A stretch of DNA of 64,000 nt from an uncultured Actinomycetota bacterium (GTDB taxonomy: Bacteria; Actinomycetota; Actinomycetes; CAVWCF01), in contig CAVWCF010000001.1 of NCBI GenBank assembly GCA_963753435.1, positions 896,001-960,000 on the forward strand, written 5' to 3'. Below, one piece after another: positions 1 to 64,000 of the stretch. The stretch's first letter is position 1, and each line of letters opens with the position of its first letter. Both the position numbers and the translations under genes were made by a program. The notes under the pieces were generated by a model. The model saw only the letters and a list, made by a program, of their open reading frames with translations, was not told the origin of the DNA and did not search any database.

Positions 1-536
1 GCGAACCCCTCAACGTCGGCGAAGTAGACCGCCAACCGAAAGTCCTCGGGCAACTCCGCGAGCGCTCGCTTGACGTCGCCATCGGGAAGGCCTTCGAGGG
101 CCTCCACCTCGGCGGACTTCAGCCCACCGGCGGTGTGTGCCTCGGCGCGCGCCAACTGCCAGTCCTCCACCTCGCTGCCGGTGAAGTGTGGCTCCCGCTG
201 CTTCTTGCGGTAGGAGTTGATGAAGGTGTTGGTCATGATCCGGTAGAGCCACGCCTTGAGGTTCGTGCCGTCGCGATAGCGCTCGAAGGCCGCGAAAGCC
301 TTGGCGTAGGTCTCCTGGACCAGATCCTCGGCATCGGCCGGATTGCGGGTCATCCGCAAGGCGGCGGAGTACATCTGATCGAGGAACGGCAGTGCGTCGC
401 GCTCAAAGCGGTCCGCGCGCTCCTGGTCCGTCTCTACGGTGCCCACCACCTCAGCAGTCGTTGCCGACGAGGGTAGCCCGCCGACCACGATCGCGTCGGC
501 CAGCGCGGCGTCGATTCGCTCTCGCGCCAGCAGCAT
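1..536 (-). CDS. sigH: ECF sigma factor SigH/SigR, partial (runs off the window start)
   Basis: Not in the ORF track. Manual translation from ATG 536 gives [10 protein letters not shown]...[43 protein letters not shown]...[26 protein letters not shown], the SigR/SigH signature. Start uncertain. Confidence 0.93.
470..475 (-). promoter_or_regulatory. Putative housekeeping -10 (TACCCT) for a shorter sigR transcript
   Basis: Minus strand reads GGGC-TACCCT-CGTCGGCA-ACG. TANNNT consensus inside the N-terminal extension. Confidence 0.5.
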
Positions 537-545
537 GACAAGTCG

Positions 546-571
546 AACACCACCCGGGCCCGGATCATTCC
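546..571 (-). promoter_or_regulatory. SigR/SigH-dependent autoregulatory promoter
   Basis: GGAAT (571-567)-N18-GTT (548-546), an exact match to the SigR/SigH consensus, 9 nt before ATG 536. Confidence 0.8.
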
Positions 572-1218
572 TCCCGAGCCTGGATCCGGTTCAACCAGGT
601 CAGCGCGTGCCGGACCAGTACCGCCCGCGCCTCGGCAGCCGTCAGCGGGCCGCCGAGCGAGCAGCCGAACGAATGGTCGGCGCCCGGCACGATCGCAACT
701 GCAGTACCCACCGGGAACTCCCCCGGCCGACCGAACGGGTCCCGGTCTCCCTGCACCACCTGTAGCGGAACGGCCAGGTTCAACTCGGCGGCTCGACTGC
801 GCTCGGGCCGACCCGGCGGGTGCAGTGGGAAAGCCAACGCAAGCACGCCGACGGCGCCACCGTCGGCCGCAGTTCGACAGGCGACCCGGGCGCCGGCGGA
901 GCGTCCGCCGAAGACGATGGGACCGCCAAGGCCGAGTTGACCCACAACTTCGAGCCACGCGGAGTCCAACCTCCCCGGGGCGTCGGCCACCTTGCGCCCA
1001 GCCACCCGCCAGGGCTGCTCGACCAATTGCACGCCCCAGCCGTGCCGCGGCAGATCCCCCGCCAACGCCTGCAGATCGGCGGCGCCAACGCCGCCGCCAG
1101 CACCGTGGCCGAGGAGGACCCAGCCCTTGGGCGCACCGGGCGCGAAGCCGTGTACCCGCGCGACGCCACCGGGGACGCTGAACTCACGCGTCGAAACCCG
1201 GATGGGGTCAGTGGCCAT
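565..1218 (-). CDS. Alpha/beta-hydrolase
   Basis: HGAGG oxyanion motif, GGRSAG nucleophile elbow, RDPFG Asp, GADHSF His. Usual neighbour of sigR. Start set at ATG 1218. Confidence 0.85.
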
Positions 1219-1948
1219 CGGGGACGAGCACCTCATCCGGTGGCAGCGGTCGTAGCAGGTCCGCGCCGTTGTTTCGCACGTTGTTCACCGCCGTCGAGAC
1301 CGGGTAGGCCTCCAGGACCCCACTGGCGGTCGGCTCGGGCAGGTGGACGTCGCTGCTGCCCGGGTCCAACCACCAACTCCACTCGTCTTCGCGCAGCAAT
1401 GCCGGCATCCGATCGTGGATGAACTCTGTGTCCGGGTTGGCCGGCATGGTGATGACGGATGCCGACCAGACGAAAGCGCCATCGGCGTCCTCGGCGACCT
1501 CGCCGTTGCGCCAGATCTCGTAAATGCCCGCCATGGCCAGACGCTGACCGTCCCGGCGCCGGATGAAGAACGGCTGCTTGCGTGCACCCTTTACCGCGGC
1601 TGCGCGCCATTCGTAGTAGCCATCCGCCGGCAGGATGCAGCGCCGGCGGGCGAACGCACGCCGATACGCGGGCTTGTCTGCCAGTGACTCGGCGCGCGCA
1701 TTGATCATGCGGTTACCGATCGAAAGGTCCTTCGCCCAAGACGGGACCAAGCCCCACCGCACAAACCGCAACCGGCGCACGACGGTGTCGTCGTGGACTC
1801 GTTCCAGCACGGCGAAGACGTCCTTGGTCGGAGCCACGTTGAAGTCCGCGCTCGCCCCCGCGGCCGCTACCGCTGGATCGACATCATCGACCTCGAATTC
1901 TTCGACCAGGTCATCAGGGTTCGCAGAGGACGCATACCGGCCGCACAC
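1208..1948 (-). CDS. SRAP family abasic-site protein (YedK/HMCES-like)
   Basis: N-terminal MCGRY (Cys2), NVAPT, RWGLVPSW, INARAE, GYYEW, IHDRMP, VSTAVNNVRN. Confidence 0.95.
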   Translation of the reverse strand: MCGRYASSANPDDLVEEFEVDDVDPAVAAAGASADFNVAPTKDVFAVLERVHDDTVVRRLRFVRWGLVPSWAKDLSIGNRMINARAESLADKPAYRRAFARRRCILPADGYYEWRAAAVKGARKQPFFIRRRDGQRLAMAGIYEIWRNGEVAEDADGAFVWSASVITMPANPDTEFIHDRMPALLREDEWSWWLDPGSSDVHLPEPTASGVLEAYPVSTAVNNVRNNGADLLRPLPPDEVLVPDGH

Positions 1949-1979
1949 AGCCTCAGCCTGACATCACTACGGTTGCGGC

Positions 1980-3242
1980 GTGCGCCCTGACCCCTGGCCG
2001 GCACCGACCGCCTCCGGCCCCGTCGCGGCCCGGATCCGCCTGCCAGGCTCGAAATCGATGACCGCGCGGGCGCTGGTACTGGCCGCCCACGCGGAGGAGG
2101 CCACCAGGCTGCACGGCGCACTCAACTCGCGAGACACGCAACTGATGGCTGCCGGACTACGCGCACTGGGCTGCGACGTGGATACCAGCTCGCAGACCTG
2201 GGCAGTTCACCCCAACGGTCCCGGCACGGGCGCGCGGCGCGTCGACTGCGGTCTGGCCGGCACCGTGATGCGCTTCCTGCCGCCGGTGGCCGCTCTTATC
2301 CCGGGCACGACGTCATTCGACGGCGACGAGCACGCACGGCTGCGGCCGCTGGCACCCCTCGTCGAAGCGCTGACGCAACTGGGGGTGCCCGTCGAAAGCG
2401 CAGCCGGTCATCTGCCGCTTCAGGTTCATGGAGTAGCGGACTTGCGCGGTGGTCAGGTGCAGATCGACGCCCGCGCCTCCAGCCAGTTCGTGACCGGACT
2501 GCTGCTCAGCGGTTGCCGGTTCGGCGACGGGCTGCTGCTGGAGGTCACTTCCGGAGTCCCCAGCCGGCCGCACATAGACATGACGGTCTCGATGATGCGG
2601 CAAGTTGGACTCTCGGTGCGCGAAAGCGACGACTCGTGGCAAGTGGATCCGGGTCGGCCCAGCGGTGGCGACGTCGTCGTAGAGCCGGACCTGTCCAACG
2701 CCGCGCCGTTCCTGGCCGCCGCCCTGGTCACCGGCGGCTCGGTGGAGATCCCCAATTGGCCGGCACAGACCGATCAGCCCGGGGATGACCTGCGGCGAAT
2801 CCTGGCGGCGCTTGGCGGGGAGGTTTCCTGGCAGGACGGGACACTGCGCGTGCGCGGCGGCGAGACGATCCACGGCGCTGACCTGAACCTCGCCCATGCC
2901 GGTGAGCTCGCTCCTGTGATCGCCGCTCTGGCGGTGCTGGCGGACACGGCCAGCACCCTGACCGGACTGGCCCACCTCCGCGGTCACGAGACCGACCGGC
3001 TGGCCGCGCTCGTGACCGAGATCCGTCGCCTGGGTGGGGTCGCGGAGGAATTGGACGACGGGTTGCGCATCGAACCGCGCCCGCTGTCGGGCACGGAGGT
3101 TGACACCTACGACGACCACCGGATGGCGCAGTTTGCGGCGGTGATCGGGCTGTCAGTACCCGGAGTGGTGCTCAACGACGTAGCCACTACCGCCAAGACA
3201 CTGCCGGAGTTCCCGCGGATGTGGCACACACTGATGTCCTGA
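1980..3242 (+). CDS. aroA: EPSP synthase
   Basis: PGSKS, CGLAGTVMRF, SSQF, LRGHETDR, DDHRMA, KTLPEF. TACGGT 6 nt before GTG (leaderless). Confidence 0.97.
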   Translation: MRPDPWPAPTASGPVAARIRLPGSKSMTARALVLAAHAEEATRLHGALNSRDTQLMAAGLRALGCDVDTSSQTWAVHPNGPGTGARRVDCGLAGTVMRFLPPVAALIPGTTSFDGDEHARLRPLAPLVEALTQLGVPVESAAGHLPLQVHGVADLRGGQVQIDARASSQFVTGLLLSGCRFGDGLLLEVTSGVPSRPHIDMTVSMMRQVGLSVRESDDSWQVDPGRPSGGDVVVEPDLSNAAPFLAAALVTGGSVEIPNWPAQTDQPGDDLRRILAALGGEVSWQDGTLRVRGGETIHGADLNLAHAGELAPVIAALAVLADTASTLTGLAHLRGHETDRLAALVTEIRRLGGVAEELDDGLRIEPRPLSGTEVDTYDDHRMAQFAAVIGLSVPGVVLNDVATTAKTLPEFPRMWHTLMS

Positions 3243-4225
3243 TGACCCGCCGAACGAGCGACTACGACGAGGACGACGTCCGGATCCGGCCCAGCCGGGC
3301 CAAGACGCGACCGCGTTCAAAGGACCGGCCCGGCCACGAGAACGCCGTAGCCGCAGTCGTGCGCGCAGTTGACCGTGGGCGGTTCACCTGCCGAATAGCG
3401 GGTGTCGACCGCGACGTCGTCGCTATGCGCGCGCGCGAACTGGGGCGGAAGGGTCTTGTCGTCGGGGACCGAGTCGACCTGGTTGGCGACACCGATCGCC
3501 CGGACACCTTGGCCCGGATCGTGCGGGTGCAACCGCGCAAGTCGGTATTGCGGCGCACCGCCGACGACTCCGACCCGGTGGAACGCGTCCTCGTCGCCAA
3601 CGTCGATCAGTTGGCGATCGTCACTTCGCTGGCGAACCCGGAACCGCGCGGCGGATTCATCGATCGATGCCTGGTGGCCGCCTACGACGCCGCCGTCGCG
3701 CCGCTGCTCGTCCTGACCAAGTCTGACCTAGCTGACGAGAACGACTTGATTCGCAGCTACCGGGACCTTGGCGTGCCTACGGTTCTGACCAGGCGGGATG
3801 GTGACCTGGACGAACTGCTGGGCAGGTTGACCGGTCTGGAGACCGCAATGATCGGCCCCTCCGGCGTCGGCAAGTCAACCCTGGTCAATCGGCTGGTTCC
3901 GGACGCGGAGCGAGCAACCGGCATCGTCAACGAGGTGACGGGACGGGGGCGGCACACATCCTCGTCCGCGGTTGCGTTCCCGCTTGGCGGCGACGGGTGG
4001 ATAGTGGACACCCCCGGTGTCCGTTCATTCGGATTGGCCCATGTGCGCATCGACCGGGTCCTGTCCGCCTTCCCCGAGATCCTGGCCGCGACCGCGCAGT
4101 GCCCCCGATCGTGCACGCACGACGAGCCGGACTGCGGGCTCGACGACGCTGTCCGCTCCGGCGCGGTGGACGAACGACGGCTGGCGTCGCTGCGGCGATT
4201 GCTGGCTGGGCTCAAGCGCGACTGA
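3242..4225 (+). CDS. rsgA: Ribosome small subunit-dependent GTPase A
   Basis: TKSD, GPSGVGKS, GRGRHT, DTPG, C-terminal CPRSCTH..C. ATG overlaps the aroA stop (TGATG). Confidence 0.96.
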   Translation: MTRRTSDYDEDDVRIRPSRAKTRPRSKDRPGHENAVAAVVRAVDRGRFTCRIAGVDRDVVAMRARELGRKGLVVGDRVDLVGDTDRPDTLARIVRVQPRKSVLRRTADDSDPVERVLVANVDQLAIVTSLANPEPRGGFIDRCLVAAYDAAVAPLLVLTKSDLADENDLIRSYRDLGVPTVLTRRDGDLDELLGRLTGLETAMIGPSGVGKSTLVNRLVPDAERATGIVNEVTGRGRHTSSSAVAFPLGGDGWIVDTPGVRSFGLAHVRIDRVLSAFPEILAATAQCPRSCTHDEPDCGLDDAVRSGAVDERRLASLRRLLAGLKRD

Positions 4226-4243
4226 ACTGGCCGGGCGCTTCGA

Positions 4244-7200
4244 CTACTCCACGGCCGATCGAAGGACACGCAGCCCGACCGACAGCGGAGCCAGGCCTTC
4301 GCCTTCGGTAGTGGTGGAGATCTCCTGGAGCATGTCCACCAGTCGACCAACCGAGTCGACGTGCCGCTCCTCCCACTTGCCCAGTCGTTCCTCCGGCGGG
4401 TCGTCGGCCGGAGTTTCCGCGGCGATCCCTCGGGTGAGAGCCCGGTGGGCCGCGTACAGGTCGTCACGCAAGGACATTCGCGCCATCGCCTGCCAGCGGT
4501 CGTTGCGTGGCAGGGCGGTTATCCGCAGCAGGAGCGCGTCTACGGACATTCGTTCCGAAACAACGAAGTACAGGGCCGCGACCGAGGTCGCGTCTTCGCC
4601 CAGATCCGCCGCGATATCGGCGATGTCCAGCAGACCGAACACGTCCAGCAGCACGGACGTCCGCACGGCCAGGTCCTCCGGAAGCCCGATCTCGGCCAAC
4701 TCATTGGCCCGCCGTTCCATGCGGTCCCGCTCGCCGCCCTGCAGCAAGTCCGGGATGCTCGGGATCAGCGCCTGGACGGTGGGTGCGTAGCGCTCGATCA
4801 AACCGGTGATGTCGGCCAGGCCGCCCGGCTGGCCGATCAGCCAGCGGACGGAGCGGTCCAATAGCCGACGCATCTCCAACAGCGTTGCCACCTGGGCCTG
4901 TGTCGGTACGCGGTTGTCCAGCGACTCGACCTCCGCGTACAGCTGCGGCAGACCGAATACTTCACGGGCCACGGTGAAGGCCCTCGCGACCGACTCGTAG
5001 TCCGAGCCGGACTCTTCGACGGCACGGAAGGCGAATGTGATTCCACCGCGATCGACAAGATCGCCGGCAAGGGTGGTGGCGATGATCTCCCGGCGCAGCG
5101 GGTGCGTTTCGATCCAGTCCCCGAAGCGCTCCGCGACCGGGTCGGGGAAGTACTCCCGCAGCCTTCGGGAGAACCAGGGGTCCTCCGGCAGGGCGGAATC
5201 CGTGAAATGCCGCGTCAGATCGTTCTTGCTGTAGGCCACGAGGACGCAGAACTCCGGCGAGGTCAGGCCCTCCCCGGCCACCAACCGCCGCGCGATCTCT
5301 TCGTCATCGGGCAGGCCCTCCAGCGCCCGGTCCAGCCGCCCTCTCGATTCCAGCGCCTGAATCAGGCGTTGGTGGACCGGCAACAGAGCTGCCGCCTGCG
5401 AGCGGGCATTGCCCAGGAGCACGTTCTGCTCATAGTTGTTGCGCAGCACCAGCGAAGCCACCTGATCAGTCACCTCGACCAGCACGGCGTTGCGCTGCTT
5501 GACGGTCAGATCGCCGGCCGCGACCACCCGGTCCAGCAGGATCTTCAGGTTCACCTCATGGTCGGAGGTGTCTACGCCGGCGCTGTTGTCAATGGCGTCG
5601 GTGTTCAGCCGGACCCCATGCTGTGCCGCCTCGATCCGCCCCGCCTGGGTCATGCCGAGGTTGCCGCCTTCCCCCACGACCATGCAGCGGAGTTCCCGTC
5701 CGTTGATGCGAACCGAGTCGTTGGTCTTGTCCCCGACGTCGACGGCGCTCTCGGTGGTTGCCTTCACGAAGGTGCCGACTCCCCCGTTGAACAGCAGATC
5801 CACCGGCGCCCGCAGGATGGCTCGGACGACATCGTCGGGCGTCAACGGTCCCTCGGATTCAAGTCCCAGGGCGATGCGCGCCTCGTTGCTCAGCGGGATC
5901 TTCTTGACCGTCCGCTCCCAGACACCGCCTCCGGGCGAAAGCACTTCGGGGTTGTAGTCGGCCCAGCTGGATCGGGCGAGGTCGAACAGTCGCCGCCGCT
6001 CCGCGTAGCTGGCTGCCGGATCGGGGTTGGGGTCCACGAACACGTGTCGGTGATCGAACGCCGCAACCAGTCGGATGTGCTCGCTGAGCAACATCCCGTT
6101 GCCGAACACATCCCCGGACATGTCACCGATCCCAACCGCGTCGATGCTCTGCGACTGAACGTCTACGCCCACCTCGCGGAAGTGCCTCTTGACCGACTCC
6201 CAGGCGCCCCGCGCGGTGATCCCCATCGCCTTGTGGTCGTAACCGTCCGAGCCGCCAGAGGCGAACGCGTCGCCCAACCAGAAGCCGTACGAAATGGCCA
6301 GTTCGTTGGCGATGTCGGAGAAGGTCGCGGTGCCCTTGTCCGCCGCAACCACCAGATACGGGTCGTCACCGTCATGGCGGACGACCCGATCCGGTGCCAC
6401 GACCAAGCCGTCGACGTAGTTGTCGGTCACATCGAGCATGGCTGAGATGAAGCACTGGTAGGCGGCAACGCCCTCGGCCCGGTATGCCTCGCGGTCTTCG
6501 GGGTCCGGTAGGCGACGTGGCACGAACCCGCCCTTGGCGCCAACAGGCACGATTACCGCGTTCTTGACCTCCTGCGCCTTGACCAGTCCCAGCACCTCGG
6601 TGCGGAAGTCCTCCTTGCGGTCCGACCAGCGCAGACCGCCGCGCGCCACCGCCCCGAACCGCAGATGGACCCCTTCAACGCGCGGACTGTGGACCCAGAT
6701 TTCGACGGCCGGGCGCGGCTCGGGGACGTTCGGCAGGGCGCGCGGATCGAGTTTGACCGACAGGAACGGCCGCGGCTGACCGGCCTCATCGCGAACGTAG
6801 TAGTTGGTACGCAGGGTCGCGTTGATGCCGTTGAGCAAACCGCGCAGGATTCGATCGATGTCGAGGCTCAAGACCGCGTCCAGCGCCGCCTCGACCTCGG
6901 CGTTGGCAGCCGTCAAAGCGCTGTCGCGGTCTGCGGCGAAGTCGGGATCGAAGCGCGCCTCGAACAACCGGACCGACGCAGCGACGATGTCGGGGTGGGT
7001 GACCATGACCTCTTCGATGTAGTCCGGGCTGAACAGCGCCTGGACCTGACGCATGTAGCGCGCGAAGGCGCGAATCAACGTCACCTGCCGCCATGAGAGC
7101 CCAGCGGCCAGGACCAGGGCGTTGAGCCCGTCAGAGTCGGCCTTTCCGGCCCAGACAGCGCCGAATGCCTCCTCGAAGCGCACGTTCGTCTGGGCGTCCG

Positions 7201-9100
7201 GGGTTGCGCCGGCGGGCAGGTTCAGGCCGAAGTCGTAAACGTAGGCGGTATCCGCGTCGCTGCGTTCGATCTCGTACGGGCGCTCGTCGACGACTTCCAC
7301 GCCGAGGTGCTGCAGAACCGGCAACACGTCCGAGACGCTCAACGGCGGGCCAGTCCGATAGACCTTGAACCGACGCTCCTGCACTGCGGCCCCGAGGGGC
7401 TCGTACATGTTCACAGCCATGCCGACTTCGGGCAGTTCCTCCAGATGCCGGATGTCGACGGCGCCGACGCGGGCCGGGAAGTCCTCCTTGTACGCCTCTG
7501 GGAAGGCGTCCCCGTACCGAGCCGAGAGCGGCCCGGCATGTTCCTCACCGAACTCCTCCACCAGCGCGGCCAGGAAGTGGTCGCCCCAAGTGCGCGTCTC
7601 TTCAACCATGAGACGCTGCAACTCCTCGGTGTCCACCTCCGGGATGCCGACGCTCTGGTCCACGCGTACAACGAAGTGCAGCCGTGCGCTCACCGATTCG
7701 CCGACCCTGGTCGTGTAGTCCAACTCGGTGCCGCGGTACGCCTCCATCAGCAGCCGGCCGATGGCCAGGCGCACTGGAGTCGTGTACCGATCCCGGGGCA
7801 GGTAGACGAGTGCCGAAACGAATCGCCCGTACACGTCCTCACGCACATACAGCCGGGTGGTCCGCCGTTGCCGAGAGTTCTGAACCTGCAACATGATCGG
7901 TAGCAGCTCGTCCACGGAGGCCTGGAACATCTCATCCCGCGGATGGGTCTCTACTACCTGCTCGAGTTCGCGTGCCGAGTGGCCACCCGGCGGGAACCCC
8001 GAGCGGTGCAGCAGTTCCATCGCCTTGCGCCGGACCACGGGGATGTGCCGCACGCTTTCGGTGTACGCCGATGACGTGTACAAGCCCAGGAAACGGCGCT
8101 CCCCGATGACGCGGCCATCGCCGTCGAACTGTTTGACGCCGACATAGTCCAGGTAGCTGGAGCGGTGCACGGTGGAACGCCGGTTCGCCTTGGTGAGGAT
8201 GAGCAGGTTCGGCTCGTAGGCCATCTGCCGGATCCGCACCGGCAGTCGTGCGAACGCTGACTGTCCGATGGGATCGTCGCGCAGCACCCCCAGCCCGCTG
8301 CCGGGGACCGCGTTCAACTCGATGTCGTTTGCGGTTCCGGACAATGCGTACTCGCGATAGCCAACAAAGGTGAAGTGGCCCTCGGCCAGCCAGTTGAGCA
8401 GTTCCCACGCCTCGGCCACCTCAGCATCAGGGATTCCGGCAGGGGGCTTGGCGGTCAGGTCGTCGGCCGCGCGGCGAGCGGCCGCGATCATCTTCGGCCA
8501 GTCCTCTACCGATTCGCGGACGTCCCGGAGCACAGCTCGAAGGCGCTGCGCCAACTCCTCAAGGGCCGCTACGGAGCCTTCCCGGTCGATCTCGATGTGC
8601 ATCCAAGACTCACGATGCGTCGTCTGCGTCGCGGATTCCTCATCCACCAGCCCCTGCATGCGACCGGTGACATCGCGATCCACGAGGACCTGCGGGTGAA
8701 TCACCAGATGCACGCTGCGTCCGTCGAGCGCCAGCAGTCCGGTGACGGAGTCCACCAAGAACGGCATGTCGTCGGTTACGACCTCGACGATGGTGTGCGG
8801 GCTGGACCAGCCCTGCTCCTCAACCGTTGGGTTGAACGCCCTTAACGCGGCACGGCCCTCGGGTCGTTCGGCCGCGAGTTGCCGGTGGCTCAGTGCCGCG
8901 CCGGCGACGTCCGCTGGGTCTCGACCCAACAGGTCGTCCGGAAGCACGTACCGGTAGTACTCCTGAATCAGGGCGAGGACGTCCTCTCCCTCCCCGTGCA
9001 GCGACCCGCGCCCACGGACTGCGCTGGCGGCGGCGCGCGACAACAACTCGGTCTTGGCCGATTCCGCGGTGGGGGTGACCCGGAGGGGCGTGCTAGTCAT
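4244..9100 (-). CDS. gdh: Large NAD-specific glutamate dehydrogenase (1618 aa)
   Basis: RGGLRWSDR, VKNAVIVPVGAKGG, DPYLVVAADKGT, GIGDMSGDVFGNG, EGGNLG, DTSDHEVNLKI. Confidence 0.97.
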   Translation of the reverse strand: MTSTPLRVTPTAESAKTELLSRAAASAVRGRGSLHGEGEDVLALIQEYYRYVLPDDLLGRDPADVAGAALSHRQLAAERPEGRAALRAFNPTVEEQGWSSPHTIVEVVTDDMPFLVDSVTGLLALDGRSVHLVIHPQVLVDRDVTGRMQGLVDEESATQTTHRESWMHIEIDREGSVAALEELAQRLRAVLRDVRESVEDWPKMIAAARRAADDLTAKPPAGIPDAEVAEAWELLNWLAEGHFTFVGYREYALSGTANDIELNAVPGSGLGVLRDDPIGQSAFARLPVRIRQMAYEPNLLILTKANRRSTVHRSSYLDYVGVKQFDGDGRVIGERRFLGLYTSSAYTESVRHIPVVRRKAMELLHRSGFPPGGHSARELEQVVETHPRDEMFQASVDELLPIMLQVQNSRQRRTTRLYVREDVYGRFVSALVYLPRDRYTTPVRLAIGRLLMEAYRGTELDYTTRVGESVSARLHFVVRVDQSVGIPEVDTEELQRLMVEETRTWGDHFLAALVEEFGEEHAGPLSARYGDAFPEAYKEDFPARVGAVDIRHLEELPEVGMAVNMYEPLGAAVQERRFKVYRTGPPLSVSDVLPVLQHLGVEVVDERPYEIERSDADTAYVYDFGLNLPAGATPDAQTNVRFEEAFGAVWAGKADSDGLNALVLAAGLSWRQVTLIRAFARYMRQVQALFSPDYIEEVMVTHPDIVAASVRLFEARFDPDFAADRDSALTAANAEVEAALDAVLSLDIDRILRGLLNGINATLRTNYYVRDEAGQPRPFLSVKLDPRALPNVPEPRPAVEIWVHSPRVEGVHLRFGAVARGGLRWSDRKEDFRTEVLGLVKAQEVKNAVIVPVGAKGGFVPRRLPDPEDREAYRAEGVAAYQCFISAMLDVTDNYVDGLVVAPDRVVRHDGDDPYLVVAADKGTATFSDIANELAISYGFWLGDAFASGGSDGYDHKAMGITARGAWESVKRHFREVGVDVQSQSIDAVGIGDMSGDVFGNGMLLSEHIRLVAAFDHRHVFVDPNPDPAASYAERRRLFDLARSSWADYNPEVLSPGGGVWERTVKKIPLSNEARIALGLESEGPLTPDDVVRAILRAPVDLLFNGGVGTFVKATTESAVDVGDKTNDSVRINGRELRCMVVGEGGNLGMTQAGRIEAAQHGVRLNTDAIDNSAGVDTSDHEVNLKILLDRVVAAGDLTVKQRNAVLVEVTDQVASLVLRNNYEQNVLLGNARSQAAALLPVHQRLIQALESRGRLDRALEGLPDDEEIARRLVAGEGLTSPEFCVLVAYSKNDLTRHFTDSALPEDPWFSRRLREYFPDPVAERFGDWIETHPLRREIIATTLAGDLVDRGGITFAFRAVEESGSDYESVARAFTVAREVFGLPQLYAEVESLDNRVPTQAQVATLLEMRRLLDRSVRWLIGQPGGLADITGLIERYAPTVQALIPSIPDLLQGGERDRMERRANELAEIGLPEDLAVRTSVLLDVFGLLDIADIAADLGEDATSVAALYFVVSERMSVDALLLRITALPRNDRWQAMARMSLRDDLYAAHRALTRGIAAETPADDPPEERLGKWEERHVDSVGRLVDMLQEISTTTEGEGLAPLSVGLRVLRSAVE

Positions 9101-10730
9101 TCGATCCCCGCATGTGCGGGTAGTCGTGGGACCTTGGCGGATCCAGGGTCTCCTTTATCGACCTCGTCGAAGTCCACCTGATCAGGTTCTGCACCGACCC
9201 CGCCTTGTCATTGGTCCCGGAGGCGCGCGCACCACCGAACGGCTGCTGACCGACGACCGCACCCGTCGGCTTGTCGTTCACGTAGAAGTTGCCCGCCGCG
9301 AAGCGCAGCACATCGGTCGCCTGGGCGATCGCGGCCGCATCTCGCGCAATCACCGCACCCGTGAGCGCGTACGGCGCCACCGACTCCAGCTGCCGCATCA
9401 TCGGCTCCCAGTCCGCGTCGGGATAGACGAAAACGGTGAGCAGGGGTCCGAAGTACTCGGTTGCGAACATCTCGTCAGCGGGATCATCGGACACCACCAC
9501 TGTTGGTCTGATGAACCATCCGGCCGAGTCGTCGTACTTACCACCGGCGACGACGTTCAGGCCAGCCGTGGCATGCGCGCGATCGATCGCTGCAGTGATC
9601 TTGGCGAACGCCCCGGCATCAATCACGGCCGACGTGAAGTTCGACAGGTCGGTCACCGGACCAACGGAGAGATCGTCCACCTGCTCCACGAAGTCGCTAC
9701 GCATCTGCGACCACAAGGAAGCCGGTATGTAGGCGCGTGAAGCGGCCGAGCACTTCTGCCCGGAGTACTCAAAGGCGCCGCGGATCAAGGCCGTGCGCAG
9801 TACCGCGGGATCGGCACTCGGATGGGCAAGCACGAAGTCCTTGCCGCCGGTTTCACCTACGAGGCGCGGGTAGGTGCGGTAGGAGGAGATGTTGGAACCC
9901 ACAGTTGCCCAGAGCCGCTGGAAAACCGCCGTCGATCCGGTGAAGTGGATACCGGCCAGATCGGGATCGGCGAGGGCGACCTCGGACACCGCAAGGCCGT
10001 CTCCAGTCACCAGGTTGATCACGCCGTCCGGCAGCCCGGCCTCGCGTAGTAGCCGCATCGTGAAGTGAGCTGCGAACTGCTGAGTGTGCGCTGGCTTCCA
10101 GACCACGGTGTTGCCCATGAGCGCAGGTGCCGTCGGCAGGTTGGCGGCGATGGCGGTGAAGTTGAACGGCGTGATCGCATATACGAATCCCTCTAGGGGT
10201 CTGTGATCGGACCGATTCCAGACCCCGGGGGAACTCAACGGTTGCTCGGCCAGAATTTGCTCGGCGAAGGCAACGTTGAAACGCCAGAAGTCGATCAGTT
10301 CACACGCCGCGTCGATCTCGGCCTGCTGCACTGTCTTGCTCTGCCCAAGCATGGTCGCGGCATTCAACGTTGCGCGCCACGGCCCGGCGAGCAGATCCGC
10401 CGCACGCAACAGCACACCGGCGCGATCCGCAAACGACATCGACCGCCACATCGGTGCCGCCGACTTGGCCGCGGCCACCGCGGCCGCGGCATCGGACTGA
10501 GTCGCCTTGTTCAGCCGACCCAGTACCTCGGCGTGAGCATGGGGCTGGACCACGTCAATCGGTTCGCCGCCGCCGAGTCGCTCGACACCGTCGATGGTGC
10601 ACGGCAAGTCGATGGGATCGGCCGCCAGTTCGGTGAGCCTGTCGACCAATTCCGTCCGTTCCGGCGCGCCGGGCGCGTACGTAAGAACGGGCTCGTTCCG
10701 AGGCACCGGAACCCGGGTTACCGCGTCCAC
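9093..10730 (-). CDS. pruA: L-glutamate gamma-semialdehyde (P5C) dehydrogenase
   Basis: ITPFNF, FTGST, GETGGK, FEYSGQKCSA, EYFGP, GTNDKAG. Start set at GTG 10730 (MDAVTRVP), with CACCAT 7 nt upstream. Confidence 0.96.
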   Translation of the reverse strand: MDAVTRVPVPRNEPVLTYAPGAPERTELVDRLTELAADPIDLPCTIDGVERLGGGEPIDVVQPHAHAEVLGRLNKATQSDAAAAVAAAKSAAPMWRSMSFADRAGVLLRAADLLAGPWRATLNAATMLGQSKTVQQAEIDAACELIDFWRFNVAFAEQILAEQPLSSPGVWNRSDHRPLEGFVYAITPFNFTAIAANLPTAPALMGNTVVWKPAHTQQFAAHFTMRLLREAGLPDGVINLVTGDGLAVSEVALADPDLAGIHFTGSTAVFQRLWATVGSNISSYRTYPRLVGETGGKDFVLAHPSADPAVLRTALIRGAFEYSGQKCSAASRAYIPASLWSQMRSDFVEQVDDLSVGPVTDLSNFTSAVIDAGAFAKITAAIDRAHATAGLNVVAGGKYDDSAGWFIRPTVVVSDDPADEMFATEYFGPLLTVFVYPDADWEPMMRQLESVAPYALTGAVIARDAAAIAQATDVLRFAAGNFYVNDKPTGAVVGQQPFGGARASGTNDKAGSVQNLIRWTSTRSIKETLDPPRSHDYPHMRGSND

Positions 10731-10743
10731 ATCCCCCATGGTG

Positions 10744-11193
10744 TCACTCGTTGGTCGCGGCGGTCCCGAACCTCGCCAGAAGATCCGCCGCCTCCCCGGC
10801 GGCGAACCAGAGGAGGTGCCCGAGCGGGTCCGGTTCCGCGGCGTCGGGGTCATCGGCATGAACCGCCGCCACAGCCGACCAGGCGATCGGGCTGGTCACT
10901 TGGACCCGGCCGGTGTCTGCGGCGAGGGAGGCCACTTCCGCATCCGCGCAGTCGACTGAGACCACGATCCTCGGCGTCGCCGAGCCGAGTTCGGCGACCG
11001 CAGCGCTGAACGCCGCGTACTCGGCGGCTTCGGTGTCGGTGTCAGCGTCCGACGCCTCCGCGCCGGGTTGCCCGGCGGCCCCGCGAAGATCGGCAACGGC
11101 CGCCGCGAACCCGGTGACCGGCGCCGCGATGCTCCCGGAACTGCGCCAGGACTCCAGGACGCCAACCGCGACCGGCAGGTAGACGCGCATCAT
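10744..11193 (-). CDS. Conserved actinobacterial hypothetical protein (DUF6912-like)
   Basis: MRVYLP...EAAEYAA...RIVVSVD...AAVHAD...LLWFA pattern. Start overlaps the patatin stop. Confidence 0.75.
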   Translation of the reverse strand: MMRVYLPVAVGVLESWRSSGSIAAPVTGFAAAVADLRGAAGQPGAEASDADTDTEAAEYAAFSAAVAELGSATPRIVVSVDCADAEVASLAADTGRVQVTSPIAWSAVAAVHADDPDAAEPDPLGHLLWFAAGEAADLLARFGTAATNE

Positions 11194-12155
11194 CCGGCCC
11201 AGGGAATGGTGTCGACCGTGGCCGCCGATGCGATGGCCGCTGGACTCGTCGCCAGCGACATTTCCAGGACCTCACGGCGGCGGGATGGGTCCATCATGTT
11301 GGCGCCAAGTACGGCGAGGTCGTCCGGGCCCGGAGTGACCAGCCGCACCGTGCTGCCCGCATCGCGCAGCCGGCCCGCCTCCTTGAGGAGCCGGCGGGTG
11401 ATGGAGCGACGGAAAGCTCGCTCGGCTCGTGCGCCGGTCGTAGTCGGGTTGTCCGGGCGCAGCGACGCCATCGGCGCGAACACCCAGACCTCATCCAGGC
11501 CCAGCGCTCCCAGCGTGTCGGCACTGGCACTGGACATCGTGCCGCTGTCTACATAGCGGCGCCCAGCGATCGTCACTGGGGAGAACCAGCCCGGGATCGC
11601 GCAGGACGCGCGCACAGCTTCGCTCAGCAGTGCCGGAGGTGAGCCCTCCCGCCCGAACACCGTGCGCCTTCCGGTGTCGTAGTCCATGGTCACGATCCAC
11701 GTGCGCGGTTGCGTCGGCCACGTGTCGGCCACGGCTTCGATGAGGTCGGAGACAGAATCCAGCGGTCGCCGCCCCTGGGGCAGCAAGGCGGCCAGCGCTG
11801 CGGCCGGGTGAACCCGACGTGGCTGCCGCAACGTTCGCCAGAGGAGGGGCACGGATCCGAACCCCGGCCTCGGAATGCTCGGCAACGCGCCACCCGTGGC
11901 TTCTGCGTGATCGAACGTTCGTTGCGCCAACGGCCCGGTCCGAACCGGCTGATCCTGCTCATGAGCCAACAGCTCGGAGACTTGGACACCAGAGGCCAGC
12001 AGGGCCGCCAGCACGCTGCCGGCCGACGTGCCCTGGATCGTGTCGAAGCCACCAGGGGAAAGCCCGCGCTCGGCTTCGAGCGCGGCCAGCGCGCCGATCG
12101 TCCACGCCGCACCGAGCACGCCGCCGGCACCGAGAACCAGGCCACGGACCGTCAA
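11190..12155 (-). CDS. Patatin-like phospholipase
   Basis: GAGGVLG, GTSAG, ASCAIPGWF, YVDSG (DGG variant). TTG 12155 overlaps the WS/DGAT stop. Confidence 0.92.
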   Translation of the reverse strand: MTVRGLVLGAGGVLGAAWTIGALAALEAERGLSPGGFDTIQGTSAGSVLAALLASGVQVSELLAHEQDQPVRTGPLAQRTFDHAEATGGALPSIPRPGFGSVPLLWRTLRQPRRVHPAAALAALLPQGRRPLDSVSDLIEAVADTWPTQPRTWIVTMDYDTGRRTVFGREGSPPALLSEAVRASCAIPGWFSPVTIAGRRYVDSGTMSSASADTLGALGLDEVWVFAPMASLRPDNPTTTGARAERAFRRSITRRLLKEAGRLRDAGSTVRLVTPGPDDLAVLGANMMDPSRRREVLEMSLATSPAAIASAATVDTIPWAG

Positions 12156-13540
12156 CGCAGCGTCCCGAGCAGTTCGTTCATCGACTCGGTCAGGCAATCC
12201 GCCAGGACCGCCAGGTCCGGGACAGCGTCCCGGTCGGCGGTCAGCCCGAAGGAGACGTTGCCGTCGTACGACGTGCAGCCGATACCCAGGCCTTGCGCCT
12301 TGGCCAACGGCACCACCGGATATGCCGCCAGCATGCGAGCCCCAGCGGCGTAGAGCGGGAACTGCGGCCCCGGCACGTTGGTGACCAGCACGTTGTAGAT
12401 GCGGCGAGACAGGCCCGATGCGCTTCGGGCCGCCAGTCCGTGGATGGTCGACGGGGCGAATCCCGCGAGGCTGACCAACGCGTCCGCGCCGACCGCCTGT
12501 CCGGACTCCTTGTGCCCAGTCATCCGGTAGGAGATCTGCTGCAGACGCACCACCGGGTTGGGCTCACCCACCGGAAGGTCCACGAAGAGCGGCGCCACCC
12601 GGTTGCCGCCGGTTTCGTCTTCCGGACCCCGGACGCTGACCGGAACCATCGCCCGGATCGTGGTCGATGACGTCACCGGTTCACCCCGGGTCAGCATCCA
12701 GGCGCGCAGGCCCCCGGTGACAGCCGCCAGGATCACATCGTTGACGGTGCCGCCATGCTGCTTGCGGACCCGCTTGTAATCGTCGAGCAGCGTGTCCACC
12801 CGCGTGAACCGGCGCTGCCCGGAAATGGTCACGTTCCAAGAAGTCGCCGGCGCCGGCCGAGCTGCCCGACGTGCAGCCGACATGACCGCGCCGGTGTTCT
12901 TCAGCAGGCTCATCCCGGCCTGGCCGATGTCCGACGCCCCCCGTCCGACCGCATCCAGCAGCCTGGTCGGGCGCCTGGTGAACTCCCAGACCGACCCGGC
13001 CCACAGCGTCAGCGAGCCCGGGGGCGGAGTTGGCACCCAAGTGTCCGGCGGGACCTCGCGTGGATCCGGCGAGACATCCAGGATCACCTGCCCGATGTCG
13101 ATGCTGCTCACGCCGTCGACCATGGAGTGGTGGGTCTTGGTCAGGATCGCGAAGCGGTCATCGCTGAGGCCCTCGACCAGATACATCTCCCACATCGGTC
13201 GGCTGCGGTCCAAAGGCCGCGACATGATTCGCGACACCAGCTCGTCCAGTTGCTCCAGGCTGCCGGGCGCGGGCAGCGCTGACCGGCGTACGTGGAACGT
13301 GACGTCGAAGTCCTCGTCGTCCACCCACACCGGGGGCAGCAGGCCCCCCGGGACGGACTTCAGCTCCTGCCGGAAACGAGGTACGAAGGCGATGCGCTCC
13401 GAGATCAGGCCCAGCAGTTGTTCGTAGTCGAAACCCTCGGTCGGCCGTTCGAACAGCGCTACCCCGCCGATGTGCATCGGGGTCGTCTCGTCCTCCAGGT
13501 ACAGGAACGAGGCGTCCAGTGAACTGAGCCGATCCGCCAC
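12152..13540 (-). CDS. Wax ester synthase/diacylglycerol acyltransferase (WS/DGAT)
   Basis: LSSLDASFL, PMHIG, PLDRSRPMWE, catalytic HHSMVDG, TVNDV, TNVPGP. GGAGGAGG SD. Confidence 0.95.
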   Translation of the reverse strand: MADRLSSLDASFLYLEDETTPMHIGGVALFERPTEGFDYEQLLGLISERIAFVPRFRQELKSVPGGLLPPVWVDDEDFDVTFHVRRSALPAPGSLEQLDELVSRIMSRPLDRSRPMWEMYLVEGLSDDRFAILTKTHHSMVDGVSSIDIGQVILDVSPDPREVPPDTWVPTPPPGSLTLWAGSVWEFTRRPTRLLDAVGRGASDIGQAGMSLLKNTGAVMSAARRAARPAPATSWNVTISGQRRFTRVDTLLDDYKRVRKQHGGTVNDVILAAVTGGLRAWMLTRGEPVTSSTTIRAMVPVSVRGPEDETGGNRVAPLFVDLPVGEPNPVVRLQQISYRMTGHKESGQAVGADALVSLAGFAPSTIHGLAARSASGLSRRIYNVLVTNVPGPQFPLYAAGARMLAAYPVVPLAKAQGLGIGCTSYDGNVSFGLTADRDAVPDLAVLADCLTESMNELLGTLR

Positions 13541-13642
13541 GGCAAGCCTCCTCCGACCCCCTAAAGAATCATCGTTTCACGACTGGCGCACCCCCGCCGG
13601 GCATCTGCGCCGACGCGCCAGCGGTCCAGGTACCGTGATCGT

Positions 13643-14152
13643 GTGACCAGCGCGCCCGCTAAGCGACATCCAGTCGCCTCCACCGAACAAGCGCGCTCAG
13701 CACGGTCGGCGTGGCGATCGCGTGCGCTGCCGGCTGCCAGCGCAGCATTGGCGACGATGCTGCTGGCTACCGGTTGTGCCGCCGCCGACAACGAAGCCGG
13801 CTCAACCACACAGCCCACAACCAGTTCCAGCCCGAACGAATCCTCGACCTCCTCCACGACGCCAAGCGGGGTACCCACCGACCTGGCCCGGCCGATCCGG
13901 ATCGATGTCGCCCAGTCCGGCGGGGTCGTGACTCCCCCGCCGTCGCGAGTCGAGGTGCCGCTGGGCTCGGCGGTTGTACTCCGCGTCGGCAGCGACGTTG
14001 CCGACCAGATTCACGTCCACGGCTACGAGTTGGAGCAGGACGTCGCGGCCGGGGGCACGACCACCTTCGAGTTCACCGCTGATCAGAGTGGCCTGTTCGA
14101 GGTGGAGACACACGAGACCGCGCTGCTGTTGCTACAGCTGCAGGTGGCTTGA
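13643..14152 (+). CDS. Putative lipoprotein with a cupredoxin-like His-motif domain
   Basis: Hydrophobic segment ending LLATGC (lipobox-like), Ser/Thr linker, beta domain with IHVHGY and GLFEVETH. TACCGT 6 nt before GTG. Confidence 0.8.
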   Translation: MTSAPAKRHPVASTEQARSARSAWRSRALPAASAALATMLLATGCAAADNEAGSTTQPTTSSSPNESSTSSTTPSGVPTDLARPIRIDVAQSGGVVTPPPSRVEVPLGSAVVLRVGSDVADQIHVHGYELEQDVAAGGTTTFEFTADQSGLFEVETHETALLLLQLQVA

Positions 14153-15471
14153 CCGCGGTGGCCCTGAGCGGTCTGGCCGCTCACGGAATCGCCGGTCGCC
14201 AGGACCTACCCATCCCGTTCTGGGCCGCGGTCCTGGGTTCGGCCGTTGCGCTGCTGGCGACCTTCGCGATTCTCGCCTTCGCCTGGCCAACTCCTCGGCT
14301 CAACGGCGATCGCGCCGGCACCGAGGTTCCAGCCTGGCTCGCCGGCACGCTGGACTCACCTGCCTGGAGGTGGGGCTGGCGGATTTTCGGCGCGCTGGTC
14401 GCCGCCTACGTCGGCATGGCGGCTCTCTTCGGTCCCGACGACGCCCTCAACCCGACCGCGGGATTCATCTACGTCATCTTCTGGGTGGGGATTCTCGCCG
14501 TCGCCAGCGCCGTTCTTGGCCCGATCTGGCCGGCGCTGAACCCGATCCGGACGCTGGCGATGCTGCTCGCCCGAATCCGCAACACCGCGACCGAGCGCCC
14601 GCTGCCATCTGGGTGGGGTATCCGACCGGCAGTCCTCGCGCTTGGGTCCTTCATCTGGCTGGAACTGGTCGCACCCGACCGGGGCACCCTGGGCGTGATC
14701 AATGCCTTCGTGGCGATGTACCTCGTGGCCATGCTGGTGGGCGTCGTCGTGTACGGCGTGCGGTGGCTGGATGCCGCGGATGGCTTCGAGAGCTACAGCC
14801 GACTGGTCGGCACCATGGCTGTGCTTGGCCGACGCGACGGCGTGCGAGTTTGGCGCGGCCCGCTGCGGGGACTCGATGCGATTCGCCCAGTGCCCGGCAT
14901 GGTCGCGTTCCTGGTTCTGCTAATCGGATCCACGCTCTACGACGGGCTGTCCAACTCCCCGCAGTGGGTCCGAATCGCCCAGTCCGGGACTTTGCCGCAG
15001 CCGGTCATCGGCACGATCGGGTTGATTGCCGCAACCGTCGCCATCGGGGCCGTCTACGCAGTCGCTGCTCGCGCCACTGGTCGTATCGGGGGCGCCGAGC
15101 CGAGCGCGATGCCGCTGCAATTCGCGCACTCCTTGATCCCCATCGCGCTGGGCTACGTGATCGCGCACTACTACTCACTACTGGTCATCGCCGGGCAACA
15201 GACCGTGCAGCGCCTGTCAGATCCGCTCGGCAACGGTTCGGACCTACTGGGAGTTGCCGACCGTGGCGTCGACCTGACCTGGGCCCAGCCGACCACGGTC
15301 GCCACAGTTCAGGTGTTGGCTGTCGTGGTGGGCCACATCATGGCGGGGCTGCTGGCACATGACCGCGCGGTACGGGTGCTTGCGGCCCGACCGGTGGCCG
15401 GGCAACTGCCGCTGCTGGGCGCCATGGTGCTCTTCACCGTCACGGCGTTGCTGTTGCTGTTCGCTGCCTGA
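14149..15471 (+). CDS. Polytopic membrane protein with His motifs, function unknown
   Basis: About 10 hydrophobic segments. AHG near the N-terminus, HSLIPIALGYVIAHY, GHIMAGLLAHD. TTGA overlap with the lipoprotein gene. Confidence 0.85.
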   Translation: MTAVALSGLAAHGIAGRQDLPIPFWAAVLGSAVALLATFAILAFAWPTPRLNGDRAGTEVPAWLAGTLDSPAWRWGWRIFGALVAAYVGMAALFGPDDALNPTAGFIYVIFWVGILAVASAVLGPIWPALNPIRTLAMLLARIRNTATERPLPSGWGIRPAVLALGSFIWLELVAPDRGTLGVINAFVAMYLVAMLVGVVVYGVRWLDAADGFESYSRLVGTMAVLGRRDGVRVWRGPLRGLDAIRPVPGMVAFLVLLIGSTLYDGLSNSPQWVRIAQSGTLPQPVIGTIGLIAATVAIGAVYAVAARATGRIGGAEPSAMPLQFAHSLIPIALGYVIAHYYSLLVIAGQQTVQRLSDPLGNGSDLLGVADRGVDLTWAQPTTVATVQVLAVVVGHIMAGLLAHDRAVRVLAARPVAGQLPLLGAMVLFTVTALLLLFAA

Positions 15472-15488
15472 GAACCGACGATCGTTGC

Positions 15489-16139
15489 TCACTGTCGCAA
15501 CGGCAGGTCGAACAGCACCTCCAGTTCACTCGCGGTGCTCTCGTAGTCGTTGTGCAGCACGCCGACCATCCCTACCTCAACGGCAGCGTTGACGTTCGGC
15601 GGCAGATCGTCGACGAACACACACTCCGCCGGGTCCAGCTCCAAGAGGGCGCAGGTGTGAAAGTAGATGCGGTGCTCCGGCTTTCGCATGCCCACTTCGC
15701 CGGAGATAACCACGGCGTCGAACATTTCGTCCCAGCCATCTCGTGGGTAGGAGTTGCCCCAGGAGTTGGACAGCAGCGCCGTGCGCAGCCCCGATTCGTG
15801 CGCGCGGCGCACCAACCCGGCCATGTCCGGCGCGTGCTCGAATCGCGCGAACATGCGGTCGACCATTCCGTCGGGGCTGGGTGCGGCACCGGTGCCTTGC
15901 CAAAGCCGCTCCGCCAGGTGCTGCTCGAACTCCGGCACCTCCAACTCGCCTCGTTCCAGAGCGTGCACCGGGTTGTAGGTGGCCTCCATACCTGCCTCAG
16001 GACCCAACCATTGAGCCATCACAGCCGAGAAGTGCGCGTAGTCGATGCCGTCGTCAGCCGCCCAGGCCGCCATCGACTCCCCAAGACCGGAGGTGAGAAC
16101 TCCGCCCCAGTCGACCAGGAGTCCGCGCAACTGCCGCAC
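15489..16139 (-). CDS. HAD-IA family phosphatase
   Basis: LVDWGGV, LLSNSW, MRKPE, FVDD..PNV. Start GTG 16139 lies 7 nt after TAGGGT. Confidence 0.9.
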   Translation of the reverse strand: MRQLRGLLVDWGGVLTSGLGESMAAWAADDGIDYAHFSAVMAQWLGPEAGMEATYNPVHALERGELEVPEFEQHLAERLWQGTGAAPSPDGMVDRMFARFEHAPDMAGLVRRAHESGLRTALLSNSWGNSYPRDGWDEMFDAVVISGEVGMRKPEHRIYFHTCALLELDPAECVFVDDLPPNVNAAVEVGMVGVLHNDYESTASELEVLFDLPLRQ

Positions 16140-16216
16140 TCCACAGACCCTACGACGGGCAGGTGCAAGGACGTATGACCCGGCTGCGGCGTCCTGGAGA
16201 CGGTTAGCCTCGCGGG

Positions 16217-17902
16217 GTGACCAGCCCGAACGCGTCCGCGGCGCAAACAACCGAGAGTTCCCGACGGCGATGGGTGTCGCTGCTCTTCATCAGCCTGGGC
16301 ATTTCGATGATCATGGTCGACGCGACCGTGGTCAACGTGGTGCTGCCCTCGGTGGTACGCGACCTCTCCTTGTCTTCCACTCAGGCCGAGTGGGTAATCG
16401 CCATCTATCCACTCGTGTTCGCCGCCCTGCTGGTGACCTTCGGGTCGGTAGGTGACCGCGCCGGACGCCGACGCGTATTCATCATCGGCGCGATCGGCTT
16501 CGTGGCCGCAAGCATCCTGGTCGCCTCCGCGGGCAGCCCCGAGGTGCTCATCGCCGGGCGCTTCCTGCAGGGCATCGGGGGCGCTGCGATGTTGCCGACG
16601 TCGCTGTCCCTGGTGAACGCCATCTTCACCGGCCGCGACCGCCCGATCGCGTTCGGGATCTGGGGGGCCGTGATCGGGGGCATGTCCGCAATCGGACCCC
16701 TGCTGGGCGGGTGGTTGACGACCACCGCAACGTGGCGCTTGGCGTTCTGGATCAACGTCCCCATCGGCATCGCCTTGGTGGTCGGGTCGCTGCTATTGGT
16801 GCCGGAGAGCCGCAACCCCGCCGCCCAAAAGGGTCTGGACTTCGTCGGGGTGCTGCTGTCGGCCTTCGGCCTCGGCCTCATCGTTTTCGCGCTGATCGAG
16901 GGACAGCGCTACGGCTGGTGGATCGCGTCGGAGGACCTCACCCTGCTGGGGATCACCTTCGAATCCGGTTCCCTGTCGGGGATTCCGTTGGCGATGGCGC
17001 TGGGGGGCGTCATCCTCGCCGGGTTCTTCTACTGGCAACTACGCCAATCGCGGCTTGGCAACCCGGTATTGCTGGACCTCACGCTCTTCCGAATCCCGTC
17101 CTTCCGCTACGGCAACGTCGTCGCGTTGATCGTGCAGTTCGGCGAGTTCGGGCTGATCTTCGTCTTGCCGGTGTACCTCGTGAACGTTCTCGGCTACAGC
17201 GCGCTGCAGGCCGGCGGAGTCATCGCCCTGGTCGCGCTTGGCGTCTTCATCGGCGGGCCCAGCGCTGGGCAGTTGGCCGCCCAGCGCGGCGGCCGGCTGG
17301 TCGTGCGCCTGGGCATGACCCTGGAGATAGCCGGGATGGCTTGGGTCGCATTGCTGATCTCACCAACTACCTCCACCTGGGCGATGGCCCCAGGTCTCGT
17401 GGTCTATGGGGCCGGGGTCGGGTTCGCGACCGCCCAGTTGACGAACGTGCTGCTCAGCGACGTGCCGGTAGTCAAGTCCGGTCAGGCCTCCGGTGCGCAG
17501 AGCACCACCAGGCAGGTGGGTGCGGCTCTGGGTATCGCCGTGCTCGGAGCCGTGCTGTTCACCGGCATCGGCTCCTTCGTCGCCGACGAGGTTGCCGCTA
17601 CCGGCGCGGTCAGCGCGCAGGAGGCCCAGGTCATCGGTGCGACCGCGCAGGCGTCCGCGGCGACCAGCGTTCCGCAGTTGCCAAATGCCGAGGTCCAACT
17701 GGCTGCCGAACAGGGCGTGGTGCGGGCTGCGCAAGCGGCGATTTGGACCGCCATCGGCTTCGTGGTTCTGGGCCTGATCGCCACCTTGCGGCTGCCGGAC
17801 GACCTCGCACTTCGACGCGCCCGCGAGGCAGCTGCCGAAGCCGAAGCGGAAGCCGAGGTTGCGGCAACGCCGGCACCCACCGAGGCGGAAGCCGACGCAT
17901 AG
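16217..17902 (+). CDS. DHA2 (14-TMS) MFS efflux transporter
   Basis: DATVVNVVLP, GDRAGRRR motif A, GRFLQGIGG, GPLLGGWL, WINVPIG. TAGCCT 6 nt before GTG. Confidence 0.93.
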   Translation: MTSPNASAAQTTESSRRRWVSLLFISLGISMIMVDATVVNVVLPSVVRDLSLSSTQAEWVIAIYPLVFAALLVTFGSVGDRAGRRRVFIIGAIGFVAASILVASAGSPEVLIAGRFLQGIGGAAMLPTSLSLVNAIFTGRDRPIAFGIWGAVIGGMSAIGPLLGGWLTTTATWRLAFWINVPIGIALVVGSLLLVPESRNPAAQKGLDFVGVLLSAFGLGLIVFALIEGQRYGWWIASEDLTLLGITFESGSLSGIPLAMALGGVILAGFFYWQLRQSRLGNPVLLDLTLFRIPSFRYGNVVALIVQFGEFGLIFVLPVYLVNVLGYSALQAGGVIALVALGVFIGGPSAGQLAAQRGGRLVVRLGMTLEIAGMAWVALLISPTTSTWAMAPGLVVYGAGVGFATAQLTNVLLSDVPVVKSGQASGAQSTTRQVGAALGIAVLGAVLFTGIGSFVADEVAATGAVSAQEAQVIGATAQASAATSVPQLPNAEVQLAAEQGVVRAAQAAIWTAIGFVVLGLIATLRLPDDLALRRAREAAAEAEAEAEVAATPAPTEAEADA

Positions 17903-17964
17903 GCCCACTCGGGCACCCGGAGATCGCCGGCGTCGGTGGTGCACTGTCGGCCGGGATGAGTCTC

Positions 17965-19164
17965 TCAGCCGGGCGCAGCCAGCCGCCAACCCCAACGGCG
18001 TGGCGCAGCAGTTGCACCTGTCAATCCGGCGCGGAGCGTTCGCAGGCTCTGGCGCATCGATGATCGCGGCGCCACCGAGGCCAGCGCCCGACCGGCCGCC
18101 AGCGCACGATCGACGGCCGCAATCTCATCGGGGACCTGCCAAGTCCGATCGGCGACGACCCCCGCCAGCGCCAACGCCTTGTTCAGTTCCCCGGCACGGA
18201 ATTCCTGCCGGCGCATCCGGTTCAGCAGCACGTGCAGTTCGGCGGTCGACTCCGTCGCCCGCAACTCCTGCACTGCGGTCACCAACCTCGCCAGCCCCAC
18301 CGGATCGGGCAGACCCACGACTAGCACCTGATCCGCGGCGGCCAACGCTGAAGCCCCAACACCCGGTTCTGCGACGTCGGCGGCACCGGCATCGACCACG
18401 ACGACGTCGGCGATCAAGCGCGCTACCGACCAAACCTGCTCCAGCGCCGTGGGTGGCGGTGGCGTTCGGATCGGACGCGCAGTCCCAGTGAGGATGCGCA
18501 ACCGATCGCTTACCTGCGGCGCCAACCGCGCCAGCGCCGGTAGGTCTAGCCCGGCCTGGTTGGCGGCTCGCGCAGCCGCCAACACCCCCGCGTGGTCATC
18601 CAGAACTCCGGCCATCTGCGCCAGCGAGCCGACTCGGTCGTCGGCGTCCACCAACAGAGTCGAGGAACCGGCAAGAGCCCACTCTGCGGCCAGATTCAGC
18701 GCCACGGTGCTTCGCCCCGGCGCACCTGGCGGCCCCCAGACGACGACCAGCCGGCCAGCGGAATCGACCGCCGTCGCGGATTCCGTTGGCAGGGCCGCGT
18801 CGACCACCGGCTCGCTGAGCACGGCTTCGGCCAAGGCCGTCAGGATCGCCTGAGCGTCGACCGCTCCACTGACCACAACGTCAACACGCCATTGCCGCAG
18901 GCGCCGCTCGGCTGCCTCGTCGCGGGCAACCCCGACGACTCGCATCCCATGCGCTCGCAGGTCGTCGATGACCCGGGCATCCAGGGCCCGGTGCTCGGCG
19001 GAGATAACGGCGACGTCGGCCGTCCCGGCGCGGGCGACGGCTCGGACCTCGGTCAGGTCCACGCAGCGGCGGACCAGGGTCCATTCCCCCCGCTCGGACA
19101 AAGCGGCGGCGACCTCGGCATCCAGGCTCCGGTCCGCCAGGGCGCAAACCACGCTCCCGGTCAC
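17965..19164 (-). CDS. CpaE/TadZ-like protein: pseudo-receiver + MinD/ParA-like ATPase
   Basis: Receiver-like N-terminus (ADVAVIS, no acceptor Asp), deviant Walker A GPPGAPGRST, LLVDAD, VVVVDAG, VLLNR. Confidence 0.85.
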   Translation of the reverse strand: MTGSVVCALADRSLDAEVAAALSERGEWTLVRRCVDLTEVRAVARAGTADVAVISAEHRALDARVIDDLRAHGMRVVGVARDEAAERRLRQWRVDVVVSGAVDAQAILTALAEAVLSEPVVDAALPTESATAVDSAGRLVVVWGPPGAPGRSTVALNLAAEWALAGSSTLLVDADDRVGSLAQMAGVLDDHAGVLAAARAANQAGLDLPALARLAPQVSDRLRILTGTARPIRTPPPPTALEQVWSVARLIADVVVVDAGAADVAEPGVGASALAAADQVLVVGLPDPVGLARLVTAVQELRATESTAELHVLLNRMRRQEFRAGELNKALALAGVVADRTWQVPDEIAAVDRALAAGRALASVAPRSSMRQSLRTLRAGLTGATAAPRRWGWRLAAPG

Positions 19165-19799
19165 GAAGCACCCGCTAGGCGCACGACATCGACGTCCCCG
19201 GTGCGAACCGCGCCGACGACCAGCCCGGCATCCGCCGCGTCCACCTCCACCACGACGGCCGTCTGGCCAGCCGCGAAACCAGCTTCGGCGACCACGTCCG
19301 AAACCACCGCCGCCGGCAGCACGAGCTCGGGGTCGGCACCTTCCGCAGACTGTGGCGTCACGTAGATGTCGACCTGCTCGCCCCGCCCCAGCCCCGGCGG
19401 TAGGTGCAGCGCATCCACGGGAAGGGTGACCAGCCGTTGGCTGACCGCGACTTGCGCCAGGGCGCGTACGGGCAGCAGCTCGCCGGTCGCGATCGGGACT
19501 GCCAGCGTCCGCCCGGCCGGCGATTCACCGGCGGTGCCCACGTAGCGGTCCACGCCGTCATCAAGTCGCACACCCACGAGGCGGATGTCCGCGGTGGTGA
19601 GCGTTGTCCCGGCGGGGAGATCCGCCGCGGCAGCCCACACCAGAACCGACTCGTCGGCGGCCGCCACTACCCGAGTACCGAGGACCACCGAACCGAGCAC
19701 CAGCAGCAGTCCGATCACCGCACGCGGATTCCCCCAGCGGGTTGCGGACACTCGATTGGCTCGCCTGGCGGGCAGGTCGGTGGGCGATGTTGGGGTCAT
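19161..19799 (-). CDS. SAF-domain, CpaB/RcpC-like membrane-anchored protein
   Basis: TM helix GLLLVLGSVVLG, SAF motif VWAAAADLPAGTTLTTADI...PIATGELL, RcpC-like LGRGEQVDIYVT. GTGA-coupled to the ATPase gene. Confidence 0.85.
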   Translation of the reverse strand: MTPTSPTDLPARRANRVSATRWGNPRAVIGLLLVLGSVVLGTRVVAAADESVLVWAAAADLPAGTTLTTADIRLVGVRLDDGVDRYVGTAGESPAGRTLAVPIATGELLPVRALAQVAVSQRLVTLPVDALHLPPGLGRGEQVDIYVTPQSAEGADPELVLPAAVVSDVVAEAGFAAGQTAVVVEVDAADAGLVVGAVRTGDVDVVRLAGAS

Positions 19800-19965
19800 G
19801 GTCACAAGGGCTCCCAGTGCGGCGGAACGGGCATGGTCCCCGAACGCGGCGAAAGCGCCGGAATGATTTCCACAGCCCACTCAACCGCGCGATCACACCT
19901 GTCACACTGGGGCAGTTGATCTCCGTAGGGGATCGGTTGATACCAGTTGGCTTGAGGGAGTTGAG

Positions 19966-20181
19966 TTGGCACCGCGATTCCTCACCTTGACCGACGTGGC
20001 CGAGATGCTGAACATCTCCTCGGCCCAGACCTATGCGTTGGTACGCAGCGGCGACTTGCCGGCGATCAAGGTGGGCGGGCGCGGTCAGTGGCGGGTTGAG
20101 GCGGCGGTCCTGGAGGAGTACATCCAGCGGCTGTACGCGCAGACAAGAGAGCAGGTAGGGCGCGGTCTCGTCGAGGACTGA
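19966..20181 (+). CDS. Small Xis/BldC-like winged-HTH DNA-binding protein (71 aa)
   Basis: FLTLTDVAEMLNIS..TYALVRSGDLPAIKVGGRGQWRV. GAGGGAG SD before TTG. Confidence 0.9.
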   Translation: MAPRFLTLTDVAEMLNISSAQTYALVRSGDLPAIKVGGRGQWRVEAAVLEEYIQRLYAQTREQVGRGLVED

Positions 20182-20216
20182 ACTCTGCCGGCAGGCGGGC
20201 GCTCGCCCGAGTCGGA

Positions 20217-20741
20217 CTAGCGCCAGGAGAGCAAGGCCAGATTGGCGGTCGGGAAGCAGAGCAGCTCCGGATCGGATCCCCGCTGCAAATCCACGGTGTC
20301 GGCGCCGACTGAGGTGATTCGGCCCCGAATCCGGGTTCCGTCAACCAACGCCAGGGCGATCTCGCCGCCGTCCACGAGCCTGCGCAGCACCGCCGTGAGC
20401 CCATAGCCGGCGGCGACTGCCGACTCCAGCGCAGGATCCCGAGCCCCTTCGCCCAGCCCGGTCACCTGAGTGACGGCAGCCAGCACGACCAGAGCCTCCA
20501 CGGTGTCGGCACCGCGCAGCAGGCACCAGTCGGGGCCGACATCGACCACGGTCCCGCGGGCCCAGTCGGCCCCGGTCACGCGCATGCCGACCTCATCCCC
20601 CACCGCAGCGGCCAGCCGATCAACAAGGCGGATGCGTGACCGCTCCGCCACCAGGCGCTCCGCGATCTCGCCCTCGTTCTCGGCGACCTGCTCGCGGTCC
20701 CAGCTGTCCGCCAGGTCTGCAGCGACTTCTTCCCAACGCAT
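20217..20741 (-). CDS. Conserved hypothetical protein (174 aa) with two Sm/Hfq-like repeats
   Basis: Start re-assigned to ATG 20741 (MRWEEVAADL), 7 nt after TACGGT. Internal repeats RGTVVDVGPD / RGRITSVGAD. The fold is inferred. Confidence 0.82.
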   Translation of the reverse strand: MRWEEVAADLADSWDREQVAENEGEIAERLVAERSRIRLVDRLAAAVGDEVGMRVTGADWARGTVVDVGPDWCLLRGADTVEALVVLAAVTQVTGLGEGARDPALESAVAAGYGLTAVLRRLVDGGEIALALVDGTRIRGRITSVGADTVDLQRGSDPELLCFPTANLALLSWR

Positions 20742-20777
20742 GCGGTCAACCGTATCCCGGGTATCCACAAGCGGGCC

Positions 20778-20806
20778 TTGACCGCACCAAAACGCGCGCT
20801 TATGGT
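20778..20806 (+). promoter_or_regulatory. Housekeeping-type promoter of the lysM-Rv3235 operon
   Basis: TTGACC (20778-83)-N17-TATGGT (20801-06), followed by a GAGG SD and GTG 20844. Confidence 0.75.
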
Positions 20807-20843
20807 CCGAGCCACAGCAAACGACATCAAACAGAGGTAAATC

Positions 20844-21458
20844 GTGCCAATAACCGTTGACGCAGTCGCCGCACCGCTCGCGTCCGCCGCTTTCTGCTTC
20901 GCCGCCGGCTGGATCGGCCTCGCGCTGACGGCCAGGTTGCTGGGTCGCCTGCCCGGGGTTGTGGGGACCCTGGCCCGTCGAATCGCGGACAGCGTTACCC
21001 CGAGGTTCGTGCGCACCGCGATAGCCGCAGTCGTCGGTCTTGGGCTGGGCGCGGGTCCCGCCACTGCCGCCGAAGACCCGCTGCCACGGTTGGACCGCGT
21101 ATCCAGCGGCCAACAGTTGGGGGTTACCCCAAGCGCCTACCCACCGGCGACGCCACCGGCGACTTCGGCGGCCGACCCAGCCGCCACTGCCGCGGCTGAC
21201 CCAACCTCTCCCGCTGCCGACCCAACCTCGCGCACGGCTGCAGCGTCCGTCGACGCAGCGCCGGTGCCCTACGTGGTGAAGCGCGGCGACACGCTGTGGG
21301 CGATCGCGGCCAAGCACCTGCCCCCGACCGCCACAGCGGCGGATGTCGACCGAACGTGGCGGCAATGGTGGCTGGCGAATCGCACAGTGATCGGCGCCAA
21401 TCCGAACCTGATCCGTCCCGGACAGGAACTGGCGCAACCGGAAAGTGCGGCTCGGTGA
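20844..21458 (+). CDS. Membrane-anchored LysM domain protein
   Basis: Hydrophobic N-terminal segments, Ala/Pro/Thr linker (AADP x4), YVVKRGDTLWAIA...WWLANRTVIGANPNLIRPGQEL. Confidence 0.9.
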   Translation: MPITVDAVAAPLASAAFCFAAGWIGLALTARLLGRLPGVVGTLARRIADSVTPRFVRTAIAAVVGLGLGAGPATAAEDPLPRLDRVSSGQQLGVTPSAYPPATPPATSAADPAATAAADPTSPAADPTSRTAAASVDAAPVPYVVKRGDTLWAIAAKHLPPTATAADVDRTWRQWWLANRTVIGANPNLIRPGQELAQPESAAR

Positions 21459-22072
21459 TGAACGAGACAGCGACTTCGAACGTCAATTCCGTCGTGAACG
21501 ACGAGTCAACAACTGCGGGTGCTGCGGCCGTGCACCGCGGACCTCGGCTGCGCTTGGTGCCCAAGCTGGAATCGATCCCCGTCCCGTCCGGGGCAGTCGC
21601 CGACGCCCCGTCGACCCCGGCGCCGCCAGCGTTGACGGGCGCGGCCCCGGTCCAGGGAACGCTGGCCCTGGCCTTCGAATTGCCCAGCGGGGTGCCCGCG
21701 GCTCCGGAACCCCCTGACCTTCAGGTCCTGGGGTCCGCTACCGACGACGAATTGCGGAATTGGGCCGGCATGCTCGGGGTCGCCCTCATCGAGGTCGTCG
21801 CAGGCCTCCGGCCGCTGCGCCAGGTCGCCGGCTGGACGACGCACCGGGTCGGTCAGCAACTCAGCAGGCACCTGCGGTCAGCGCCCACCGCTCGACGAAA
21901 CAGCGGGGATCGCGGCAGAGCACGATTGCGCTCGGTCCATGTGACGCTGGTCAGCCCCGAGGCGGCAGAGGCAACGGTCGTCGTAGCTCAGGACAGCCGG
22001 GTGCGTGCCGCGGCACTTCGCCTACAACGGCGGCACGGCAAGTGGGTATGCGCCGCGTTCGTGGTCGCATAA
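21458..22072 (+). CDS. Rv3235 family protein
   Basis: QGTLALAF, EVVAGLRPLRQV..W, EATVVV...RVRAAALRL...W.C. TGATG overlap with lysM. Convergent with secA. Confidence 0.85.
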   Translation: MNETATSNVNSVVNDESTTAGAAAVHRGPRLRLVPKLESIPVPSGAVADAPSTPAPPALTGAAPVQGTLALAFELPSGVPAAPEPPDLQVLGSATDDELRNWAGMLGVALIEVVAGLRPLRQVAGWTTHRVGQQLSRHLRSAPTARRNSGDRGRARLRSVHVTLVSPEAAEATVVVAQDSRVRAAALRLQRRHGKWVCAAFVVA

Positions 22073-22106
22073 GCGCCAACCCGTGCCAACTCCCAGCCGC
22101 TACCGG

Positions 22107-24938
22107 CTACCGGCGGCGCTTCTTGTTCGCCCGTTCGGCGCGGCGCCGCTCAGCCCTGGACGCATTCGGATCGACGACCACGGGTTCACCCGCGTCGGCA
22201 CCGACGTCACCACCGGTGCGCACCACGTCACCGGTCTCCCCCGGCGCTGAGTACTGCACCTGCTTGGGGCCGCCGGCCTGCAAGCCCTTCGCGGTCACCA
22301 GCGGCTTCTGGCCACCGGCCAGCGCCGCGATGACGGACTGCGCGTCCGAGCCACTGAGCGGACCTGCCCCGCCACGGCCGCCAGAGACATCCGGAAGTGC
22401 GCCTTGCGGGGTCACCTGGGCCGCCGCGGCGGCGTTGGGGTCGTTCACCTGGACTTCGACGTTGAACAGGAGCCCGACCGACTCCTCCTTGACCGAGTCC
22501 ATCATCGCCGCGAAGAGTTCATAGCCCTCGCGCGTGTACTCCACCAATGGATTGCGCTGAGCCATCGCCCGCAGGCCGATGCCCTCCTTGAGGTAGTCCA
22601 TCTCATAAAGGTGCTCGCGCCACTTGCGGTCCACGACGGACAGGACCACGCGCCGCTCGAGTTCGCGCATTGCCTCCGAACCGAGATCCTCCTCGCGGCG
22701 GTCATACGCGCTGTGAGCGTCTTCCAGCAGGCGCTCCAACAAGAAGTCGCCCGTCAAGCCGTTGACGTCGCCGCCAGCCTCCTCGACTACTTCCTCCAGC
22801 GACGGCCCAACCGGGTACAGCGTCCCGAGCGCGGTCCACAACTGCTCCAGGTCCCACTCCTCCGGGAAGCCTTCGGCAGTTGCCGAGGTGACGTAGTCGG
22901 TGATCGTGTCGTCGACCATTCCGCGGATCTGCTCGACTAGATCCTCACCGTTCAGGACCCGCTGCCGCTCCGCGTAGACCACCTTGCGCTGGGTGTTCAT
23001 CACGTCGTCGTACTTGAGCACGTTCTTGCGGATCTCGAAGTTCTGCCGCTCCACCTGCGTCTGTGCGCTGGCGATCGCGTTCGAAACCATCTTGGCCTCG
23101 ATGGGCACGTCGTCGGGAATGTCGAACGTGGTCAGCACGCGGTCGACAACGCCAGACTTGAACAGCCGCATCAGGTCGTCTTCCAGCGACAGGTAGAAGC
23201 GGGACTCACCCGGGTCCCCCTGGCGGCCGGACCGCCCCCGCAACTGGTTGTCGATGCGACGGCTCTCGTGGCGCTCCGTCCCGAGCACGTAGAGCCCGCC
23301 CAGGTCCACGACCTCTTCGTGTTCACGCTTCACGGATTCCTCGGCCTTGTGCAAGGCATCCGGCCACGCCGCCTCGTACTCCTCTGGCGACTCCGAAGGT
23401 GTCAGCCCGCGCTGCTCCAGTTCGGCCGACGCCATGAACTCCGGGTTGCCGCCGAGCATGATGTCGGTACCGCGACCGGCCATGTTCGTCGCAACCGTGA
23501 CCGCGCCTTTGCGGCCGGCCTGGGCAACCACATGCGCCTCTCGCGCGTGCTGCTTGGCGTTGAGAACCTCGTGTGGCACGCCGCGCTTGCGCAGCGCCTG
23601 GGACAACAGTTCCGACTTCTCCACGCTCACCGTGCCGACCAGAACCGGCTGCCCCGCCTCGTGGCGATCCACCAGATCGTCGACGACCGCGTTGAACTTG
23701 GCCTCCTCCGTGCGGTAGATCAGGTCGGCCTCGTCCGCGCGTGCCATCGGCCGGTTGGTCGGGATCGGCACCACTCCGAGGCCGTAGATCTGGGAGAACT
23801 CAGCTGCCTCCGTCATCGCGGTGCCGGTCATTCCGCCCAACTTGGAGTACAGGCGGAAGTAGTTCTGCAGCGTGATCGTGGCCAGCGTCTGGTTCTCCTG
23901 CTTGATCTGGACGCCTTCTTTGGCCTCGATGGCCTGGTGCATGCCCTCGTTGTAGCGGCGGCCCGCAAGGATGCGACCGGTGTGCTCGTCGACGATCAGG
24001 ACCTCGCCGTCCATGATCACGTAGTCCCGGTCCAGCCGGTACAACTCCTTGGCCTTGAGTGCGTTGTTCAGGTAGCCAACGAGATTCGTGTGCGCTGACT
24101 CGTACAGGTTCTCCATGCCGAGGTGGTCCTCCACCTTGGCCACCCCGGATTCCAGCACCCCGACGGTGCGCTTCTTCTCGTCCACCTCGTAGTCCTCGTC
24201 GCGGCGCAGGCGCGTCGCGATTCGCGCGAACTCCGTGTACCACTGCTGGCTCTCCTCCACCGGTCCGCTGATGATCAGCGGCGTGCGGGCCTCATCGATG
24301 AGGATGGAGTCGACCTCGTCGATGACCGCGAAGTTGTGGCCCCGCTGCACCAAGTCATTCGGGGACCAAGCCATGTTGTCCCGCAGATAGTCGAAGCCGA
24401 ACTCGTTGTTCGTCCCGTAGGTGATGTCCGCGTCGTAGGCCACGCGTCGTTCGGCCGGTGACATCTGCGACAGGATCACGCCGACTTCGAGGCCGAGGAA
24501 GCGGTGGACCCGACCCATCCACTCAGAGTCGCGCTTGGCGAGGTAGTCGTTAACGGTGACGATGTGGACACCGTCACCGGAGATCGCGTTCAGATAGGCG
24601 GGGAGGGTGGATACCAGCGTCTTACCCTCACCGGTCCGCATCTCAGCGATGTTGCCTAGGTGCAACGCGGCGCCACCTTGGATCTGAACGTCGTAGTGGC
24701 GCTGACCCAAGGTCCGCTTGGCCGCCTCGCGGACGGTGGCGAATGCCTCCGGCATCAAGTCGTCAAGGGACTCCCCGTCGGCGTAGCGCTGCCTGTACTC
24801 GTCGGTGAGCGCACGGAGCTCGGCATCCGTCAGGTCGACAAAGTCCTCCTCGATGGAGTTGACCTGGGCTGAGATCCGCGCCAGCTGCTTGAGGATCTTG
24901 CCTTCGCCGGCACGCAGGATCCGATCGAGGATGGACAC
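22107..24938 (-). CDS. secA: Preprotein translocase ATPase SecA
   Basis: [61 protein letters not shown]. Confidence 0.99.
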
Positions 24939-25085
24939 TTATGACTCGCTTTCGGGGCTTCGGCGGTCCCGCTCGCGGTTGGGCCGAGTGGGTGGAACTA
25001 CAGCATCGCTACCGCATGGTAATCGGCGCCGGGCCGATAACCCCGGCTAGCGCACTCAGGCGGCGGCGGAGGGCATGCTGCGGCC

Positions 25086-25631
25086 ATGCTGCCAGTGGAA
25101 ATCGCCGCGGGGGTCCTGCAGTTGCGGCCGCTGGAGTCCGGCCACACGTCGCAACTGCTGGACAGCCTGAATGACCCGGGGCTGCGGGCGGCCAGCGCCA
25201 TCGCCGCGCGGGGCGACCGAACGGCGGCTGCGGCGACAGCCCAGTTCATCGCTGCCACGCAGGACTGGACGGACCGCGAGTGCTGCTGGGGGATCTTCGA
25301 CACCACGGGGACCGTTCTCGGTGGTGTCAGCGTTTTCGCGATCGACGCTGACCAAGCCAGTGGTCAGGTGGGCTACTGGACGCTGCCGGGCGCCCGCGGG
25401 CGTGGCGTGGCCACCGCCGCCGTCAAAGCCGTTTCCAGGTGGGCCTTCGGCCAACTCCAGTTGCACCGGATCGAGTTGTTTCACGCCGTGGACAACCTGC
25501 CGTCATGCCGGGTGGCCCAACGGGCCGGGTTCACCCTGGAAGGTGAACTGCGGCAGAGCTACCGGTACCACGACGGGATTCGTCGGGACGAACACCTGCA
25601 CGCGCGGCTGGCCGCGGACCCAGCACCGTGA
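25086..25631 (+). CDS. RimJ/RimL-type GNAT acetyltransferase
   Basis: QVGYW..PGARGRGVA, N..SCRVAQRAGF.LEG.LR. Confidence 0.9.
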   Translation: MLPVEIAAGVLQLRPLESGHTSQLLDSLNDPGLRAASAIAARGDRTAAAATAQFIAATQDWTDRECCWGIFDTTGTVLGGVSVFAIDADQASGQVGYWTLPGARGRGVATAAVKAVSRWAFGQLQLHRIELFHAVDNLPSCRVAQRAGFTLEGELRQSYRYHDGIRRDEHLHARLAADPAP

Positions 25632-25677
25632 GCCAGCCCCTGCCTTCGGGTTCCCGTCATCGTGCGGAACCGGCCCA

Positions 25678-26892
25678 ATGAGTACACGCCGCAGGAGTAG
25701 CGGGCAGGCGGGGGCGCAACCGGACGCCGAAACCGCGGAATTGTCCAGCGCCGAAGCTCGCCGGATCGCGCTGCGCGCCCAGGGCCTGCTCGGCACGCGC
25801 ATCACCGGCGGCCCGTTGGGGGTTCTGCGGCGAGTCGGCGCGGTGCAACTGGACACGATCAGCGTGTTGGCCCGCAGCCATGAACTGATCCCCTATGCCC
25901 GGCTCGGACCCGTCGGAGCGCGCCGGGTCGAGCGGGCCTTCTGGTCCGGGGGCACCCCGCGAACGTTTGAGTACTGGGCCCACGCCGCCTGCATCCTCCC
26001 CATCGAGGACTGGCCGCTGTTCGCCTTCCGCCGCCAGCAGTTCCGCGAACGGGGCAAGCGCTGGCATGACGTCCCCACGACCGCCGTCGCACAGGTCAAG
26101 CAACGGCTGCGTGATGAGGGCCCGCTGATGACCCGCGACCTCGGCGGCGGGCGACGCGGTGGGCCTTGGTGGGACTGGTCCGACGTCAAGGTCGCCGTCG
26201 AATGGCTGCTGGACATCGGCGAAGTCACCGTCGCCAGGCGAGTCGGCTTCCAGCGCGTCTACGACCTCGCCGAGCGGGTAGTCCCGAACGAACTGCTCGG
26301 CCGCGAATTGGGCGAGTCCGAGTGCATTCCGCAGCTCGTGACGCGCGCCGGTCGCGCCATGGGCGTGGCCACTGTGAGCGATCTGGCCGACTACTACCGC
26401 CTGACCAGTGATCAGGTACGCCAGGCCCTGCCGGCAACGGATCTGGTGCCGGTTCGGGTTGAGGGCTGGCGCGGCCACGCCTTTGCCGATCCAAGCGGCC
26501 TGGAACAGCTCGGGGCTCGAGCCAGGACCCGGCCGACCCTGCTGTCGCCATTCGACTCGCTCATCTGGGACCGCCGCCGGACGGCTCGGCTGTTCGACTT
26601 CGCCCACCGTTTGGAGGCATACGTCCCAGCTCCCAAGCGGGTCCACGGCTACTACGCCATGCCGGTCCTGGCCGGAGACCGGCTGGTAGGTCGTGTCGAC
26701 CCGGTCCGCGAGGGCTCGATCCTGCACGCGCGCCGCGTCAGCATCGACGAACCTGAGGCGATCCCGGCGGTGGCCAAGGCGATAGCCACAGCCGCCGACT
26801 GGGTGGGGTGCGAGTCGGTACTGATCGGGCGGGTGACACCGCAAGAACACGAGGCCGCGTTGACCGCGGCCGCCGACGTCAGGCGATGCTGA
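25678..26892 (+). CDS. YcaQ/AlkZ-like (HTH_42) crosslink-repair DNA glycosylase
   Basis: ARRIALRAQG, QxD motif VQLDTISVLARSH, EYWAHAA, LLSPFDSLIWDR, EAYVP..KR.HGYY. Start approximate. Confidence 0.9.
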   Translation: MSTRRRSSGQAGAQPDAETAELSSAEARRIALRAQGLLGTRITGGPLGVLRRVGAVQLDTISVLARSHELIPYARLGPVGARRVERAFWSGGTPRTFEYWAHAACILPIEDWPLFAFRRQQFRERGKRWHDVPTTAVAQVKQRLRDEGPLMTRDLGGGRRGGPWWDWSDVKVAVEWLLDIGEVTVARRVGFQRVYDLAERVVPNELLGRELGESECIPQLVTRAGRAMGVATVSDLADYYRLTSDQVRQALPATDLVPVRVEGWRGHAFADPSGLEQLGARARTRPTLLSPFDSLIWDRRRTARLFDFAHRLEAYVPAPKRVHGYYAMPVLAGDRLVGRVDPVREGSILHARRVSIDEPEAIPAVAKAIATAADWVGCESVLIGRVTPQEHEAALTAAADVRRC

Positions 26893-27526
26893 CCAGGCCC
26901 TGGCGCACCCCGTGTGCCACTGCCCCAGTCCGCGAACGGGTCCCGGTCTTCTCCAGGATCCGGCGGACATGGTTCTTGACGGTGTTCTCGCTGATGAACA
27001 GCCGATCGGCGATGTCCCGGTTGCTGGCACCGGCCGCGATCAGGCGCAACACCTCCAACTCGCGTTCCGTCAGAGGTTCGGCGCTCGGGTCGTCGCGCAC
27101 CAGCGCCTGCAGCAGCTGCTCGGTCAGCGGGGGGCTCACGTGCACGGAACCGTCGGCGACGGCACGCACCCCAGCCGCGATCTCACCGATCGGCGCGTCG
27201 CGCAGCAGGTATCCCGCAGCGCCGGAACGCAACGCCAACGTGACCGACTGGGAGTCCGCCGACTCGGCCAGCAGCACGATGTGGGCCGGCGCCACGGCTT
27301 CCTGCCAGTTGCCCCATTGCGCCGACCCGGGCACACACATCCGCGCGGGCAGCAGGACCACGTCCGGGGTCAGACGGCGAACCACGCCGCGGGCGTCATC
27401 AAGGTCGGCCGCAACCGCGACGCTGGGCTCACCGAGGACCTCAGCCAGGGCCAACGCAGTGCCACGGCGATCCAGTTCGCGGTCGTCGACGACGAGCACC
27501 CAGCCGCTACGTCGCCTGCGCACCAC
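26879..27526 (-). CDS. Orphan NarL/LuxR-family response regulator with a degenerate receiver
   Basis: VLVVDD receiver plus LTERELEVL...SNRDIADRLFISENTVKNHV HTH. The acceptor position reads DVVLLP. Confidence 0.88.
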   Translation of the reverse strand: MVRRRRSGWVLVVDDRELDRRGTALALAEVLGEPSVAVAADLDDARGVVRRLTPDVVLLPARMCVPGSAQWGNWQEAVAPAHIVLLAESADSQSVTLALRSGAAGYLLRDAPIGEIAAGVRAVADGSVHVSPPLTEQLLQALVRDDPSAEPLTERELEVLRLIAAGASNRDIADRLFISENTVKNHVRRILEKTGTRSRTGAVAHGVRQGLVSIA

Positions 27527-27586
27527 CGGACCCCACCTCCCGGCGACATCCTGGCACCGTCGTCAGCGGCGCGAGGCCGCTTCAAC

Positions 27587-28210
27587 TCAGGCGTCGGTCA
27601 CGTTGAGGTGGATGACCCCGTAGTCGTAGCCGCGGCGCCGGTAGACCACGCTCGGCCGCCCACTTTCCTTGTCGGCGTAGAGGAAGAAGTCATGGCCGAC
27701 GAGTTCCATCTCGTACAGCGCCTGGTCCAACGTCATCGGCATGGCGTCGTGCTCCTTCTCCCGCACGACCATGGGCCCGTCCGCTGCGATCGTCGTGGCC
27801 GCACCGGGCTCGGCGACCTCGAAAGCGGTGTCCGGCTGGACCGGCGGGGTCGCCGAAACCAGCGATGCGTCGGCTTCGGCCACGATGCGCCGGGCATCGC
27901 GGCGGCGATGGTCCGCACGCCGATCGGCCCACCGACGCAACCGACCTTCCAGCTTGTCCATGGCCGCGTCCAGAGCAGCGTGCTTCTCCTCGGCGGAGGC
28001 TTCGGCGCGAATCACCGGGCCGCGACCGCGGCAAGTGAGTTCGACACGGTATGCGCGCTCGGCAAGGCGGGGGTTGGACTCCTTGGAGACCTCTACGTCG
28101 ACGCGCTGCAACTTCGGGTCGTACCGCTCCAACTTGTCGAGTTTCTCGCTTACGACCTCACGGAACTTGTCGGACACCTCCAGGTGCCGACCACTGACAA
28201 CGACGTCCAT
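27587..28210 (-). CDS. hpf: Long ribosome hibernation promoting factor
   Basis: MDVVVSGRH...VREKEH..PMTLDQALYEMELVGHDFFLY...VVYRR.GYDYG. GAGGAGG SD before ATG 28210. Confidence 0.95.
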   Translation of the reverse strand: MDVVVSGRHLEVSDKFREVVSEKLDKLERYDPKLQRVDVEVSKESNPRLAERAYRVELTCRGRGPVIRAEASAEEKHAALDAAMDKLEGRLRRWADRRADHRRRDARRIVAEADASLVSATPPVQPDTAFEVAEPGAATTIAADGPMVVREKEHDAMPMTLDQALYEMELVGHDFFLYADKESGRPSVVYRRRGYDYGVIHLNVTDA

Positions 28211-28227
28211 GTCCGCCTCCTCACCAA

Positions 28228-28303
28228 CGGCCGTGGCAAGCCCGGCCGAAACCAAGCGACCACACGGATCCGTCTCGTCTTGCGAACCGGACACGCGCGG
28301 TCG
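28228..28303 (-). promoter_or_regulatory. Structured 5' leader of hpf (two hairpins)
   Basis: 10-bp stem 28303-28294/28266-28257 (two G-U pairs) with inner stems, plus a CGGCCG hairpin at 28248-28228. TAGCGT -10 at 28320-28315. Confidence 0.45.
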
Positions 28304-28317
28304 TCACAGTTGAGACG

Positions 28318-29085
28318 CTAGTCCAGACCGACCCGGCGCGACACCCGACCATGGTCCTGACTGGGTTGCTCCCCTACGGGAATCACCTGCTGCCGGGCAA
28401 CAGCGTCGCGCGGATGGGTGATGCTGACGACGGCGTCCACGTTCCAGCCCGCGGCTCTGGCAGCACGGGCCGCTTCCAGCGCCGTGGAACCGGTGGTGAC
28501 AACGTCATCGACTAGGACCGCGCGGCCGGCACCGCTCGGAGCGCGGGCGCGCAGCGCGCCGTGAACATTGCCCCGCCGATCTGCGGCCCGGAGCCGACTC
28601 TGATCCGGTCCGCCGCGTACCCACTGCAGCGCCAGCGACACCTGCACCCGGATACCCGCGGCGCTGAGGAGCGCCGCAGCACCGAGGGCCAGTTGGACCA
28701 CTGGGTCCTGGGGCCGGCGCAGTCGATTTCGAGGCCGCTGCGGGATCGGGAGCAGCGTCACCGCATCACCCTGGGCGCGATCACACTGGGCCCGATCACA
28801 CTGGGCCCGATCACACTGGGCCCGATCGGAGAGCAGAACCTGGGCCAGCGGTCTGGCCAACGCAGCAGATAACAGCGGGGTCAGGGCGCGCGCCCCGGAC
28901 TCCTTGAGCGCGACGACCATTCGCGAGGCCGGCGGCTCATGTGGCGCAGCCCAGGCGCGCAGCAGCCCGTCGCGGCGTTGCACCTCGACTTCGCAGGCAG
29001 CCATCGCCGCGGCGCAGTCGGCGCATAAGGGTCCGGCCCGCAGTTGGCAGCCCAGACAAGTCGGCTGCAGCAGCGCGTTCCACAC
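28318..29085 (-). CDS. comF: ComF family phosphoribosyltransferase-like protein
   Basis: N-terminal CLGC..CADC, PRPP loop VLVDDVVTTGST. Canonical position between lpqB and hpf. Confidence 0.88.
   Translation of the reverse strand: MWNALLQPTCLGCQLRAGPLCADCAAAMAACEVEVQRRDGLLRAWAAPHEPPASRMVVALKESGARALTPLLSAALARPLAQVLLSDRAQCDRAQCDRAQCDRAQGDAVTLLPIPQRPRNRLRRPQDPVVQLALGAAALLSAAGIRVQVSLALQWVRGGPDQSRLRAADRRGNVHGALRARAPSGAGRAVLVDDVVTTGSTALEAARAARAAGWNVDAVVSITHPRDAVARQQVIPVGEQPSQDHGRVSRRVGLD
28765..28827. repeat. 15-bp tandem repeat, about 4 copies, inside comF
   Basis: ctggg(c/g)ccgatcaca-type units at 28771, 28786, 28801 and partial 28816. Encodes (DRAQC)3-DRAQG. Confidence 0.95.
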
Positions 29086-29185
29086 CCCGAAACGGTCCCC
29101 GGCAACTGAGGGCCGCGCCCGTGGGTTGCGACCCCGGTGGACAGCTCATGGCTGTGATCGGCTGTGTACGGCCCCGATGCGGGCC

Positions 29186-30913
29186 CTAGCCCGGGTAGGC
29201 GACCTCGGTCGCGGATCCCTCCGCACGCCAACCGAAGCCGCGATCCACCCACACCTGCGAGTTGGCGGTTACCGCCAGCAGCGGGCGGGCCGGCGCCGCC
29301 GCGAGGCTGCGTACCTCCGGCAGCGAGCCGGGGGCGGTGACCGCGAAGTTCGGATCGATGAGGAACGGCTCCAGCGTGCCCCGTTCGCTGCGCGCCAACA
29401 CCGCCAGCCGCGTGGCATTGGCCCAACTCACCTGCCGGACGTCGACGAGTTCGGACTCCAGGCGGCGCAGGGCCCCGATCCGGATCCCATCAGCTTCCCG
29501 CTCAATGCGGGCAACGAAGAGCAACCCCCGACCATCCTCCTCGAGGATGACCGCGGCCCGAGCGCCGTCCCGGGCCATCCGGAAGTCCAGGACGCGCCGA
29601 CCCTGCAACTCATCGGCTTCCACCCGCTCGGGCGAACCGCCTAACTGCACCCGCCACACGGCCGCACCGGAACCAGTCCGGTCCACCACCCACACGGTGT
29701 CAAAGGGGTCCCAGGTTGGCCGGGTCAGGTCGGTACCGGAAAGGACCGGCTCGGCCGTGAAGGTCTCCCACTGCCCCACGAGCAGGTCCGGCCCGTTCAA
29801 TGTCGCAGCCGCCGAACCGTCCAGCGACACGGCCACCGATCGCGGCGTCAACGAACCATCACCCAACGGACCGGGAACCGGCTCGGCGGAATCCCCGACG
29901 CCGGACACCAGCGCCCCGTCCACCACCGCGTAAGCAGTCGCGTCGGCGGGCAGGCCGTCGGGATCGAAGGAGGGCCAGGCGTCGCGGCTTTGCACTTCGT
30001 CAGCACCGGGGACAGCAAGGGCGGAATCCCCGGCGCGGATTCGCACACCAGTGACCTCGGGCAACTGGCGCAGGGTCCAAACCAGTTGTGCCGACAACTG
30101 CCTGCGCGCTTCCGGCCCGGCGCTGAGTACGTCCGCGGACAACTGCACGGTGGCAATACCGTCGGCGATCGGGGCGGCCGCCGCGGTCAGTGACGTGCCC
30201 GGGGGGAACGCGGTAGTGACCGCCGGATCCAGCCACGGAGTCGGCCCGGCCAACAGGGCGCGGACCAAGGTCGTCGAAACCCCGGGCAGCGCGGCCGGAA
30301 CGACCACGTTGTCAGGCACCAGACGCACGCCAGAGGCGTCGACGAACATCAGGCTGAACGAGCGGAAGGCGCGGGCCACGTCCAGCGTCGAGAGCAGCAG
30401 GCCGCTGGGCAGTCGACTGATGCGCCACTCCCCGTCGACCTGCCGCAGGTCGTAATCGGCCCGGACCTGCGCGCCGGCGCCCGAGGCCGCGTACTCGCCG
30501 CGGCCGGAGATCTTGGCGACCTCGCCGGCGGTCAAAGCCACGGCGACTTCGGACGACTCGGTCAGGTCCAGGCTGGTCGGGTCATACACGACCGTGCCGA
30601 TCGATGTGTCCCACGCCTCCCGGATCTCCGGCGCCAAGTACTGGCGGGCAACCTCATGGTTGGACTCGAAGGCGGCCGAGGCAGCCAGGAAACCCTCCAC
30701 GATCTGCATCTGATCCGCCCCCGGCGCCGGCGGCCGCGCCAGGACCCGGATGAAGGCGCCGGCCTCGCGATCACCGCCAACCGCCTCACCCTGCCGGACC
30801 GGGCTGCTGGTGGGAATGGCCGCGCATCCGGTGAGGAGGACCGCCGCCGCGGCCACCAGCGCGACCAACGTCCAAGCCGGTCGGCGAGCCCAGCCGCCGC
30901 CGATGGCGTTCAC
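29186..30913 (-). CDS. lpqB: Lipoprotein LpqB
   Basis: Lipobox LLTGC, IVEGFL, GEWRI..LP.G, GerMN-like LLAGP..WL, C-terminal propeller. Follows mtrB. Confidence 0.93.
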   Translation of the reverse strand: MNAIGGGWARRPAWTLVALVAAAAVLLTGCAAIPTSSPVRQGEAVGGDREAGAFIRVLARPPAPGADQMQIVEGFLAASAAFESNHEVARQYLAPEIREAWDTSIGTVVYDPTSLDLTESSEVAVALTAGEVAKISGRGEYAASGAGAQVRADYDLRQVDGEWRISRLPSGLLLSTLDVARAFRSFSLMFVDASGVRLVPDNVVVPAALPGVSTTLVRALLAGPTPWLDPAVTTAFPPGTSLTAAAAPIADGIATVQLSADVLSAGPEARRQLSAQLVWTLRQLPEVTGVRIRAGDSALAVPGADEVQSRDAWPSFDPDGLPADATAYAVVDGALVSGVGDSAEPVPGPLGDGSLTPRSVAVSLDGSAAATLNGPDLLVGQWETFTAEPVLSGTDLTRPTWDPFDTVWVVDRTGSGAAVWRVQLGGSPERVEADELQGRRVLDFRMARDGARAAVILEEDGRGLLFVARIEREADGIRIGALRRLESELVDVRQVSWANATRLAVLARSERGTLEPFLIDPNFAVTAPGSLPEVRSLAAAPARPLLAVTANSQVWVDRGFGWRAEGSATEVAYPG

Positions 30914-32568
30914 GTTGCGGCCCGTCCCGCGGCTGCCGACGCCGCCGACGCCGACTTGTCGTCTCCTTCGGCGTCCTCCGGCAGCAGCGGCAGCGGTGAT
31001 GACTGCAGGTCCACGCCGGCTCGTTGCGGCAGGGTGAGCCGGAAGTGGGCGCCCCGGCCGGGCTCACCCCACGCCTGCAGCCAGCCGCCGTGCAAGCGGG
31101 CATCCTCCAGCGCGATCGCCAACCCCAGTCCGGTGCCACCGGTGTTCCGCGCCCGAGCCGGGTCTGCCCGCCAGAAGCGATTGAAGACCAGCGACGACTC
31201 CCCCGGACGCAGACCCACGCCGTAGTCGCGAACTCCGATCGCGGCAGCACCATCACCGGTTGCCACCGTAACTACGACATCTCGACCCTCGCCGTGCTCG
31301 ATGGCGTTGACGACAAGATTGCGCAGGATTCGGTCAACACGCCTGGAGTCCACTTCGGCCAGACATGGCCGCTCGGGCACCTGCAGGCGCACGGACGTGG
31401 AACGCCTGGCGGCTAGGGGTTCGCAGCCTTCAGCCACCCGTCGCGCCAGCGACCGTAGATCGATCTGCTCCCGCTCCAGGATCACCGCTCCGGCATCGTG
31501 CCGACTGATTTCCAGCAGATCCGAGAGCAGCGCCTCGAAGCGGTCGAGCTGGTCCTGCAGCAACTCCGCCGAGCGGCGAGTCCCGTCATCGAAGGAGTCG
31601 CTGGCCTCGTGCAATACATCCGCGGCCATTCGAACCGTGGTCAGTGGCGTGCGCAGTTCGTGGGAGACGTCGGACACGAATCGCCGTTGCACCCGCGACA
31701 GGTCCTCCAGCTGGCGGATCTGCCGCTCCAGACTGGCGGCCATCTGATTGAACGACGTCGCCAGCCGGGTCAAGTCGTCTTCACCGGATACCACCATGCG
31801 CTCCGACAGCCGACCGGCGGAGAACTCCTCTGCGATGCGCGCCGCCTTTCGCACCGGGTCGGTCACCTGACGTGTCACCAGCCAAGCGATGCCACCGAGA
31901 ACCAGCAGCAGGACGACACCAGCAGCGATCAGGGTGCGTTGCACCAGCGCGAGCGTCGATTCCTCCGCCCCCAGCGGGAAGAGGTAGTACAACTCGTAGC
32001 CCGGGGTGCCGGTCACGGCTAGTGGGGCGCCGACAACGATCCCGGCGGCGGCATCGCGGACACCGCCGAACGTGATGGTGGAGTAGGCGTAGCTCTGTAC
32101 CTGGCTGGCGCGAACGGCCTCGCGCAACTCCTCCGGGACTGAGTCCGAAAGCACCAGGTTCGACCCACGCTCAGGGGCGCCCGACGACTCCGTCGACAAC
32201 AGCAGCACTTCGAACAGCGGCGGCTGTCCGGCCCGGTCGGCCAGATCCGTGGCGATCTGATCGACGAGCAGGTCGAGGCTGGCGGCGTCAGTGCGGTCCG
32301 CGGCGTCCACCAATGCCTGCGCCTGGGTCAGTCCGGCGCGCGCGGTGTCCAGACTCTGGCGCTCCTTGGCCTGCAGCAAGCCGGTCTGCACCCGGGTCAG
32401 CAGCACCTGCCCGAGGACCAGCACGACCACCACGCTCAGCCCCACGGCAGCGGCCACGACGCGGATAGTGAGCGATCGACGCCACAAGGACGTCACCCGC
32501 GCCAGCAGACCGGCGGTCCCCGGGGAGATCCATCGTGTCGGGCCGTCCCCCGAGCGAGCCGCCATCAA
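30910..32568 (-). CDS. mtrB: Sensor histidine kinase MtrB
   Basis: Two TMs, HAMP, FVSDVSHELRTPLTT, RFWRADPARAR.TGGTGLGLAI. Confidence 0.96.
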   Translation of the reverse strand: MMAARSGDGPTRWISPGTAGLLARVTSLWRRSLTIRVVAAAVGLSVVVVLVLGQVLLTRVQTGLLQAKERQSLDTARAGLTQAQALVDAADRTDAASLDLLVDQIATDLADRAGQPPLFEVLLLSTESSGAPERGSNLVLSDSVPEELREAVRASQVQSYAYSTITFGGVRDAAAGIVVGAPLAVTGTPGYELYYLFPLGAEESTLALVQRTLIAAGVVLLLVLGGIAWLVTRQVTDPVRKAARIAEEFSAGRLSERMVVSGEDDLTRLATSFNQMAASLERQIRQLEDLSRVQRRFVSDVSHELRTPLTTVRMAADVLHEASDSFDDGTRRSAELLQDQLDRFEALLSDLLEISRHDAGAVILEREQIDLRSLARRVAEGCEPLAARRSTSVRLQVPERPCLAEVDSRRVDRILRNLVVNAIEHGEGRDVVVTVATGDGAAAIGVRDYGVGLRPGESSLVFNRFWRADPARARNTGGTGLGLAIALEDARLHGGWLQAWGEPGRGAHFRLTLPQRAGVDLQSSPLPLLPEDAEGDDKSASAASAAAGRAAT

Positions 32569-33266
32569 CTCGAACGCGCCGAGGTCTCCGTCGGCGCTGC
32601 TGCCTTGTAGCCGACCCCGCGCACGGTCAGGACGAGCGCGGGGTGCTCGGGGTCATGCTCGACCTTGGCGCGCAGTCGTTGGACGTGGACATTCACCAGC
32701 CGGGTGTCGGCCGCATGCCGATAACCCCAAACCTGCTCAAGCAGCACTTCGCGGGAGAAGACCTGACCGGGCTTGCGCGCCAGCGCGAGCAGCAGGTCGT
32801 ACTCCAACGGGGTCAAGTTGATCGAAACACCTTCCCTGCTGACCTCATGTCCGGCGACATCAATGGACAAGTCGCCGAGCGTGATCAGCTCCGAACCCGT
32901 CGGACGGTCGCTGCGCAACCGCGCCCGCATCCGAGCGACCAGCTCCTTGGGCTTGAACGGCTTGACGATGTAGTCGTCGGCACCGCTTTCCAATCCGAGA
33001 ACCACGTCCACGGTGTCCGTCTTGGCCGTCAGCATCACGATCGGGATGCCGGACTCGGCTCGAATCTGCCGGCACACGTCGATGCCGTCGGTGCCGGGCA
33101 GCATCAGGTCCAACAGCACCAGGTCCGGCTGGGCGTCGCGGAAGGCGGCCAGCGCCTTGTCACCGTCCGCGCAGAAGGAGGGCGCGAAACCTTCCCCCCG
33201 CAGCACGATGCCGAGCATCTCCGCCAGGGCTGGGTCGTCATCCACCACGAGAACTCGTGCCTGCAT
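32565..33266 (-). CDS. mtrA: Response regulator MtrA
   Basis: VLVVDDDPALAEMLGIVL, LLDLMLPG, VWGYRHAADTRLVNVHVQRLRAKVE. Start is ATG 33266 or 33275. Confidence 0.97.
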   Translation of the reverse strand: MQARVLVVDDDPALAEMLGIVLRGEGFAPSFCADGDKALAAFRDAQPDLVLLDLMLPGTDGIDVCRQIRAESGIPIVMLTAKTDTVDVVLGLESGADDYIVKPFKPKELVARMRARLRSDRPTGSELITLGDLSIDVAGHEVSREGVSINLTPLEYDLLLALARKPGQVFSREVLLEQVWGYRHAADTRLVNVHVQRLRAKVEHDPEHPALVLTVRGVGYKAAAPTETSARSS

Positions 33267-33349
33267 GGCATTCATGTTCCCACCCGATGCAAGCGCCGAC
33301 GCGCAACCGCCCCTGCCGCGCCGCCGCGAAGCCGTGTGAGGATCGCCCA

Positions 33350-34306
33350 ATGAGCCAGCCAACTCAGGCCTGGGGGCCTTGGCCGGACGGGGACGCCGGG
33401 GGCCAATGGCCGGCTTCGGACCGACCCGACCACCCCCCGGCCCAGGTCGACGGCGGCCGGCCGGTCGGGGAGATCCTCGAGGGCGCCATCAAGACGGTGC
33501 TGAGCGGACCCCGCGTGCTCGTCGGCGGTGCGTTGCTGGTGGTAGGCGGGGTACAGGCAATCGTGCTGGTGACGGTGTGGTTGCTGGCCGGCAATATCGA
33601 CTTCACCGACGCAAGCGTTACCGCTGCCGAAGTCGCACGACTGAGCGCGGCGGCAGCCGTGGCCGTACTCGGGTCCTGGACCGTGTCGGTTGCCATGACC
33701 GGGCTGGGGGCTGCCGCTGCCGCGGAGTGGACAGCAGGACGTCCGATCACGCTCGCGGCCGTAGCGCCGCGGATTCGACGACGGCTCGGGCGGCTGATCC
33801 TGGCGCTGATCGTCGCCGTCGGATTGCCGCTGGGCGTGGGGATCACCGTCGCTGCCGCGGCAGTGCTGCTGGCCATCACCGTCGGGGGGATCGCCGGCTC
33901 GCTGATCGGCGTGGTCGGGGTGTCCGTGGGGATCGGGGCTGGTCTGTGGCTGGCCATCCGGCTGGTGCTGTCCCCGGTCGCAGCCGTGCTGGGTTCGGCA
34001 GGCGCCGCCGTGGCGGTGCGCGAGTCGTGGGGCGTGACCCGGAGGCACTTCTGGCGCGTCCTGGGTTTCATCGTGCTCAACGTGCTACTTACGCAGACCG
34101 TCACCGCTGTCGTGGCCGCGCCCCTGGGCGTGATCGTGTCGGAGAACCCCGAGGCGTTCAGCGGCGCAGCGGTGATCGGCGGCGCGGTCACCTCTGCGGT
34201 GGCGGTGACGCTGACCGCCCCGTTCACCGCCTGCGTTACCGCTTTGCTCTTCCTGGACCTGCGGGACCGGAACGGATCGACTCAGCCGCGGCCATCCGTG
34301 GGCTAG
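33350..34306 (+). CDS. Integral membrane protein (GDPD membrane-domain-like)
   Basis: [10 protein letters not shown], about 6 TMs, [23 protein letters not shown]. Family commonly divergent from mtrA. Confidence 0.8.
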
Positions 34307-35736
34307 TAGCGGTAGTGCTCCGGCTTGTACGGCCCCTCCACCGGCAACCCGAGGTAGGCGGCCTGCTCCTTGGTCATCTCGGTCAGGCGAACACCCAGCG
34401 CCGGTAGGTGATACCGAGCAACCCGTTCGTCCAGGGTCTTCGGCAGCGTGTAGACGCCGAGGGGGTACGCGTCCGGACGCGTGAACATCTCGATCTGCGC
34501 GATCACCTGGTTGGTGAACGAGTTGCTCATCACGAAACTCGGGTGGCCGGTCGCGTTGCCCAGGTTCAGCAGACGTCCTTCGCTCAACACGATGACGGCG
34601 TGGCCGTCCGGGAAATGCCAGGCATCCACCTGCGGCTTGATGTTCTCGTGCCGGATCCCCGCCGTGGCAGCAAGGCCGGCCATGTCGATCTCGTTGTCGA
34701 AGTGCCCGATGTTGCCGACGATCGCCTGATGCTTCATCGCCGCCATGTGGGCAGCCGTGATGACGTCGCGGTTGCCGGTGGCAGTGATGAAGATGTCGGC
34801 CTTGTCCACAACATCATCGATCGTCAGGACCTCATAGCCATCCATGGCCGCCTGCAAAGCGCAGATGGGGTCGATCTCGGTGACCACGACCTTGGCGCCC
34901 TGACCACGAAGGGCGTCAGCGCACCCCTTGCCCACGTCGCCGTATCCGCAGACGACGGCGGTCTTGCCACCGATGAGTACGTCCGTTGCCCGGTTGATGC
35001 CGTCAAGCAACGAGTGTCGGCAGCCATAGCGGTTGTCGAACTTGCTCTTGGTGACGGAGTCGTTGACGTTGATGGCCGGGAACAGCAACTGCCCGTCGCG
35101 AAGCATCTGGTACAGCCGGTGCACGCCCGTGGTCGTTTCCTCGGTAACACCCCGCACACCGTCGGCGATCCGACTCCACTTGCCCGGGTCAACGCCCTGG
35201 GCTGCCCGGAGGACGTCAAGCACGACGCGGTACTCCTCGGAGTCATCGCTGGTCGGCTGCGGCACCTGCCCGGCCTTCTCGAACTCCACACCCTTGTGCA
35301 GTAGCAGGGTCGCGTCGCCGCCGTCGTCGAGGATCATGTTGGGCCCGGCGCCGTCCGGCCAGGCGAGGATCTGCTCGGTGCACCACCAGTACTCCGGCAG
35401 GGTCTCGCCCTTCCAGGCAAAGACCGGCACGCCGGCCGGCTGCTCCGGCGTACCGGAGCCCACGACCACCGCGGCGGCCGCCTGATCCTGGGTCGAGAAG
35501 ATGTTGCAGGAGGCCCAGCGGACCTCCGCCCCCAACGCCGTCAATGTCTCGATCAGCACCGCGGTCTGCACCGTCATGTGCAGGGATCCCGCGATGCGCG
35601 CGCCCGCGAGCGGCTTGGTGTCGCCCAGTTCGGCTCGCATTGCCATCAGGCCCGGCATCTCGTGCTCGGCCAACCTGATCTCCTTGCGGCCGAACTCGGC
35701 CAGAGCCAGATCTGCAACCTTGAAATCGAATCCCAC
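34303..35736 (-). CDS. ahcY: Adenosylhomocysteinase
   Basis: [55 protein letters not shown]. Confidence 0.99.
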
Positions 35737-35775
35737 CGGGACCTCCGCGTCGATGAACTGCCGAGAGCGTACGCG

Positions 35776-36891
35776 TTAGGGCTGGTCCGAGCTCACGATG
35801 AGGACCGTGCCGGAGCCGGAGACAGCCAGCCGGCCCGTGGCATCCGCATAGCCGGCCTGGCCGCGGGCCAGGCCAACGCCGTCAACTTCTACGTGCCCGT
35901 CGACGCAGAGCACCAGGGTCGCGCCACCGGCAGGCACAGCCAGTCCGGTGTTGGACGGCCGCGCGATGTGTACGCCGAACAATCCCTCATGGGCGGTCAG
36001 GGATTCCAGACCCGGGGTCTGCGTCCGCGGCCGCTGCACGCTCCATTCGGCGTCGGGCCGCAAGACCTGCAGCAGCGCTGGCACGTCGACGTGCTTGCTG
36101 GTGAGGCCGCCGCGCAGCACGTTGTCGCTGGCACCCATCACCTCCACACCCGATCCGGCCAGATAGGCGTGCAGCACTCCCGGGCGCAGTACCAACGCCG
36201 AACCGGAGTCCAGCCGGACCAAGTTCAGCAGCAGCGCAGCCAGCAGCCCCCGGTCACCCGGGTAGCTCTGGCCGATCCGCGCCAACCAGCCGCACTCCGC
36301 CGCCCAAGGGCTAGTGGCAGCGACTGCCGCGGCGGCGGTCGCAACCTCACCGGGCACCGACGCCGGAGCGAACTCAAGACTCCACCGCAGGGAGTCGGCA
36401 AGGACGTCGTCGGCCGGGCCGGGACCAGTTGCAGACAGCAGTTGCTGCAGAGGAGCCAGGGCCGGCACTTCCAGTTCCCCCAGCAGGTCAACCGTCGCGG
36501 CGGGGTTACGGAACCCGCACAGCGCCTCGACGGGTGTCAGGGCCCAGAGCAGTTCCGGCTTGCCGTGCCGGTCGCGGTAGTTGCGCTCGGCCGCGTCCCG
36601 CGGAATGCCCAAAGCTTCTTCCGCCGCGAAGCCCGCAGTCGCCTGGTCCCGATCCGGGTGCGTCTGGATGGACAACGGTTCCGCCGCCGACAACACCTTG
36701 ACCAGGAACGGCAACTCGCCCGCCACCTCGGCGAGCGCGCGGCCGTCCCGAAGCCGCGATGGGTGCGCCGGATGCGTCCCCAGCCACAACTCCGCCCATG
36801 GTCGCCCGTCGGGGTCGCTGCCGAGAAGCCGTGGCAGGAAGTCCGGGCTACCCCACTGGTAGTGGGCGACCTCGCCCGATATCAGATGCAC
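35776..36891 (-). CDS. manA: Mannose-6-phosphate isomerase, class I
   Basis: YQWGS, AELWLGTH, LSIQTHP, KPEL, HAYL.G.GVEVMGASDNVLRGGLT.KH. Confidence 0.95.
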   Translation of the reverse strand: MHLISGEVAHYQWGSPDFLPRLLGSDPDGRPWAELWLGTHPAHPSRLRDGRALAEVAGELPFLVKVLSAAEPLSIQTHPDRDQATAGFAAEEALGIPRDAAERNYRDRHGKPELLWALTPVEALCGFRNPAATVDLLGELEVPALAPLQQLLSATGPGPADDVLADSLRWSLEFAPASVPGEVATAAAAVAATSPWAAECGWLARIGQSYPGDRGLLAALLLNLVRLDSGSALVLRPGVLHAYLAGSGVEVMGASDNVLRGGLTSKHVDVPALLQVLRPDAEWSVQRPRTQTPGLESLTAHEGLFGVHIARPSNTGLAVPAGGATLVLCVDGHVEVDGVGLARGQAGYADATGRLAVSGSGTVLIVSSDQP

Positions 36892-36923
36892 GGGTGCTCA
36901 CCAGCCGTGACCGCGAGCGCTGC

Positions 36924-37127
36924 TCACTCCGCCGCCACGTCGACTCCGACGCCGTTGGGGCCAGGAGTCGCCTCCTCCAGCAGCATGACGGGGATGCCGT
37001 CGCGGATGGGAAACGTTGTCGCGCACACATCACAGGTGATGACCGCCGCTGCTTCATCGGCAGTCACCGGGGCGTGGCGCTGGCACGGGCAGGCCAGCAC
37101 TTCCAGGAGGACCGGATCCAGTGCCAT
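36924..37127 (-). CDS. Trm112-like small protein
   Basis: LLEVLACP...C..C...FPIRDGIPVMLLEEA. Confidence 0.92.
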   Translation of the reverse strand: MALDPVLLEVLACPCQRHAPVTADEAAAVITCDVCATTFPIRDGIPVMLLEEATPGPNGVGVDVAAE

Positions 37128-37128
37128 G

Positions 37129-38478
37129 TCAGGAATCCTCCCCCACCAAATCGAGCACCCGGTCGCGAATACCGGCCATGGTTGCCTCGTCCACCCCTTC
37201 GACGTTCAAGCGCAGCAGCGGCTCGGTGTTACTCGGGCGCAGGTTGAACCACCAGTCTTCAGCCGTCACCGTAAGACCGTCGAGATCGTCGATCTGCTCG
37301 CCGCTGAACTGCGCTGCCACCGCCTGCTGGGTGCCACCCGCATCTGCGACCCGGCGATTGATCTCGCCGCTGGCCGAGTAGCGCTGGAACTGCGCGAACA
37401 CCTCAGACGCGGCGCCGGCTCGGCCCACGGCCGCGATGGCGTGCAGCGCGGCCAGCATGCCGGAGTCGGCGCGCCAGAAGTCACGGAAGTAGAAGTGCCC
37501 GGAGTGCTCGCCACCGAAAACGGCTCCGGTTTCGGCCATCAACGCCTTGATGAACGAATGCCCCACGCGGCTGCGTACCGGCTGGCCCCCGTTCTCGGTG
37601 ACGATCTCGGGCACCGCTCGGGACGTGATCAGGTTGTGAATGATGCTGGCCCCAGGGTGTCGCTTCAGTTCGGCTACCGCGATGAGCGCCGTCAGCGTGC
37701 TCGGTGACACGATCGCGCCGGTCTCGTCGATGACGAAGCAGCGGTCGGCGTCGCCGTCGAAGGCCAGCCCGAGGTCAGCGCCGCCGGCCACCACTGCCTG
37801 CCGCAGATCGACCAGGTTGGCCGGGTCGATCGGGTTCGCCTCGTGGTTGGGGAAACTGCCGTCCAACTCGAAGTACATGGCTTCGACGTCCAGTTGCGGG
37901 ACCGAGCCGAGCACCGCGGGCACCGTGTGCCCAGCCATGCCGTTGCCGGCGTCCACGACCACCCGCAGCGGACGAATGCCGTCAAGGCTGACGAGGCCGA
38001 GCAGGTACTTCGCGTAGTCGCCGAGGACATCCCGGTGGCTGGTGGTGCCGGGCGTCGCGGCAGTCGGCGGCAAGGAACCTGATTCGACCATCCGCCGCAG
38101 GTCCGTCAGCCCCGAGTCCTGCCCGATCGGGGCCGCGCCCTTACGACATAACTTGATCCCGTTGTACTTGGCCGGGTTGTGACTGGCGGTGAACATCGCG
38201 CCGGGCAGGTCCAGGTGGCCGGAGGCGAAGTACAACTGGTCCGTTGCCGCCAGGCCGATGTGCACGACGTTCTTGCCCCGGCTGGCGACTCCAGCAGCAA
38301 AAGCTTCAGCCAACTGTGGAGATGTGGGCCGCATGTCCTGGCCGATGACCACCGCCTCGGCATCCGGAATCAGCGCGGTGAATGCCGCCCCGAGCTGCTC
38401 GGCGAGGTCGGCGTCCCAGTCGTCGGGGACAACGCCCCGCACGTCGTAGGCCTTGATCAGGTGCGACAGGTCGGACAC
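37129..38478 (-). CDS. manB: Phosphomannomutase/phosphoglucomutase
   Basis: KAYDVRG, TASHNP, FDGDADR, GGEHSGH, LRPSNTEP. TACGCT 7 nt before GTG. Confidence 0.95.
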   Translation of the reverse strand: MSDLSHLIKAYDVRGVVPDDWDADLAEQLGAAFTALIPDAEAVVIGQDMRPTSPQLAEAFAAGVASRGKNVVHIGLAATDQLYFASGHLDLPGAMFTASHNPAKYNGIKLCRKGAAPIGQDSGLTDLRRMVESGSLPPTAATPGTTSHRDVLGDYAKYLLGLVSLDGIRPLRVVVDAGNGMAGHTVPAVLGSVPQLDVEAMYFELDGSFPNHEANPIDPANLVDLRQAVVAGGADLGLAFDGDADRCFVIDETGAIVSPSTLTALIAVAELKRHPGASIIHNLITSRAVPEIVTENGGQPVRSRVGHSFIKALMAETGAVFGGEHSGHFYFRDFWRADSGMLAALHAIAAVGRAGAASEVFAQFQRYSASGEINRRVADAGGTQQAVAAQFSGEQIDDLDGLTVTAEDWWFNLRPSNTEPLLRLNVEGVDEATMAGIRDRVLDLVGEDS

Positions 38479-38503
38479 GCGCCGGAGCGTAGTGCCGGTG
38501 GTG

Positions 38504-38731
38504 CTACTGCTTGCGCGTGCGCTGCAGCACCTCTTCGACCTCGAGCTCGCCGTCCGGGCCGACCCAGGCGCGGTGTTCGCACTGGCGGCAGGAGACGAAG
38601 GTGACCTCGGTCCCGTCGGTCAGGGTCATCCCAAGAACGGTCGTTCGCGAACTCCGGCAGGCACCGCAGACAGCGGGTGTGGACGTGACTACGACCGAAC
38701 CAAGGGGTTCGTCGCGTTGCTTGGTTGCCAT
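38504..38731 (-). CDS. 75-aa zinc-ribbon hypothetical protein
   Basis: ATG 38731 with GGAGGT SD. CGAC-x22-CRQC. Hidden at the end of the 198-aa ORF in the track. Confidence 0.75.
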   Translation of the reverse strand: MATKQRDEPLGSVVVTSTPAVCGACRSSRTTVLGMTLTDGTEVTFVSCRQCEHRAWVGPDGELEVEEVLQRTRKQ

Positions 38732-38780
38732 GGGCACCTCCGGGGGAAGACGGACGGTACGGGTCGGTTTGCGGACTGAA

Positions 38781-39137
38781 TCAGTCGGATCTTGGTGGGA
38801 CCACGCGAAGGTGTCCGCGCCGCCCCGTCGCCGGTGCGAGGGTTGCGGTCTCGGCTTCCTCAGCGGCACCGCCGGCCTCCCGGACGGCGTCGGCCAGCGC
38901 GAGCAGGTCATCGGTGCTGGGCAGCAACGAGTCCGGGTCGGGGGCCTGTCGCAGCACCTCCCACCCGCGTGGGGCGGTGAGGCGGTCCGAATGCTCCGCG
39001 CACAGGTCATAGCAGTGCGGTTCGGCATAAACCGCCAGCGGACCCAGCACGGCGGTCGAGTCGGCGTAGACGTACGTGAGCGTCGCAACCGCTGAACCAC
39101 GGCAACCCGGTCGCGAACAGCGACGCGCAGAACTCAC
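38781..39137 (-). CDS. DUF3499 family protein
   Basis: RRCSRPGC...ATLTYVYADSTAVLGPLA..AEPHCYDLCAEH...PRGW. TACGGT 6 nt before GTG 39137. Confidence 0.92.
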   Translation of the reverse strand: MSSARRCSRPGCRGSAVATLTYVYADSTAVLGPLAVYAEPHCYDLCAEHSDRLTAPRGWEVLRQAPDPDSLLPSTDDLLALADAVREAGGAAEEAETATLAPATGRRGHLRVVPPRSD

Positions 39138-39203
39138 GGGCGAACCGTATTCCGCATCCGCCATCAAGCCGGATCGCCACGCCGGGCGACTTAGTGTGTG
39201 AGC

Positions 39204-39614
39204 GTGATCCGGTGGCTGCGACCCCGCCCGGTGGTGCGTCGCCGCGACCGGCGCGGGCGTGGCCTGCGCGGGCCGCTGGCGCCGCCCCAGGTTCCGATCG
39301 CGGCGACTCGGGCCGAGGGGTTCGACGACCTGGTCGGGGACGCGATCGTCGTCGCTAGACAACGGTTGGCGGCAGCCGGAGTGGACCGGCCCCTGCAATC
39401 GGTGCGAATCCGGGTCGACGAGGTACCGCCGGAGGGCACTGGCCTGGCCGCGGCACGGTCCGGCAACCCGGCAGAACTGACCGTCTTCCGGCGCCCGATA
39501 GAGGCCCGGTCCGCGCCTGGGCGCGATCGGGCTCGGCTGGTGCGCGAGGTGGTGCTTGAGCAGGCCGCGACCCTTTACGGCCTGCCGCCGGACGCACTGA
39601 CGGACGGTGATTGA
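39204..39614 (+). CDS. Zincin-like (Zincin_1) protein lacking HEXXH
   Basis: RRRDRRGRGLRGPL, FDDLV, VFRRPIEAR, VVLEQAA. TAGTGT 6 nt before GTG 39204. Confidence 0.85.
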   Translation: MIRWLRPRPVVRRRDRRGRGLRGPLAPPQVPIAATRAEGFDDLVGDAIVVARQRLAAAGVDRPLQSVRIRVDEVPPEGTGLAAARSGNPAELTVFRRPIEARSAPGRDRARLVREVVLEQAATLYGLPPDALTDGD

Positions 39615-39689
39615 CCAGCAACGACTGACCAGAGGCGACCGGCTACCGGCTGGAGCTGCGCCGACTCGGACTCGCCGCGACCGGATCGG

Positions 39690-41141
39690 CTAGCGCCCAG
39701 ACCGCCCAGCGGCCGGGTCGGCCGGTGCCGCGGGCAGCGTTACCGAGTCGGGTCTGCTCGTAAGCGGAACGGCCGCCACAAACACGGAGTCGTTGACCGC
39801 GACCGACGAGAGCCGCGCCACGTGGACCGGTTCGGGCCCAGCGGTGACCAGGATCGAGTAGGCGCCGGCCGGTGGCGCAACGCTCAACGTGGCCGCGCTT
39901 CGGGTGGCCACCTTCAACTGCGACGTCGTGCGCCGCCCCTCAGCGTCCACAACCGTGACTTCGACAGTTGTCGCGTCCCCGGGTGCGATCACCGACAACC
40001 GGGCGGCCACGTCGGGCGTGTTCGTCGGGGCCGCGGCTTCGCCGACCAGCGCCGGGGTTGCGGTTGCGTAGGCGAAGTCCTGCGGCGTGCCACCGGCACG
40101 CAACCGCACACCCGCGAGCACTGGCTCATCGGCCGTAACCAGGAGCCCGACGTCGGCCCGCCCCACCAACTCGGTCAGCGAGGCCGCGACCAGCCCACCG
40201 GCCGGGACCTCTACCGCCTCAAGTCCTACTGGGATGAATGCGCCGTCGGCGGCGACAACTTCGACCTGGACACTCGCGGTTCGCTCGCCCGGCGCGGCGA
40301 GCAGCAGCTCCGACTCGCCGTCCGGCAAAGCGAACACGCCTGGCACTACCAAGGTGGTGGCCGGCACCGCCGCTGGCGGGACCCAGTCGATCCCCTGCGG
40401 CTCAGCGCCGCGGATCGACAGGTCGAACAGACCGGCCGAAACCCGACCGCTGCGAGCGGTGACATGCAGAGCGAGCGCCGGTTGCCCCGGGGCCAGTTGG
40501 TCCATCCGCACGCTGGCGCGCCCGCCCCCGGGTACCGGCACACCCTGACCTGCCACCGGCTCGGCCAGCCCCGCGGGCGTGAACAGTCGGATGTCGACCG
40601 CCGCAGCGGTCGGGTCCGGGTTGACCAGTTCCAGCACTGTGCGCCGCCCCACGTCGGAACCGCCACCCACGAACCAGAACTCCGTGCTCGCCGCGGGACA
40701 GACCAACTCCGCCAAGCCGACCGCGTCACCAGCACCGGATCGCGAAACCTGCGTCACGGTCAAGCCGGCAGCTCCACCTTCGGTCCCAAGGACGCCGGTC
40801 ACCTGCGACTGCGGCACCCAGGCCCGCAACGGCCGATCGGCGTCGGAGCTGGCGGTGGCAGTGAATCCGGCGCCGGACTCGGTGGCCGGCTCCTCGGTCC
40901 CGGGCGCTAGCGCGCCCAGGGAGATCGTTCCGGGGGTCGTTCCGGTCGTCGCCAGGGCCCCGACACCGGACTGGCCGGGGCCGGGGGCGCAGTAGGCGCT
41001 GGCCGCTGCCAGCGGCTCGGTGACGGGCTGGGCCGTCGGCGTGACCGCCGGCACCGTCGCCGCGGCCATGACGAGCAGCAGGAGACCGCCGGCAACCGCG
41101 CTTACGCGCACCAACGGATCGCGGCTGGCGGGGGCGGTCAT
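39690..41141 (-). CDS. DUF5719-like exported protein
   Basis: N-terminal hydrophobic segment, C..ASTEFWFVGG, LELVNP, GIDW. ATGA-coupled to the GT2 gene. Confidence 0.82.
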   Translation of the reverse strand: MTAPASRDPLVRVSAVAGGLLLLVMAAATVPAVTPTAQPVTEPLAAASAYCAPGPGQSGVGALATTGTTPGTISLGALAPGTEEPATESGAGFTATASSDADRPLRAWVPQSQVTGVLGTEGGAAGLTVTQVSRSGAGDAVGLAELVCPAASTEFWFVGGGSDVGRRTVLELVNPDPTAAAVDIRLFTPAGLAEPVAGQGVPVPGGGRASVRMDQLAPGQPALALHVTARSGRVSAGLFDLSIRGAEPQGIDWVPPAAVPATTLVVPGVFALPDGESELLLAAPGERTASVQVEVVAADGAFIPVGLEAVEVPAGGLVAASLTELVGRADVGLLVTADEPVLAGVRLRAGGTPQDFAYATATPALVGEAAAPTNTPDVAARLSVIAPGDATTVEVTVVDAEGRRTTSQLKVATRSAATLSVAPPAGAYSILVTAGPEPVHVARLSSVAVNDSVFVAAVPLTSRPDSVTLPAAPADPAAGRSGR

Positions 41142-44100
41142 GCGACTGCCCCTTGGGCCAGCGCCGGGTCGGCCTCGTCGGCAACCGCGTCGGCGTCAGG
41201 GTCGGGCCGCCGGCCTGGCAGCGCGGTCAGGACTACGCCGGCCAGAACCAAAGCCTGTGCGAGCAGCCACCAGCCGCGATTGTCGGAGTAGTCCACGCGC
41301 AGCGAACCGCCTTCCGCAGGCAACTGGAACGACTGCGCCCAGCCGGCTTCAGCCCGGGCCAGCGGCTCCCCGCTGAGGGTGGCAGACCAGCCGCCAGCTG
41401 CCGCTTCGGCGATTTCCACGCGTCGTTCAGCCGTGCCCGGCGGAACGACGATCGGACCGGCAACGGGGTCACCCACGAGCTGAATCCGAGTGCCATCGGC
41501 AGCGACCACCGTGGCCACCGAGGGCTCCCCATCGAGCCGCCAAACCGCGACTCCGGTGGCGCCGCTGACCCGCGACAGCCCCGCCGTCTGGGCGAGGCGC
41601 TGCTCGGCCCACGTGGCCACCGGCGCGGCCAGCTGCACGTAGCGGATGCCATGCGCGCGTAGCCGCTCCGCCTCGCCACCGCGAGGCTGACCGCCGAGCA
41701 GGTCGGCCACCAACCCGGCGAGGTCGGCGGTGGCCGCCTCGGCTACCGGTGTGCTGCGCTCAGCGTCGGAAAGGCGCGCACCGCTGCCCCGCAACAAGGC
41801 CCAAGGCGCGGAAGTGCTGGTTCCGCTGGCGGCGTCCGCCGCGATGAGAAGCGTTCGGGCGCCCGCAGTCTCGGCGGCGTCGGCGGCAACGAAAGCCGGG
41901 ACGCTTTCGGCCGGTCCCCGCTGCAACGGGTCGGCAGCGCCGATCCAGATCCAGGCGGTCGCTGCCACCAGCGGGGCAATCAGCCCCAGACCCAGAACCG
42001 CCGCAGCGACAGGTTGACGCCAACCGAAGCCGACCTCACGCAGACGTCGCTCGGCACCTTCCGCGCCAAGCGCCGTGGCCACGATCAGCCCGGCCCCGGC
42101 AACCACCAGACCGGGACCGGCCCACCCCAGCACCGCCGCCCCGACCGTCGGCGGCTGCACGGTGACCACTGAGGCCAGCAGCGCCGCGGCCAGGCCGACG
42201 AGGGCAACAGCCCACGCCCAGGCGATCACGACGGCGTGCCGCCAACGGAGCAGTGCGACCAGCGCACCGAGGACAAGAACCGCACCTACGGGCACGGGTG
42301 TGGACCCCGGCCCGCCCGGGTCCAGCAGCAGCACGCGCCACGCGGGGGTCGCCGGCGACAGCGTCGCGGCGGGTGCGCCCAAGTCGAGGAGCGCCCATTC
42401 TGGGTGCCGCAGCAGCCAAAGCGACCACGGCACCAGCGCCACCACCGGGACAGCTGCCAACGACGCCCGCTTTGCCCAAGCGTCGCGATCTCTGCGACCG
42501 GAGAGTCCCCCTGCCAACAGCAGGAGCACGGCGATCGGCCACACGACCGGCACGAATGCGACGACAACCGAAAGCAGGAGTCCGGCGGCCGCTACCCGGC
42601 GCCAGGTCCCGCCGTCGCGCACAACCGGAAGGGCCGCCGCCGCCAACGGGGGCAGCAACACCAGCAGGACCAGGGTGCCGATGCGCCCAGAAGCCTGGGC
42701 TCCGGTCGCGGCCGGCAGCAGCGCATAGGCAGCCGCCCCCCAGACCCGACCGATGCGGCCGACCCCGAACCTGCCCAGGGCGAAGTACGCGGTTAGCGCC
42801 GCCAGGGGGATCGACAACAAGACCAGCAGGTCGACTGTGACCGCCACCGACCCAAGAGCCAGTCCGGAGGCCGCTGCCAGCACGGCGTAGGCGGGCGGCG
42901 CCGGCAGCGCGGATCCGTCCGCCACCGGATGCCAGGCCTCCAGATACCCGCGCCACAGGTCAGCGGCCCCGGCCGTGGCGGGCAACAGCGCCCCACCGGA
43001 CAGCCAGCCGCCGCCAATCAGTCCCCGCCCCGCCAGGAGCGCGGCGACGACGCCGACGACTGCGATCAGCCACCCCGGCCGTGAAGTCGCACGGCGAAGC
43101 CGCGAATCAGGCTCATCGGAGTCCACGTCTGCCTGCAGCGCTCGTTCGGCGAGCGCGCCCGAGGCCGCGTCCCAAGCGTGCCGAAGCCCGACTCCTGGCG
43201 GCGGCTTCAGATGCCGCAGATCTCGTTCGGACGTCGTGCGCAACTGCCGAGCCGCTGCGCGCGCCCTCCAGACTGATCCGATTTGCCGGTAGAAGCCGAC
43301 CACGGCCCGGAACTCCTCGGCGGCCACACCGGGCTCCTTGGCCACGAGATATCCGATGACCCGGAGCAGGGAGGCGACCAGGATGCCGACCAACTGCAGC
43401 GGGAATTGCCACGCAGGTGCGCGCACCGCGGCGGCGTACAAGGCGGAGCGGCGTTGTGCGGTGTGCCGGGAGGCGTCGGCGTGCCGCCCGGTCGCGGCCG
43501 CATCCGGTCGACGACGGCCATGCGCCATCGCCTCGGCGTGAAACACCACTGCGCTGGGCACCACCGCGACCCGCGCCCCGGCGAGGTTTGCCCGCCAGCC
43601 CAGGTCCAGGTCCTCCCCGAACAGGCGCAGCTGGGGGTCAAATCCCCCGAGCCGGTCCCAGACCTCGCGGCGGATCAGCAGGCCCGGCGAGCCGACGGCG
43701 AGCACGTCCCGCTGCGCATCGTGTTGGCCCTGGTCCTGCTCATGCCGCTCCAGACCGGTTTCGCGGCGCCCCAGCCAGGTTGCCGTCAGACCCACCTCGA
43801 GCAGCCAGTGTCGGTCGTGCCAGGCGATGACTTTGGGGCCGGCCACTGCGATGGAAGGAGCGTCGGCGATGGCAACCAGCAGTTGCTTCAGGGCATCCGG
43901 GGCGGGTGCGCAGTCGTCGTGGAGGACCCAGATGAACTGGTCGTCGTGGTCGACCGGATCCCGGTCGGCGTGGGACAAGCCCGCCGCAATCGCTTCGCCG
44001 AACCCGGTCCCCCGATCCAAGGTGACCACGGACTCCGCTCCCAGGGCGGCGGCCAGGAGCTCGCCGGTGGAATCGGCGGAACCGGTGTCCACGGCGATTA

Positions 44101-44254
44101 CCCGATCCGGGGGGCGGGTCTGTCGCCGTAGGAAGTCCAAGGCCAGCGGGAGCCAGCGCGCACCGTCGTGAGCCACGATGACGGCGGTGACATCCGCCGC
44201 CAGCGGTTCGGCAGGGGCGACGTCGTCGTCGACGGTGAGTAGAAAGTCAGCCAT
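41138..44254 (-). CDS. Large GT2 glycosyltransferase fused to a polytopic membrane domain
   Basis: VIVAHDGARWL, AVDTGS, WVLHDD, GPK, GGFD..L.LFGEDLDLGWR, followed by more than 12 hydrophobic segments. Confidence 0.9.
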   Translation of the reverse strand: MADFLLTVDDDVAPAEPLAADVTAVIVAHDGARWLPLALDFLRRQTRPPDRVIAVDTGSADSTGELLAAALGAESVVTLDRGTGFGEAIAAGLSHADRDPVDHDDQFIWVLHDDCAPAPDALKQLLVAIADAPSIAVAGPKVIAWHDRHWLLEVGLTATWLGRRETGLERHEQDQGQHDAQRDVLAVGSPGLLIRREVWDRLGGFDPQLRLFGEDLDLGWRANLAGARVAVVPSAVVFHAEAMAHGRRRPDAAATGRHADASRHTAQRRSALYAAAVRAPAWQFPLQLVGILVASLLRVIGYLVAKEPGVAAEEFRAVVGFYRQIGSVWRARAAARQLRTTSERDLRHLKPPPGVGLRHAWDAASGALAERALQADVDSDEPDSRLRRATSRPGWLIAVVGVVAALLAGRGLIGGGWLSGGALLPATAGAADLWRGYLEAWHPVADGSALPAPPAYAVLAAASGLALGSVAVTVDLLVLLSIPLAALTAYFALGRFGVGRIGRVWGAAAYALLPAATGAQASGRIGTLVLLVLLPPLAAAALPVVRDGGTWRRVAAAGLLLSVVVAFVPVVWPIAVLLLLAGGLSGRRDRDAWAKRASLAAVPVVALVPWSLWLLRHPEWALLDLGAPAATLSPATPAWRVLLLDPGGPGSTPVPVGAVLVLGALVALLRWRHAVVIAWAWAVALVGLAAALLASVVTVQPPTVGAAVLGWAGPGLVVAGAGLIVATALGAEGAERRLREVGFGWRQPVAAAVLGLGLIAPLVAATAWIWIGAADPLQRGPAESVPAFVAADAAETAGARTLLIAADAASGTSTSAPWALLRGSGARLSDAERSTPVAEAATADLAGLVADLLGGQPRGGEAERLRAHGIRYVQLAAPVATWAEQRLAQTAGLSRVSGATGVAVWRLDGEPSVATVVAADGTRIQLVGDPVAGPIVVPPGTAERRVEIAEAAAGGWSATLSGEPLARAEAGWAQSFQLPAEGGSLRVDYSDNRGWWLLAQALVLAGVVLTALPGRRPDPDADAVADEADPALAQGAVA

Positions 44255-44346
44255 GGGCGCGTTGGGGCCGGGCCCCGGGCCCACACCCTATGCGAGGGTT
44301 GGCGACGTCCAGGACGTCAAAGTGCGGCAGATGCGCCAGTCGGCGG

Positions 44347-44607
44347 TCAGACCGCAGCCGCGCGCTTGAGGCGACGGCGCTCACGCTCGGACAACCCGCC
44401 CCAGATCCCGAACCGTTCGTCGTTGGCGAGTGCGTACTCCAAACACTCCGCCTGGACTTCGCATCCGGAGCACACCCGCTTCGCCTCCCGGGTGGATCCC
44501 CCCTTCTCCGGGAAGAAGGACTCCGGGTCGGTCTGTGCGCACAGGGCGCGGTCCTGCCAATCGACCTGGTCTTCTCCTCCGCGAACGAGTGGGAACACCG
44601 TGCTCAT
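44347..44607 (-). CDS. whiB2: WhiB/WhiB2 Fe-S transcription factor
   Basis: WQDRALCAQTDPESFFPEKGGSTREAKRVC..C.V..ECL.YAL..DERFGIWGGLSERERR. Confidence 0.97.
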   Translation of the reverse strand: MSTVFPLVRGGEDQVDWQDRALCAQTDPESFFPEKGGSTREAKRVCSGCEVQAECLEYALANDERFGIWGGLSERERRRLKRAAAV

Positions 44608-44655
44608 CGCGATTCCTCTCGACCCAGCCACCATGGGACGGCGGCGTTAGGGGGT

Positions 44656-44685
44656 ATTACATGCTTGTCATTCACGTGCGGTCAA
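44656..44685 (-). promoter_or_regulatory. Putative whiB2 promoter
   Basis: TTGACC-N18-TGTAAT on the minus strand, in a locally AT-rich stretch. Confidence 0.55.
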
Positions 44686-44791
44686 GAGGAAGAGCCAATC
44701 TGCGGTGGACTAACGACCCGAAAACGCCTGAATCATGCCTAATCCGGTCAAATCATCTGATCGACGGCGCCGGCCCGCCAGATGAGCCGGA

Positions 44792-47290
44792 TCAGTTCGC
44801 CAGACCGGAGAGCACGTCGCCGTAGCAAGTGGTCCGCTGCCGCGGCCGGCGACCGATTGAGTCGATCAGCGCCGTCAACTGTTGCGGCGTGCGCGCCGAG
44901 CCGTGCCCGGACCCAGCCATCCGGGAGATCGTCTCCTCCATCAGGGTGCCGCCAAGGTCGTTGACGCCACCCGTCAGGACCGCCCGGCAGCCCTCGTCGC
45001 CCAACTTCACCCAGGAGCACTGGATGTTGTTGATGCGGCCGTGCAGCAGCAGTCGGGCCACTGCGTGCACGGCCCGGTTGTCGCGCATGGTGGGTCCGGG
45101 TCGGGCCACGCCCGCCAGGTAGAGCGGTGCGGACTGATGCACGAACGGCAGGGGTACGAACTCGGTGAAACCGCCGGTCTCGTCCTGGGTCGCGGCCAGG
45201 GTCCGCAGGTGAGCCACCCAATGGACCGGTGAGTCCACGTGCCCGTACATCATCGTTGAACTGCTGGGCAGGCCAACCTCGTGGGCGGTGCGGATGACGT
45301 CCAGCCAGTCAGCGGCCGGCAGCTTGCCCTTGGTCAGGATCCAGCGAACGTCGTCGTCCAGGATCTCCGCCGCCGTACCCGGGATGGAGTCGACCCCGGC
45401 CGCCTTCGCCTCCAGCAGCCACTCCCGCACGCTGATTCCGAGCCTGGTTGCGCCGTTGGCGACCTCCATCGGGCTGAAGGCGTGCAGATGAATATCCGGC
45501 GCGGCTTGCTTCACTGCGCGGGCCAATTCGAAATAGGCCGAGCCGGGGAGATCCGGGTGGATGCCGCCCTGCATGCAGATCTCCGTGGCACCGACATCGG
45601 CCGCCTCGCGCACCCGCTGCCGGACCTGATCCAGCGACAACGTGAACGCGTCCGGATCGTTGCGGCGCTGCGCGAACGCGCAGAAACGACAGCCGGTGTA
45701 GCAGACGTTGGTGAAGTTGATGTTCCGGTTGAGGACGAACGTGACGTCCTCGCCGACGGAATCCGCCCGCACCTGGTCTGCCAGCCGCGTCAACTCCGCC
45801 AACTGCGCGCCGTCGCAGGTCAGCAGGTCCAGGTACTCCGCGTCGCTGAGCCCGGCGGGATCGATAGCCGCGTGCCGCAGCGCCGCTGCGAAATCCCCCG
45901 ACACAGCCGCGGGCACGCTCGCCGGAACCGCCGCGGCCACGCTGGCCCAGTCGCCGAACACGTCGCCGACGTCGGAACGCGACTCAGCCCGACGACCGGC
46001 GCGGTCGATGTCCACGTTCAGATCCACCCGGCCGGCCGCCCCGGTCGGGTAGCCACCATCGGGCTCCTGCCAGGGCCGGCCCACGGGCAACCGGGTGCCC
46101 GCCAGCCCGGACGGATCGGCCAGGGCCGCCACGTGACCAGCCACCCGCGGGTCGATCCAAGGCTCCCCGGCGAGCACGTACTCCGGGTGCACCGTCAGTC
46201 GTTCGACCAGTTGCATGCCCTGCCCGGCCACCGTCTGGGCGAGTTCGTCCAACTGCGGCCACGGCCGCTCCGGGTTGACGTGGTCCGGGGTGATCGGCGA
46301 GATCCCCCCAAGGTCGTCCACCCCTGCGGCCAGCAGTCGGGGCACGTCCGCGCCCTCCACGAGATTCGGCGGGGCCTGCAGTCGCAGACCCGGGCCAAGC
46401 AGCAGCCGGGCCACGGCCAGGGTGGCCAGGTACTCCTCGACGGCCAGGTCCGGCTCGGCCCGCATCGCGGTATCGGCCTTGGCCCGGAAGTTCTGCACGA
46501 GGACTTCCTGGATGCCGCCGTACTCGCGAGCGACCTTTCGCAGGGTCAAGATCCCGTCGACCCGTTCGGCGGCAGTCTCGCCGATCCCCACCAGCAATCC
46601 GGTGGTGAAGGGGATCGCCAACCGCCCGGCGTCCTGCAAGACGCGTAGCCGGACCGCAGGTTCCTTGTCGGGCGACCCGTAGTGCGGTCCGCCTGGTTGC
46701 GACCACAGCCGGGTCGCGGTCGTCTCCAACATCATCCCCATCGACGGGGCCACCGGCTTGAGTTGGGCAAGTTCCCGCCACGACATGACACCGGGGTTCA
46801 GGTGCGGCAGCAGGCCGGTCTCCTCCAGCACCAGGACCGCCATGGCCCGCACATAGGCGAGCGTGCTGTCGTAGCCGCGGGCGTCCAACCACTCGGCCGC
46901 TTGCGGCCAACGCTCCTCCGGCCGGTCCCCCAGCGTGAAGAGCGCCTCCTTGCAGCCGACCGCAGCGGCCTTGGCCGCGATTTCCAGTACCTCCTCCGGC
47001 GCCAGGAACGGTGCGGGCACTTGTCCGGGGACGGTGGCGAACGTGCAGTAGTGGCAGCGGTCCCGACATAGCCGGGTAAGCGGGATGAACGCCTTGCGCG
47101 AGTACGTGACCATCCCGGGGCGCCCGGCGGACACCAGGCCGGCGTCCCGCACCGCGGCGGCGGCACCCATCAACTCCACCAGCGCTTCGCCGCGGGCCGC
47201 GAGCAGGTGCGTCGACTCTTCGGCGTCGAGAGTCTGCGCACGCTCCACGCGCCGCATCGCGCGCAGCAGCAGGCGCTCCGCCTGGGACAT
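44792..47290 (-). CDS. fbiC: Bifunctional FO synthase (CofG-CofH)
   Basis: Two radical-SAM motifs, CRDRCHYC and [32 protein letters not shown]. Confidence 0.97.
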
Positions 47291-47329
47291 GACCGAACCC
47301 TACGGGCGGGGTGCAGGCAGACTGACCGC

Positions 47330-48268
47330 GTGCGTATCACCGTGCTGGCCGGCGGGATCGGCGGAGCCCGCTTTGTCCGCGGTCTGCGGCGGGCCGAACC
47401 CGACGCCGAGATCACCGTCATCGGCAACACCGGTGACGATCTGTGGTTGCACGGTCTGCGGGTGTGTCCGGACCTCGACACGCTCATGTACACGCTCGGC
47501 GGAGGTGTTCACAATGAACAGGGCTGGGGCCGTGCCGATGAGACCTTCTCCGTAGCGTCCGAACTTCAGGCCTACGAGGTCGAGGGCACGTGGTTCTCCC
47601 TCGGGGATCGGGACATTGCCACCCACCTGGTCCGCTCCCAGATGTTGCGGGCGGGGTACCCGCTTTCCGACGTGACCGCTGCCCTCTGCCGCCGCTGGCA
47701 GCCCGGCGTAACGCTGTTGCCCATGTCCGACGACCGGGTGGAGACCCACGTCGTGCTCGACGACGGCGGGGAACGCCGCGCCGTGCACTTTCAGGAGTGG
47801 TGGGTGCGCCTCCGCGCCGAGGTACCGGCGGCCGAATTCGCTTTCGTCGGCATTGAGGATGCCGCGCCGGCGCCCGGCGTCCTTGGCGCGTTGGCGCAAG
47901 CGGACGCGATCCTGCTGGCCCCCAGCAACCCGGTCGTCAGCCTGGGGCCGATCCTGGCCGTGCCCGGGCTGCGCGCCGCTCTCACCGACGCACCAGCCGC
48001 AGTCGTCGGGGTGTCCCCGATCATCGAGGGTCGCGCAGTGCGCGGCATGGCCGAGGCCTGCTTGACGGCGACCGGCGTCGAGGTGTCCGCAGCCGGCGTC
48101 GGTTCCCTGTGGGCGGACCTGCTGTCCGGCTGGTTGGTGGCCCCGCAGGACGCCGGAACCCAGGTTGAGTCAGTAACGGTCCGCGAAGTGCCGCTACTCA
48201 TGAGCGACGAGACCGCCGCGGCGGACCTGGCCGCTGCCGCTGTCGCGCTGTCGCGGGAACTGGCGTGA
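47330..48268 (+). CDS. cofD: 2-phospho-L-lactate transferase (CofD/FbiA)
   Basis: VLAGGIGGARF, NTGDD, CPDLDTLMYTL, HFQEWWVR, PSNPVVS. Start set at GTG 47330. Confidence 0.96.
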   Translation: MRITVLAGGIGGARFVRGLRRAEPDAEITVIGNTGDDLWLHGLRVCPDLDTLMYTLGGGVHNEQGWGRADETFSVASELQAYEVEGTWFSLGDRDIATHLVRSQMLRAGYPLSDVTAALCRRWQPGVTLLPMSDDRVETHVVLDDGGERRAVHFQEWWVRLRAEVPAAEFAFVGIEDAAPAPGVLGALAQADAILLAPSNPVVSLGPILAVPGLRAALTDAPAAVVGVSPIIEGRAVRGMAEACLTATGVEVSAAGVGSLWADLLSGWLVAPQDAGTQVESVTVREVPLLMSDETAAADLAAAAVALSRELA

Positions 48269-49533
48269 GCATCCGCATAGACGCCGTCACCGGCATCGGC
48301 GAGATCCGGGACGGCGACGACCTGGCTGCCTTGCTGGCCGCGGCAATGCCGGACCTGGCGACGAACGACGTGCTGGTGGTCAGCAGCAAGGCCGTGGCCA
48401 AGGCCGAGGGTCGGGTTGTGCGCATGAACCGGGATCAGGCCGTGGCCGCCGAGACGGTTTCCGTCGTGGCCCGCCGAGCGGGCACGCGAATCGTGCGCAC
48501 GAGTCACGGGCTGGTCCTGGCCGCTGCCGGCGTGGATGAGTCGAATACGGCACCGGGCACCGTGGTCCTGCTACCGAAAGACCCCGACGCCAGCGCGATG
48601 CGGATCCGCGCCGGCATCAACGCAGCCCTCGGCGTCGACGTCGCTGTCGTCGTCTCCGATACGGCCGGCCGCCCGTGGCGGCGCGGGCAGACCGACATCG
48701 CTATCGGCTGCGCCGGGCTGGACCCGCTGCTGGATCTACGTGGCCAGACAGATCAGCACGGCCGGGTGCTGACGGTGACGTTGACCGCCGTCGCCGACGA
48801 GTTGGCGGCCGCCGCGGATCTGGCCAAGGGCAAGGCCAGCGGCTGCCCGGCTGCCCGCATCCGCGGCTGGGACGGCGGGGTTCCGGAGAGCGGCACTGCG
48901 GCCCGTGAACTCATCCGGGGCCGAGACGAAGACCTCTTCGCCTACGGGCCGCACGAGTTACTGCTGGCCCGCCGCACCGTCCGCGAGTTCGACGACCGAC
49001 CAGTGCCCGCGGCGGTTCTGGACCGGGCTCTGGCAGCAGCCGGTGTGGCACCGGCCCCGCACCACGCCCGGCCTTGGCGCTTCGTGGTCCTGAGCCGCGA
49101 GACCACCACGCGGCTGCTGGACGAGATGGCCGAGCAGTGGCGTGCGGATCTGCGTGGCGATGGCCTTGACGACGTTGCCGTTGAGCGACGGGTGTCGCGC
49201 GGCAACGTCTTGCGTGACGTCCCTGGCCTGCTCGTTCCCTGCCTGGACACCTCCGCTGCCCACGAGTACCCCGACCCCCGCAGATCGGCGGCTGAGGAAC
49301 GCATGTTCTGGCTGGCCGGCGGTGCCGCGATTCAGAACCTGCTGCTGTCACTGACCGCCGATGGCGTGGGCAGCGCCTGGGTGTCGTCGACTTTGTTCGC
49401 CCCGGCGGTCGCGCGCCGGGTGCTGCACCTTGACGGTCACCTTCAGCCAATGGGCGCAGTCGCCTACGGCTACCCGGCGCGAAGCCTCCCCACCCGGGAC
49501 GACCCCGCCGCCGATCTGCGCCTGGACCGCTGA
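48265..49533 (+). CDS. fbiB: F420-0:gamma-glutamyl ligase with C-terminal nitroreductase domain
   Basis: VVSSK..KAEG, AAGVDESN, DTAGRPWR.GQ, then RRTVREF...APAPHH.RPWRF. Confidence 0.95.
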   Translation: MSIRIDAVTGIGEIRDGDDLAALLAAAMPDLATNDVLVVSSKAVAKAEGRVVRMNRDQAVAAETVSVVARRAGTRIVRTSHGLVLAAAGVDESNTAPGTVVLLPKDPDASAMRIRAGINAALGVDVAVVVSDTAGRPWRRGQTDIAIGCAGLDPLLDLRGQTDQHGRVLTVTLTAVADELAAAADLAKGKASGCPAARIRGWDGGVPESGTAARELIRGRDEDLFAYGPHELLLARRTVREFDDRPVPAAVLDRALAAAGVAPAPHHARPWRFVVLSRETTTRLLDEMAEQWRADLRGDGLDDVAVERRVSRGNVLRDVPGLLVPCLDTSAAHEYPDPRRSAAEERMFWLAGGAAIQNLLLSLTADGVGSAWVSSTLFAPAVARRVLHLDGHLQPMGAVAYGYPARSLPTRDDPAADLRLDR

Positions 49534-49537
49534 GCGA

Positions 49538-50425
49538 TCACCGATTGCGGTGGTCAAGCGGGGCGTAGCGCGGGCCGCGGCGCGGCGGATGCGGCGCAAA
49601 CAGCTCCAGCAATCGCGTCACCCGGTACCGATGTGGGCGAAACTCGGCAAGCAGTTCCAGCATCCGATCGTCATCGGCGGCAGTGTCGGCGGCCAACGCA
49701 TACGCGACCAGTTTGGGCAGATGAAAGTCACCGACACTGACTGCATCAGCATCACCACAAGCCCGTTGCCGCACCTCGGCCGAGGTCCAGGCCCCGAGGC
49801 CACGGATCGAGGTCAAGGCGATATCGAGTTGCTTGCTGTCAGTCGCGAAGCGCTGCAGGGAATCGGCCACGGCCGCCGCGCGCCGAAGCGTGTGCATTCG
49901 CTCCGGGCCGACACCGGCACGGTGGTATTCCCAGTCCGGGATGGCGTGCCACACAGCTGCCGGCGGTGGTGCAGTGAGGCCCTCGGGCGCGGGTCCGGGC
50001 GCCTGCTGGCCATGGCCGACGACGAGCGCCCTCCAACTTCGCCGTGACTCCAGTCCGGTGACCTTCTGCTCCAGGATCGCGGCGGCCAGCGCTTCCCAGA
50101 CGTGCCCGGTCGCTCCCACCCGCAGTCCACCGCTGGTTCGCCACGCCTGCGCCACGACGGGATGCTGCGGTTGAAAAGACTCGATCTCGTCGGTTCTGCC
50201 CAGGAGCGAATCGACCCGGTCGCGAACCCAAGCTGCTCCCGGTCCCCACTCCTTGGAGCTGACCGAGCCATCGGTTTCGGTGAGCAGTTGGGTGGCCGGT
50301 CCGGCCGGGGTCCACGTGGCACGCCAGTAGCCGGCGGCGTCGACCAGGACCGCCGGGTCCCACCGGCCGCGTCGATTGGGCGACAGCACCTGCTGCCAGC
50401 GCCCCGGCGCCTTCGGAGCGGTCAC
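49538..50425 (-). CDS. AlkA-like HhH-GPD DNA glycosylase family protein
   Basis: AILEQKVTG, HhH IRGLGAWT, GDADAVSVGDFHL. Confidence 0.88.
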   Translation of the reverse strand: MTAPKAPGRWQQVLSPNRRGRWDPAVLVDAAGYWRATWTPAGPATQLLTETDGSVSSKEWGPGAAWVRDRVDSLLGRTDEIESFQPQHPVVAQAWRTSGGLRVGATGHVWEALAAAILEQKVTGLESRRSWRALVVGHGQQAPGPAPEGLTAPPPAAVWHAIPDWEYHRAGVGPERMHTLRRAAAVADSLQRFATDSKQLDIALTSIRGLGAWTSAEVRQRACGDADAVSVGDFHLPKLVAYALAADTAADDDRMLELLAEFRPHRYRVTRLLELFAPHPPRRGPRYAPLDHRNR

Positions 50426-51357
50426 TGTGCTTGCCGTCGGCGCAACCAGAACAACCCGGCACCGGCGCCGAGCAGATCAGCGCCCGTGTGGACGAGGCGA
50501 CTGGCCACCACAACCAAGGCCACCGCACCTGCTGGCAACAGTGGCGCCAGCAGCGCGGCGAGGACCGCCTCGCGGGCCCCCAGCCCGGCCGGTGCGAAGA
50601 AGACGGTGACAGCCGCGAATACGAAACCTGCTGTCCAGGCCATGGCGAAGACCCCGGTCATCCGGGCGATCGGGGCGTCCGTAGCGAGCGGATCCACCAG
50701 AAACCACAACGAGGCGCCGTAGGCCGCCCAGGCGCCGAGCAGCCATGCGACACCACCGAGAAGTCCGGTCCAAGACGGCTGGCTCACCTGATCGGGTCGA
50801 AGTCCGCGCCGCTTCTCCCAAGCGCCAAGCAGGCGGCCAAGCACCCGTGGGTGGAGCAGCACAATCGCCAACGGGACGATCAGCAGGAACCAAGCGAACG
50901 AGGCGACCCCGTCGCCGACGATTGCCAAGAGTCCGACTCCGACGAGCGCACCCGTGCCGGCGTGGACCAGCACAAAGGACCCACTGACCGCGACTGCCTG
51001 CGCTGACGGGACCCCATACCGAGCTGACAGCGCGACTTGAGCCGCGTACGGCCACACGCTGCCGGGCACGTACTTGCCTGACTGCGCGACGAAGAACACG
51101 CTGGCGCTGTCGCGCCACGACAGCCGGCTGCCCAGGCCAGCAAGCAACTGCCGCCACGAGCCGAGGGTGCACAGCAGCCCCGCGGCCGCGAACACGAACG
51201 ACGCAACGAAACCGCCGACGCCGATTTCGGCTACGGCCTGCCTTGCCGCGTCCTGATCCTGCTGCAGCGCTCGCAGCAGGAACCAGACGACGGCGAGCAC
51301 ATAGGCGACACCCGCGATCCGAAGCACCCGCCGCCACACGGGAGCAGCATGTCCCAT
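50422..51357 (-). CDS. UPF0104/lysylphosphatidylglycerol-synthase TM domain (flippase-like) protein
   Basis: About 8 TMs, QSGKYVPGSVW, PAGLGARE, SRL. Start approximate. Confidence 0.85.
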   Translation of the reverse strand: MGHAAPVWRRVLRIAGVAYVLAVVWFLLRALQQDQDAARQAVAEIGVGGFVASFVFAAAGLLCTLGSWRQLLAGLGSRLSWRDSASVFFVAQSGKYVPGSVWPYAAQVALSARYGVPSAQAVAVSGSFVLVHAGTGALVGVGLLAIVGDGVASFAWFLLIVPLAIVLLHPRVLGRLLGAWEKRRGLRPDQVSQPSWTGLLGGVAWLLGAWAAYGASLWFLVDPLATDAPIARMTGVFAMAWTAGFVFAAVTVFFAPAGLGAREAVLAALLAPLLPAGAVALVVVASRLVHTGADLLGAGAGLFWLRRRQAQ

Positions 51358-51390
51358 GGCTACGGCGCTTCGGGCTGGCATGCTGCGGCG

Positions 51391-52155
51391 ATGGCCCAGA
51401 CCGTCGGCGAAAACGTTCGGCGCAGGTACGTGACGGCGATGCGGCACTTCCGCGACGCCGCTGAACGGACTGGTGTGCTTGAGCGACTGGACCGCGGCGG
51501 GCGCGGGGCAAAGCACGTTCGCAGCTTGTTCGCCATCCACGACGTGGCAGCAATGGTGGACTTGGACCTGCCCTGGTGGACCTATCGGGCCACCGCATTC
51601 GTCGAACGTTGGCTACAGGGTCGCAACGAGGCTCGGGTCTTCGAGTACGGATCCGGCGCCAGCACCGTCTGGCTGGCGCGACGGGCCCCCACTGTGTACT
51701 CGGTCGAGCACGATGCCGGGTTCGCGTCCGTGTTGCGGCCACTGCTGCCCGACCCGAGCGTGCTGATCCAGTGCGAGGCGCGCGCCGACCCAACCCCGCA
51801 GGTGCCGTCGCGGAAAGAGCCGAACCGGGAATTCTTCGAGTACGTCCACGCCATCGACGAGGTATCCGGGGACTTCGACTTGGTCGTCGTTGACGGGCGC
51901 GCCCGCATCGCCTGCGTCCAGATGGCGATGGGCCGCCTCAAGCCCGGTGGTCTGATCCTGCTCGACGACTCCTGGCGGCGGGAGTATCGAGAAGGCTTGG
52001 CACGACTGCCGCTGCAGGCACACCACCTGCCGGGCGCGGCACCGTGCCTCCCCTATCCCAGCGTCACGGCACTGCTGACCGCTGACTCAGCGCGGCCGGG
52101 AGCGCACGACCAGGTCGGCCAGCAGCGCCAAGGACCCGATGATGAGCGCCGATAG
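51391..52155 (+). CDS. Class I SAM-dependent methyltransferase
   Basis: LPWWTY, VFEYGSGAST, SVEHD, FDLVVVDGRAR, LKPGGLILLDD. CATGCT 6 nt before ATG 51391. Confidence 0.85.
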   Translation: MAQTVGENVRRRYVTAMRHFRDAAERTGVLERLDRGGRGAKHVRSLFAIHDVAAMVDLDLPWWTYRATAFVERWLQGRNEARVFEYGSGASTVWLARRAPTVYSVEHDAGFASVLRPLLPDPSVLIQCEARADPTPQVPSRKEPNREFFEYVHAIDEVSGDFDLVVVDGRARIACVQMAMGRLKPGGLILLDDSWRREYREGLARLPLQAHHLPGAAPCLPYPSVTALLTADSARPGAHDQVGQQRQGPDDERR

Positions 52156-52977
52156 GAACATCACGACAGTGTTGGCGGGCAGGTAGAACGGCTGATTGAA
52201 CTGGTCCCAGATCCCCTTGAAGGTCGCCACCGCCAGCAGCACCAGCGCGATCGGCATCAGTACCCGTAGCGGGTTGAAGTACATGATCATGCGCAAGACC
52301 TGCATGACGTAGCGATACGCGTCCTGGATCGGATGGAACTTCGAACTCCCACTCCGAGACCCGTAGTCGATCGAGATGTAGTCGATCTGCTGCTGATTTG
52401 AGAGGAACGCCAGGGTCAACGTTGTCACGCACGAGAAACCCGGCGGCAGCAGGTGCAGAAACGGCTCCGCTGTGCGCCGCCGAAAGGCCCGAAGCCCGGA
52501 GTTCAAATCGGGGATGTCCGTGTTGGTCAGGTACTCGGCGAGTCGGCGAACGAACCACTTCGCCGGCACGCGCAGCAGGCGCAACCGCCCTGCCTCCACG
52601 TTTCGATGACCAACCACCTGAGCCACATCTGGTTCGCCGAGCAGTCGCTCGACGAACTCCGGGATTCGGTCATTCGGATACGTCATGTCGGCGTCAGTCC
52701 AGACGACGATGTCCGAGCGCGCCTCTTGCGTGCCGATGCGTCGAGCGGTCCCGGAACCGCCATTCCGCGGAAAGGCGATGACTCGCACGGCCGGATGCCG
52801 GTCTGCCGCCTCGCGCAATCGCGCCAAGGTCGAATCGGTGGACTTGTCGTCGATCGCCAGCAACTCATACGAGTACCCACTGGCATCCATCGCCGCACAG
52901 ATTCGGTCGACCTCGGCGACCACGTGGCCTTCTTCGTTGAAGCACGGCAGGACGACTGTCACAAGCGGATCAGTCAC
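52087..52977 (-). CDS. GT2 glycosyltransferase, DPM-synthase/GtrB-like
   Basis: VVLPCFNEE, IDDKSTD, TDADMTY, DLNSGLR, two C-terminal TMs. GGAGG SD before GTG 52977. Confidence 0.92.
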   Translation of the reverse strand: MTDPLVTVVLPCFNEEGHVVAEVDRICAAMDASGYSYELLAIDDKSTDSTLARLREAADRHPAVRVIAFPRNGGSGTARRIGTQEARSDIVVWTDADMTYPNDRIPEFVERLLGEPDVAQVVGHRNVEAGRLRLLRVPAKWFVRRLAEYLTNTDIPDLNSGLRAFRRRTAEPFLHLLPPGFSCVTTLTLAFLSNQQQIDYISIDYGSRSGSSKFHPIQDAYRYVMQVLRMIMYFNPLRVLMPIALVLLAVATFKGIWDQFNQPFYLPANTVVMFLSALIIGSLALLADLVVRSRPR

Positions 52978-53008
52978 GGCTGAATCGGTCCCCTCCAGTT
53001 GGCCTACG

Positions 53009-54022
53009 TCAGATTCGAGACCCAGGTTCGGGCCGCGAATCCGCGGCGACCGTTTCGTCGTCGCCAACAGTGACACGTTCCAGGCTGGCCCCGGCGCCGA
53101 CGCGCGCGCGTTGGCCGATCGCACTGTCCAGCACGACAGCTTCGGCGCAGATGTGTGCGCCGTCGCGAAGCACCGAACCGCGGACGACAGCTCCCGATTC
53201 CACGACGGCATCCGCGCCGATGGTGCTGCCTCCCGTCACCACCGCCCCTGGTTCAACGACTGCGCCGGGTAGCAGGAGCGCGTCCCCCGGCGGCTGGGGC
53301 AGCGCGGGCGTGGGCAGAACTCCGGCTACGACATCCCGACAGCCGCGCACATAGTCCGCTGGGGTGCCCAGATCCAACCAGTCCGCCTCGTCGAGATAGC
53401 CCTGCAAGTGCTGCTCCGCGGCAAGTAAGCCCGGAAACGTCTCGCGCTCCACGGACACCACTCGGCCATGTGGAATCCGGGCGAGGACTGCTGCGGAGAG
53501 CACGTAGCAGCCCGCATTGATCTGGTCAGTAACCGGATCGGGATCCTTCTCGAGGAAGGCCAGCACTCGACCCGCGGCGTCCGTCGGTACGCAGCCGAAC
53601 GCGCGCGGATCCGCGACGCGAACCAGGTGCAGCGTGGCGCTGGCGCCACTGGCACGGTGCACCTCCAACTGCCGAACGAGATCATGACCGGACAGCACAT
53701 CGCCGTTGAGCACCACCACGTCATCGGTGCCACTCAGCTCATCTGCAGCATGGCGAATGGCGCCGCCGGTGCCGAGCGGCTCCGACTCGACCGCATAGGA
53801 CAACTGCAAGCCGAAAGCGCTGCCATCACCGAGAGTGCGAAAAGTCTCGGCCCGGTAGGAGGTGGCGAGCACGATCCGCCGTACACCGGCGGCGGCCAGC
53901 TTGCGAATCTGGTGTTCGACCAGAGGCACGCCGGCTACCGGGAGCATCGGCTTCGGCGTGTTGTTGGTCAACGGCCGCAGTCTGGTTCCTTGACCGCCAA
54001 CGAGGATGATCGCCTCAGTCAC
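53009..54022 (-). CDS. Mannose-1-phosphate guanylyltransferase-like NDP-sugar synthase
   Basis: LVGGQGTRLRPLT..TPKPML, PLGTGGAI, NGD, FLEK, SVERETFP, hexapeptide-repeat tail. Confidence 0.92.
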   Translation of the reverse strand: MTEAIILVGGQGTRLRPLTNNTPKPMLPVAGVPLVEHQIRKLAAAGVRRIVLATSYRAETFRTLGDGSAFGLQLSYAVESEPLGTGGAIRHAADELSGTDDVVVLNGDVLSGHDLVRQLEVHRASGASATLHLVRVADPRAFGCVPTDAAGRVLAFLEKDPDPVTDQINAGCYVLSAAVLARIPHGRVVSVERETFPGLLAAEQHLQGYLDEADWLDLGTPADYVRGCRDVVAGVLPTPALPQPPGDALLLPGAVVEPGAVVTGGSTIGADAVVESGAVVRGSVLRDGAHICAEAVVLDSAIGQRARVGAGASLERVTVGDDETVAADSRPEPGSRI

Positions 54023-54044
54023 GCCCGGACCATAGTCTGCGTGG
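54023..54044. promoter_or_regulatory. Overlapping bidirectional -10 pair driving two leaderless genes
   Basis: TATGGT (minus, 54034-54029) and TAGTCT (plus, 54033-54038) share the TA. Each is 6 nt from a start codon. Confidence 0.7.
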
Positions 54045-54728
54045 ATGCCGACACTGCTGGATGCGCTGGACGATCTCGTCTCGGCCGACGCAGCCAGGCC
54101 GCTGTTGACCTGGTACCGCGACGGGGCCCGGGTGGAACTGTCGGGGGCCACCGTGGCCAACTGGGTCGCCAAGACGGCGGGGCTACTGGAGAACGAGCTA
54201 CTCATCGGGCCCGGCTGCACGGTTCGGGTTCTTCCGGGACAGCACTGGCTGTCGCTGGTGGTCCCGCTTGCTGTTTGGCGCGTAGGCGCCGCCCTCGTCG
54301 ATGCTGGGCCGGCGGACCTGTTGGTGTCCGAACAAGTGGACGAGGACATCGATGCCGCGGAGTTCCTGATGCTGCCCAGCGACCCGTTCGGTCTGTCCCG
54401 CGCCGCGGTACCGCCCCCGTGGCAACTCTTCAGCGAGTTGGTTCAGGCCCAACCCGATCGCTACACCGCGCCACTACCCGGCGGTCCGCAGTTGGCGATC
54501 GCGTCCGCGCCCCAGTTGACTCACGAGCAGCTGATCGACCGGGCCCACGCCGACGCGGCGGCCGTTTCGCTGCCGAGCGAAGGCCGGTTGCTGCTGGTCA
54601 CCACAACCAAGTCCGCAGACCCCCTGCGGCTCTGGTGCGCAACCATCTCGGTGTCCGGCTCGATGATCCTCGCCGCGGAGTTGACCGAAGGGCTCGCGGC
54701 TGAGAAGGCCGACGTAACGATCAGTTGA
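54045..54728 (+). CDS. TIGR03089 family protein (truncated AMP-binding-like)
   Basis: RPLLTWY..GARVELSGATVANWVAKTAGLL, HW, QPD. Confidence 0.88.
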   Translation: MPTLLDALDDLVSADAARPLLTWYRDGARVELSGATVANWVAKTAGLLENELLIGPGCTVRVLPGQHWLSLVVPLAVWRVGAALVDAGPADLLVSEQVDEDIDAAEFLMLPSDPFGLSRAAVPPPWQLFSELVQAQPDRYTAPLPGGPQLAIASAPQLTHEQLIDRAHADAAAVSLPSEGRLLLVTTTKSADPLRLWCATISVSGSMILAAELTEGLAAEKADVTIS

Positions 54729-56220
54729 CGTGGGTGGCGGCCTGCCGAGCCACCGCGTCCGGCACGGCAGCGGGACCACCGACGATCGTGATCAGGTCAA
54801 CGGTCGGAGTCGCGTCCAACCATGCGCCAACAGCGGCGGAGAGCACGGATGTGCCCGTCAACAGCACCGGCTGACCAAGAGCGCCACCCGGCAGCGCATC
54901 CACCACGTTCGCGGATGCCGCTGAGGCCAGAACCACTTCTTCGGCGTCGTCGCGGAACCGATCCGCCACCGCAACCGACAGGCCCGGCAGGTCTGCGACG
55001 TGGATCCGTTCTCCACCTGGCAGCGACGCGACCACGCCGTCGGTCAGTGGCGAAGCGAAGGAGACCGCAAAAGCCTGCGACACGCCGATCTGGGCCATCG
55101 CTTGAGCAGTGGTGGCCGGGACGTAGTCCGCTCGGGTCAGCAGGATCGGGGCCCTAATTGCCGCTGCCACCCCGCCGACCATCAGCGAAGTCGGGAGTTG
55201 GCTGTCCCAGAAGGGCGTGACGAATGCCTGGGGGGCTCCCCCGTTGATCTGGGCCAGTTCGCGGGCGATCTGCTCGGCGGTGACGAACCGATCCGCGCCG
55301 GCCAGTCGGGTCACGGCGATCCCCTCGCTCACCAGTTGGGCCTCGACGGCGGCGCCAACGGCGGCCGGACCCCCAAGCACGTAGGCCTGGTTGGCGGAGC
55401 GCCGTCGTAGTTCGGTGAGTGTCGCCGCGGGGATGCTGTCACCGCGGACGAGCAGCACGGGTGCGTCCGCCGAGGCCGCCAGCGGCGCTCCTACCAGCCC
55501 GTCGACCAAATGCCCCTGCTCTCCGGACGCGATGACGACAGTTCGCTGGTTGGGCCTGGTCTCCTTGGCGATCGCAGCCGCAGTCGCGTACCGGTCCGAA
55601 CCCCAAAGGCGGCGCACGTTGCAGCCGTCGGCACCGGGCAGGCAGCCACCGCCCGTGAAGAAGCTGGTCTCCCCCCGGGCTCCGGGCCAGGAGAACGAGA
55701 TGTGGATGTGATCGGTGTGTGGGCTCGAACCGGTGTAGGTGCGCCAAGGCTTGGCCGGGTCGGAGTCGTAGGCGCGCCACATGCGACCGTTCCAAATGAC
55801 ATACATGACGCCCATCCGCCGCGCCATCGCATGTTGGTTTCCGTGTGCGTCTGTGGCCAACAGCCAAGCCAGGAAGTCCTCAGCGACGGCCCGTTGGGCG
55901 GAGTTGCCGGCGTTCAGCATCCAGTCGAGCGCGCGACCCTCTTCATGGCCACTCGTGGTCGCGGAACTGCAGGACCGCAGCGTCCCGTAGCTGGTGTAGG
56001 TCGGATACGCCGTACGCAACAAGCTGATCGTCGCCGTGACGCCAGGCTGCACCGTGCTGGAGCACCCGGTTCCCTCGGTGGAGTCCCAGCCGGAGTACCC
56101 CTCAATCCACGGACCGAAGTCAGTCGTCACCACCGGTGCTGCCGTAGCCGGCACCGAAGGCAGGAGGAGGCCCGTCGCTGCGAGCGCAACCGCTAGGGCG
56201 ACGCGGATCAACGAGGGCAT
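54721..56220 (-). CDS. Secreted LAS/M15-like Zn peptidase with CWB2 repeats
   Basis: Signal peptide from ATG 56220. H-x6-D (HEEGRALD) and HxH (HTDHIHIS). CWB2 repeats RLWGSDRYATA and RLAGADRFVTA plus a degenerate third. Confidence 0.85.
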   Translation of the reverse strand: MPSLIRVALAVALAATGLLLPSVPATAAPVVTTDFGPWIEGYSGWDSTEGTGCSSTVQPGVTATISLLRTAYPTYTSYGTLRSCSSATTSGHEEGRALDWMLNAGNSAQRAVAEDFLAWLLATDAHGNQHAMARRMGVMYVIWNGRMWRAYDSDPAKPWRTYTGSSPHTDHIHISFSWPGARGETSFFTGGGCLPGADGCNVRRLWGSDRYATAAAIAKETRPNQRTVVIASGEQGHLVDGLVGAPLAASADAPVLLVRGDSIPAATLTELRRRSANQAYVLGGPAAVGAAVEAQLVSEGIAVTRLAGADRFVTAEQIARELAQINGGAPQAFVTPFWDSQLPTSLMVGGVAAAIRAPILLTRADYVPATTAQAMAQIGVSQAFAVSFASPLTDGVVASLPGGERIHVADLPGLSVAVADRFRDDAEEVVLASAASANVVDALPGGALGQPVLLTGTSVLSAAVGAWLDATPTVDLITIVGGPAAVPDAVARQAATHVN

Positions 56221-56263
56221 AACGCTGTCAGTCGGCACCGGTCCATGGGCACTTGAGCGCCCA

Positions 56264-58375
56264 TTAGGCGCGCATCGCCGCCAGCAGGGCCGCATCTGAG
56301 ACGGGAGCCTTGGCGCCTACGGCCACGACCTCCTGGACTCCCGGCGTCGTCTGCAACCACACCGAGGCCGCCCCCGGCAGACCACCGGGCTGAGTCAGCA
56401 GCACCAGTCGTCCCCACGCCCCCGCGGGAAGGGCGTCCACCAGGTGGGCGTCGACACCGGCAGCCAGCAACACCGGGGTCGTCGGAACAACGGAACGGAA
56501 CGCGCGGGCCACTTCCGAGGCGGTCTCAAACCGGTTCGCGCCGTTGGCCCGCCACGCCTTCGGCAACTGCGCCGCCACTGCAGTTCCGACCTGAGCGGTT
56601 CCGCCGACGATGGTGGCCGCAACCGGGCGGATCACATCCAAGACCTGACGCGTCGGCGTCGGAACCCCGTCGCGCGTTACCAACAGGATGGGACGACCGG
56701 AGCCAGCAGCCGCGCCGCCGGCCCCCAGCGCATCCGCCAAGGCCGTGCCGTTGACAACAAGTACCGGTCGGCCCTCGGGCACGCCCATCGCCCGAGCCAC
56801 TGCCGCAGCGGTCTCGTACCGATCGGCACCGGCCAACCGCACCACCTTGGTGACGCCAGCCGCGGTAAGCCCGGCCACCACGGCATCGCTCAGTGCGCCG
56901 GTGCTCCCGATGACATAGGCGGTGCGCGCCCCGCGCCGCTTGAGCTCGGACACTGTGACCGACGGCAAACCGCCCGCACGGGCCAGCAGCAGCGGCGCGC
57001 CTAGAGATTTCGCCAATGGCGCCGCGACCATGCCGTCGACCAGGTGCTCGGTCTCCCCGGAGGCGATGACCACCGTGGCTCCGGTGGGTACAGCCGCCTT
57101 GGCAACAGCCACCGCGGTGGCGTACCGGTCCGCCCCGGCGACCCGGTCGCCCTGGCGCAACACCCACGTGGAGGGCAGCCCCAATGATGTGCGCAGCTTC
57201 TCGCCGGTGATGCTCGCCGCCTTGCCGCTGGCCGACCATGCGGTCGCCCTCTTGACTCCGCCGCCGACGGTTCGGACGGACAGGTCCAGCCGGACTACAT
57301 CCGGCAGTCCGAACGCGGCCGCCATCTTGGCCTGGCTGATTGATCGCGACCAGGCCCGGTATGGGTTGGATGACTCGGTTGCCCCAGGGTCTGCGACGCT
57401 GCGCAGGTAGGGCAACGCCGAGGACCAGACCTCTTCACTGTTCTGGGTGCGGCCGCCGCTGGAGGAGTAGTAGTAGGCGCTCACCGGCTTGCCGCCGTAG
57501 GCCACCACCTTGCCGGTAGTCGACCCCGTTGACGTGGCGTTCACCGCCGCGGTCCAAGCGCTGCCGTACGAGCCCGATTGCTTTGACCACCCGACGTAGA
57601 CCTGGTCACTCGTCCCGTCGTAAAGGTGACAAGCGCAGGCCGAGCGGACGCCGGCGTTGTACTTGAGCACTGCGAAGGAACGCGCTGCGATCACCTGAGC
57701 CTGCAGAGCTGCGGCCGGCCAGGAGGAGGGCATCTCACCCAATCCGTACAGGTACTCGTCGCCGAGACGGAGGTTCACGACCACCTCGAGCTTGCCGCCA
57801 ACCACCTGCGCGGTGACGAACCCATGGCGATACGTCGTGCCGTTGACGCTAATCAAGCTGGCGATGTCGCCGGTCGAGCCCGGGTAGCGGGTGCCGCCCC
57901 AGAGGAAGGTCACCTTGGCGCCGCTGCGGACCGTGCCGCCGTTGCGCTTGAGGACGACCGAGGAACCGCTAGGAGCGATCGTCCACGTGTCAGCGGCCGC
58001 CCCGACCATCCCCCAGGTGCCATCAACGCCCACGTGGATCTTGCCGCCGCCACTGGCCAGCGGTACCCCCTTGAGGGTCGCGGCCGAGGCCGCATGCAGG
58101 ACGTTCACCCGCACAGTCATGTCGTCGCGCGCGGGCGCAGCGACAGCGCCGGTGTAGTAGTGGGCGACGATCTGGTCGGCGGACTTGCCAGCGGCAGCGA
58201 ACGCCTTTGCCCCGTACTGCGACATGCCGACGCCGTGGCCGAAACCGGAGCCGTAGAGCGTGAATGTCGAAGGGGCACTGCCCGCTTGTGCGGCGGGAAC
58301 CAGGAGTCCGGTGACCGACAGCGCCGTAACCGCCGCCAGCGCCCAGCCGGCCTTGATCGCGCGCGAGCCGATCAT
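56264..58375 (-). CDS. SpoIID/LytB lytic transglycosylase with 3 CWB2 repeats
   Basis: Signal peptide, GHGVGMSQYGA, GEMPSSW..AALQAQ..AARS, DQVY, YYSSSGG. CWB2 repeats GADRYATA, GADRYETA, GANRFETA. Confidence 0.92.
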   Translation of the reverse strand: MIGSRAIKAGWALAAVTALSVTGLLVPAAQAGSAPSTFTLYGSGFGHGVGMSQYGAKAFAAAGKSADQIVAHYYTGAVAAPARDDMTVRVNVLHAASAATLKGVPLASGGGKIHVGVDGTWGMVGAAADTWTIAPSGSSVVLKRNGGTVRSGAKVTFLWGGTRYPGSTGDIASLISVNGTTYRHGFVTAQVVGGKLEVVVNLRLGDEYLYGLGEMPSSWPAAALQAQVIAARSFAVLKYNAGVRSACACHLYDGTSDQVYVGWSKQSGSYGSAWTAAVNATSTGSTTGKVVAYGGKPVSAYYYSSSGGRTQNSEEVWSSALPYLRSVADPGATESSNPYRAWSRSISQAKMAAAFGLPDVVRLDLSVRTVGGGVKRATAWSASGKAASITGEKLRTSLGLPSTWVLRQGDRVAGADRYATAVAVAKAAVPTGATVVIASGETEHLVDGMVAAPLAKSLGAPLLLARAGGLPSVTVSELKRRGARTAYVIGSTGALSDAVVAGLTAAGVTKVVRLAGADRYETAAAVARAMGVPEGRPVLVVNGTALADALGAGGAAAGSGRPILLVTRDGVPTPTRQVLDVIRPVAATIVGGTAQVGTAVAAQLPKAWRANGANRFETASEVARAFRSVVPTTPVLLAAGVDAHLVDALPAGAWGRLVLLTQPGGLPGAASVWLQTTPGVQEVVAVGAKAPVSDAALLAAMRA

Positions 58376-60735
58376 CGCGCGCTCCGAGCAGACAGGATCA
58401 GCACGCTGTCGGACACCGCCGCGGGGCCGCCGGCAATCGTGAGACTGCGAGCCCGGTCATCCAGCCATTGCTGCGTAGCCGATGGCAGCGCAGTCGGGGT
58501 GACCAGGACGACCGATCGCCCCAGTGCCCCGGCGGCCAGCGCGTCAGCCAGGTTGGCCGTCATGCCACTGGCGACAACGGCCAAATCCGGCGCTGTTGCG
58601 AAGGAGAAACCGTTGGCGACGGCGACCGCGGTTGCATAGCGGTCCGCCCCACCGAGCCGGGCGGCCTTGGGCAACTGGGTTCGCACCGTTTCCGAGATGA
58701 CGCCAGTGCTGCCAATGACCGAAGTGGCCGTCGTGCCCAACGCGGTCAGCGCTTGCTTGGTTGCCGCTGGAACCTCGTTCTTGCGGGTCAGCAGGATGGG
58801 CCGACCGGAGGCCGCGGCCGGACCTGCTGCCGACAAGGCGTCGACCAAGGAGGCGTCCTCACCGGATGCAACCACCGCGGCCGTTCCGGTCGGCGCCAGC
58901 GCTTCGGCCACCAGGCCGGCAGTTGCGAAGCGGTCGGCTCCGGAGATCTGAGTTACCGCGGCGCCAAGCGCGCGGACCTCGTTCAAAACCGTGGCCTGCA
59001 ACGCGCCTACCACGTAGACCTTGGTGGCACCGCGGCTGAGCAGTTCCGAGCGAACTGCTGGCGGGAGCTTGTCGTTGGCCGACAGCAGGACCGGTGCACC
59101 CAACTTCTTCGCGAGTGGGGCGACCACGAGCCCGTCGACGAGATTTCGCTGTTCACCGCTGACGAGGACGACGGTCTTCGCGCTTGGCGCCGCCTCGCGT
59201 CCCAGTGCCACGGCCGTGGCCCAACGGTCGGACCCCCCGGACCGCGACGCATTCGGGCAGGCCAGGCTTGCCCCGGCACTCTTCAAGACCGTGTAGTAGT
59301 ACTGCAGCGGACGCGACGTGCTGCCGGAGCCGGAAGCTGTCAGCGTCAACCGGAACCGGCCGATGCCTGCGGACGCGCCGCTGTCGGTCTTGCCGTCCCA
59401 CGGGATCAACCACGAACCCGCCCCGGCGTCCCCCGACCAGGTGCGCACTGTGGCTCCCGCGCAGAAGTCCTCCACGCGCAGCTGCCAGGACTGCGGAATC
59501 GAGGATGTCGCGCGGATCCTGGCAACGGCCGACCCCAACACGCCCGAGCCGGAGTCGAAGCTCGGGTTGAACAGGGCGGCCCCGATCAGCGAACGGGCGG
59601 CGCTGCGAATCGCCGACAGTTGGGAGAAGAGGTAGCGCCCCGGGCAGGCAGTGGAACCCACGTCGCGATGGGCCGCAAGCACCGGGATGGTCGCCTTCTG
59701 CCCGGCGGAGTACTTCGAAGTGCCGCCACCGCTGCTGGTCAAAGTCACCGAGCCAGTGGGGTCGCGGTGGAAAAGGTCCAGTTTCCAAGCAGCCACCCGC
59801 GATATCCCCTGCACCAGACCTGAGGTCGGAGAAGCGGTATCGAGGTTGCCGAGCGCAGCAATCGCGAAGGTGTCCGTGTTGAACCCACCGGTCGCGCCAC
59901 TCTGCACGGCCTTGTCGACGCCACCGGCGCGACCCTCGTAGATGCGGCCCGCCTGGTCGACGAGGAAGTTATATGGGATGTCGGAGTAGCCACGGCTGTT
60001 AACCGAGTACGCGTAGATGGCGCGAATGTCCTTGGCGGCGTCTGCCTGCGTCCAGCCCGACTTCTGCCAGTAGCTGTTCGACGACGCGGTGTGGTGCACG
60101 AAGCCGGCCCGGATCGTCGACATGTACTTGGGGCTGCCAGAGCGAAGCGACTCGTCAGCACCCCACTGGGCCCGGGACACGAATGCCGGGGTCGTTGCGG
60201 CTGCTTGCGCGCTGCTCACCGGAGTGGGAGTTATGGCGCCGTCGGCCGGCGAGGACCCGGGATCGATCAGTTCTACGCGAAGGTCCTTGGGCAACGCCTG
60301 CCCGCCGGCGACAACACGCACCTGCACTGCGTCGGAGTCCGGAGCGAGCAGTGGCTCGGTGCCGCCTCTGGTGACCTGTTGGCCTTCCTCGCTGTTCGCA
60401 TCCGGGCTGTCGTCGGACTGGTGTAGTTCGACCCACTCACCCCATTCGCCGCCGACCCGAGTCCGCACCTCGAACTCACTGCCGACCGGCTCGCGGCCGG
60501 ACCAGGTGATCCCGACGAGCCGGAACGGCTGCTCTGCCTCATGCGTGACCGTAGGCACAGACCCCGAGTCAGCGGCGAGCGAACTGGCTCCGGACGCCGT
60601 CAAGGAGACCTGCTCCACTACCGGGCTGACCGGTCGCGGCTTGGCCACGGCTGGCGTTGCCACTGGCAGGACCAAGACGGACCCGACGATGCCCGCTGCG
60701 GTGAGTGTGCTGAGCCAAATCCGTGGGGACAACAT
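58372..60735 (-). CDS. Amidase_2/PGRP-type MurNAc-L-Ala amidase + FlgD-like Ig domain + 3 CWB2 repeats
   Basis: Signal peptide from ATG 60735. SRAQWGADE, VHHTA, DIPYNFLVD, HRDV..TACPG, WDGKTDSG. CWB2 repeats GSDRWATA, GADRFATA, GADRYATA. Confidence 0.92.
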   Translation of the reverse strand: MLSPRIWLSTLTAAGIVGSVLVLPVATPAVAKPRPVSPVVEQVSLTASGASSLAADSGSVPTVTHEAEQPFRLVGITWSGREPVGSEFEVRTRVGGEWGEWVELHQSDDSPDANSEEGQQVTRGGTEPLLAPDSDAVQVRVVAGGQALPKDLRVELIDPGSSPADGAITPTPVSSAQAAATTPAFVSRAQWGADESLRSGSPKYMSTIRAGFVHHTASSNSYWQKSGWTQADAAKDIRAIYAYSVNSRGYSDIPYNFLVDQAGRIYEGRAGGVDKAVQSGATGGFNTDTFAIAALGNLDTASPTSGLVQGISRVAAWKLDLFHRDPTGSVTLTSSGGGTSKYSAGQKATIPVLAAHRDVGSTACPGRYLFSQLSAIRSAARSLIGAALFNPSFDSGSGVLGSAVARIRATSSIPQSWQLRVEDFCAGATVRTWSGDAGAGSWLIPWDGKTDSGASAGIGRFRLTLTASGSGSTSRPLQYYYTVLKSAGASLACPNASRSGGSDRWATAVALGREAAPSAKTVVLVSGEQRNLVDGLVVAPLAKKLGAPVLLSANDKLPPAVRSELLSRGATKVYVVGALQATVLNEVRALGAAVTQISGADRFATAGLVAEALAPTGTAAVVASGEDASLVDALSAAGPAAASGRPILLTRKNEVPAATKQALTALGTTATSVIGSTGVISETVRTQLPKAARLGGADRYATAVAVANGFSFATAPDLAVVASGMTANLADALAAGALGRSVVLVTPTALPSATQQWLDDRARSLTIAGGPAAVSDSVLILSARSAR

Positions 60736-60754
60736 TCCTCCGTCATTCCTCCGT
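60733..60754 (-). repeat. Perfect 11-bp tandem duplication of SD+ATG
   Basis: Minus strand reads ACGGAGGAATG ACGGAGGAATG. Confidence 0.9.
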
Positions 60755-60878
60755 AGCGTTATCGCAGGCGCCAGCGGAAGCCGCCTCACCCATTTGGAGG
60801 TATCGGGCCCCGCCGCCGCGGACTTGAACACCCTGAGGCCTCCGCGCGCAGACACGCCAGAGGGCGGCCGAAAGGATC

Positions 60879-62111
60879 ATGGACGAGCGCCTACGGTGTT
60901 CCCCCGTGAGCTTCGGACGGACTCGACTTCCCCGGGTGGAGTCCCTCACCGGCCTGCGCTGGTTCGCCGCCTTCGCCGTCTTCGCTCACCACCTGAACAA
61001 CTTCGCGCCCCTGCCGATCATCAAGGACATGGCGTTCGGTGTGACCGGCGTCACGTTCTTCTTCGTGCTCTCCGGGTTCGTGCTGACCTGGTCGGCGACC
61101 GCCAACGACACCGCCGGCCGGTTCTACTGGCGCAGGTTCGCCCGCATCTGGCCGTTGCTGGCGGTGTCGACCCTCCTGGCGATTCCGGTCTTCTACGGCT
61201 CATCCGACAGTTTCCAGAAGCCGTTGGATTCCACGGCGCTGATCGGCATCGTCTTGTGCCTGCTCCTGCTGCAGGCCTGGTCGGACAACCCCGCCATCTT
61301 CTTCGCCGGCAACCCGGCCGCCTGGTCCCTGAGTTGCGAGGCGTTCTTCTACGCGATCTTCCCGCCGACCATCCGCCGAGCGATGCCGCGGGGAGTCCCG
61401 GCCATGCTGATGGCCGCCGTCGGCCTCGTGATCGTGAGTTGGGCTCTCCTGTTGTGGCTGCGCTATGCACCACCGGACCCGGACTCACCGCTGCGCATCT
61501 TCTTCCGAGAGCCCATGTACCGGGTTCCGGAGTTCCTCTTGGGTGTTGTGCTTGGAGTGGCGGTTCGCGCCGGGTGGCGACCGCGCCTCTCGGTGCCCGC
61601 CGCGGTCGGGCTGGTCTTCCTCGGAATAGCCACCCTCGTCTTGTGGCGGCACAGCCCCGGCCTGACTGAGTCGTTCATGAAGCCAACTAGCGCCATGAAT
61701 CAACTAATGGCGCCGCTGTACGGCCTACTGATCGTCGCCGTTGCCGTCCGCGACGTTCGCGGTGGTCAGTCCCGACTGCAAACCGGCTGGTTGGTCGCGC
61801 TGGGCAAGTGGTCCTACGCCTTCTACCTGGTGCACGCCACGGTGATCTACACCTTCCGCCTCGTCCTCGGCGTACAGCCTTCGTCGTGGTCCAACGTCGT
61901 ATGGATCGGCCCCATGCTGCTGGCGTCAATCGCGGTTGCGGCCGCGTTGTACATATGGGTGGAGCACCCGACGGAACGGCGCCTGCGGGCCATGCTGCCG
62001 CCGCGGCCGGAAGAGCCCCCGACTGCCGACGACCCCGTTCCCGCTGCCACGACGACGGTTGCCGCTACGCGTGCGGACCCGGTCGACCGCGATGGCGGAT
62101 CAGCCCGCTGA
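60879..62111 (+). CDS. Acyltransferase-3 family membrane O-acyltransferase
   Basis: SLTGLRWFAA..V..HH, FFFVLSGF, RRFARIWP, WSLSCE.FFY, LGKWSYAFYLVH, VEHP. Confidence 0.93.
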   Translation: MDERLRCSPVSFGRTRLPRVESLTGLRWFAAFAVFAHHLNNFAPLPIIKDMAFGVTGVTFFFVLSGFVLTWSATANDTAGRFYWRRFARIWPLLAVSTLLAIPVFYGSSDSFQKPLDSTALIGIVLCLLLLQAWSDNPAIFFAGNPAAWSLSCEAFFYAIFPPTIRRAMPRGVPAMLMAAVGLVIVSWALLLWLRYAPPDPDSPLRIFFREPMYRVPEFLLGVVLGVAVRAGWRPRLSVPAAVGLVFLGIATLVLWRHSPGLTESFMKPTSAMNQLMAPLYGLLIVAVAVRDVRGGQSRLQTGWLVALGKWSYAFYLVHATVIYTFRLVLGVQPSSWSNVVWIGPMLLASIAVAAALYIWVEHPTERRLRAMLPPRPEEPPTADDPVPAATTTVAATRADPVDRDGGSAR

Positions 62112-64000
62112 CCCCAACCCAAGGAAGGGCGCCAGAACAGCAGCGCTCTTCCTGCCATCGTGGAGTTCAGAGACGAATCTCAGCCCGGACGCCGCGGATG
62201 CGCGGACCTGCTCCGGATCGCTGAGCAGCGCCAGGAGCACCTGCTCGAGCGAGTCCGCATCCGCCTGAACCACTGGTAGCGGCAACGGCAGGCGGTCGCG
62301 AACCGACGCGGTCACGTTGCCGACAACGCACCTGCCCGCGGCCATCGCTTCGCAGGCCAGGACCCCGTAGGAGCCGATCGCGAATTGATCGAGCACGATG
62401 TCTGCAGCGGCCATGGCTGCGGGCATTTCCTCCGGTGGAACACCCTGCAGCCGCCGATAGGTGAGTACCCCGTCCGCCTCCAGGCGCTGAAGCAGCGAAT
62501 CCACCCGGTCACTGCCCTTGAGGGAAGACCGCGATGGGGCATGCAGCACCACCGGCGGCCCGTCGTGCTCCAACGGCGTTGTCGACGTTGCCCACATCTG
62601 CATGTCCACCACCACCGGCAGCCACGTCGCGGTGGGCACGTCGTCCAGCAGGTCCGGCGTGGAAACAAAGACCGGCCCATCAAAGCTGTCGATGAGCGGC
62701 CGCAGCTCGGCCGTCACCCGGCTGAGCCGGGTGCTCAGTTCGCTGGTGGGGTCGGCGTACGGGGAGTGCAGATGCATACGACGGTGGCGGGCCGGGTCAC
62801 GCACTTCCGAACCGTGGAAGACCGCCGCGACCTCCAGGCCGTTGCTGCGCAGGGCTGCCGCATCGTCAGCGAAGGTGCGGCCATTGAGCAGCCCGGCGAT
62901 CGGGCGCCCTGCTTCCAGCAGGACGTGGGTCGCGGTGTCGCAGAGGTGCGCGAAGTACTGCTGCTGCCACTGCAGATCCTTCGCGTAGGTGTCCGGCGAG
63001 ATCCGCGTGTCCGCGGGGAAGTCCAAACCGCCCTTCTCCACGGCCAGCACCTCGGTCTGCACTTCGGGGTAGGCCCGGTGCACCGCCTGCGCCCACTGCC
63101 AGGCCTGCCCGGCCATGTTCGCCGGCCCAACGGCCAGGTGAGTCGCACCCGATGCCCGCCGGCCCGCCGCCGGTGTCGATTCCACCAAATCACCCGGATT
63201 GAGATCGGGCACGCGGCCAAGGTCCGCCCAGTTCGCCTCCGGCAGCAGCCGGCGATACAGCTGCGCCAGTTCGGCTTCCTGCGCCTCCCAGGTGAGTGGC
63301 GCAAGCAGCGCAGCGTCGGTGACACGTTCTCGGTATTCGACGTACCCGGCGCGCACCCGGCCCACGGCGTCAGCCAGCGACCGCGGATCGTCCGCAACGT
63401 GCACCTCGCCGGTTCCAGTCTCGGCGAGGAACTCCGCTTGGGTGCGGCAGTCACTGGCCACGACGGGCAGCCCCGCGTGCAGGTACTCGAAGAGTTTGTT
63501 GGTCAGCGCCATGTCGTGACTGCCGAAGTGCAGCAAGGGCAGCAGGCCGACATCAGCAGAGGACAGGAACGAAACGACGTCGCCAGGGGCTACCGGGTTG
63601 AGGAAGTGGACACGATCCGAAACACCAACCGATGCCGCTTGCTCCCGAAGTCGCCGCACCGCATACGTGTCGTTGTGTGGCACACACACAACGGCCAAGT
63701 GCGCGTCGGGGAGTTGCGACAGCGCGTCGATGGCCGTCTGCACTCCCCGGGCCACCGTCACCCCACCGGAGTAGACGAGCAACAGGGTGTCCGCATCCAG
63801 ACCACATTGCTCGCGGACGCCTTCCTGACGAGTTCCGCGGCGGCTCTCATCGTGGATCGGCGTGTTCAGGATCAGCGTCGGTTGCTGGCGTAACGAGTGC
63901 TCGCGCTGAAGCCGCGACGCGATCGCCGGGGAAACGGTGATGACTCCGTCGGCGCGGCGGATGAAGTCGGATTCCAGCGCCGCCCAAGCCGATCGCACTC
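62100..64000 (-). CDS. Multi-domain GT-B glycosyltransferase (GT4 + second GT-like module), 5'-partial
   Basis: ITVS, YSGG...RG, NKLFEYLHAGLPVVASD, then HAPS...KGS...DIVLDQ...YGVLACEAMAAG. Confidence 0.88.
   Translation of the reverse strand, partial: VRSAWAALESDFIRRADGVITVSPAIASRLQREHSLRQQPTLILNTPIHDESRRGTRQEGVREQCGLDADTLLLVYSGGVTVARGVQTAIDALSQLPDAHLAVVCVPHNDTYAVRRLREQAASVGVSDRVHFLNPVAPGDVVSFLSSADVGLLPLLHFGSHDMALTNKLFEYLHAGLPVVASDCRTQAEFLAETGTGEVHVADDPRSLADAVGRVRAGYVEYRERVTDAALLAPLTWEAQEAELAQLYRRLLPEANWADLGRVPDLNPGDLVESTPAAGRRASGATHLAVGPANMAGQAWQWAQAVHRAYPEVQTEVLAVEKGGLDFPADTRISPDTYAKDLQWQQQYFAHLCDTATHVLLEAGRPIAGLLNGRTFADDAAALRSNGLEVAAVFHGSEVRDPARHRRMHLHSPYADPTSELSTRLSRVTAELRPLIDSFDGPVFVSTPDLLDDVPTATWLPVVVDMQMWATSTTPLEHDGPPVVLHAPSRSSLKGSDRVDSLLQRLEADGVLTYRRLQGVPPEEMPAAMAAADIVLDQFAIGSYGVLACEAMAAGRCVVGNVTASVRDRLPLPLPVVQADADSLEQVLLALLSDPEQVRASAASGLRFVSELHDGRKSAAVLAPFLGLGSAG

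Follow-up and report, generated by a model that had tools for sequence, protein, structure and literature searches.

Organisation of the locus

The window, a 64,000-nucleotide stretch of a metagenome-assembled Actinomycetota genome from sediment, contains six open reading frames between positions 17965 and 22072, adjoining secA (Table 1). All six are present in the orientations given by the first-pass annotation and form two divergons, one with a SAF-domain protein and an ATPase transcribed away from a small HTH protein, the other with a tandem Sm-like protein transcribed away from a LysM protein and a DUF6459 protein. The stop codon of the SAF gene overlaps the start of the ATPase gene by 4 nt (GTGA), and the LysM stop overlaps the DUF6459 start (TGATG). 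The SAF reading frame opens at 19880, with alignment of the family (A3) favouring the ATG at 19799 as its start. Family scans gave no match to T2SSE, T2SSF, Flp or tyrosine-integrase models within the window, in agreement with the earlier statement that it holds no tadA, tadB/C, flp or integrase. At the position about 6 kb away to which comF had been assigned there is a gene (28321-29145, minus strand) whose scores of 32-42 bits against the ComF and GntX models are far under the cut-offs. The host genome encodes comEC and dprA.

Table 1. Features of the locus, with positions counted from the first nucleotide of the window.
Feature	Position	Strand	Size and basis
ATPase, TadZ/CpaE-like two-domain protein	17965-19164	-	399 aa; family scans, alignment A1, model
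SAF protein, RcpC/CpaB-like bitopic membrane protein	19161-19799	-	PF08666, alignment A3
Divergent SAF/HTH spacer	19800-19965	.	sequence; DnaA-box-like word of relatives
HTH protein, excisionase-type (HTH_17)	19966-20181	+	71 aa; 5e-14
Tandem Sm-like protein, cytoplasmic	20217-20747	-	176 aa; no family match
DnaA-box-like site GCTTGTGGATACCC	20759-20772	-	exact 8-mer list, PWM
LysM protein	20844-21458	+	6e-7
DUF6459 (Rv3235 family) protein	21458-22072	+	4e-26; ORF opens at 21296
secA	22107-24938	-	adjoins six-gene stretch

The ATPase and the SAF protein

In the family scans the ATPase gave weak CbiA/AAA_31 and ParA/BcsQ/Ssd matches, every one of them under its cut-off (16.8 bits against 154.45 for TIGR03815, CpaE_hom_Actino/Ssd; 16.4 against 25.4 for Pfam CbiA), and the NCBIfam matches to Ssd and MinD were likewise weak. 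The predicted structure (pLDDT 83) has an N-terminal five-strand alpha/beta domain, receiver-like and spanning approximately residues 1-116, followed by a MinD/ParA fold, with strands and helices at residues 3-116 and then 138-381. Foldseek aligned this model to 3ea0 at 7e-12, with further matches to MinD, Soj and FlhG, and to 3fkq at 1.2e-9 across 396 columns that take in both domains; complexes of FleN with FleQ were also among the structural neighbours. 3fkq is named as the TadZ of E. rectale in PMC13170226. As modelled, the protein shares with TadZ/CpaE proteins (E. rectale 3fkq and Caulobacter CpaE) the combination of an atypical receiver with a MinD/ParA domain.

Its Walker A motif reads GPPGAPGRST, so that both lysines are gone. 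The arginine in place of the P-loop lysine, already seen by the first-pass annotation (GAPGRST), is found in all 20 aligned homologues (A1) and in 84 of 85 loci and is a hallmark of the family, while the 'signature' lysine has been lost in the lineage of the window (GPPGAPGR) and is retained in some families (GPKGAPGR). This sets the protein apart from TadZ/CpaE, where a deviant Walker A keeps lysine(s) for ATP-dependent dimerisation. As the Walker A' and B aspartates Asp173, Asp175 and Asp258 are nevertheless invariant in the family, binding of nucleotide with little or no hydrolysis is predicted. After strand 3 of the receiver-like domain, where the equivalent of the acceptor position was judged from the strands of the model, the window protein has Glu57, and an Asp or Glu is found in 19 of the 20 homologues; the earlier description of a receiver without the acceptor Asp is therefore true of this protein only. 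Following strands 1, 4 and 5, A1 lacks a conserved D-D, T/S or K, and on the model a receiver-type phospho-acceptor site would seem to be missing.

The SAF protein has a single domain match, to PF08666 (22.4-22.7 bits, cut-off 21), with no match to RcpC in the family scans. Within its family 17 of 24 members match SAF and 4 of 24 match RcpC (PF16976) at E<=0.01, and the relative in locus L099 reaches 39.3 bits on RcpC (cut-off 28.8) and 55 bits on TIGR03177 cpaB, below the cut-off of 71. A conserved, basic cytoplasmic tail carries the motif R-x5-W-x-D-x-R, in which Arg16 and Trp22 are invariant, and leads into a transmembrane helix with an invariant Gly30 and a near-invariant Val34, after which comes the outer SAF domain. 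An N-terminal transmembrane helix followed by SAF, encoded directly upstream of a TadZ-like gene, is the arrangement of RcpC/CpaB, though a monoderm host offers no secretin for docking.

The HTH protein and the divergent spacer

The HTH protein passes both PF12728 (52.6 bits, cut-off 27) and TIGR01764 (37.6 bits, cut-off 28.8). Its conservation is very high: 21 columns of alignment A4 are invariant, sequences from different orders are 52-73% identical, and mean column identity is 62% as against 37-49% for its neighbours. The protein is likely to be the regulator of the locus. BldC is a small MerR/Xis-like developmental regulator of Streptomyces, and the window protein presumably resembles it in being a small single-domain HTH of Xis type; the label 'BldC-like' given earlier finds no backing in sequence, however. 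When the A4 profile was run against all PDB chains the sole match was the phage Xis Gp37 (4j2n, E 0.11), no BldC chain was matched even at E 10, and the ortholog is absent at E 1e-12 from all eight genomes of a Streptomyces-like family (f3).

In relatives the spacer between the HTH and SAF genes contains a DnaA-box-like word, TGTGGAYA, present as the exact 8-mer in 40 of 79 upstream regions and at a density of 1.95 per kb, approximately 120-fold above the 0.016 per kb found elsewhere in the loci. The sole copy in the spacer of the window has one mismatch (TTTCCACAG, 19867-19875). The site GCTTGTGGATACCC, which ranks 10 genome-wide by PWM, is separated by 12 nt from the Sm-like gene's start, on its upstream side, and immediately precedes the -35 element of a promoter-like site of the LysM gene (TTGACC-17-TATGGT, 20778-20806). 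In the host genome the best sites for the word are at oriC, with clusters at dnaA-dnaN, and none turned up in front of the tad, comEC or dprA genes. The word is also absent from the five examined loci of the type in which tadA adjoins the ATPase gene.

Accessory genes

The Sm-like protein belongs to no Pfam family and has no Sm or Hfq match at the sequence level in the family scans, and its nearest Atlas clusters are unannotated. Its model (pLDDT 92) shows a 45-residue N-terminal helix followed by two small barrels (strands 52-96 and 130-175). The best Foldseek match was 2x4j (3.9e-4), and Hfq chains were matched with probability 1.0 and a TM-target of 0.57-0.71. The model thus suggests two five-strand bent barrels in tandem, so that the double Sm-like assignment stands as a fold and not as a sequence family; as KOW and Tudor barrels match likewise, the fold class is best given as SH3-like barrel. 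The LysM protein is membrane-anchored, with an Ala/Pro-rich linker before a C-terminal LysM domain (residues 143-196; 29.7 bits, cut-off 20.9), and is likely to be a peptidoglycan anchor. DUF6459 passes its Pfam model with 91.8 bits (cut-off 27).

Conservation and association with a TadA clade

Conservation was followed in 80 loci picked by their ATPase, several of which end at contig ends, with tblastn at 1e-4, and in a phylogenetic profile across a single fixed set of 301 genomes from the phylum. Among the 80 loci the ATPase is accompanied by SAF in 79, HTH in 78, the Sm-like protein in 75, LysM in 70, SecA in 68 and DUF6459 in 55, in one gene order and orientation. This conservation is far beyond chance and agrees with the earlier remark that similar clusters occur in other actinobacteria. 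Several loci, like the window, also keep the downstream WS/DGAT, DUF6912 and NAD-GDH genes in synteny. In all five genomes checked, including two of Cellulomonas and one of Modestobacter, the ATPase family is single-copy.

Within the 301 genomes the ATPase family occurs in 36, including two weak matches (G165 and G273) that lack the TadA clade described below, the HTH ortholog in 38, with 32 common to both sets, and the Sm-like gene in 22, of which 20 have the ATPase. The ATPase is absent from two large-genome families, the Streptomyces-like f3 and the Mycobacterium-like f4 (eight of eight genomes in each), both of which keep secA-DUF6459. Of the 64 genomes with DUF6459, 43 have no ATPase, HTH or Sm-like gene, and where the ATPase is missing DUF6459 still lies beside secA. 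Its distribution is independent of the module, despite the overlap with the LysM gene in the window. What had been proposed as a six-gene unit is accordingly a core of HTH, SAF and ATPase with which the LysM and tandem Sm-like genes travel.

The TadA encoded on host contig C2 belongs to a clade present in 34 of the 301 genomes at >=393 bits, with nothing further above 276 bits in any genome. All but one of these (33/34) have the ATPase, and in 27 of the 33 with both, the ATPase gene is followed on the same strand by a tadA that begins no more than about 250 nt further on. Five loci from three other families (L099-L103), with no secA nearby, read LysM - X - HTH / (SAF) - ATPase - TadA - TadB - TadC. 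HTH, SAF, ATPase, LysM and a protein of similar size and motif are co-located in all five, with SAF found by tblastn in four and the LysM gene 1.1-1.6 kb from the HTH gene in each. In these relatives the ATPase gene is placed as in TadZ/CpaE systems, between an rcpC/cpaB-like gene and tadA, whereas in the window it is detached from tadA. The Tad likeness first noticed holds; the pair is an 'orphan' within the window, but not in the genome, where its TadA-clade partner is on C2.

The C2 locus (6857-11466) consists of tadA, tadB and tadC followed downstream by a tadE-like gene; AurF-like and IMPase genes lie upstream and prfB downstream, and the locus has no RcpC/CpaB or CpaE of its own. At another tad locus of the host (C1:1-7636) both an RcpC (72 bits) and a canonical CpaE are encoded, the latter with the Walker A motif KGGSGKTT. 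In the M. tuberculosis Flp locus with Ssd (TIGR03815), Rv3654c-Rv3660c, a MinD-like protein likewise heads a tad locus of an actinobacterium, but the locus type differs from that of the window, whose ATPase scores 16.8 bits against a cut-off of 154 on the Ssd model. We take a DUF4244-pilin tad locus of the host at C1:1279-1282 kb to resemble the M. tuberculosis locus in content.

Discussion

The first-pass annotation knew of no functional description of such a cluster, but one exists. Cluster 13 of Micrococcus luteus has Mlut_14660 (HTH_17) divergent from Mlut_14650 (SAF), Mlut_14640 (CpaE/TadZ-like) and Mlut_14630 (Torasso Kasem et al. 2021, PMC8467076). Point mutations in the cluster, which map to the transmembrane helix of the SAF protein and to the HTH protein, increase comEA/EC promoter activity; deletion of the SAF gene raises it further and lowers transformation by approximately 10^4-fold, and the HTH gene could not be deleted. 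The guess of a competence role agrees with this work. The window core appears to be the counterpart of cluster 13 in view of the same three domain architectures, with HTH_17 divergent from SAF and the CpaE-like protein, the single-copy nature of the family, and the mutated residues G27 and V31, whose spacing matches Gly30 and Val34 of the window family. The arrangement is also reported from Cellulomonas and Geodermatophilus (PMC8467076), lineages in which our loci hold one copy of this ATPase family. The two differ in that a PAS histidine kinase lies beside the HTH gene in cluster 13, where the window has the Sm-like gene. The portion of PMC8467076 drawn on here mentions no LysM, Sm-like or secA neighbour, and in it cluster 13 is not tied to tad-1 nor is the arginine P-loop noted. 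The two tad clusters are each necessary for transformation of M. luteus, and the order of tad-1, tadA-B-C-tadE/F-G, resembles the host C2 locus (PMC4322843).

It seems probable that the HTH / SAF-ATPase divergon is the detached front end of one Tad (Flp) pilus cluster that works with the tadABC-tadE-like genes on C2, the front end having likely been split from tadABC in the host genome. The low scores of the ATPase and SAF proteins on the Ssd/CpaE_hom_Actino and RcpC models count against this, as do the DnaA-box-like word, with its best sites at oriC and none before tad, comEC or dprA, and the raised com promoter activity of the M. luteus SAF deletion, which a structural role by itself leaves unaccounted for. 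The word, enriched in the spacer of relatives, clustered at dnaA-dnaN and present before the Sm-like gene in the window, suits a module of the cell cycle or division site with no tie to pili, where the MinD-like protein would position an envelope item, in the way proposed for Ssd, under the control of DnaA and the HTH protein. The nearness to secA, kept in 68 of 80 loci, and to mtrAB-lpqB and crgA-type genes would then reflect an envelope or division role, with which the weak Ssd and MinD matches and the M. luteus HTH gene that resisted deletion (PMC8467076) are consistent. We consider such a module quite unlikely, given that the ATPase family goes with one TadA clade and mostly adjoins it, that it is missing from f3 and f4, which retain secA-DUF6459, and that the other-family loci have no secA nearby and the five tadA-adjacent loci examined lack the word.

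A regulatory checkpoint, in which the lysine-less MinD-like protein together with its partner in the membrane monitors pilus or envelope status and retains or frees the HTH protein in the manner of FleN and FleQ, with competence genes following assembly, is unlikely as the main explanation, though it is compatible with a Tad front end and both can hold. The FleN-FleQ complexes among the structural neighbours, the co-occurrence of HTH and ATPase (32/38 and 32/36 genomes) and the exceptional conservation of the HTH protein would fit, as would the effect of the SAF and HTH mutations in M. luteus, where deletion of SAF raises the com promoter yet abolishes transformation, which points to a regulatory side beyond a purely structural role (PMC8467076). 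The authors of that study, however, lean towards interference in transcription between divergent promoters that overlap, and adjacency to tadA suits a structural role equally well. Least probable, and very much so, is that the six genes lie together beside secA by ancestral synteny in a rarely rearranged region of Actinomycetota genomes rather than through joint function. The syntenic WS/DGAT, DUF6912 and NAD-GDH genes recall such a region, and for DUF6459, beside secA with or without the ATPase, the explanation stands. For the five-gene core it is ruled out by the presence/absence profiles, in which HTH, ATPase and Sm-like genes track each other over the 301 genomes; the 4 nt overlap of SAF with ATPase and the five loci without nearby secA also speak against it.

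The core is thus already partly characterised through cluster 13, whereas the LysM and Sm-like parts are undescribed. CpaB is an alignment part anchored in the inner membrane, and CpaF is encircled by CpaE dimers (PMC13170226). In a Tad front end the SAF protein would serve in the membrane as the machine's alignment part of RcpC/CpaB type, and the two-domain MinD-like protein, predicted to bind nucleotide and hydrolyse little or none, would surround the TadA motor as a scaffold of TadZ/CpaE type. The LysM protein may tie the machine to peptidoglycan, which the monoderm host has instead of a secretin, and the tandem Sm-like protein could be a cytoplasmic accessory. The Xis-type HTH protein would control its own divergon and, as in M. 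luteus, perhaps the competence genes. By the same analogy, and with comEC and dprA present, the output in the host organism would likely be a DNA-uptake pilus.

Organisation of the locus

The six genes lie between an MFS exporter gene and secA in a 2.17-Mb genome (68% G+C, six contigs), and the window sequence is contained in sediment metagenome runs, no RNA run being listed for it. Their number and arrangement, as claimed in the first-pass annotation, were confirmed by the open reading frames and by family scans (see table). The core consists of an HTH_17 gene divergent from genes for a SAF-domain (RcpC/CpaB-like) membrane protein and a TadZ/CpaE-like ATPase. The DUF6459 (Rv3235 family) gene is, judged from the sequence, translationally coupled to the LysM gene. 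The flanks, with mtrA, mtrB, lpqB and a ComF-like gene on one side and WS/DGAT, DUF6912 and NAD-GDH on the other, are a familiar actinobacterial context; the ComF-like protein scores only 32–42 bits against curated models, below their cut-offs. Three sizeable ORFs (195, 462 and 485 aa) in the stretches 13565–15468 and 26864–28318 have a coding-like codon bias and no match in Pfam or NCBIfam.

Table. Coordinates of the features of the locus in the window.
Feature	Position	Strand	Length	Remark
MinD/ParA-like protein (ATPase)	17965–19164	−	399 aa	
SAF-domain membrane protein	19161–19799	−		stop overlaps ATPase start (GTGA)
HTH_17 protein	19966–20181	+	71 aa	
Protein without family (Sm-like)	20217–20747	−	176 aa	
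TGTGGAYA, exact copy	20759–20772			12 nt upstream of the Sm-like gene
LysM protein	20844–21458	+		
DUF6459 protein	21458–22072	+		ATG overlaps LysM stop (TGATG)

Conservation of the genes as a unit

Eighty named loci were fetched by means of the ATPase, with 574 of 598 pattern matches being confirmed relatives, from Dermatophilaceae, Cellulomonas, Modestobacter, Frankia, Jiangellales, Actinopolymorpha and others. The order secA–DUF6459–LysM–Sm-like–HTH, followed by the divergent SAF–ATPase pair, is maintained across them, with SAF found in 79, HTH in 78, the Sm-like gene in 75, LysM in 70, SecA in 68 and DUF6459 in 55. In the secA-linked lineage, Pfam scans run on 27 ORFs of seven loci placed WS/DGAT, DUF6912 and NAD-GDH downstream of the ATPase and detected no tad genes there. 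Four Cellulomonas loci (L052, L055, L060 and L061) have 2–5 kb of extra DNA between the Sm-like and LysM genes, which are adjacent in the other loci.

Co-occurrence profiling, proposed in the first-pass annotation, was carried out over one fixed set of 301 genomes from the phylum and bears out the association of the HTH and Sm-like genes with the ATPase. The ATPase is present in 36 genomes, the HTH ortholog in 38 (32 of them with the ATPase) and the Sm-like gene in 22 (20 with the ATPase), the two exceptions being assemblies 87–88% complete in 780–900 contigs. DUF6459 occurs in 64 genomes, only 21 of which have the ATPase. The counts for ATPase, DUF6459, HTH and TadA include the unpublished genomes G125, G006, G053 and G093; no claim hangs on these alone.

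The six genes do not, as had been supposed, form a single module. Three families without any of the other module genes have DUF6459 in 8 of 8, 8 of 8 and 12 of 12 genomes, and three loci from such families have secA and DUF6459 without LysM, HTH, SAF or ATPase. Since families devoid of the module keep this pair, DUF6459 travels with secA and not with the module, of which it is a neighbour rather than a member. A literature search on ‘DUF6459’ found no paper, and one on ‘Rv3235’ gave nothing relevant in the titles or abstract starts of the matches listed. Striking DUF6459/Rv3235 from the module spares wasted effort in mycobacteria.

A probable TadA partner elsewhere in the genome

Five loci from three other families show the order LysM–181-aa protein–HTH, then, divergently, SAF–ATPase–TadA–TadB–TadC, with SAF detected in four of the five and no secA near the core in any. 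The 181-aa protein has the same barrel motif as the Sm-like protein and is likely to be its counterpart, the profile comparison of the Sm-like family with the 181-aa protein of one such locus (L099) giving a weak match confined to one barrel (probability 44%, E 2.4e-4).

The best homologue of this TadA in the genome under study is encoded on contig C2 (60% identity), where tadB, tadC and a TadE/G-like gene come after tadA and unrelated enzymes before it; this locus has no RcpC or CpaE of its own. When the 301 sampled genomes were searched with the C2 TadA the scores were bimodal, 34 genomes scoring at least 393 bits (55–75% identity) and none falling between 393 and 276 bits, a gap that defines the clade. 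The ATPase is present in 33 of these 34 genomes, with tadA directly downstream of its gene in 27 of the 33 and apart in six, our genome among them. The core without tad genes seen here is therefore a derived state, in which a single tad locus has been split. The SAF/ATPase pair, described in the first-pass annotation as an orphan, is one within the window and not within the genome, given its TadA-clade partner on C2.

The genome also carries a type IVa pilus locus and two further tad loci. One of these has a canonical RcpC and a CpaE whose Walker A reads KGGSGKTT; the other has an MrfA-type helicase next to a DUF4244 pilin. The former is a complete tad locus (RcpC, CpaE, TadA, TadB/C) that opens contig C1 (C1:1–7636). 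Since contig C2 has two matches to Flp pilin close to its end (C2:178586–178945), the two contigs may adjoin.

Relation to the Micrococcus luteus competence locus

A divergon with this HTH_17/SAF–CpaE arrangement is known in M. luteus as cluster 13 (Mlut_14660, Mlut_14650 and Mlut_14640; PMC8467076), the only publication found on these locus tags; a term search of PMC12849477 found no mention of the locus. According to the available parts of PMC8467076, nearly all mutants de-repressed at the comEA/EC promoter were changed in one 550-bp stretch spanning the HTH_17 gene with its 5′ UTR and the part of the SAF gene that encodes the TM region. Deletion of SAF raised comEA/EC promoter activity and lowered transformation 10^4-fold, a G27D substitution in SAF lowered transformation more than 10^5-fold, and deletion of the HTH was not obtainable. 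The same parts count the cluster 13 operon among the genes with the highest expression in competence medium, report the divergon arrangement in Geodermatophilus, Rothia, Jonesia and Cellulomonas, and describe a competence phenotype for an FtsK/SpoIIIE gene beside tad-1 too. The competence reading offered previously agrees with published work to the extent that the M. luteus divergon affects comEA/EC and transformation. The accompanying remark that no functional description was known is superseded by that paper. In one Modestobacter locus a 1584-aa FtsK/SpoIIIE protein with an FHA domain is encoded about 2 kb downstream of the ATPase (L037:13413–18164); its likeness to the tad-1 neighbour may be coincidence.

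The core ATPase family is single-copy in all five genomes checked, including two of Cellulomonas and one of Modestobacter. G27 and V31 of the M. luteus SAF protein stand as far apart as G30, invariant in the family, and V34, nearly invariant there. The spacing of S27, S46 and R64 in the M. luteus HTH is compatible with two different registers of the HTH family. Single copy, arrangement and TM residue spacing together lend indirect support to the view that the window core would belong with cluster 13. In the available text of PMC4322843, both Flp pili and transformation in M. luteus require both tad clusters, and the gene order of tad-1 is that of the C2 locus here. We infer that cluster 13 and tad-1 may be two pieces of one ancestral locus, a statement not found in the accessible parts of PMC8467076 or PMC4322843.

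Features of the encoded proteins

The ATPase family is large, with 1237 proteins at E ≤ 0.001 among 7995 candidates scored. Its Walker A reads G-P-x-G-A/S-P-G-R-S/T-T, the P-loop lysine position being occupied by arginine in all 20 aligned members and at 84 of 85 loci. The MinD ‘signature’ lysine (GPKGAPGR) is retained in some families and is proline in the window protein, and the aligned members share the Walker A′ and B aspartates without exception. The model (pLDDT 83) has a receiver-like N-terminal domain and a MinD/ParA fold, to both of which Foldseek aligned 3fkq; in the available text of PMC13170226 the TadZ of E. rectale is described in the same terms. The residue after strand 3, Glu57 in the window protein, is acidic (Asp or Glu) in 19 of the 20 homologues, with no conservation in the alignment at the other receiver active-site positions. 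About 12 residues after the Walker B strand, belonging to the otherwise conserved GFxLEDDEELSYDTxAPRRNG, are missing from the window protein (around residues 259–268) and from its 84%-identical relative, a lineage-specific loop deletion.

In the SAF family the basic cytoplasmic tail is conserved and one glycine of the TM helix is invariant; complex prediction for the ATPase with this tail (residues 1–34) scored 0.25 against a mark of 0.32, which speaks neither for nor against a contact. The Sm-like protein is modelled (pLDDT 92) as a 45-residue helix and two small barrels that match Hfq chains at probability 1.0, and KOW and Tudor barrels as well; the Atlas returned only unannotated actinobacterial clusters for it. 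The HTH is extremely conserved, with 21 invariant columns, and the best sequence-level match of its profile among solved structures was phage Xis, at E 0.11. That it is a mobile-element excisionase was rejected, because the genome has only two tyrosine recombinases, both elsewhere (C1:209 kb and C1:624 kb), and because 80 loci keep the same chromosomal context.

A DnaA-box-like element

The 8-mer TGTGGAYA, in its extended form cCTGTGGACAAC, is the reverse complement of TTGTCCACA, which we take to be the actinobacterial DnaA box. Of the 79 regions preceding the HTH gene, 40 carry it, and its density is 1.95 per kb in the HTH/SAF spacers (39 loci) compared with 0.016 per kb in the rest of the loci and 0.20 per kb in the LysM/Sm-like spacers. 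The window has its exact copy before the Sm-like gene, and its HTH/SAF spacer has only a one-mismatch copy. The five tadA-adjacent loci lack the word. A -10-like word, G[GT]C[AC][CGA]ACT, upstream of HTH was dropped, being found in 21 of 79 regions and in 6 of 79 on the opposite strand.

A DnaA-box regulon of tad and com genes was considered for this genome and rejected: the word is not enriched genome-wide (46 exact copies against about 56 expected) and the best PWM sites lie elsewhere, at dnaA–dnaN, before a small RcpC-like gene next to mscL, and after crgA, with no tad, comEC or dprA gene at the annotated top sites. In this mscL region (C5:23949–24768; L111:2449–3268) the RcpC-like gene, the second of its type and a small one, encodes 157 aa (PF16976 at 32.9 bits). 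The spacer between it and a divergent 115-aa ORF without family contains a top-scoring site (C5:24446), a layout that resembles the SAF/HTH divergon. The two best sites outside oriC, C5:198969 and C5:199014 (L108:2970 and 3015), are 45 nt apart between genes for a DUF5679 protein and a YgjP-like metallopeptidase.

Implications

The locus is most aptly viewed as the head, with its regulator, of a Tad pilus locus of the tad-1 type from which it has become detached. Earlier interpretation was partly right: the core is Tad-like and the suggestion of competence agrees with the M. luteus work, but DUF6459 was wrongly counted in. Its kind has already been tied to competence in M. luteus, and what is added is two undescribed accessory genes (LysM and Sm-like), the family-wide K-to-R change in the P-loop and the DnaA-box-like element. 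The profiles link a published competence-affecting locus to a single TadA clade with a gene order like that of M. luteus tad-1, and bring in two further co-inherited parts not described before, the LysM anchor and the tandem Sm-like protein. They bear on the control of competence in high-GC Gram-positive bacteria and on the need of M. luteus for two tad clusters. This provides a concrete list of partners for tests, a natural K-to-R ‘locked’ MinD-like scaffold for study and, in TGTGGAYA, a candidate cis element.

A bolder proposal, which we regard as improbable, is that the TadZ-like protein lacking the P-loop lysine, together with its RcpC-like membrane partner and the tandem Sm-like protein, would form an assembly checkpoint reporting the state of a transformation pilus and, via DnaA boxes, that of replication to an essential Xis-type regulator, cluster 13 and tad-1 being two halves of one ancestral locus. 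If it were true, DNA uptake in Actinomycetota would be licensed only once the machine is built and the cell cycle permits.

What the first reader, a model, noticed from the sequence alone, without database searches (positions are those of the whole stretch)
20217..20741. Tandem Sm/Hfq-like protein in a phylum lacking canonical Hfq
Seen: an acidic N-terminal helix followed by two similar units, RLAAAVGDEVGMRVTGADWARGTVVDVGPDWCLL...ALVVLAAVTQV and VLRRLVDGGEIALALVDGTRIRGRITSVGADTVDL...LCFPTANLALL. Known: the Sm1 pattern is helix, beta, L.xG.x.x.G.I, D (Hfq: VSIYLVNGIKLQGQIESFD), and Actinobacteria lack recognised Hfq. The Hfq RNA-binding YKH motif is absent here. Inference: a fused Sm pseudo-dimer that could form a ring and act as an RNA or protein scaffold.
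Basis: inference. Interest (0 to 1): 0.7.

Follow-up and report, generated by a model that had tools for sequence, protein, structure and literature searches.

The report
Tandem Hfq-fold protein in competence locus
A widespread, unnamed actinobacterial protein is predicted to carry two fused Hfq-like (Sm) domains that self-assemble, and because it sits among genes needed for DNA uptake in Micrococcus it likely helps build or control the DNA-uptake pilus rather than acting as the phylum's missing general RNA chaperone.

Summary
The ORF is real: 174 aa, minus strand, one long acidic helix plus two duplicated Sm-fold units. AlphaFold pLDDT is 95. Best structural matches are archaeal-virus ORF137 (Z 12.3, both units), cyanobacterial Hfq, GerQ and canonical Hfq. 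The family is large (2,696 clusters; 184 of 301 class genomes) and has no Pfam/NCBIfam model. A three-copy model joins copies through the canonical Sm beta4-beta5 contact (0.88, best control 0.00) but as an open chain, so ring size is unresolved. Hfq's YKH/uridine pocket and distal tyrosine are missing. Rim-type arginines are kept in 209 of 230 members but lost in this strongly acidic copy. In Micrococcus luteus the HTH_17 and SAF genes control or are needed for natural transformation. The family co-occurs with an orphan Flp/Tad pilus cluster (171 both, 92 neither, of 301), and a DNA box is shared upstream of both. Most likely it is a protein-binding Sm scaffold of the competence pilus module, like cyanobacterial Hfq on PilB. 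Its function is untested.

The parts
20217..20741 (-). Tandem Sm-fold protein gene (174 aa): N-terminal helix 2-35, Sm unit 1 (39-94), linker, Sm unit 2 (115-173)
19966..20182 (+). HTH_17 (excisionase-like) regulator, convergent with the Sm gene; matches the description of M. luteus Mlut_14660
   Evidence: Pfam HTH_17 E 5e-14; adjacent in 72 of 82 loci; conserved Ser and Arg spacing fits the published SNP residues
19161..19799 (-). SAF-domain RcpC/CpaB-like membrane protein; matches the description of M. luteus Mlut_14650
   Evidence: Pfam SAF; adjacent in 77 of 80 loci; paper passages
17965..19164 (-). TadZ/CpaE-like (MinD/ParA-type) ATPase; matches the description of Mlut_14640
   Evidence: adjacent in 65 of 66 loci
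20844..21458 (+). LysM protein with a hydrophobic N-terminal segment, divergent from the Sm gene
   Evidence: Pfam LysM; 65 of 74 loci
21458..22072 (+). DUF6459 protein, overlapping the LysM stop, convergent with secA
   Evidence: Pfam DUF6459 E 2e-26; 51 of 52 loci
20818..20842 (+). Direct repeats CAAAC-N5-CAAAC with 10-bp period just before the LysM start; likely operator of the HTH_17 protein (inferred)
   Evidence: 44 of 62 de-duplicated spacers vs 1.5 shuffled; single strong site in the own genome
20778..20806 (+). Sigma70-like promoter match (TTGACC-17-TATGGT) for lysM-DUF6459
   Evidence: 1 found, 0.1 expected; consensus match only
20761..20769 (+). DnaA-box-like element (TCCACA core) upstream of the Sm gene
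   Evidence: 18 of 62 spacers vs 1.1 shuffled
19867..19875 (+). DnaA-box-like element (TCCACA core) in the HTH_17/SAF spacer
   Evidence: motif in 44 of 59 spacers vs 1.1 shuffled and 3.3 in random windows; this window's copy has T before the core and does not match that strict pattern

Best explanation
The gene encodes a protein predicted to be two fused Sm (Hfq-fold) domains that polymerise head-to-tail, and it likely serves as a protein-binding scaffold in the Flp/Tad DNA-uptake pilus module encoded around it. Shown: the ORF, the duplication, family size, fixed gene neighbourhood, co-occurrence with the orphan tad cluster, shared upstream box, and loss of Hfq RNA-binding motifs. Predicted: the Sm fold; beta4 of unit 1 pairing with beta5 of unit 2 inside a chain; beta4 of unit 2 pairing with beta5 of unit 1 of the next chain, giving a ring of three or more chains or a filament. 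Inferred: the assembly displays one long acidic helix per chain and docks on the cytoplasmic side of the pilus machine (the CpaE/TadZ-like ATPase next door, or TadA), as cyanobacterial Hfq docks on PilB. It would be an accessory or control part, not a core part, because one streamlined family keeps the pilus genes without it.
For: Fold: pLDDT 95.1. ORF137 Z 12.3, rmsd 2.5, 108 aligned; 3HFO Z 6.9; GerQ 6.7; Hfq 6.1-6.7. A typical member gives ORF137 Z 11.8 and 3HFO Z 8.1. Assembly: score 0.88 vs best control 0.00; the mark was reached by 20 of 30 known pairs and 1 of 23 single chains; runs agree in at least 90% of contacts, pLDDT at least 81; contacts 160-164 with 90-94. Covariation in 230 sequences puts 82-173, 83-170 and 84-118 among the top four unit1-unit2 pairs. 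Context: neighbours in 72/82, 77/80, 65/66, 65/74 and 51/52 loci. In M. luteus, knockout of the SAF gene cut transformation 10^4-fold and HTH_17 SNPs raised comEA/EC expression (PMC8467076). Own genome has comEC and a tad cluster without cpaB/cpaE. Of 301 class genomes: 171 both, 13 Sm only, 25 tad only, 92 neither; in family f11 the same 11 of 20 genomes carry both. TCCACA box upstream of that tadA in 8 of 15 genomes vs 0/18, 1/11 and 0/23 for control genes. In L008 and L042 the Sm gene lies directly before SAF-CpaE with no HTH gene between. Precedent: cyanobacterial Hfq binds PilB and is unlikely to bind RNA (PMC12288463).
Against: No partner interaction was tested; the single complex job went to the homo-oligomer. 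The complex pass may be memory of solved Sm rings, used my own alignment and three copies (outside the calibration), and did not close a ring. Family f103 keeps tad TadB in 18 of 20 genomes but has no Sm match in 20. In two f103 genomes examined the Sm, HTH_17 and LysM genes are missing between SAF and DUF6459, and HTH_17 was not found in 5 of 5, so the Sm gene tracks the regulator at least as well as the pilus. In 5 of the 13 Sm-only genomes re-searched, this TadB was still not found; 4 keep the SAF orthologue. Co-occurrence is among kin and no unrelated control gene was profiled. Rim-type arginines are conserved in 209 of 230 members, which an RNA role would also explain. No mutation in the Sm gene appears in the M. 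luteus screen tables I saw.
Confidence: 0.45

Rival explanations
1. It is a dedicated RNA-binding regulator of competence: an Sm ring whose arginine patch on unit 2 binds and anneals RNAs such as com/tad messages or the antisense overlap with the HTH_17 message.
For: Unit 2 helix aligns with the Hfq RRER patch. Two of its arginines are 92% and 97% conserved, and the patch size is reported to set Hfq annealing activity (PMC9037510). An extra His/Arg-Arg loop is conserved and co-varies with beta2. M. luteus competence shows unexplained post-transcriptional or physiological control (PMC12849477).
Against: No YKH (0 of 230); Asp instead of an aromatic at the F42-like position (227 of 230); the Y25-like position is variable. 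Family net charge median -1. This copy and its three closest relatives lost both the arginine pair and the loop while keeping the locus. R120, D148 and neighbours lie in the predicted subunit interface.
Confidence: 0.2
2. It is a protein partner of the neighbouring HTH_17 regulator, for example an anti-repressor whose acidic helix mimics DNA and releases the competence genes.
For: Lost together with HTH_17 in f103. Kept with HTH_17 where LysM is gone (L095, L096). Five Sm-negative large genomes have only distant HTH_17 paralogues (E about 1e-6). The N-helix has median charge -4 with conserved acidic positions.
Against: HTH_17 is missing or barely recognisable beside the Sm gene in 10 of 82 loci. 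Weak couplings suggest the helix packs on the Sm core itself. No binding test was run.
Confidence: 0.2
3. It belongs to a cell-wall or cell-cycle module (LysM protein, MinD/Ssd-like ATPase, DnaA boxes), and the link to competence is indirect.
For: DnaA-box-like elements in both spacers, same core as near dnaA in the own genome. The ATPase also scores weakly against Ssd/MinD models. The M. luteus HTH_17 gene could not be deleted.
Against: Direct genetic data tie the SAF neighbour to transformation. The family co-occurs with, and shares a box with, the tad cluster.
Confidence: 0.1
4. It is the missing general Hfq orthologue of Actinobacteria, chaperoning many sRNA-mRNA pairs.
For: Hfq chains are the best single-domain matches, and sub-threshold profile hits include E. 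coli and Synechocystis Hfq. It is mostly single-copy and widespread.
Against: Not found in whole families (0/20 in f28, f3, f103). It is fixed in one functional locus, lacks the proximal and distal RNA sites, and the best Pfam signal is DUF2642, not Hfq (9 vs 1 of 28 members).
Confidence: 0.05

Closest known systems
Cyanobacterial Hfq (Ssr3341, PDB 3HFO)
   Same: Best cellular single-domain structural match (Z 6.9 and 8.1); Sm fold that works with a type IV filament machine and is unlikely to bind RNA (PMC12288463, passages).
   Different: Single domain; binds the PilB tail of a type IVa pilus. Here two fused units plus a 35-residue helix, linked to a Flp/Tad system by gene context only.
Canonical Hfq (PF17209)
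   Same: Alpha plus five-strand Sm fold, predicted beta4-beta5 assembly, RRER-like patch on unit 2 of most members.
   Different: No YKH, no aromatic at F42/Y25-like sites, tandem fusion, no Pfam pass (best E 0.14), patchy distribution.
Pyrobaculum spherical virus ORF137 (PDB 2X4J)
   Same: The only solved chain matching both units in one superposition (Z 12.3, rmsd 2.5, 108 residues); viral relatives also hit.
   Different: 16% identity, no N-terminal long helix in the match, listed as uncharacterised (PMC2883930, passages).
Bacillus spore-coat Sm-like proteins (DUF2642/YwrJ/CotB, GerQ)
   Same: Best Pfam signal (DUF2642 in 9 of 28 members, best E 7e-6); nearest named Atlas clusters (0.78-0.81); GerQ Z 6.7 forms nine-membered rings that stack into filaments (PMC11405398).
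   Different: Sporulation proteins of Bacillota; the query scores below the curated cut-off (14.5 vs 22.7 bits).
DUF3107, earlier proposed actinobacterial Hfq (bioRxiv 10.1101/026195)
   Same: Same question: an Sm-like protein in Actinobacteria.
   Different: Different family, needing a shuffled module order; no DUF3107 hit for any member scanned. The present family has the unshuffled Sm order twice.
M. luteus cluster 13 locus (Mlut_14640-14670)
   Same: HTH_17, SAF/CpaB and CpaE genes in the same arrangement; transformation phenotypes published (PMC8467076).
   Different: The paper does not characterise an Sm-like gene. Mlut_14670 is probably this family by gene order, which I could not verify by sequence.

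Membership tests
Sm/LSm fold superfamily | N-terminal helix plus five-stranded bent antiparallel sheet | tested here: met
   Twice in the model; Hfq, SmAP and LSm chains fill the structural hit list; prediction, not a solved structure
Sm/LSm fold superfamily | Subunits joined by beta4-beta5' pairing | tested here: met
   Predicted between chains, 160-164 with 90-94; covariation supports the same contact inside the chain
Sm/LSm fold superfamily | Closed ring of 6-7 Sm units | tested here: inconclusive
   Three copies gave an open chain 1-3-2 with no confident closing contact; larger stoichiometries not run
Hfq (PF17209) | Score above the Pfam cut-off | tested here: not met
   1 of 28 members at E 0.14; none for the query
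Hfq (PF17209) | Sm2 [YF]KH motif and proximal uridine pocket | tested here: not met
   0 of 230 with the motif; Asp at the F42-like column in 227 of 230 (Hfq numbering recalled)
Hfq (PF17209) | Distal-face aromatic (Y25-like) | tested here: not met
   Y/F/W in 8 of 230 at that column (numbering recalled)
Hfq (PF17209) | Rim arginine patch | tested here: inconclusive
   R-x-R in 209 of 230 members on unit 2 only; absent in the window's protein
Hfq (PF17209) | Binds and anneals sRNA and mRNA | not testable with these tools
   Needs RIP-seq or binding assays
DUF2642 / CotB-like (PF10842) | Score above the Pfam cut-off | tested here: not met
   Query 14.5 bits vs 22.7; 9 of 28 members give weak hits, best E 7e-6, bit score not shown
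Flp/Tad competence system component | Encoded with, and co-distributed with, tad genes | tested here: met
   Next to cpaB/cpaE-like genes; 263 of 301 genomes concordant with the orphan tad TadB; exception f103
Flp/Tad competence system component | Needed for piliation or transformation; binds a pilus protein | not testable with these tools
   Shown for the SAF neighbour only (PMC8467076)

The most novel reading that the evidence does not exclude
This family is a true RNA-binding Sm ring, the first in Actinobacteria, that uses its conserved arginine patch to control natural competence after transcription, inside a DnaA-box-marked regulon joining the HTH_17 repressor, cpaB-cpaE, the orphan tad cluster and comEA.
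Probability: 0.2. Interest if true: 0.87.

Novelty: new variant of a known kind. Interest (0 to 1): 0.63.

Why it matters
Actinobacteria are the major phylum with no accepted Hfq, and how they switch on natural competence is stated as unresolved in a 2026 paper (PMC12849477). This is an unnamed family with an unshuffled Sm fold, found in 184 of 301 class genomes, placed inside a locus with published transformation phenotypes. Both questions become testable with one knockout in a harmless, genetically tractable organism (M. luteus). If it is a pilus scaffold, Sm folds have been recruited to DNA-uptake filament machines in two phyla. If it binds RNA, it is the long-sought actinobacterial Sm chaperone.

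Tried and rejected
No sequence hit to solved structures with the single protein; profile hits were all sub-threshold. No NCBIfam model for three members. Foldseek gave no PDB hit at E<=0.001 (best ORF137, 1.9e-3), and its Spindlin/KOW rows have rmsd above 12 A, so a Tudor/KOW reading was rejected. Atlas recognition was borderline (2287) and named hits were under 0.9: leads only. No longer or fused forms were found among 7,991 candidates of 372-2000 aa, which is weak evidence and leaves 306-371 aa unsearched. The 67 shorter hits were not followed and may be contig fragments. The 406-aa reading from an upstream TTG was rejected. Expression: one RNA run held 6% of the words and laid six short contigs, which is no evidence. 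The direct repeat as an RNA site for this protein was set aside: its 10-bp period fits a DNA binder, and it persists in this copy although the arginines are lost. Ten paper searches found no description of the family; only PMC8467076 mentions the Mlut tags. The supplement texts of PMC8467076 and PMC6667448 had no hit, and that of PMC5857589 could not be read; it may hold the annotation and expression of Mlut_14670. Earlier-findings look-ups returned nothing. No tadA/tadB family recurred among the top ORF clusters within 10 kb in 41 loci.

Full report
Observation. The start is the MRW motif shared by most homologues. The halves are homologous to each other: probability 96.8, E 2.8e-10, against at most 1.9 in 20 shuffles.

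Family. A profile of 11 sequences found 2,696 clusters at 50% identity with E<=0.001. The protein matched 23 of 31 related genomes. A 146-row profile matched 184 of 301 genomes of the class, nearly always once, with 0 of 20 in each of families f28, f3 and f103. A 28-row profile matched 27 of 301 genomes drawn across the phylum, and even most of its weak hits lay in the same gene context. These searches score only a few candidates per genome and missed two diverged copies that I later found by position, so negatives mean 'not found'. Named loci include Arthrobacter, Knoellia, Cryptosporangium and Demequina. No Pfam or NCBIfam model passes; the weak signals are mostly Sm-like: DUF2642 in 9 of 28 members, Hfq_1 in 3, and Hfq, GerQ and SM-ATX in 1 each. 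Tallies include unpublished genomes G008, G030, G330 and G337; each tally holds at most two of them.

Fold. AlphaFold2 gave pLDDT 95.1 and pTM 0.82: helix 2-35, then alpha-beta1-5 twice. Against 48,161 solved chains the top match was ORF137 of Pyrobaculum spherical virus over both units (Z 12.3, rmsd 2.5, 108 residues). Next came Synechocystis Hfq 3HFO (6.9), GerQ (6.7), canonical Hfq (6.1-6.7) and archaeal and eukaryotic Sm/LSm chains. A typical member with the longer loop gave ORF137 11.8 and 3HFO 8.1. The single-domain Z values are middling, but they agree with the independent profile hints. Two loci hold a helix plus only one Sm unit at the same position (L041, L042), which fits an origin by duplication of a self-assembling single unit.

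Assembly. Three copies scored 0.88 against a best control of 0.00. The mark was reached by 20 of 30 proteins solved as pairs and 1 of 23 solved as single chains. My job used my own alignment and three copies, so these counts hold only roughly, and the pass may reflect memory of solved Sm rings. The contact is beta4 of unit 2 (160-164) on beta5 of unit 1 (90-94) of the next chain, the canonical Sm contact, and it includes the most conserved residues R42, R120, V145-D148 and P164. Only one copy uses both faces, so the model is an open chain; ring size or filament is undecided. Mean-field covariation on 230 sequences (effective 213) ranks 82-173, 83-170, 77-172 and 84-118 highest between units. 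The 25 within-chain equivalents of the predicted contacts average z 1.05 and the between-chain ones 0.55, against background 0 (pairs are not independent, the alignment is shallow).

RNA-binding test. No member has [YF]KH (0 of 230). The column matching Hfq F42 is Asp in 227 of 230, and the Y25-like column is aromatic in 8 of 230 (Hfq numbering recalled). Against my reading, unit 2 carries an RRER-like patch (alignment), R-x-R in 209 of 230 members, and such patches set Hfq annealing rates (PMC9037510, passages). The window's protein and its three closest relatives lack that patch and the conserved His/Arg-Arg loop. The window's copy has net charge -12 over the aligned part and pI 4.5, against family medians of -1 and 6.2. 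A general sRNA chaperone is therefore unlikely, at least for this copy.

Context. The order secA, DUF6459, LysM, Sm gene, HTH_17, SAF, CpaE-like ATPase is nearly fixed: HTH_17 72 of 82, SAF 77 of 80, ATPase 65 of 66, LysM 65 of 74, DUF6459 51 of 52 loci with enough flank. PMC8467076 (abstract, section 3.6, passages, reference list part 2, supplement text) describes the same HTH_17/SAF/CpaE arrangement in Micrococcus luteus as Mlut_14660/14650/14640. HTH_17 point mutations raised comEA/EC promoter activity, the gene could not be deleted, and deleting the SAF gene cut transformation 10^4-fold. The family's conserved Ser and Arg columns have the spacing of the mutated S46 and R64. The paper's text calls Mlut_14670 a PAS kinase yet names the operon 14650/40/30. 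In ten named Micrococcaceae loci the PAS kinase lies beyond the ATPase, so Mlut_14670, on the other side of HTH_17, is probably the Sm gene. This is inferred, not checked by sequence. M. luteus needs two tad clusters that begin with tadA and were reported to lack tadZ (PMC4322843, passages). The own genome has such an orphan cluster beside prfB, other Tad and type IVa loci, and comEC.

Co-distribution and regulation. In the same 301 genomes, the orphan cluster's TadB and the Sm gene gave 171 both, 92 neither, 13 Sm only and 25 TadB only; 18 of the 25 are family f103. In family f11 the same 11 of 20 genomes carry both. Of five TadB-only genomes checked, two had a diverged Sm gene in place, two (f103) lacked Sm, HTH_17 and LysM between SAF and DUF6459, and one gave only an unrelated SAF locus. 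HTH_17 was not found in 5 of 5 f103 genomes. Of five Sm-only genomes re-searched, none showed this TadB and four kept the SAF orthologue. Kin are not independent and no control gene was profiled. Two cis-elements are conserved. A 10-bp direct repeat lies before lysM in 44 of 62 spacers, 43 on one strand, against 1.5 in shuffles, and has one strong site in the own genome. A TCCACA box lies in 44 of 59 HTH/SAF spacers and 18 of 62 Sm spacers, and upstream of the orphan tadA in 8 of 15 usable regions of 20 fetched, against 0 of 18, 1 of 11 and 0 of 23 for secA, hpf and the acyltransferase. The same core occurs around dnaA and upstream of tadA and comEA in the own genome. It also occurs 169 times genome-wide, about what base composition predicts by my arithmetic, so single sites prove nothing.

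Mechanism. Most likely (0.45) the protein forms an Sm oligomer that binds a protein of the Flp/Tad competence machine, as cyanobacterial Hfq binds PilB and not RNA (PMC12288463, passages); GerQ shows a non-Hfq Sm-like fold forming nine-membered rings and filaments (PMC11405398, first part). Rivals are a competence-specific RNA regulator (0.2), a partner of HTH_17 (0.2), a cell-cycle module (0.1) and a general Hfq (0.05). The first three share the competence link, which I put at about 0.85.

Novelty. The earlier candidate for an actinobacterial Hfq is DUF3107, a different family (bioRxiv 10.1101/026195, parts 1-2 of 3). Ten searches of the held library found no account of this family or its fold; subscription papers and database annotations were not searchable. 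It works like a non-RNA Sm scaffold, is not a member of Hfq by the tested features, and is a new tandem variant of the Sm superfamily. Interest 0.63.

Noticed in passing
window 20818-20842: 10-bp-period direct repeats (CAAAC-N5-CAAAC, two to four copies) conserved before lysM in 44 of 62 spacers and unique in the own genome; a candidate operator for the HTH_17 competence regulator, whose binding site is unpublished in the papers seen.
   Followed up: partly
window 19867-19875 and 20761-20769; G000 C2 upstream of 7133; L109-L127: A DnaA-box-like TCCACA element marks the cpaB-cpaE, Sm-gene and orphan tadA promoters across families and lies upstream of comEA in the own genome: possible DnaA (or other factor) control of actinobacterial competence.
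   Followed up: partly
window 17965-20741: The Sm gene, SAF and ATPase share one strand, with HTH_17 inserted on the other and no terminator-like site in 19700-20900: possibly a non-contiguous operon whose read-through is antisense to the regulator.
   Followed up: no
L041:1306-1707, L042:597-983: Single-unit forms (helix plus one Sm domain) at the same locus in other classes; in L042 the gene abuts SAF-CpaE directly.
   Followed up: partly
L097, L098 (family f103, 1.3-1.5 Mb genomes): Streamlined genomes keep SAF, a shortened CpaE-like gene, DUF6459, the TCCACA box and a diverged tad TadB but lack the Sm gene, HTH_17 and LysM.
   Followed up: partly
G000 C1:4226-9434, C1:1280793-1281986, C2:7133-11469, C1:377243-388631: The own 2.2-Mb genome carries three Tad-type loci plus a type IVa pilus cluster.
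   Followed up: no
PMC8467076 text vs its Figure 5 legend: Probable locus-tag slip: the PAS kinase is called Mlut_14670 in the text while the operon is written 14650/40/30.
   Followed up: partly
window 28318-29085: The ComF-like gene next to hpf contains a short tandem peptide repeat (DRAQC four times) visible.
   Followed up: no
P0209: A 92-aa fragment on a 310-nt contig is labelled Mycobacterium tuberculosis by its source although the family was not found in the mycobacteria-sized genomes searched; probably contamination.
   Followed up: no
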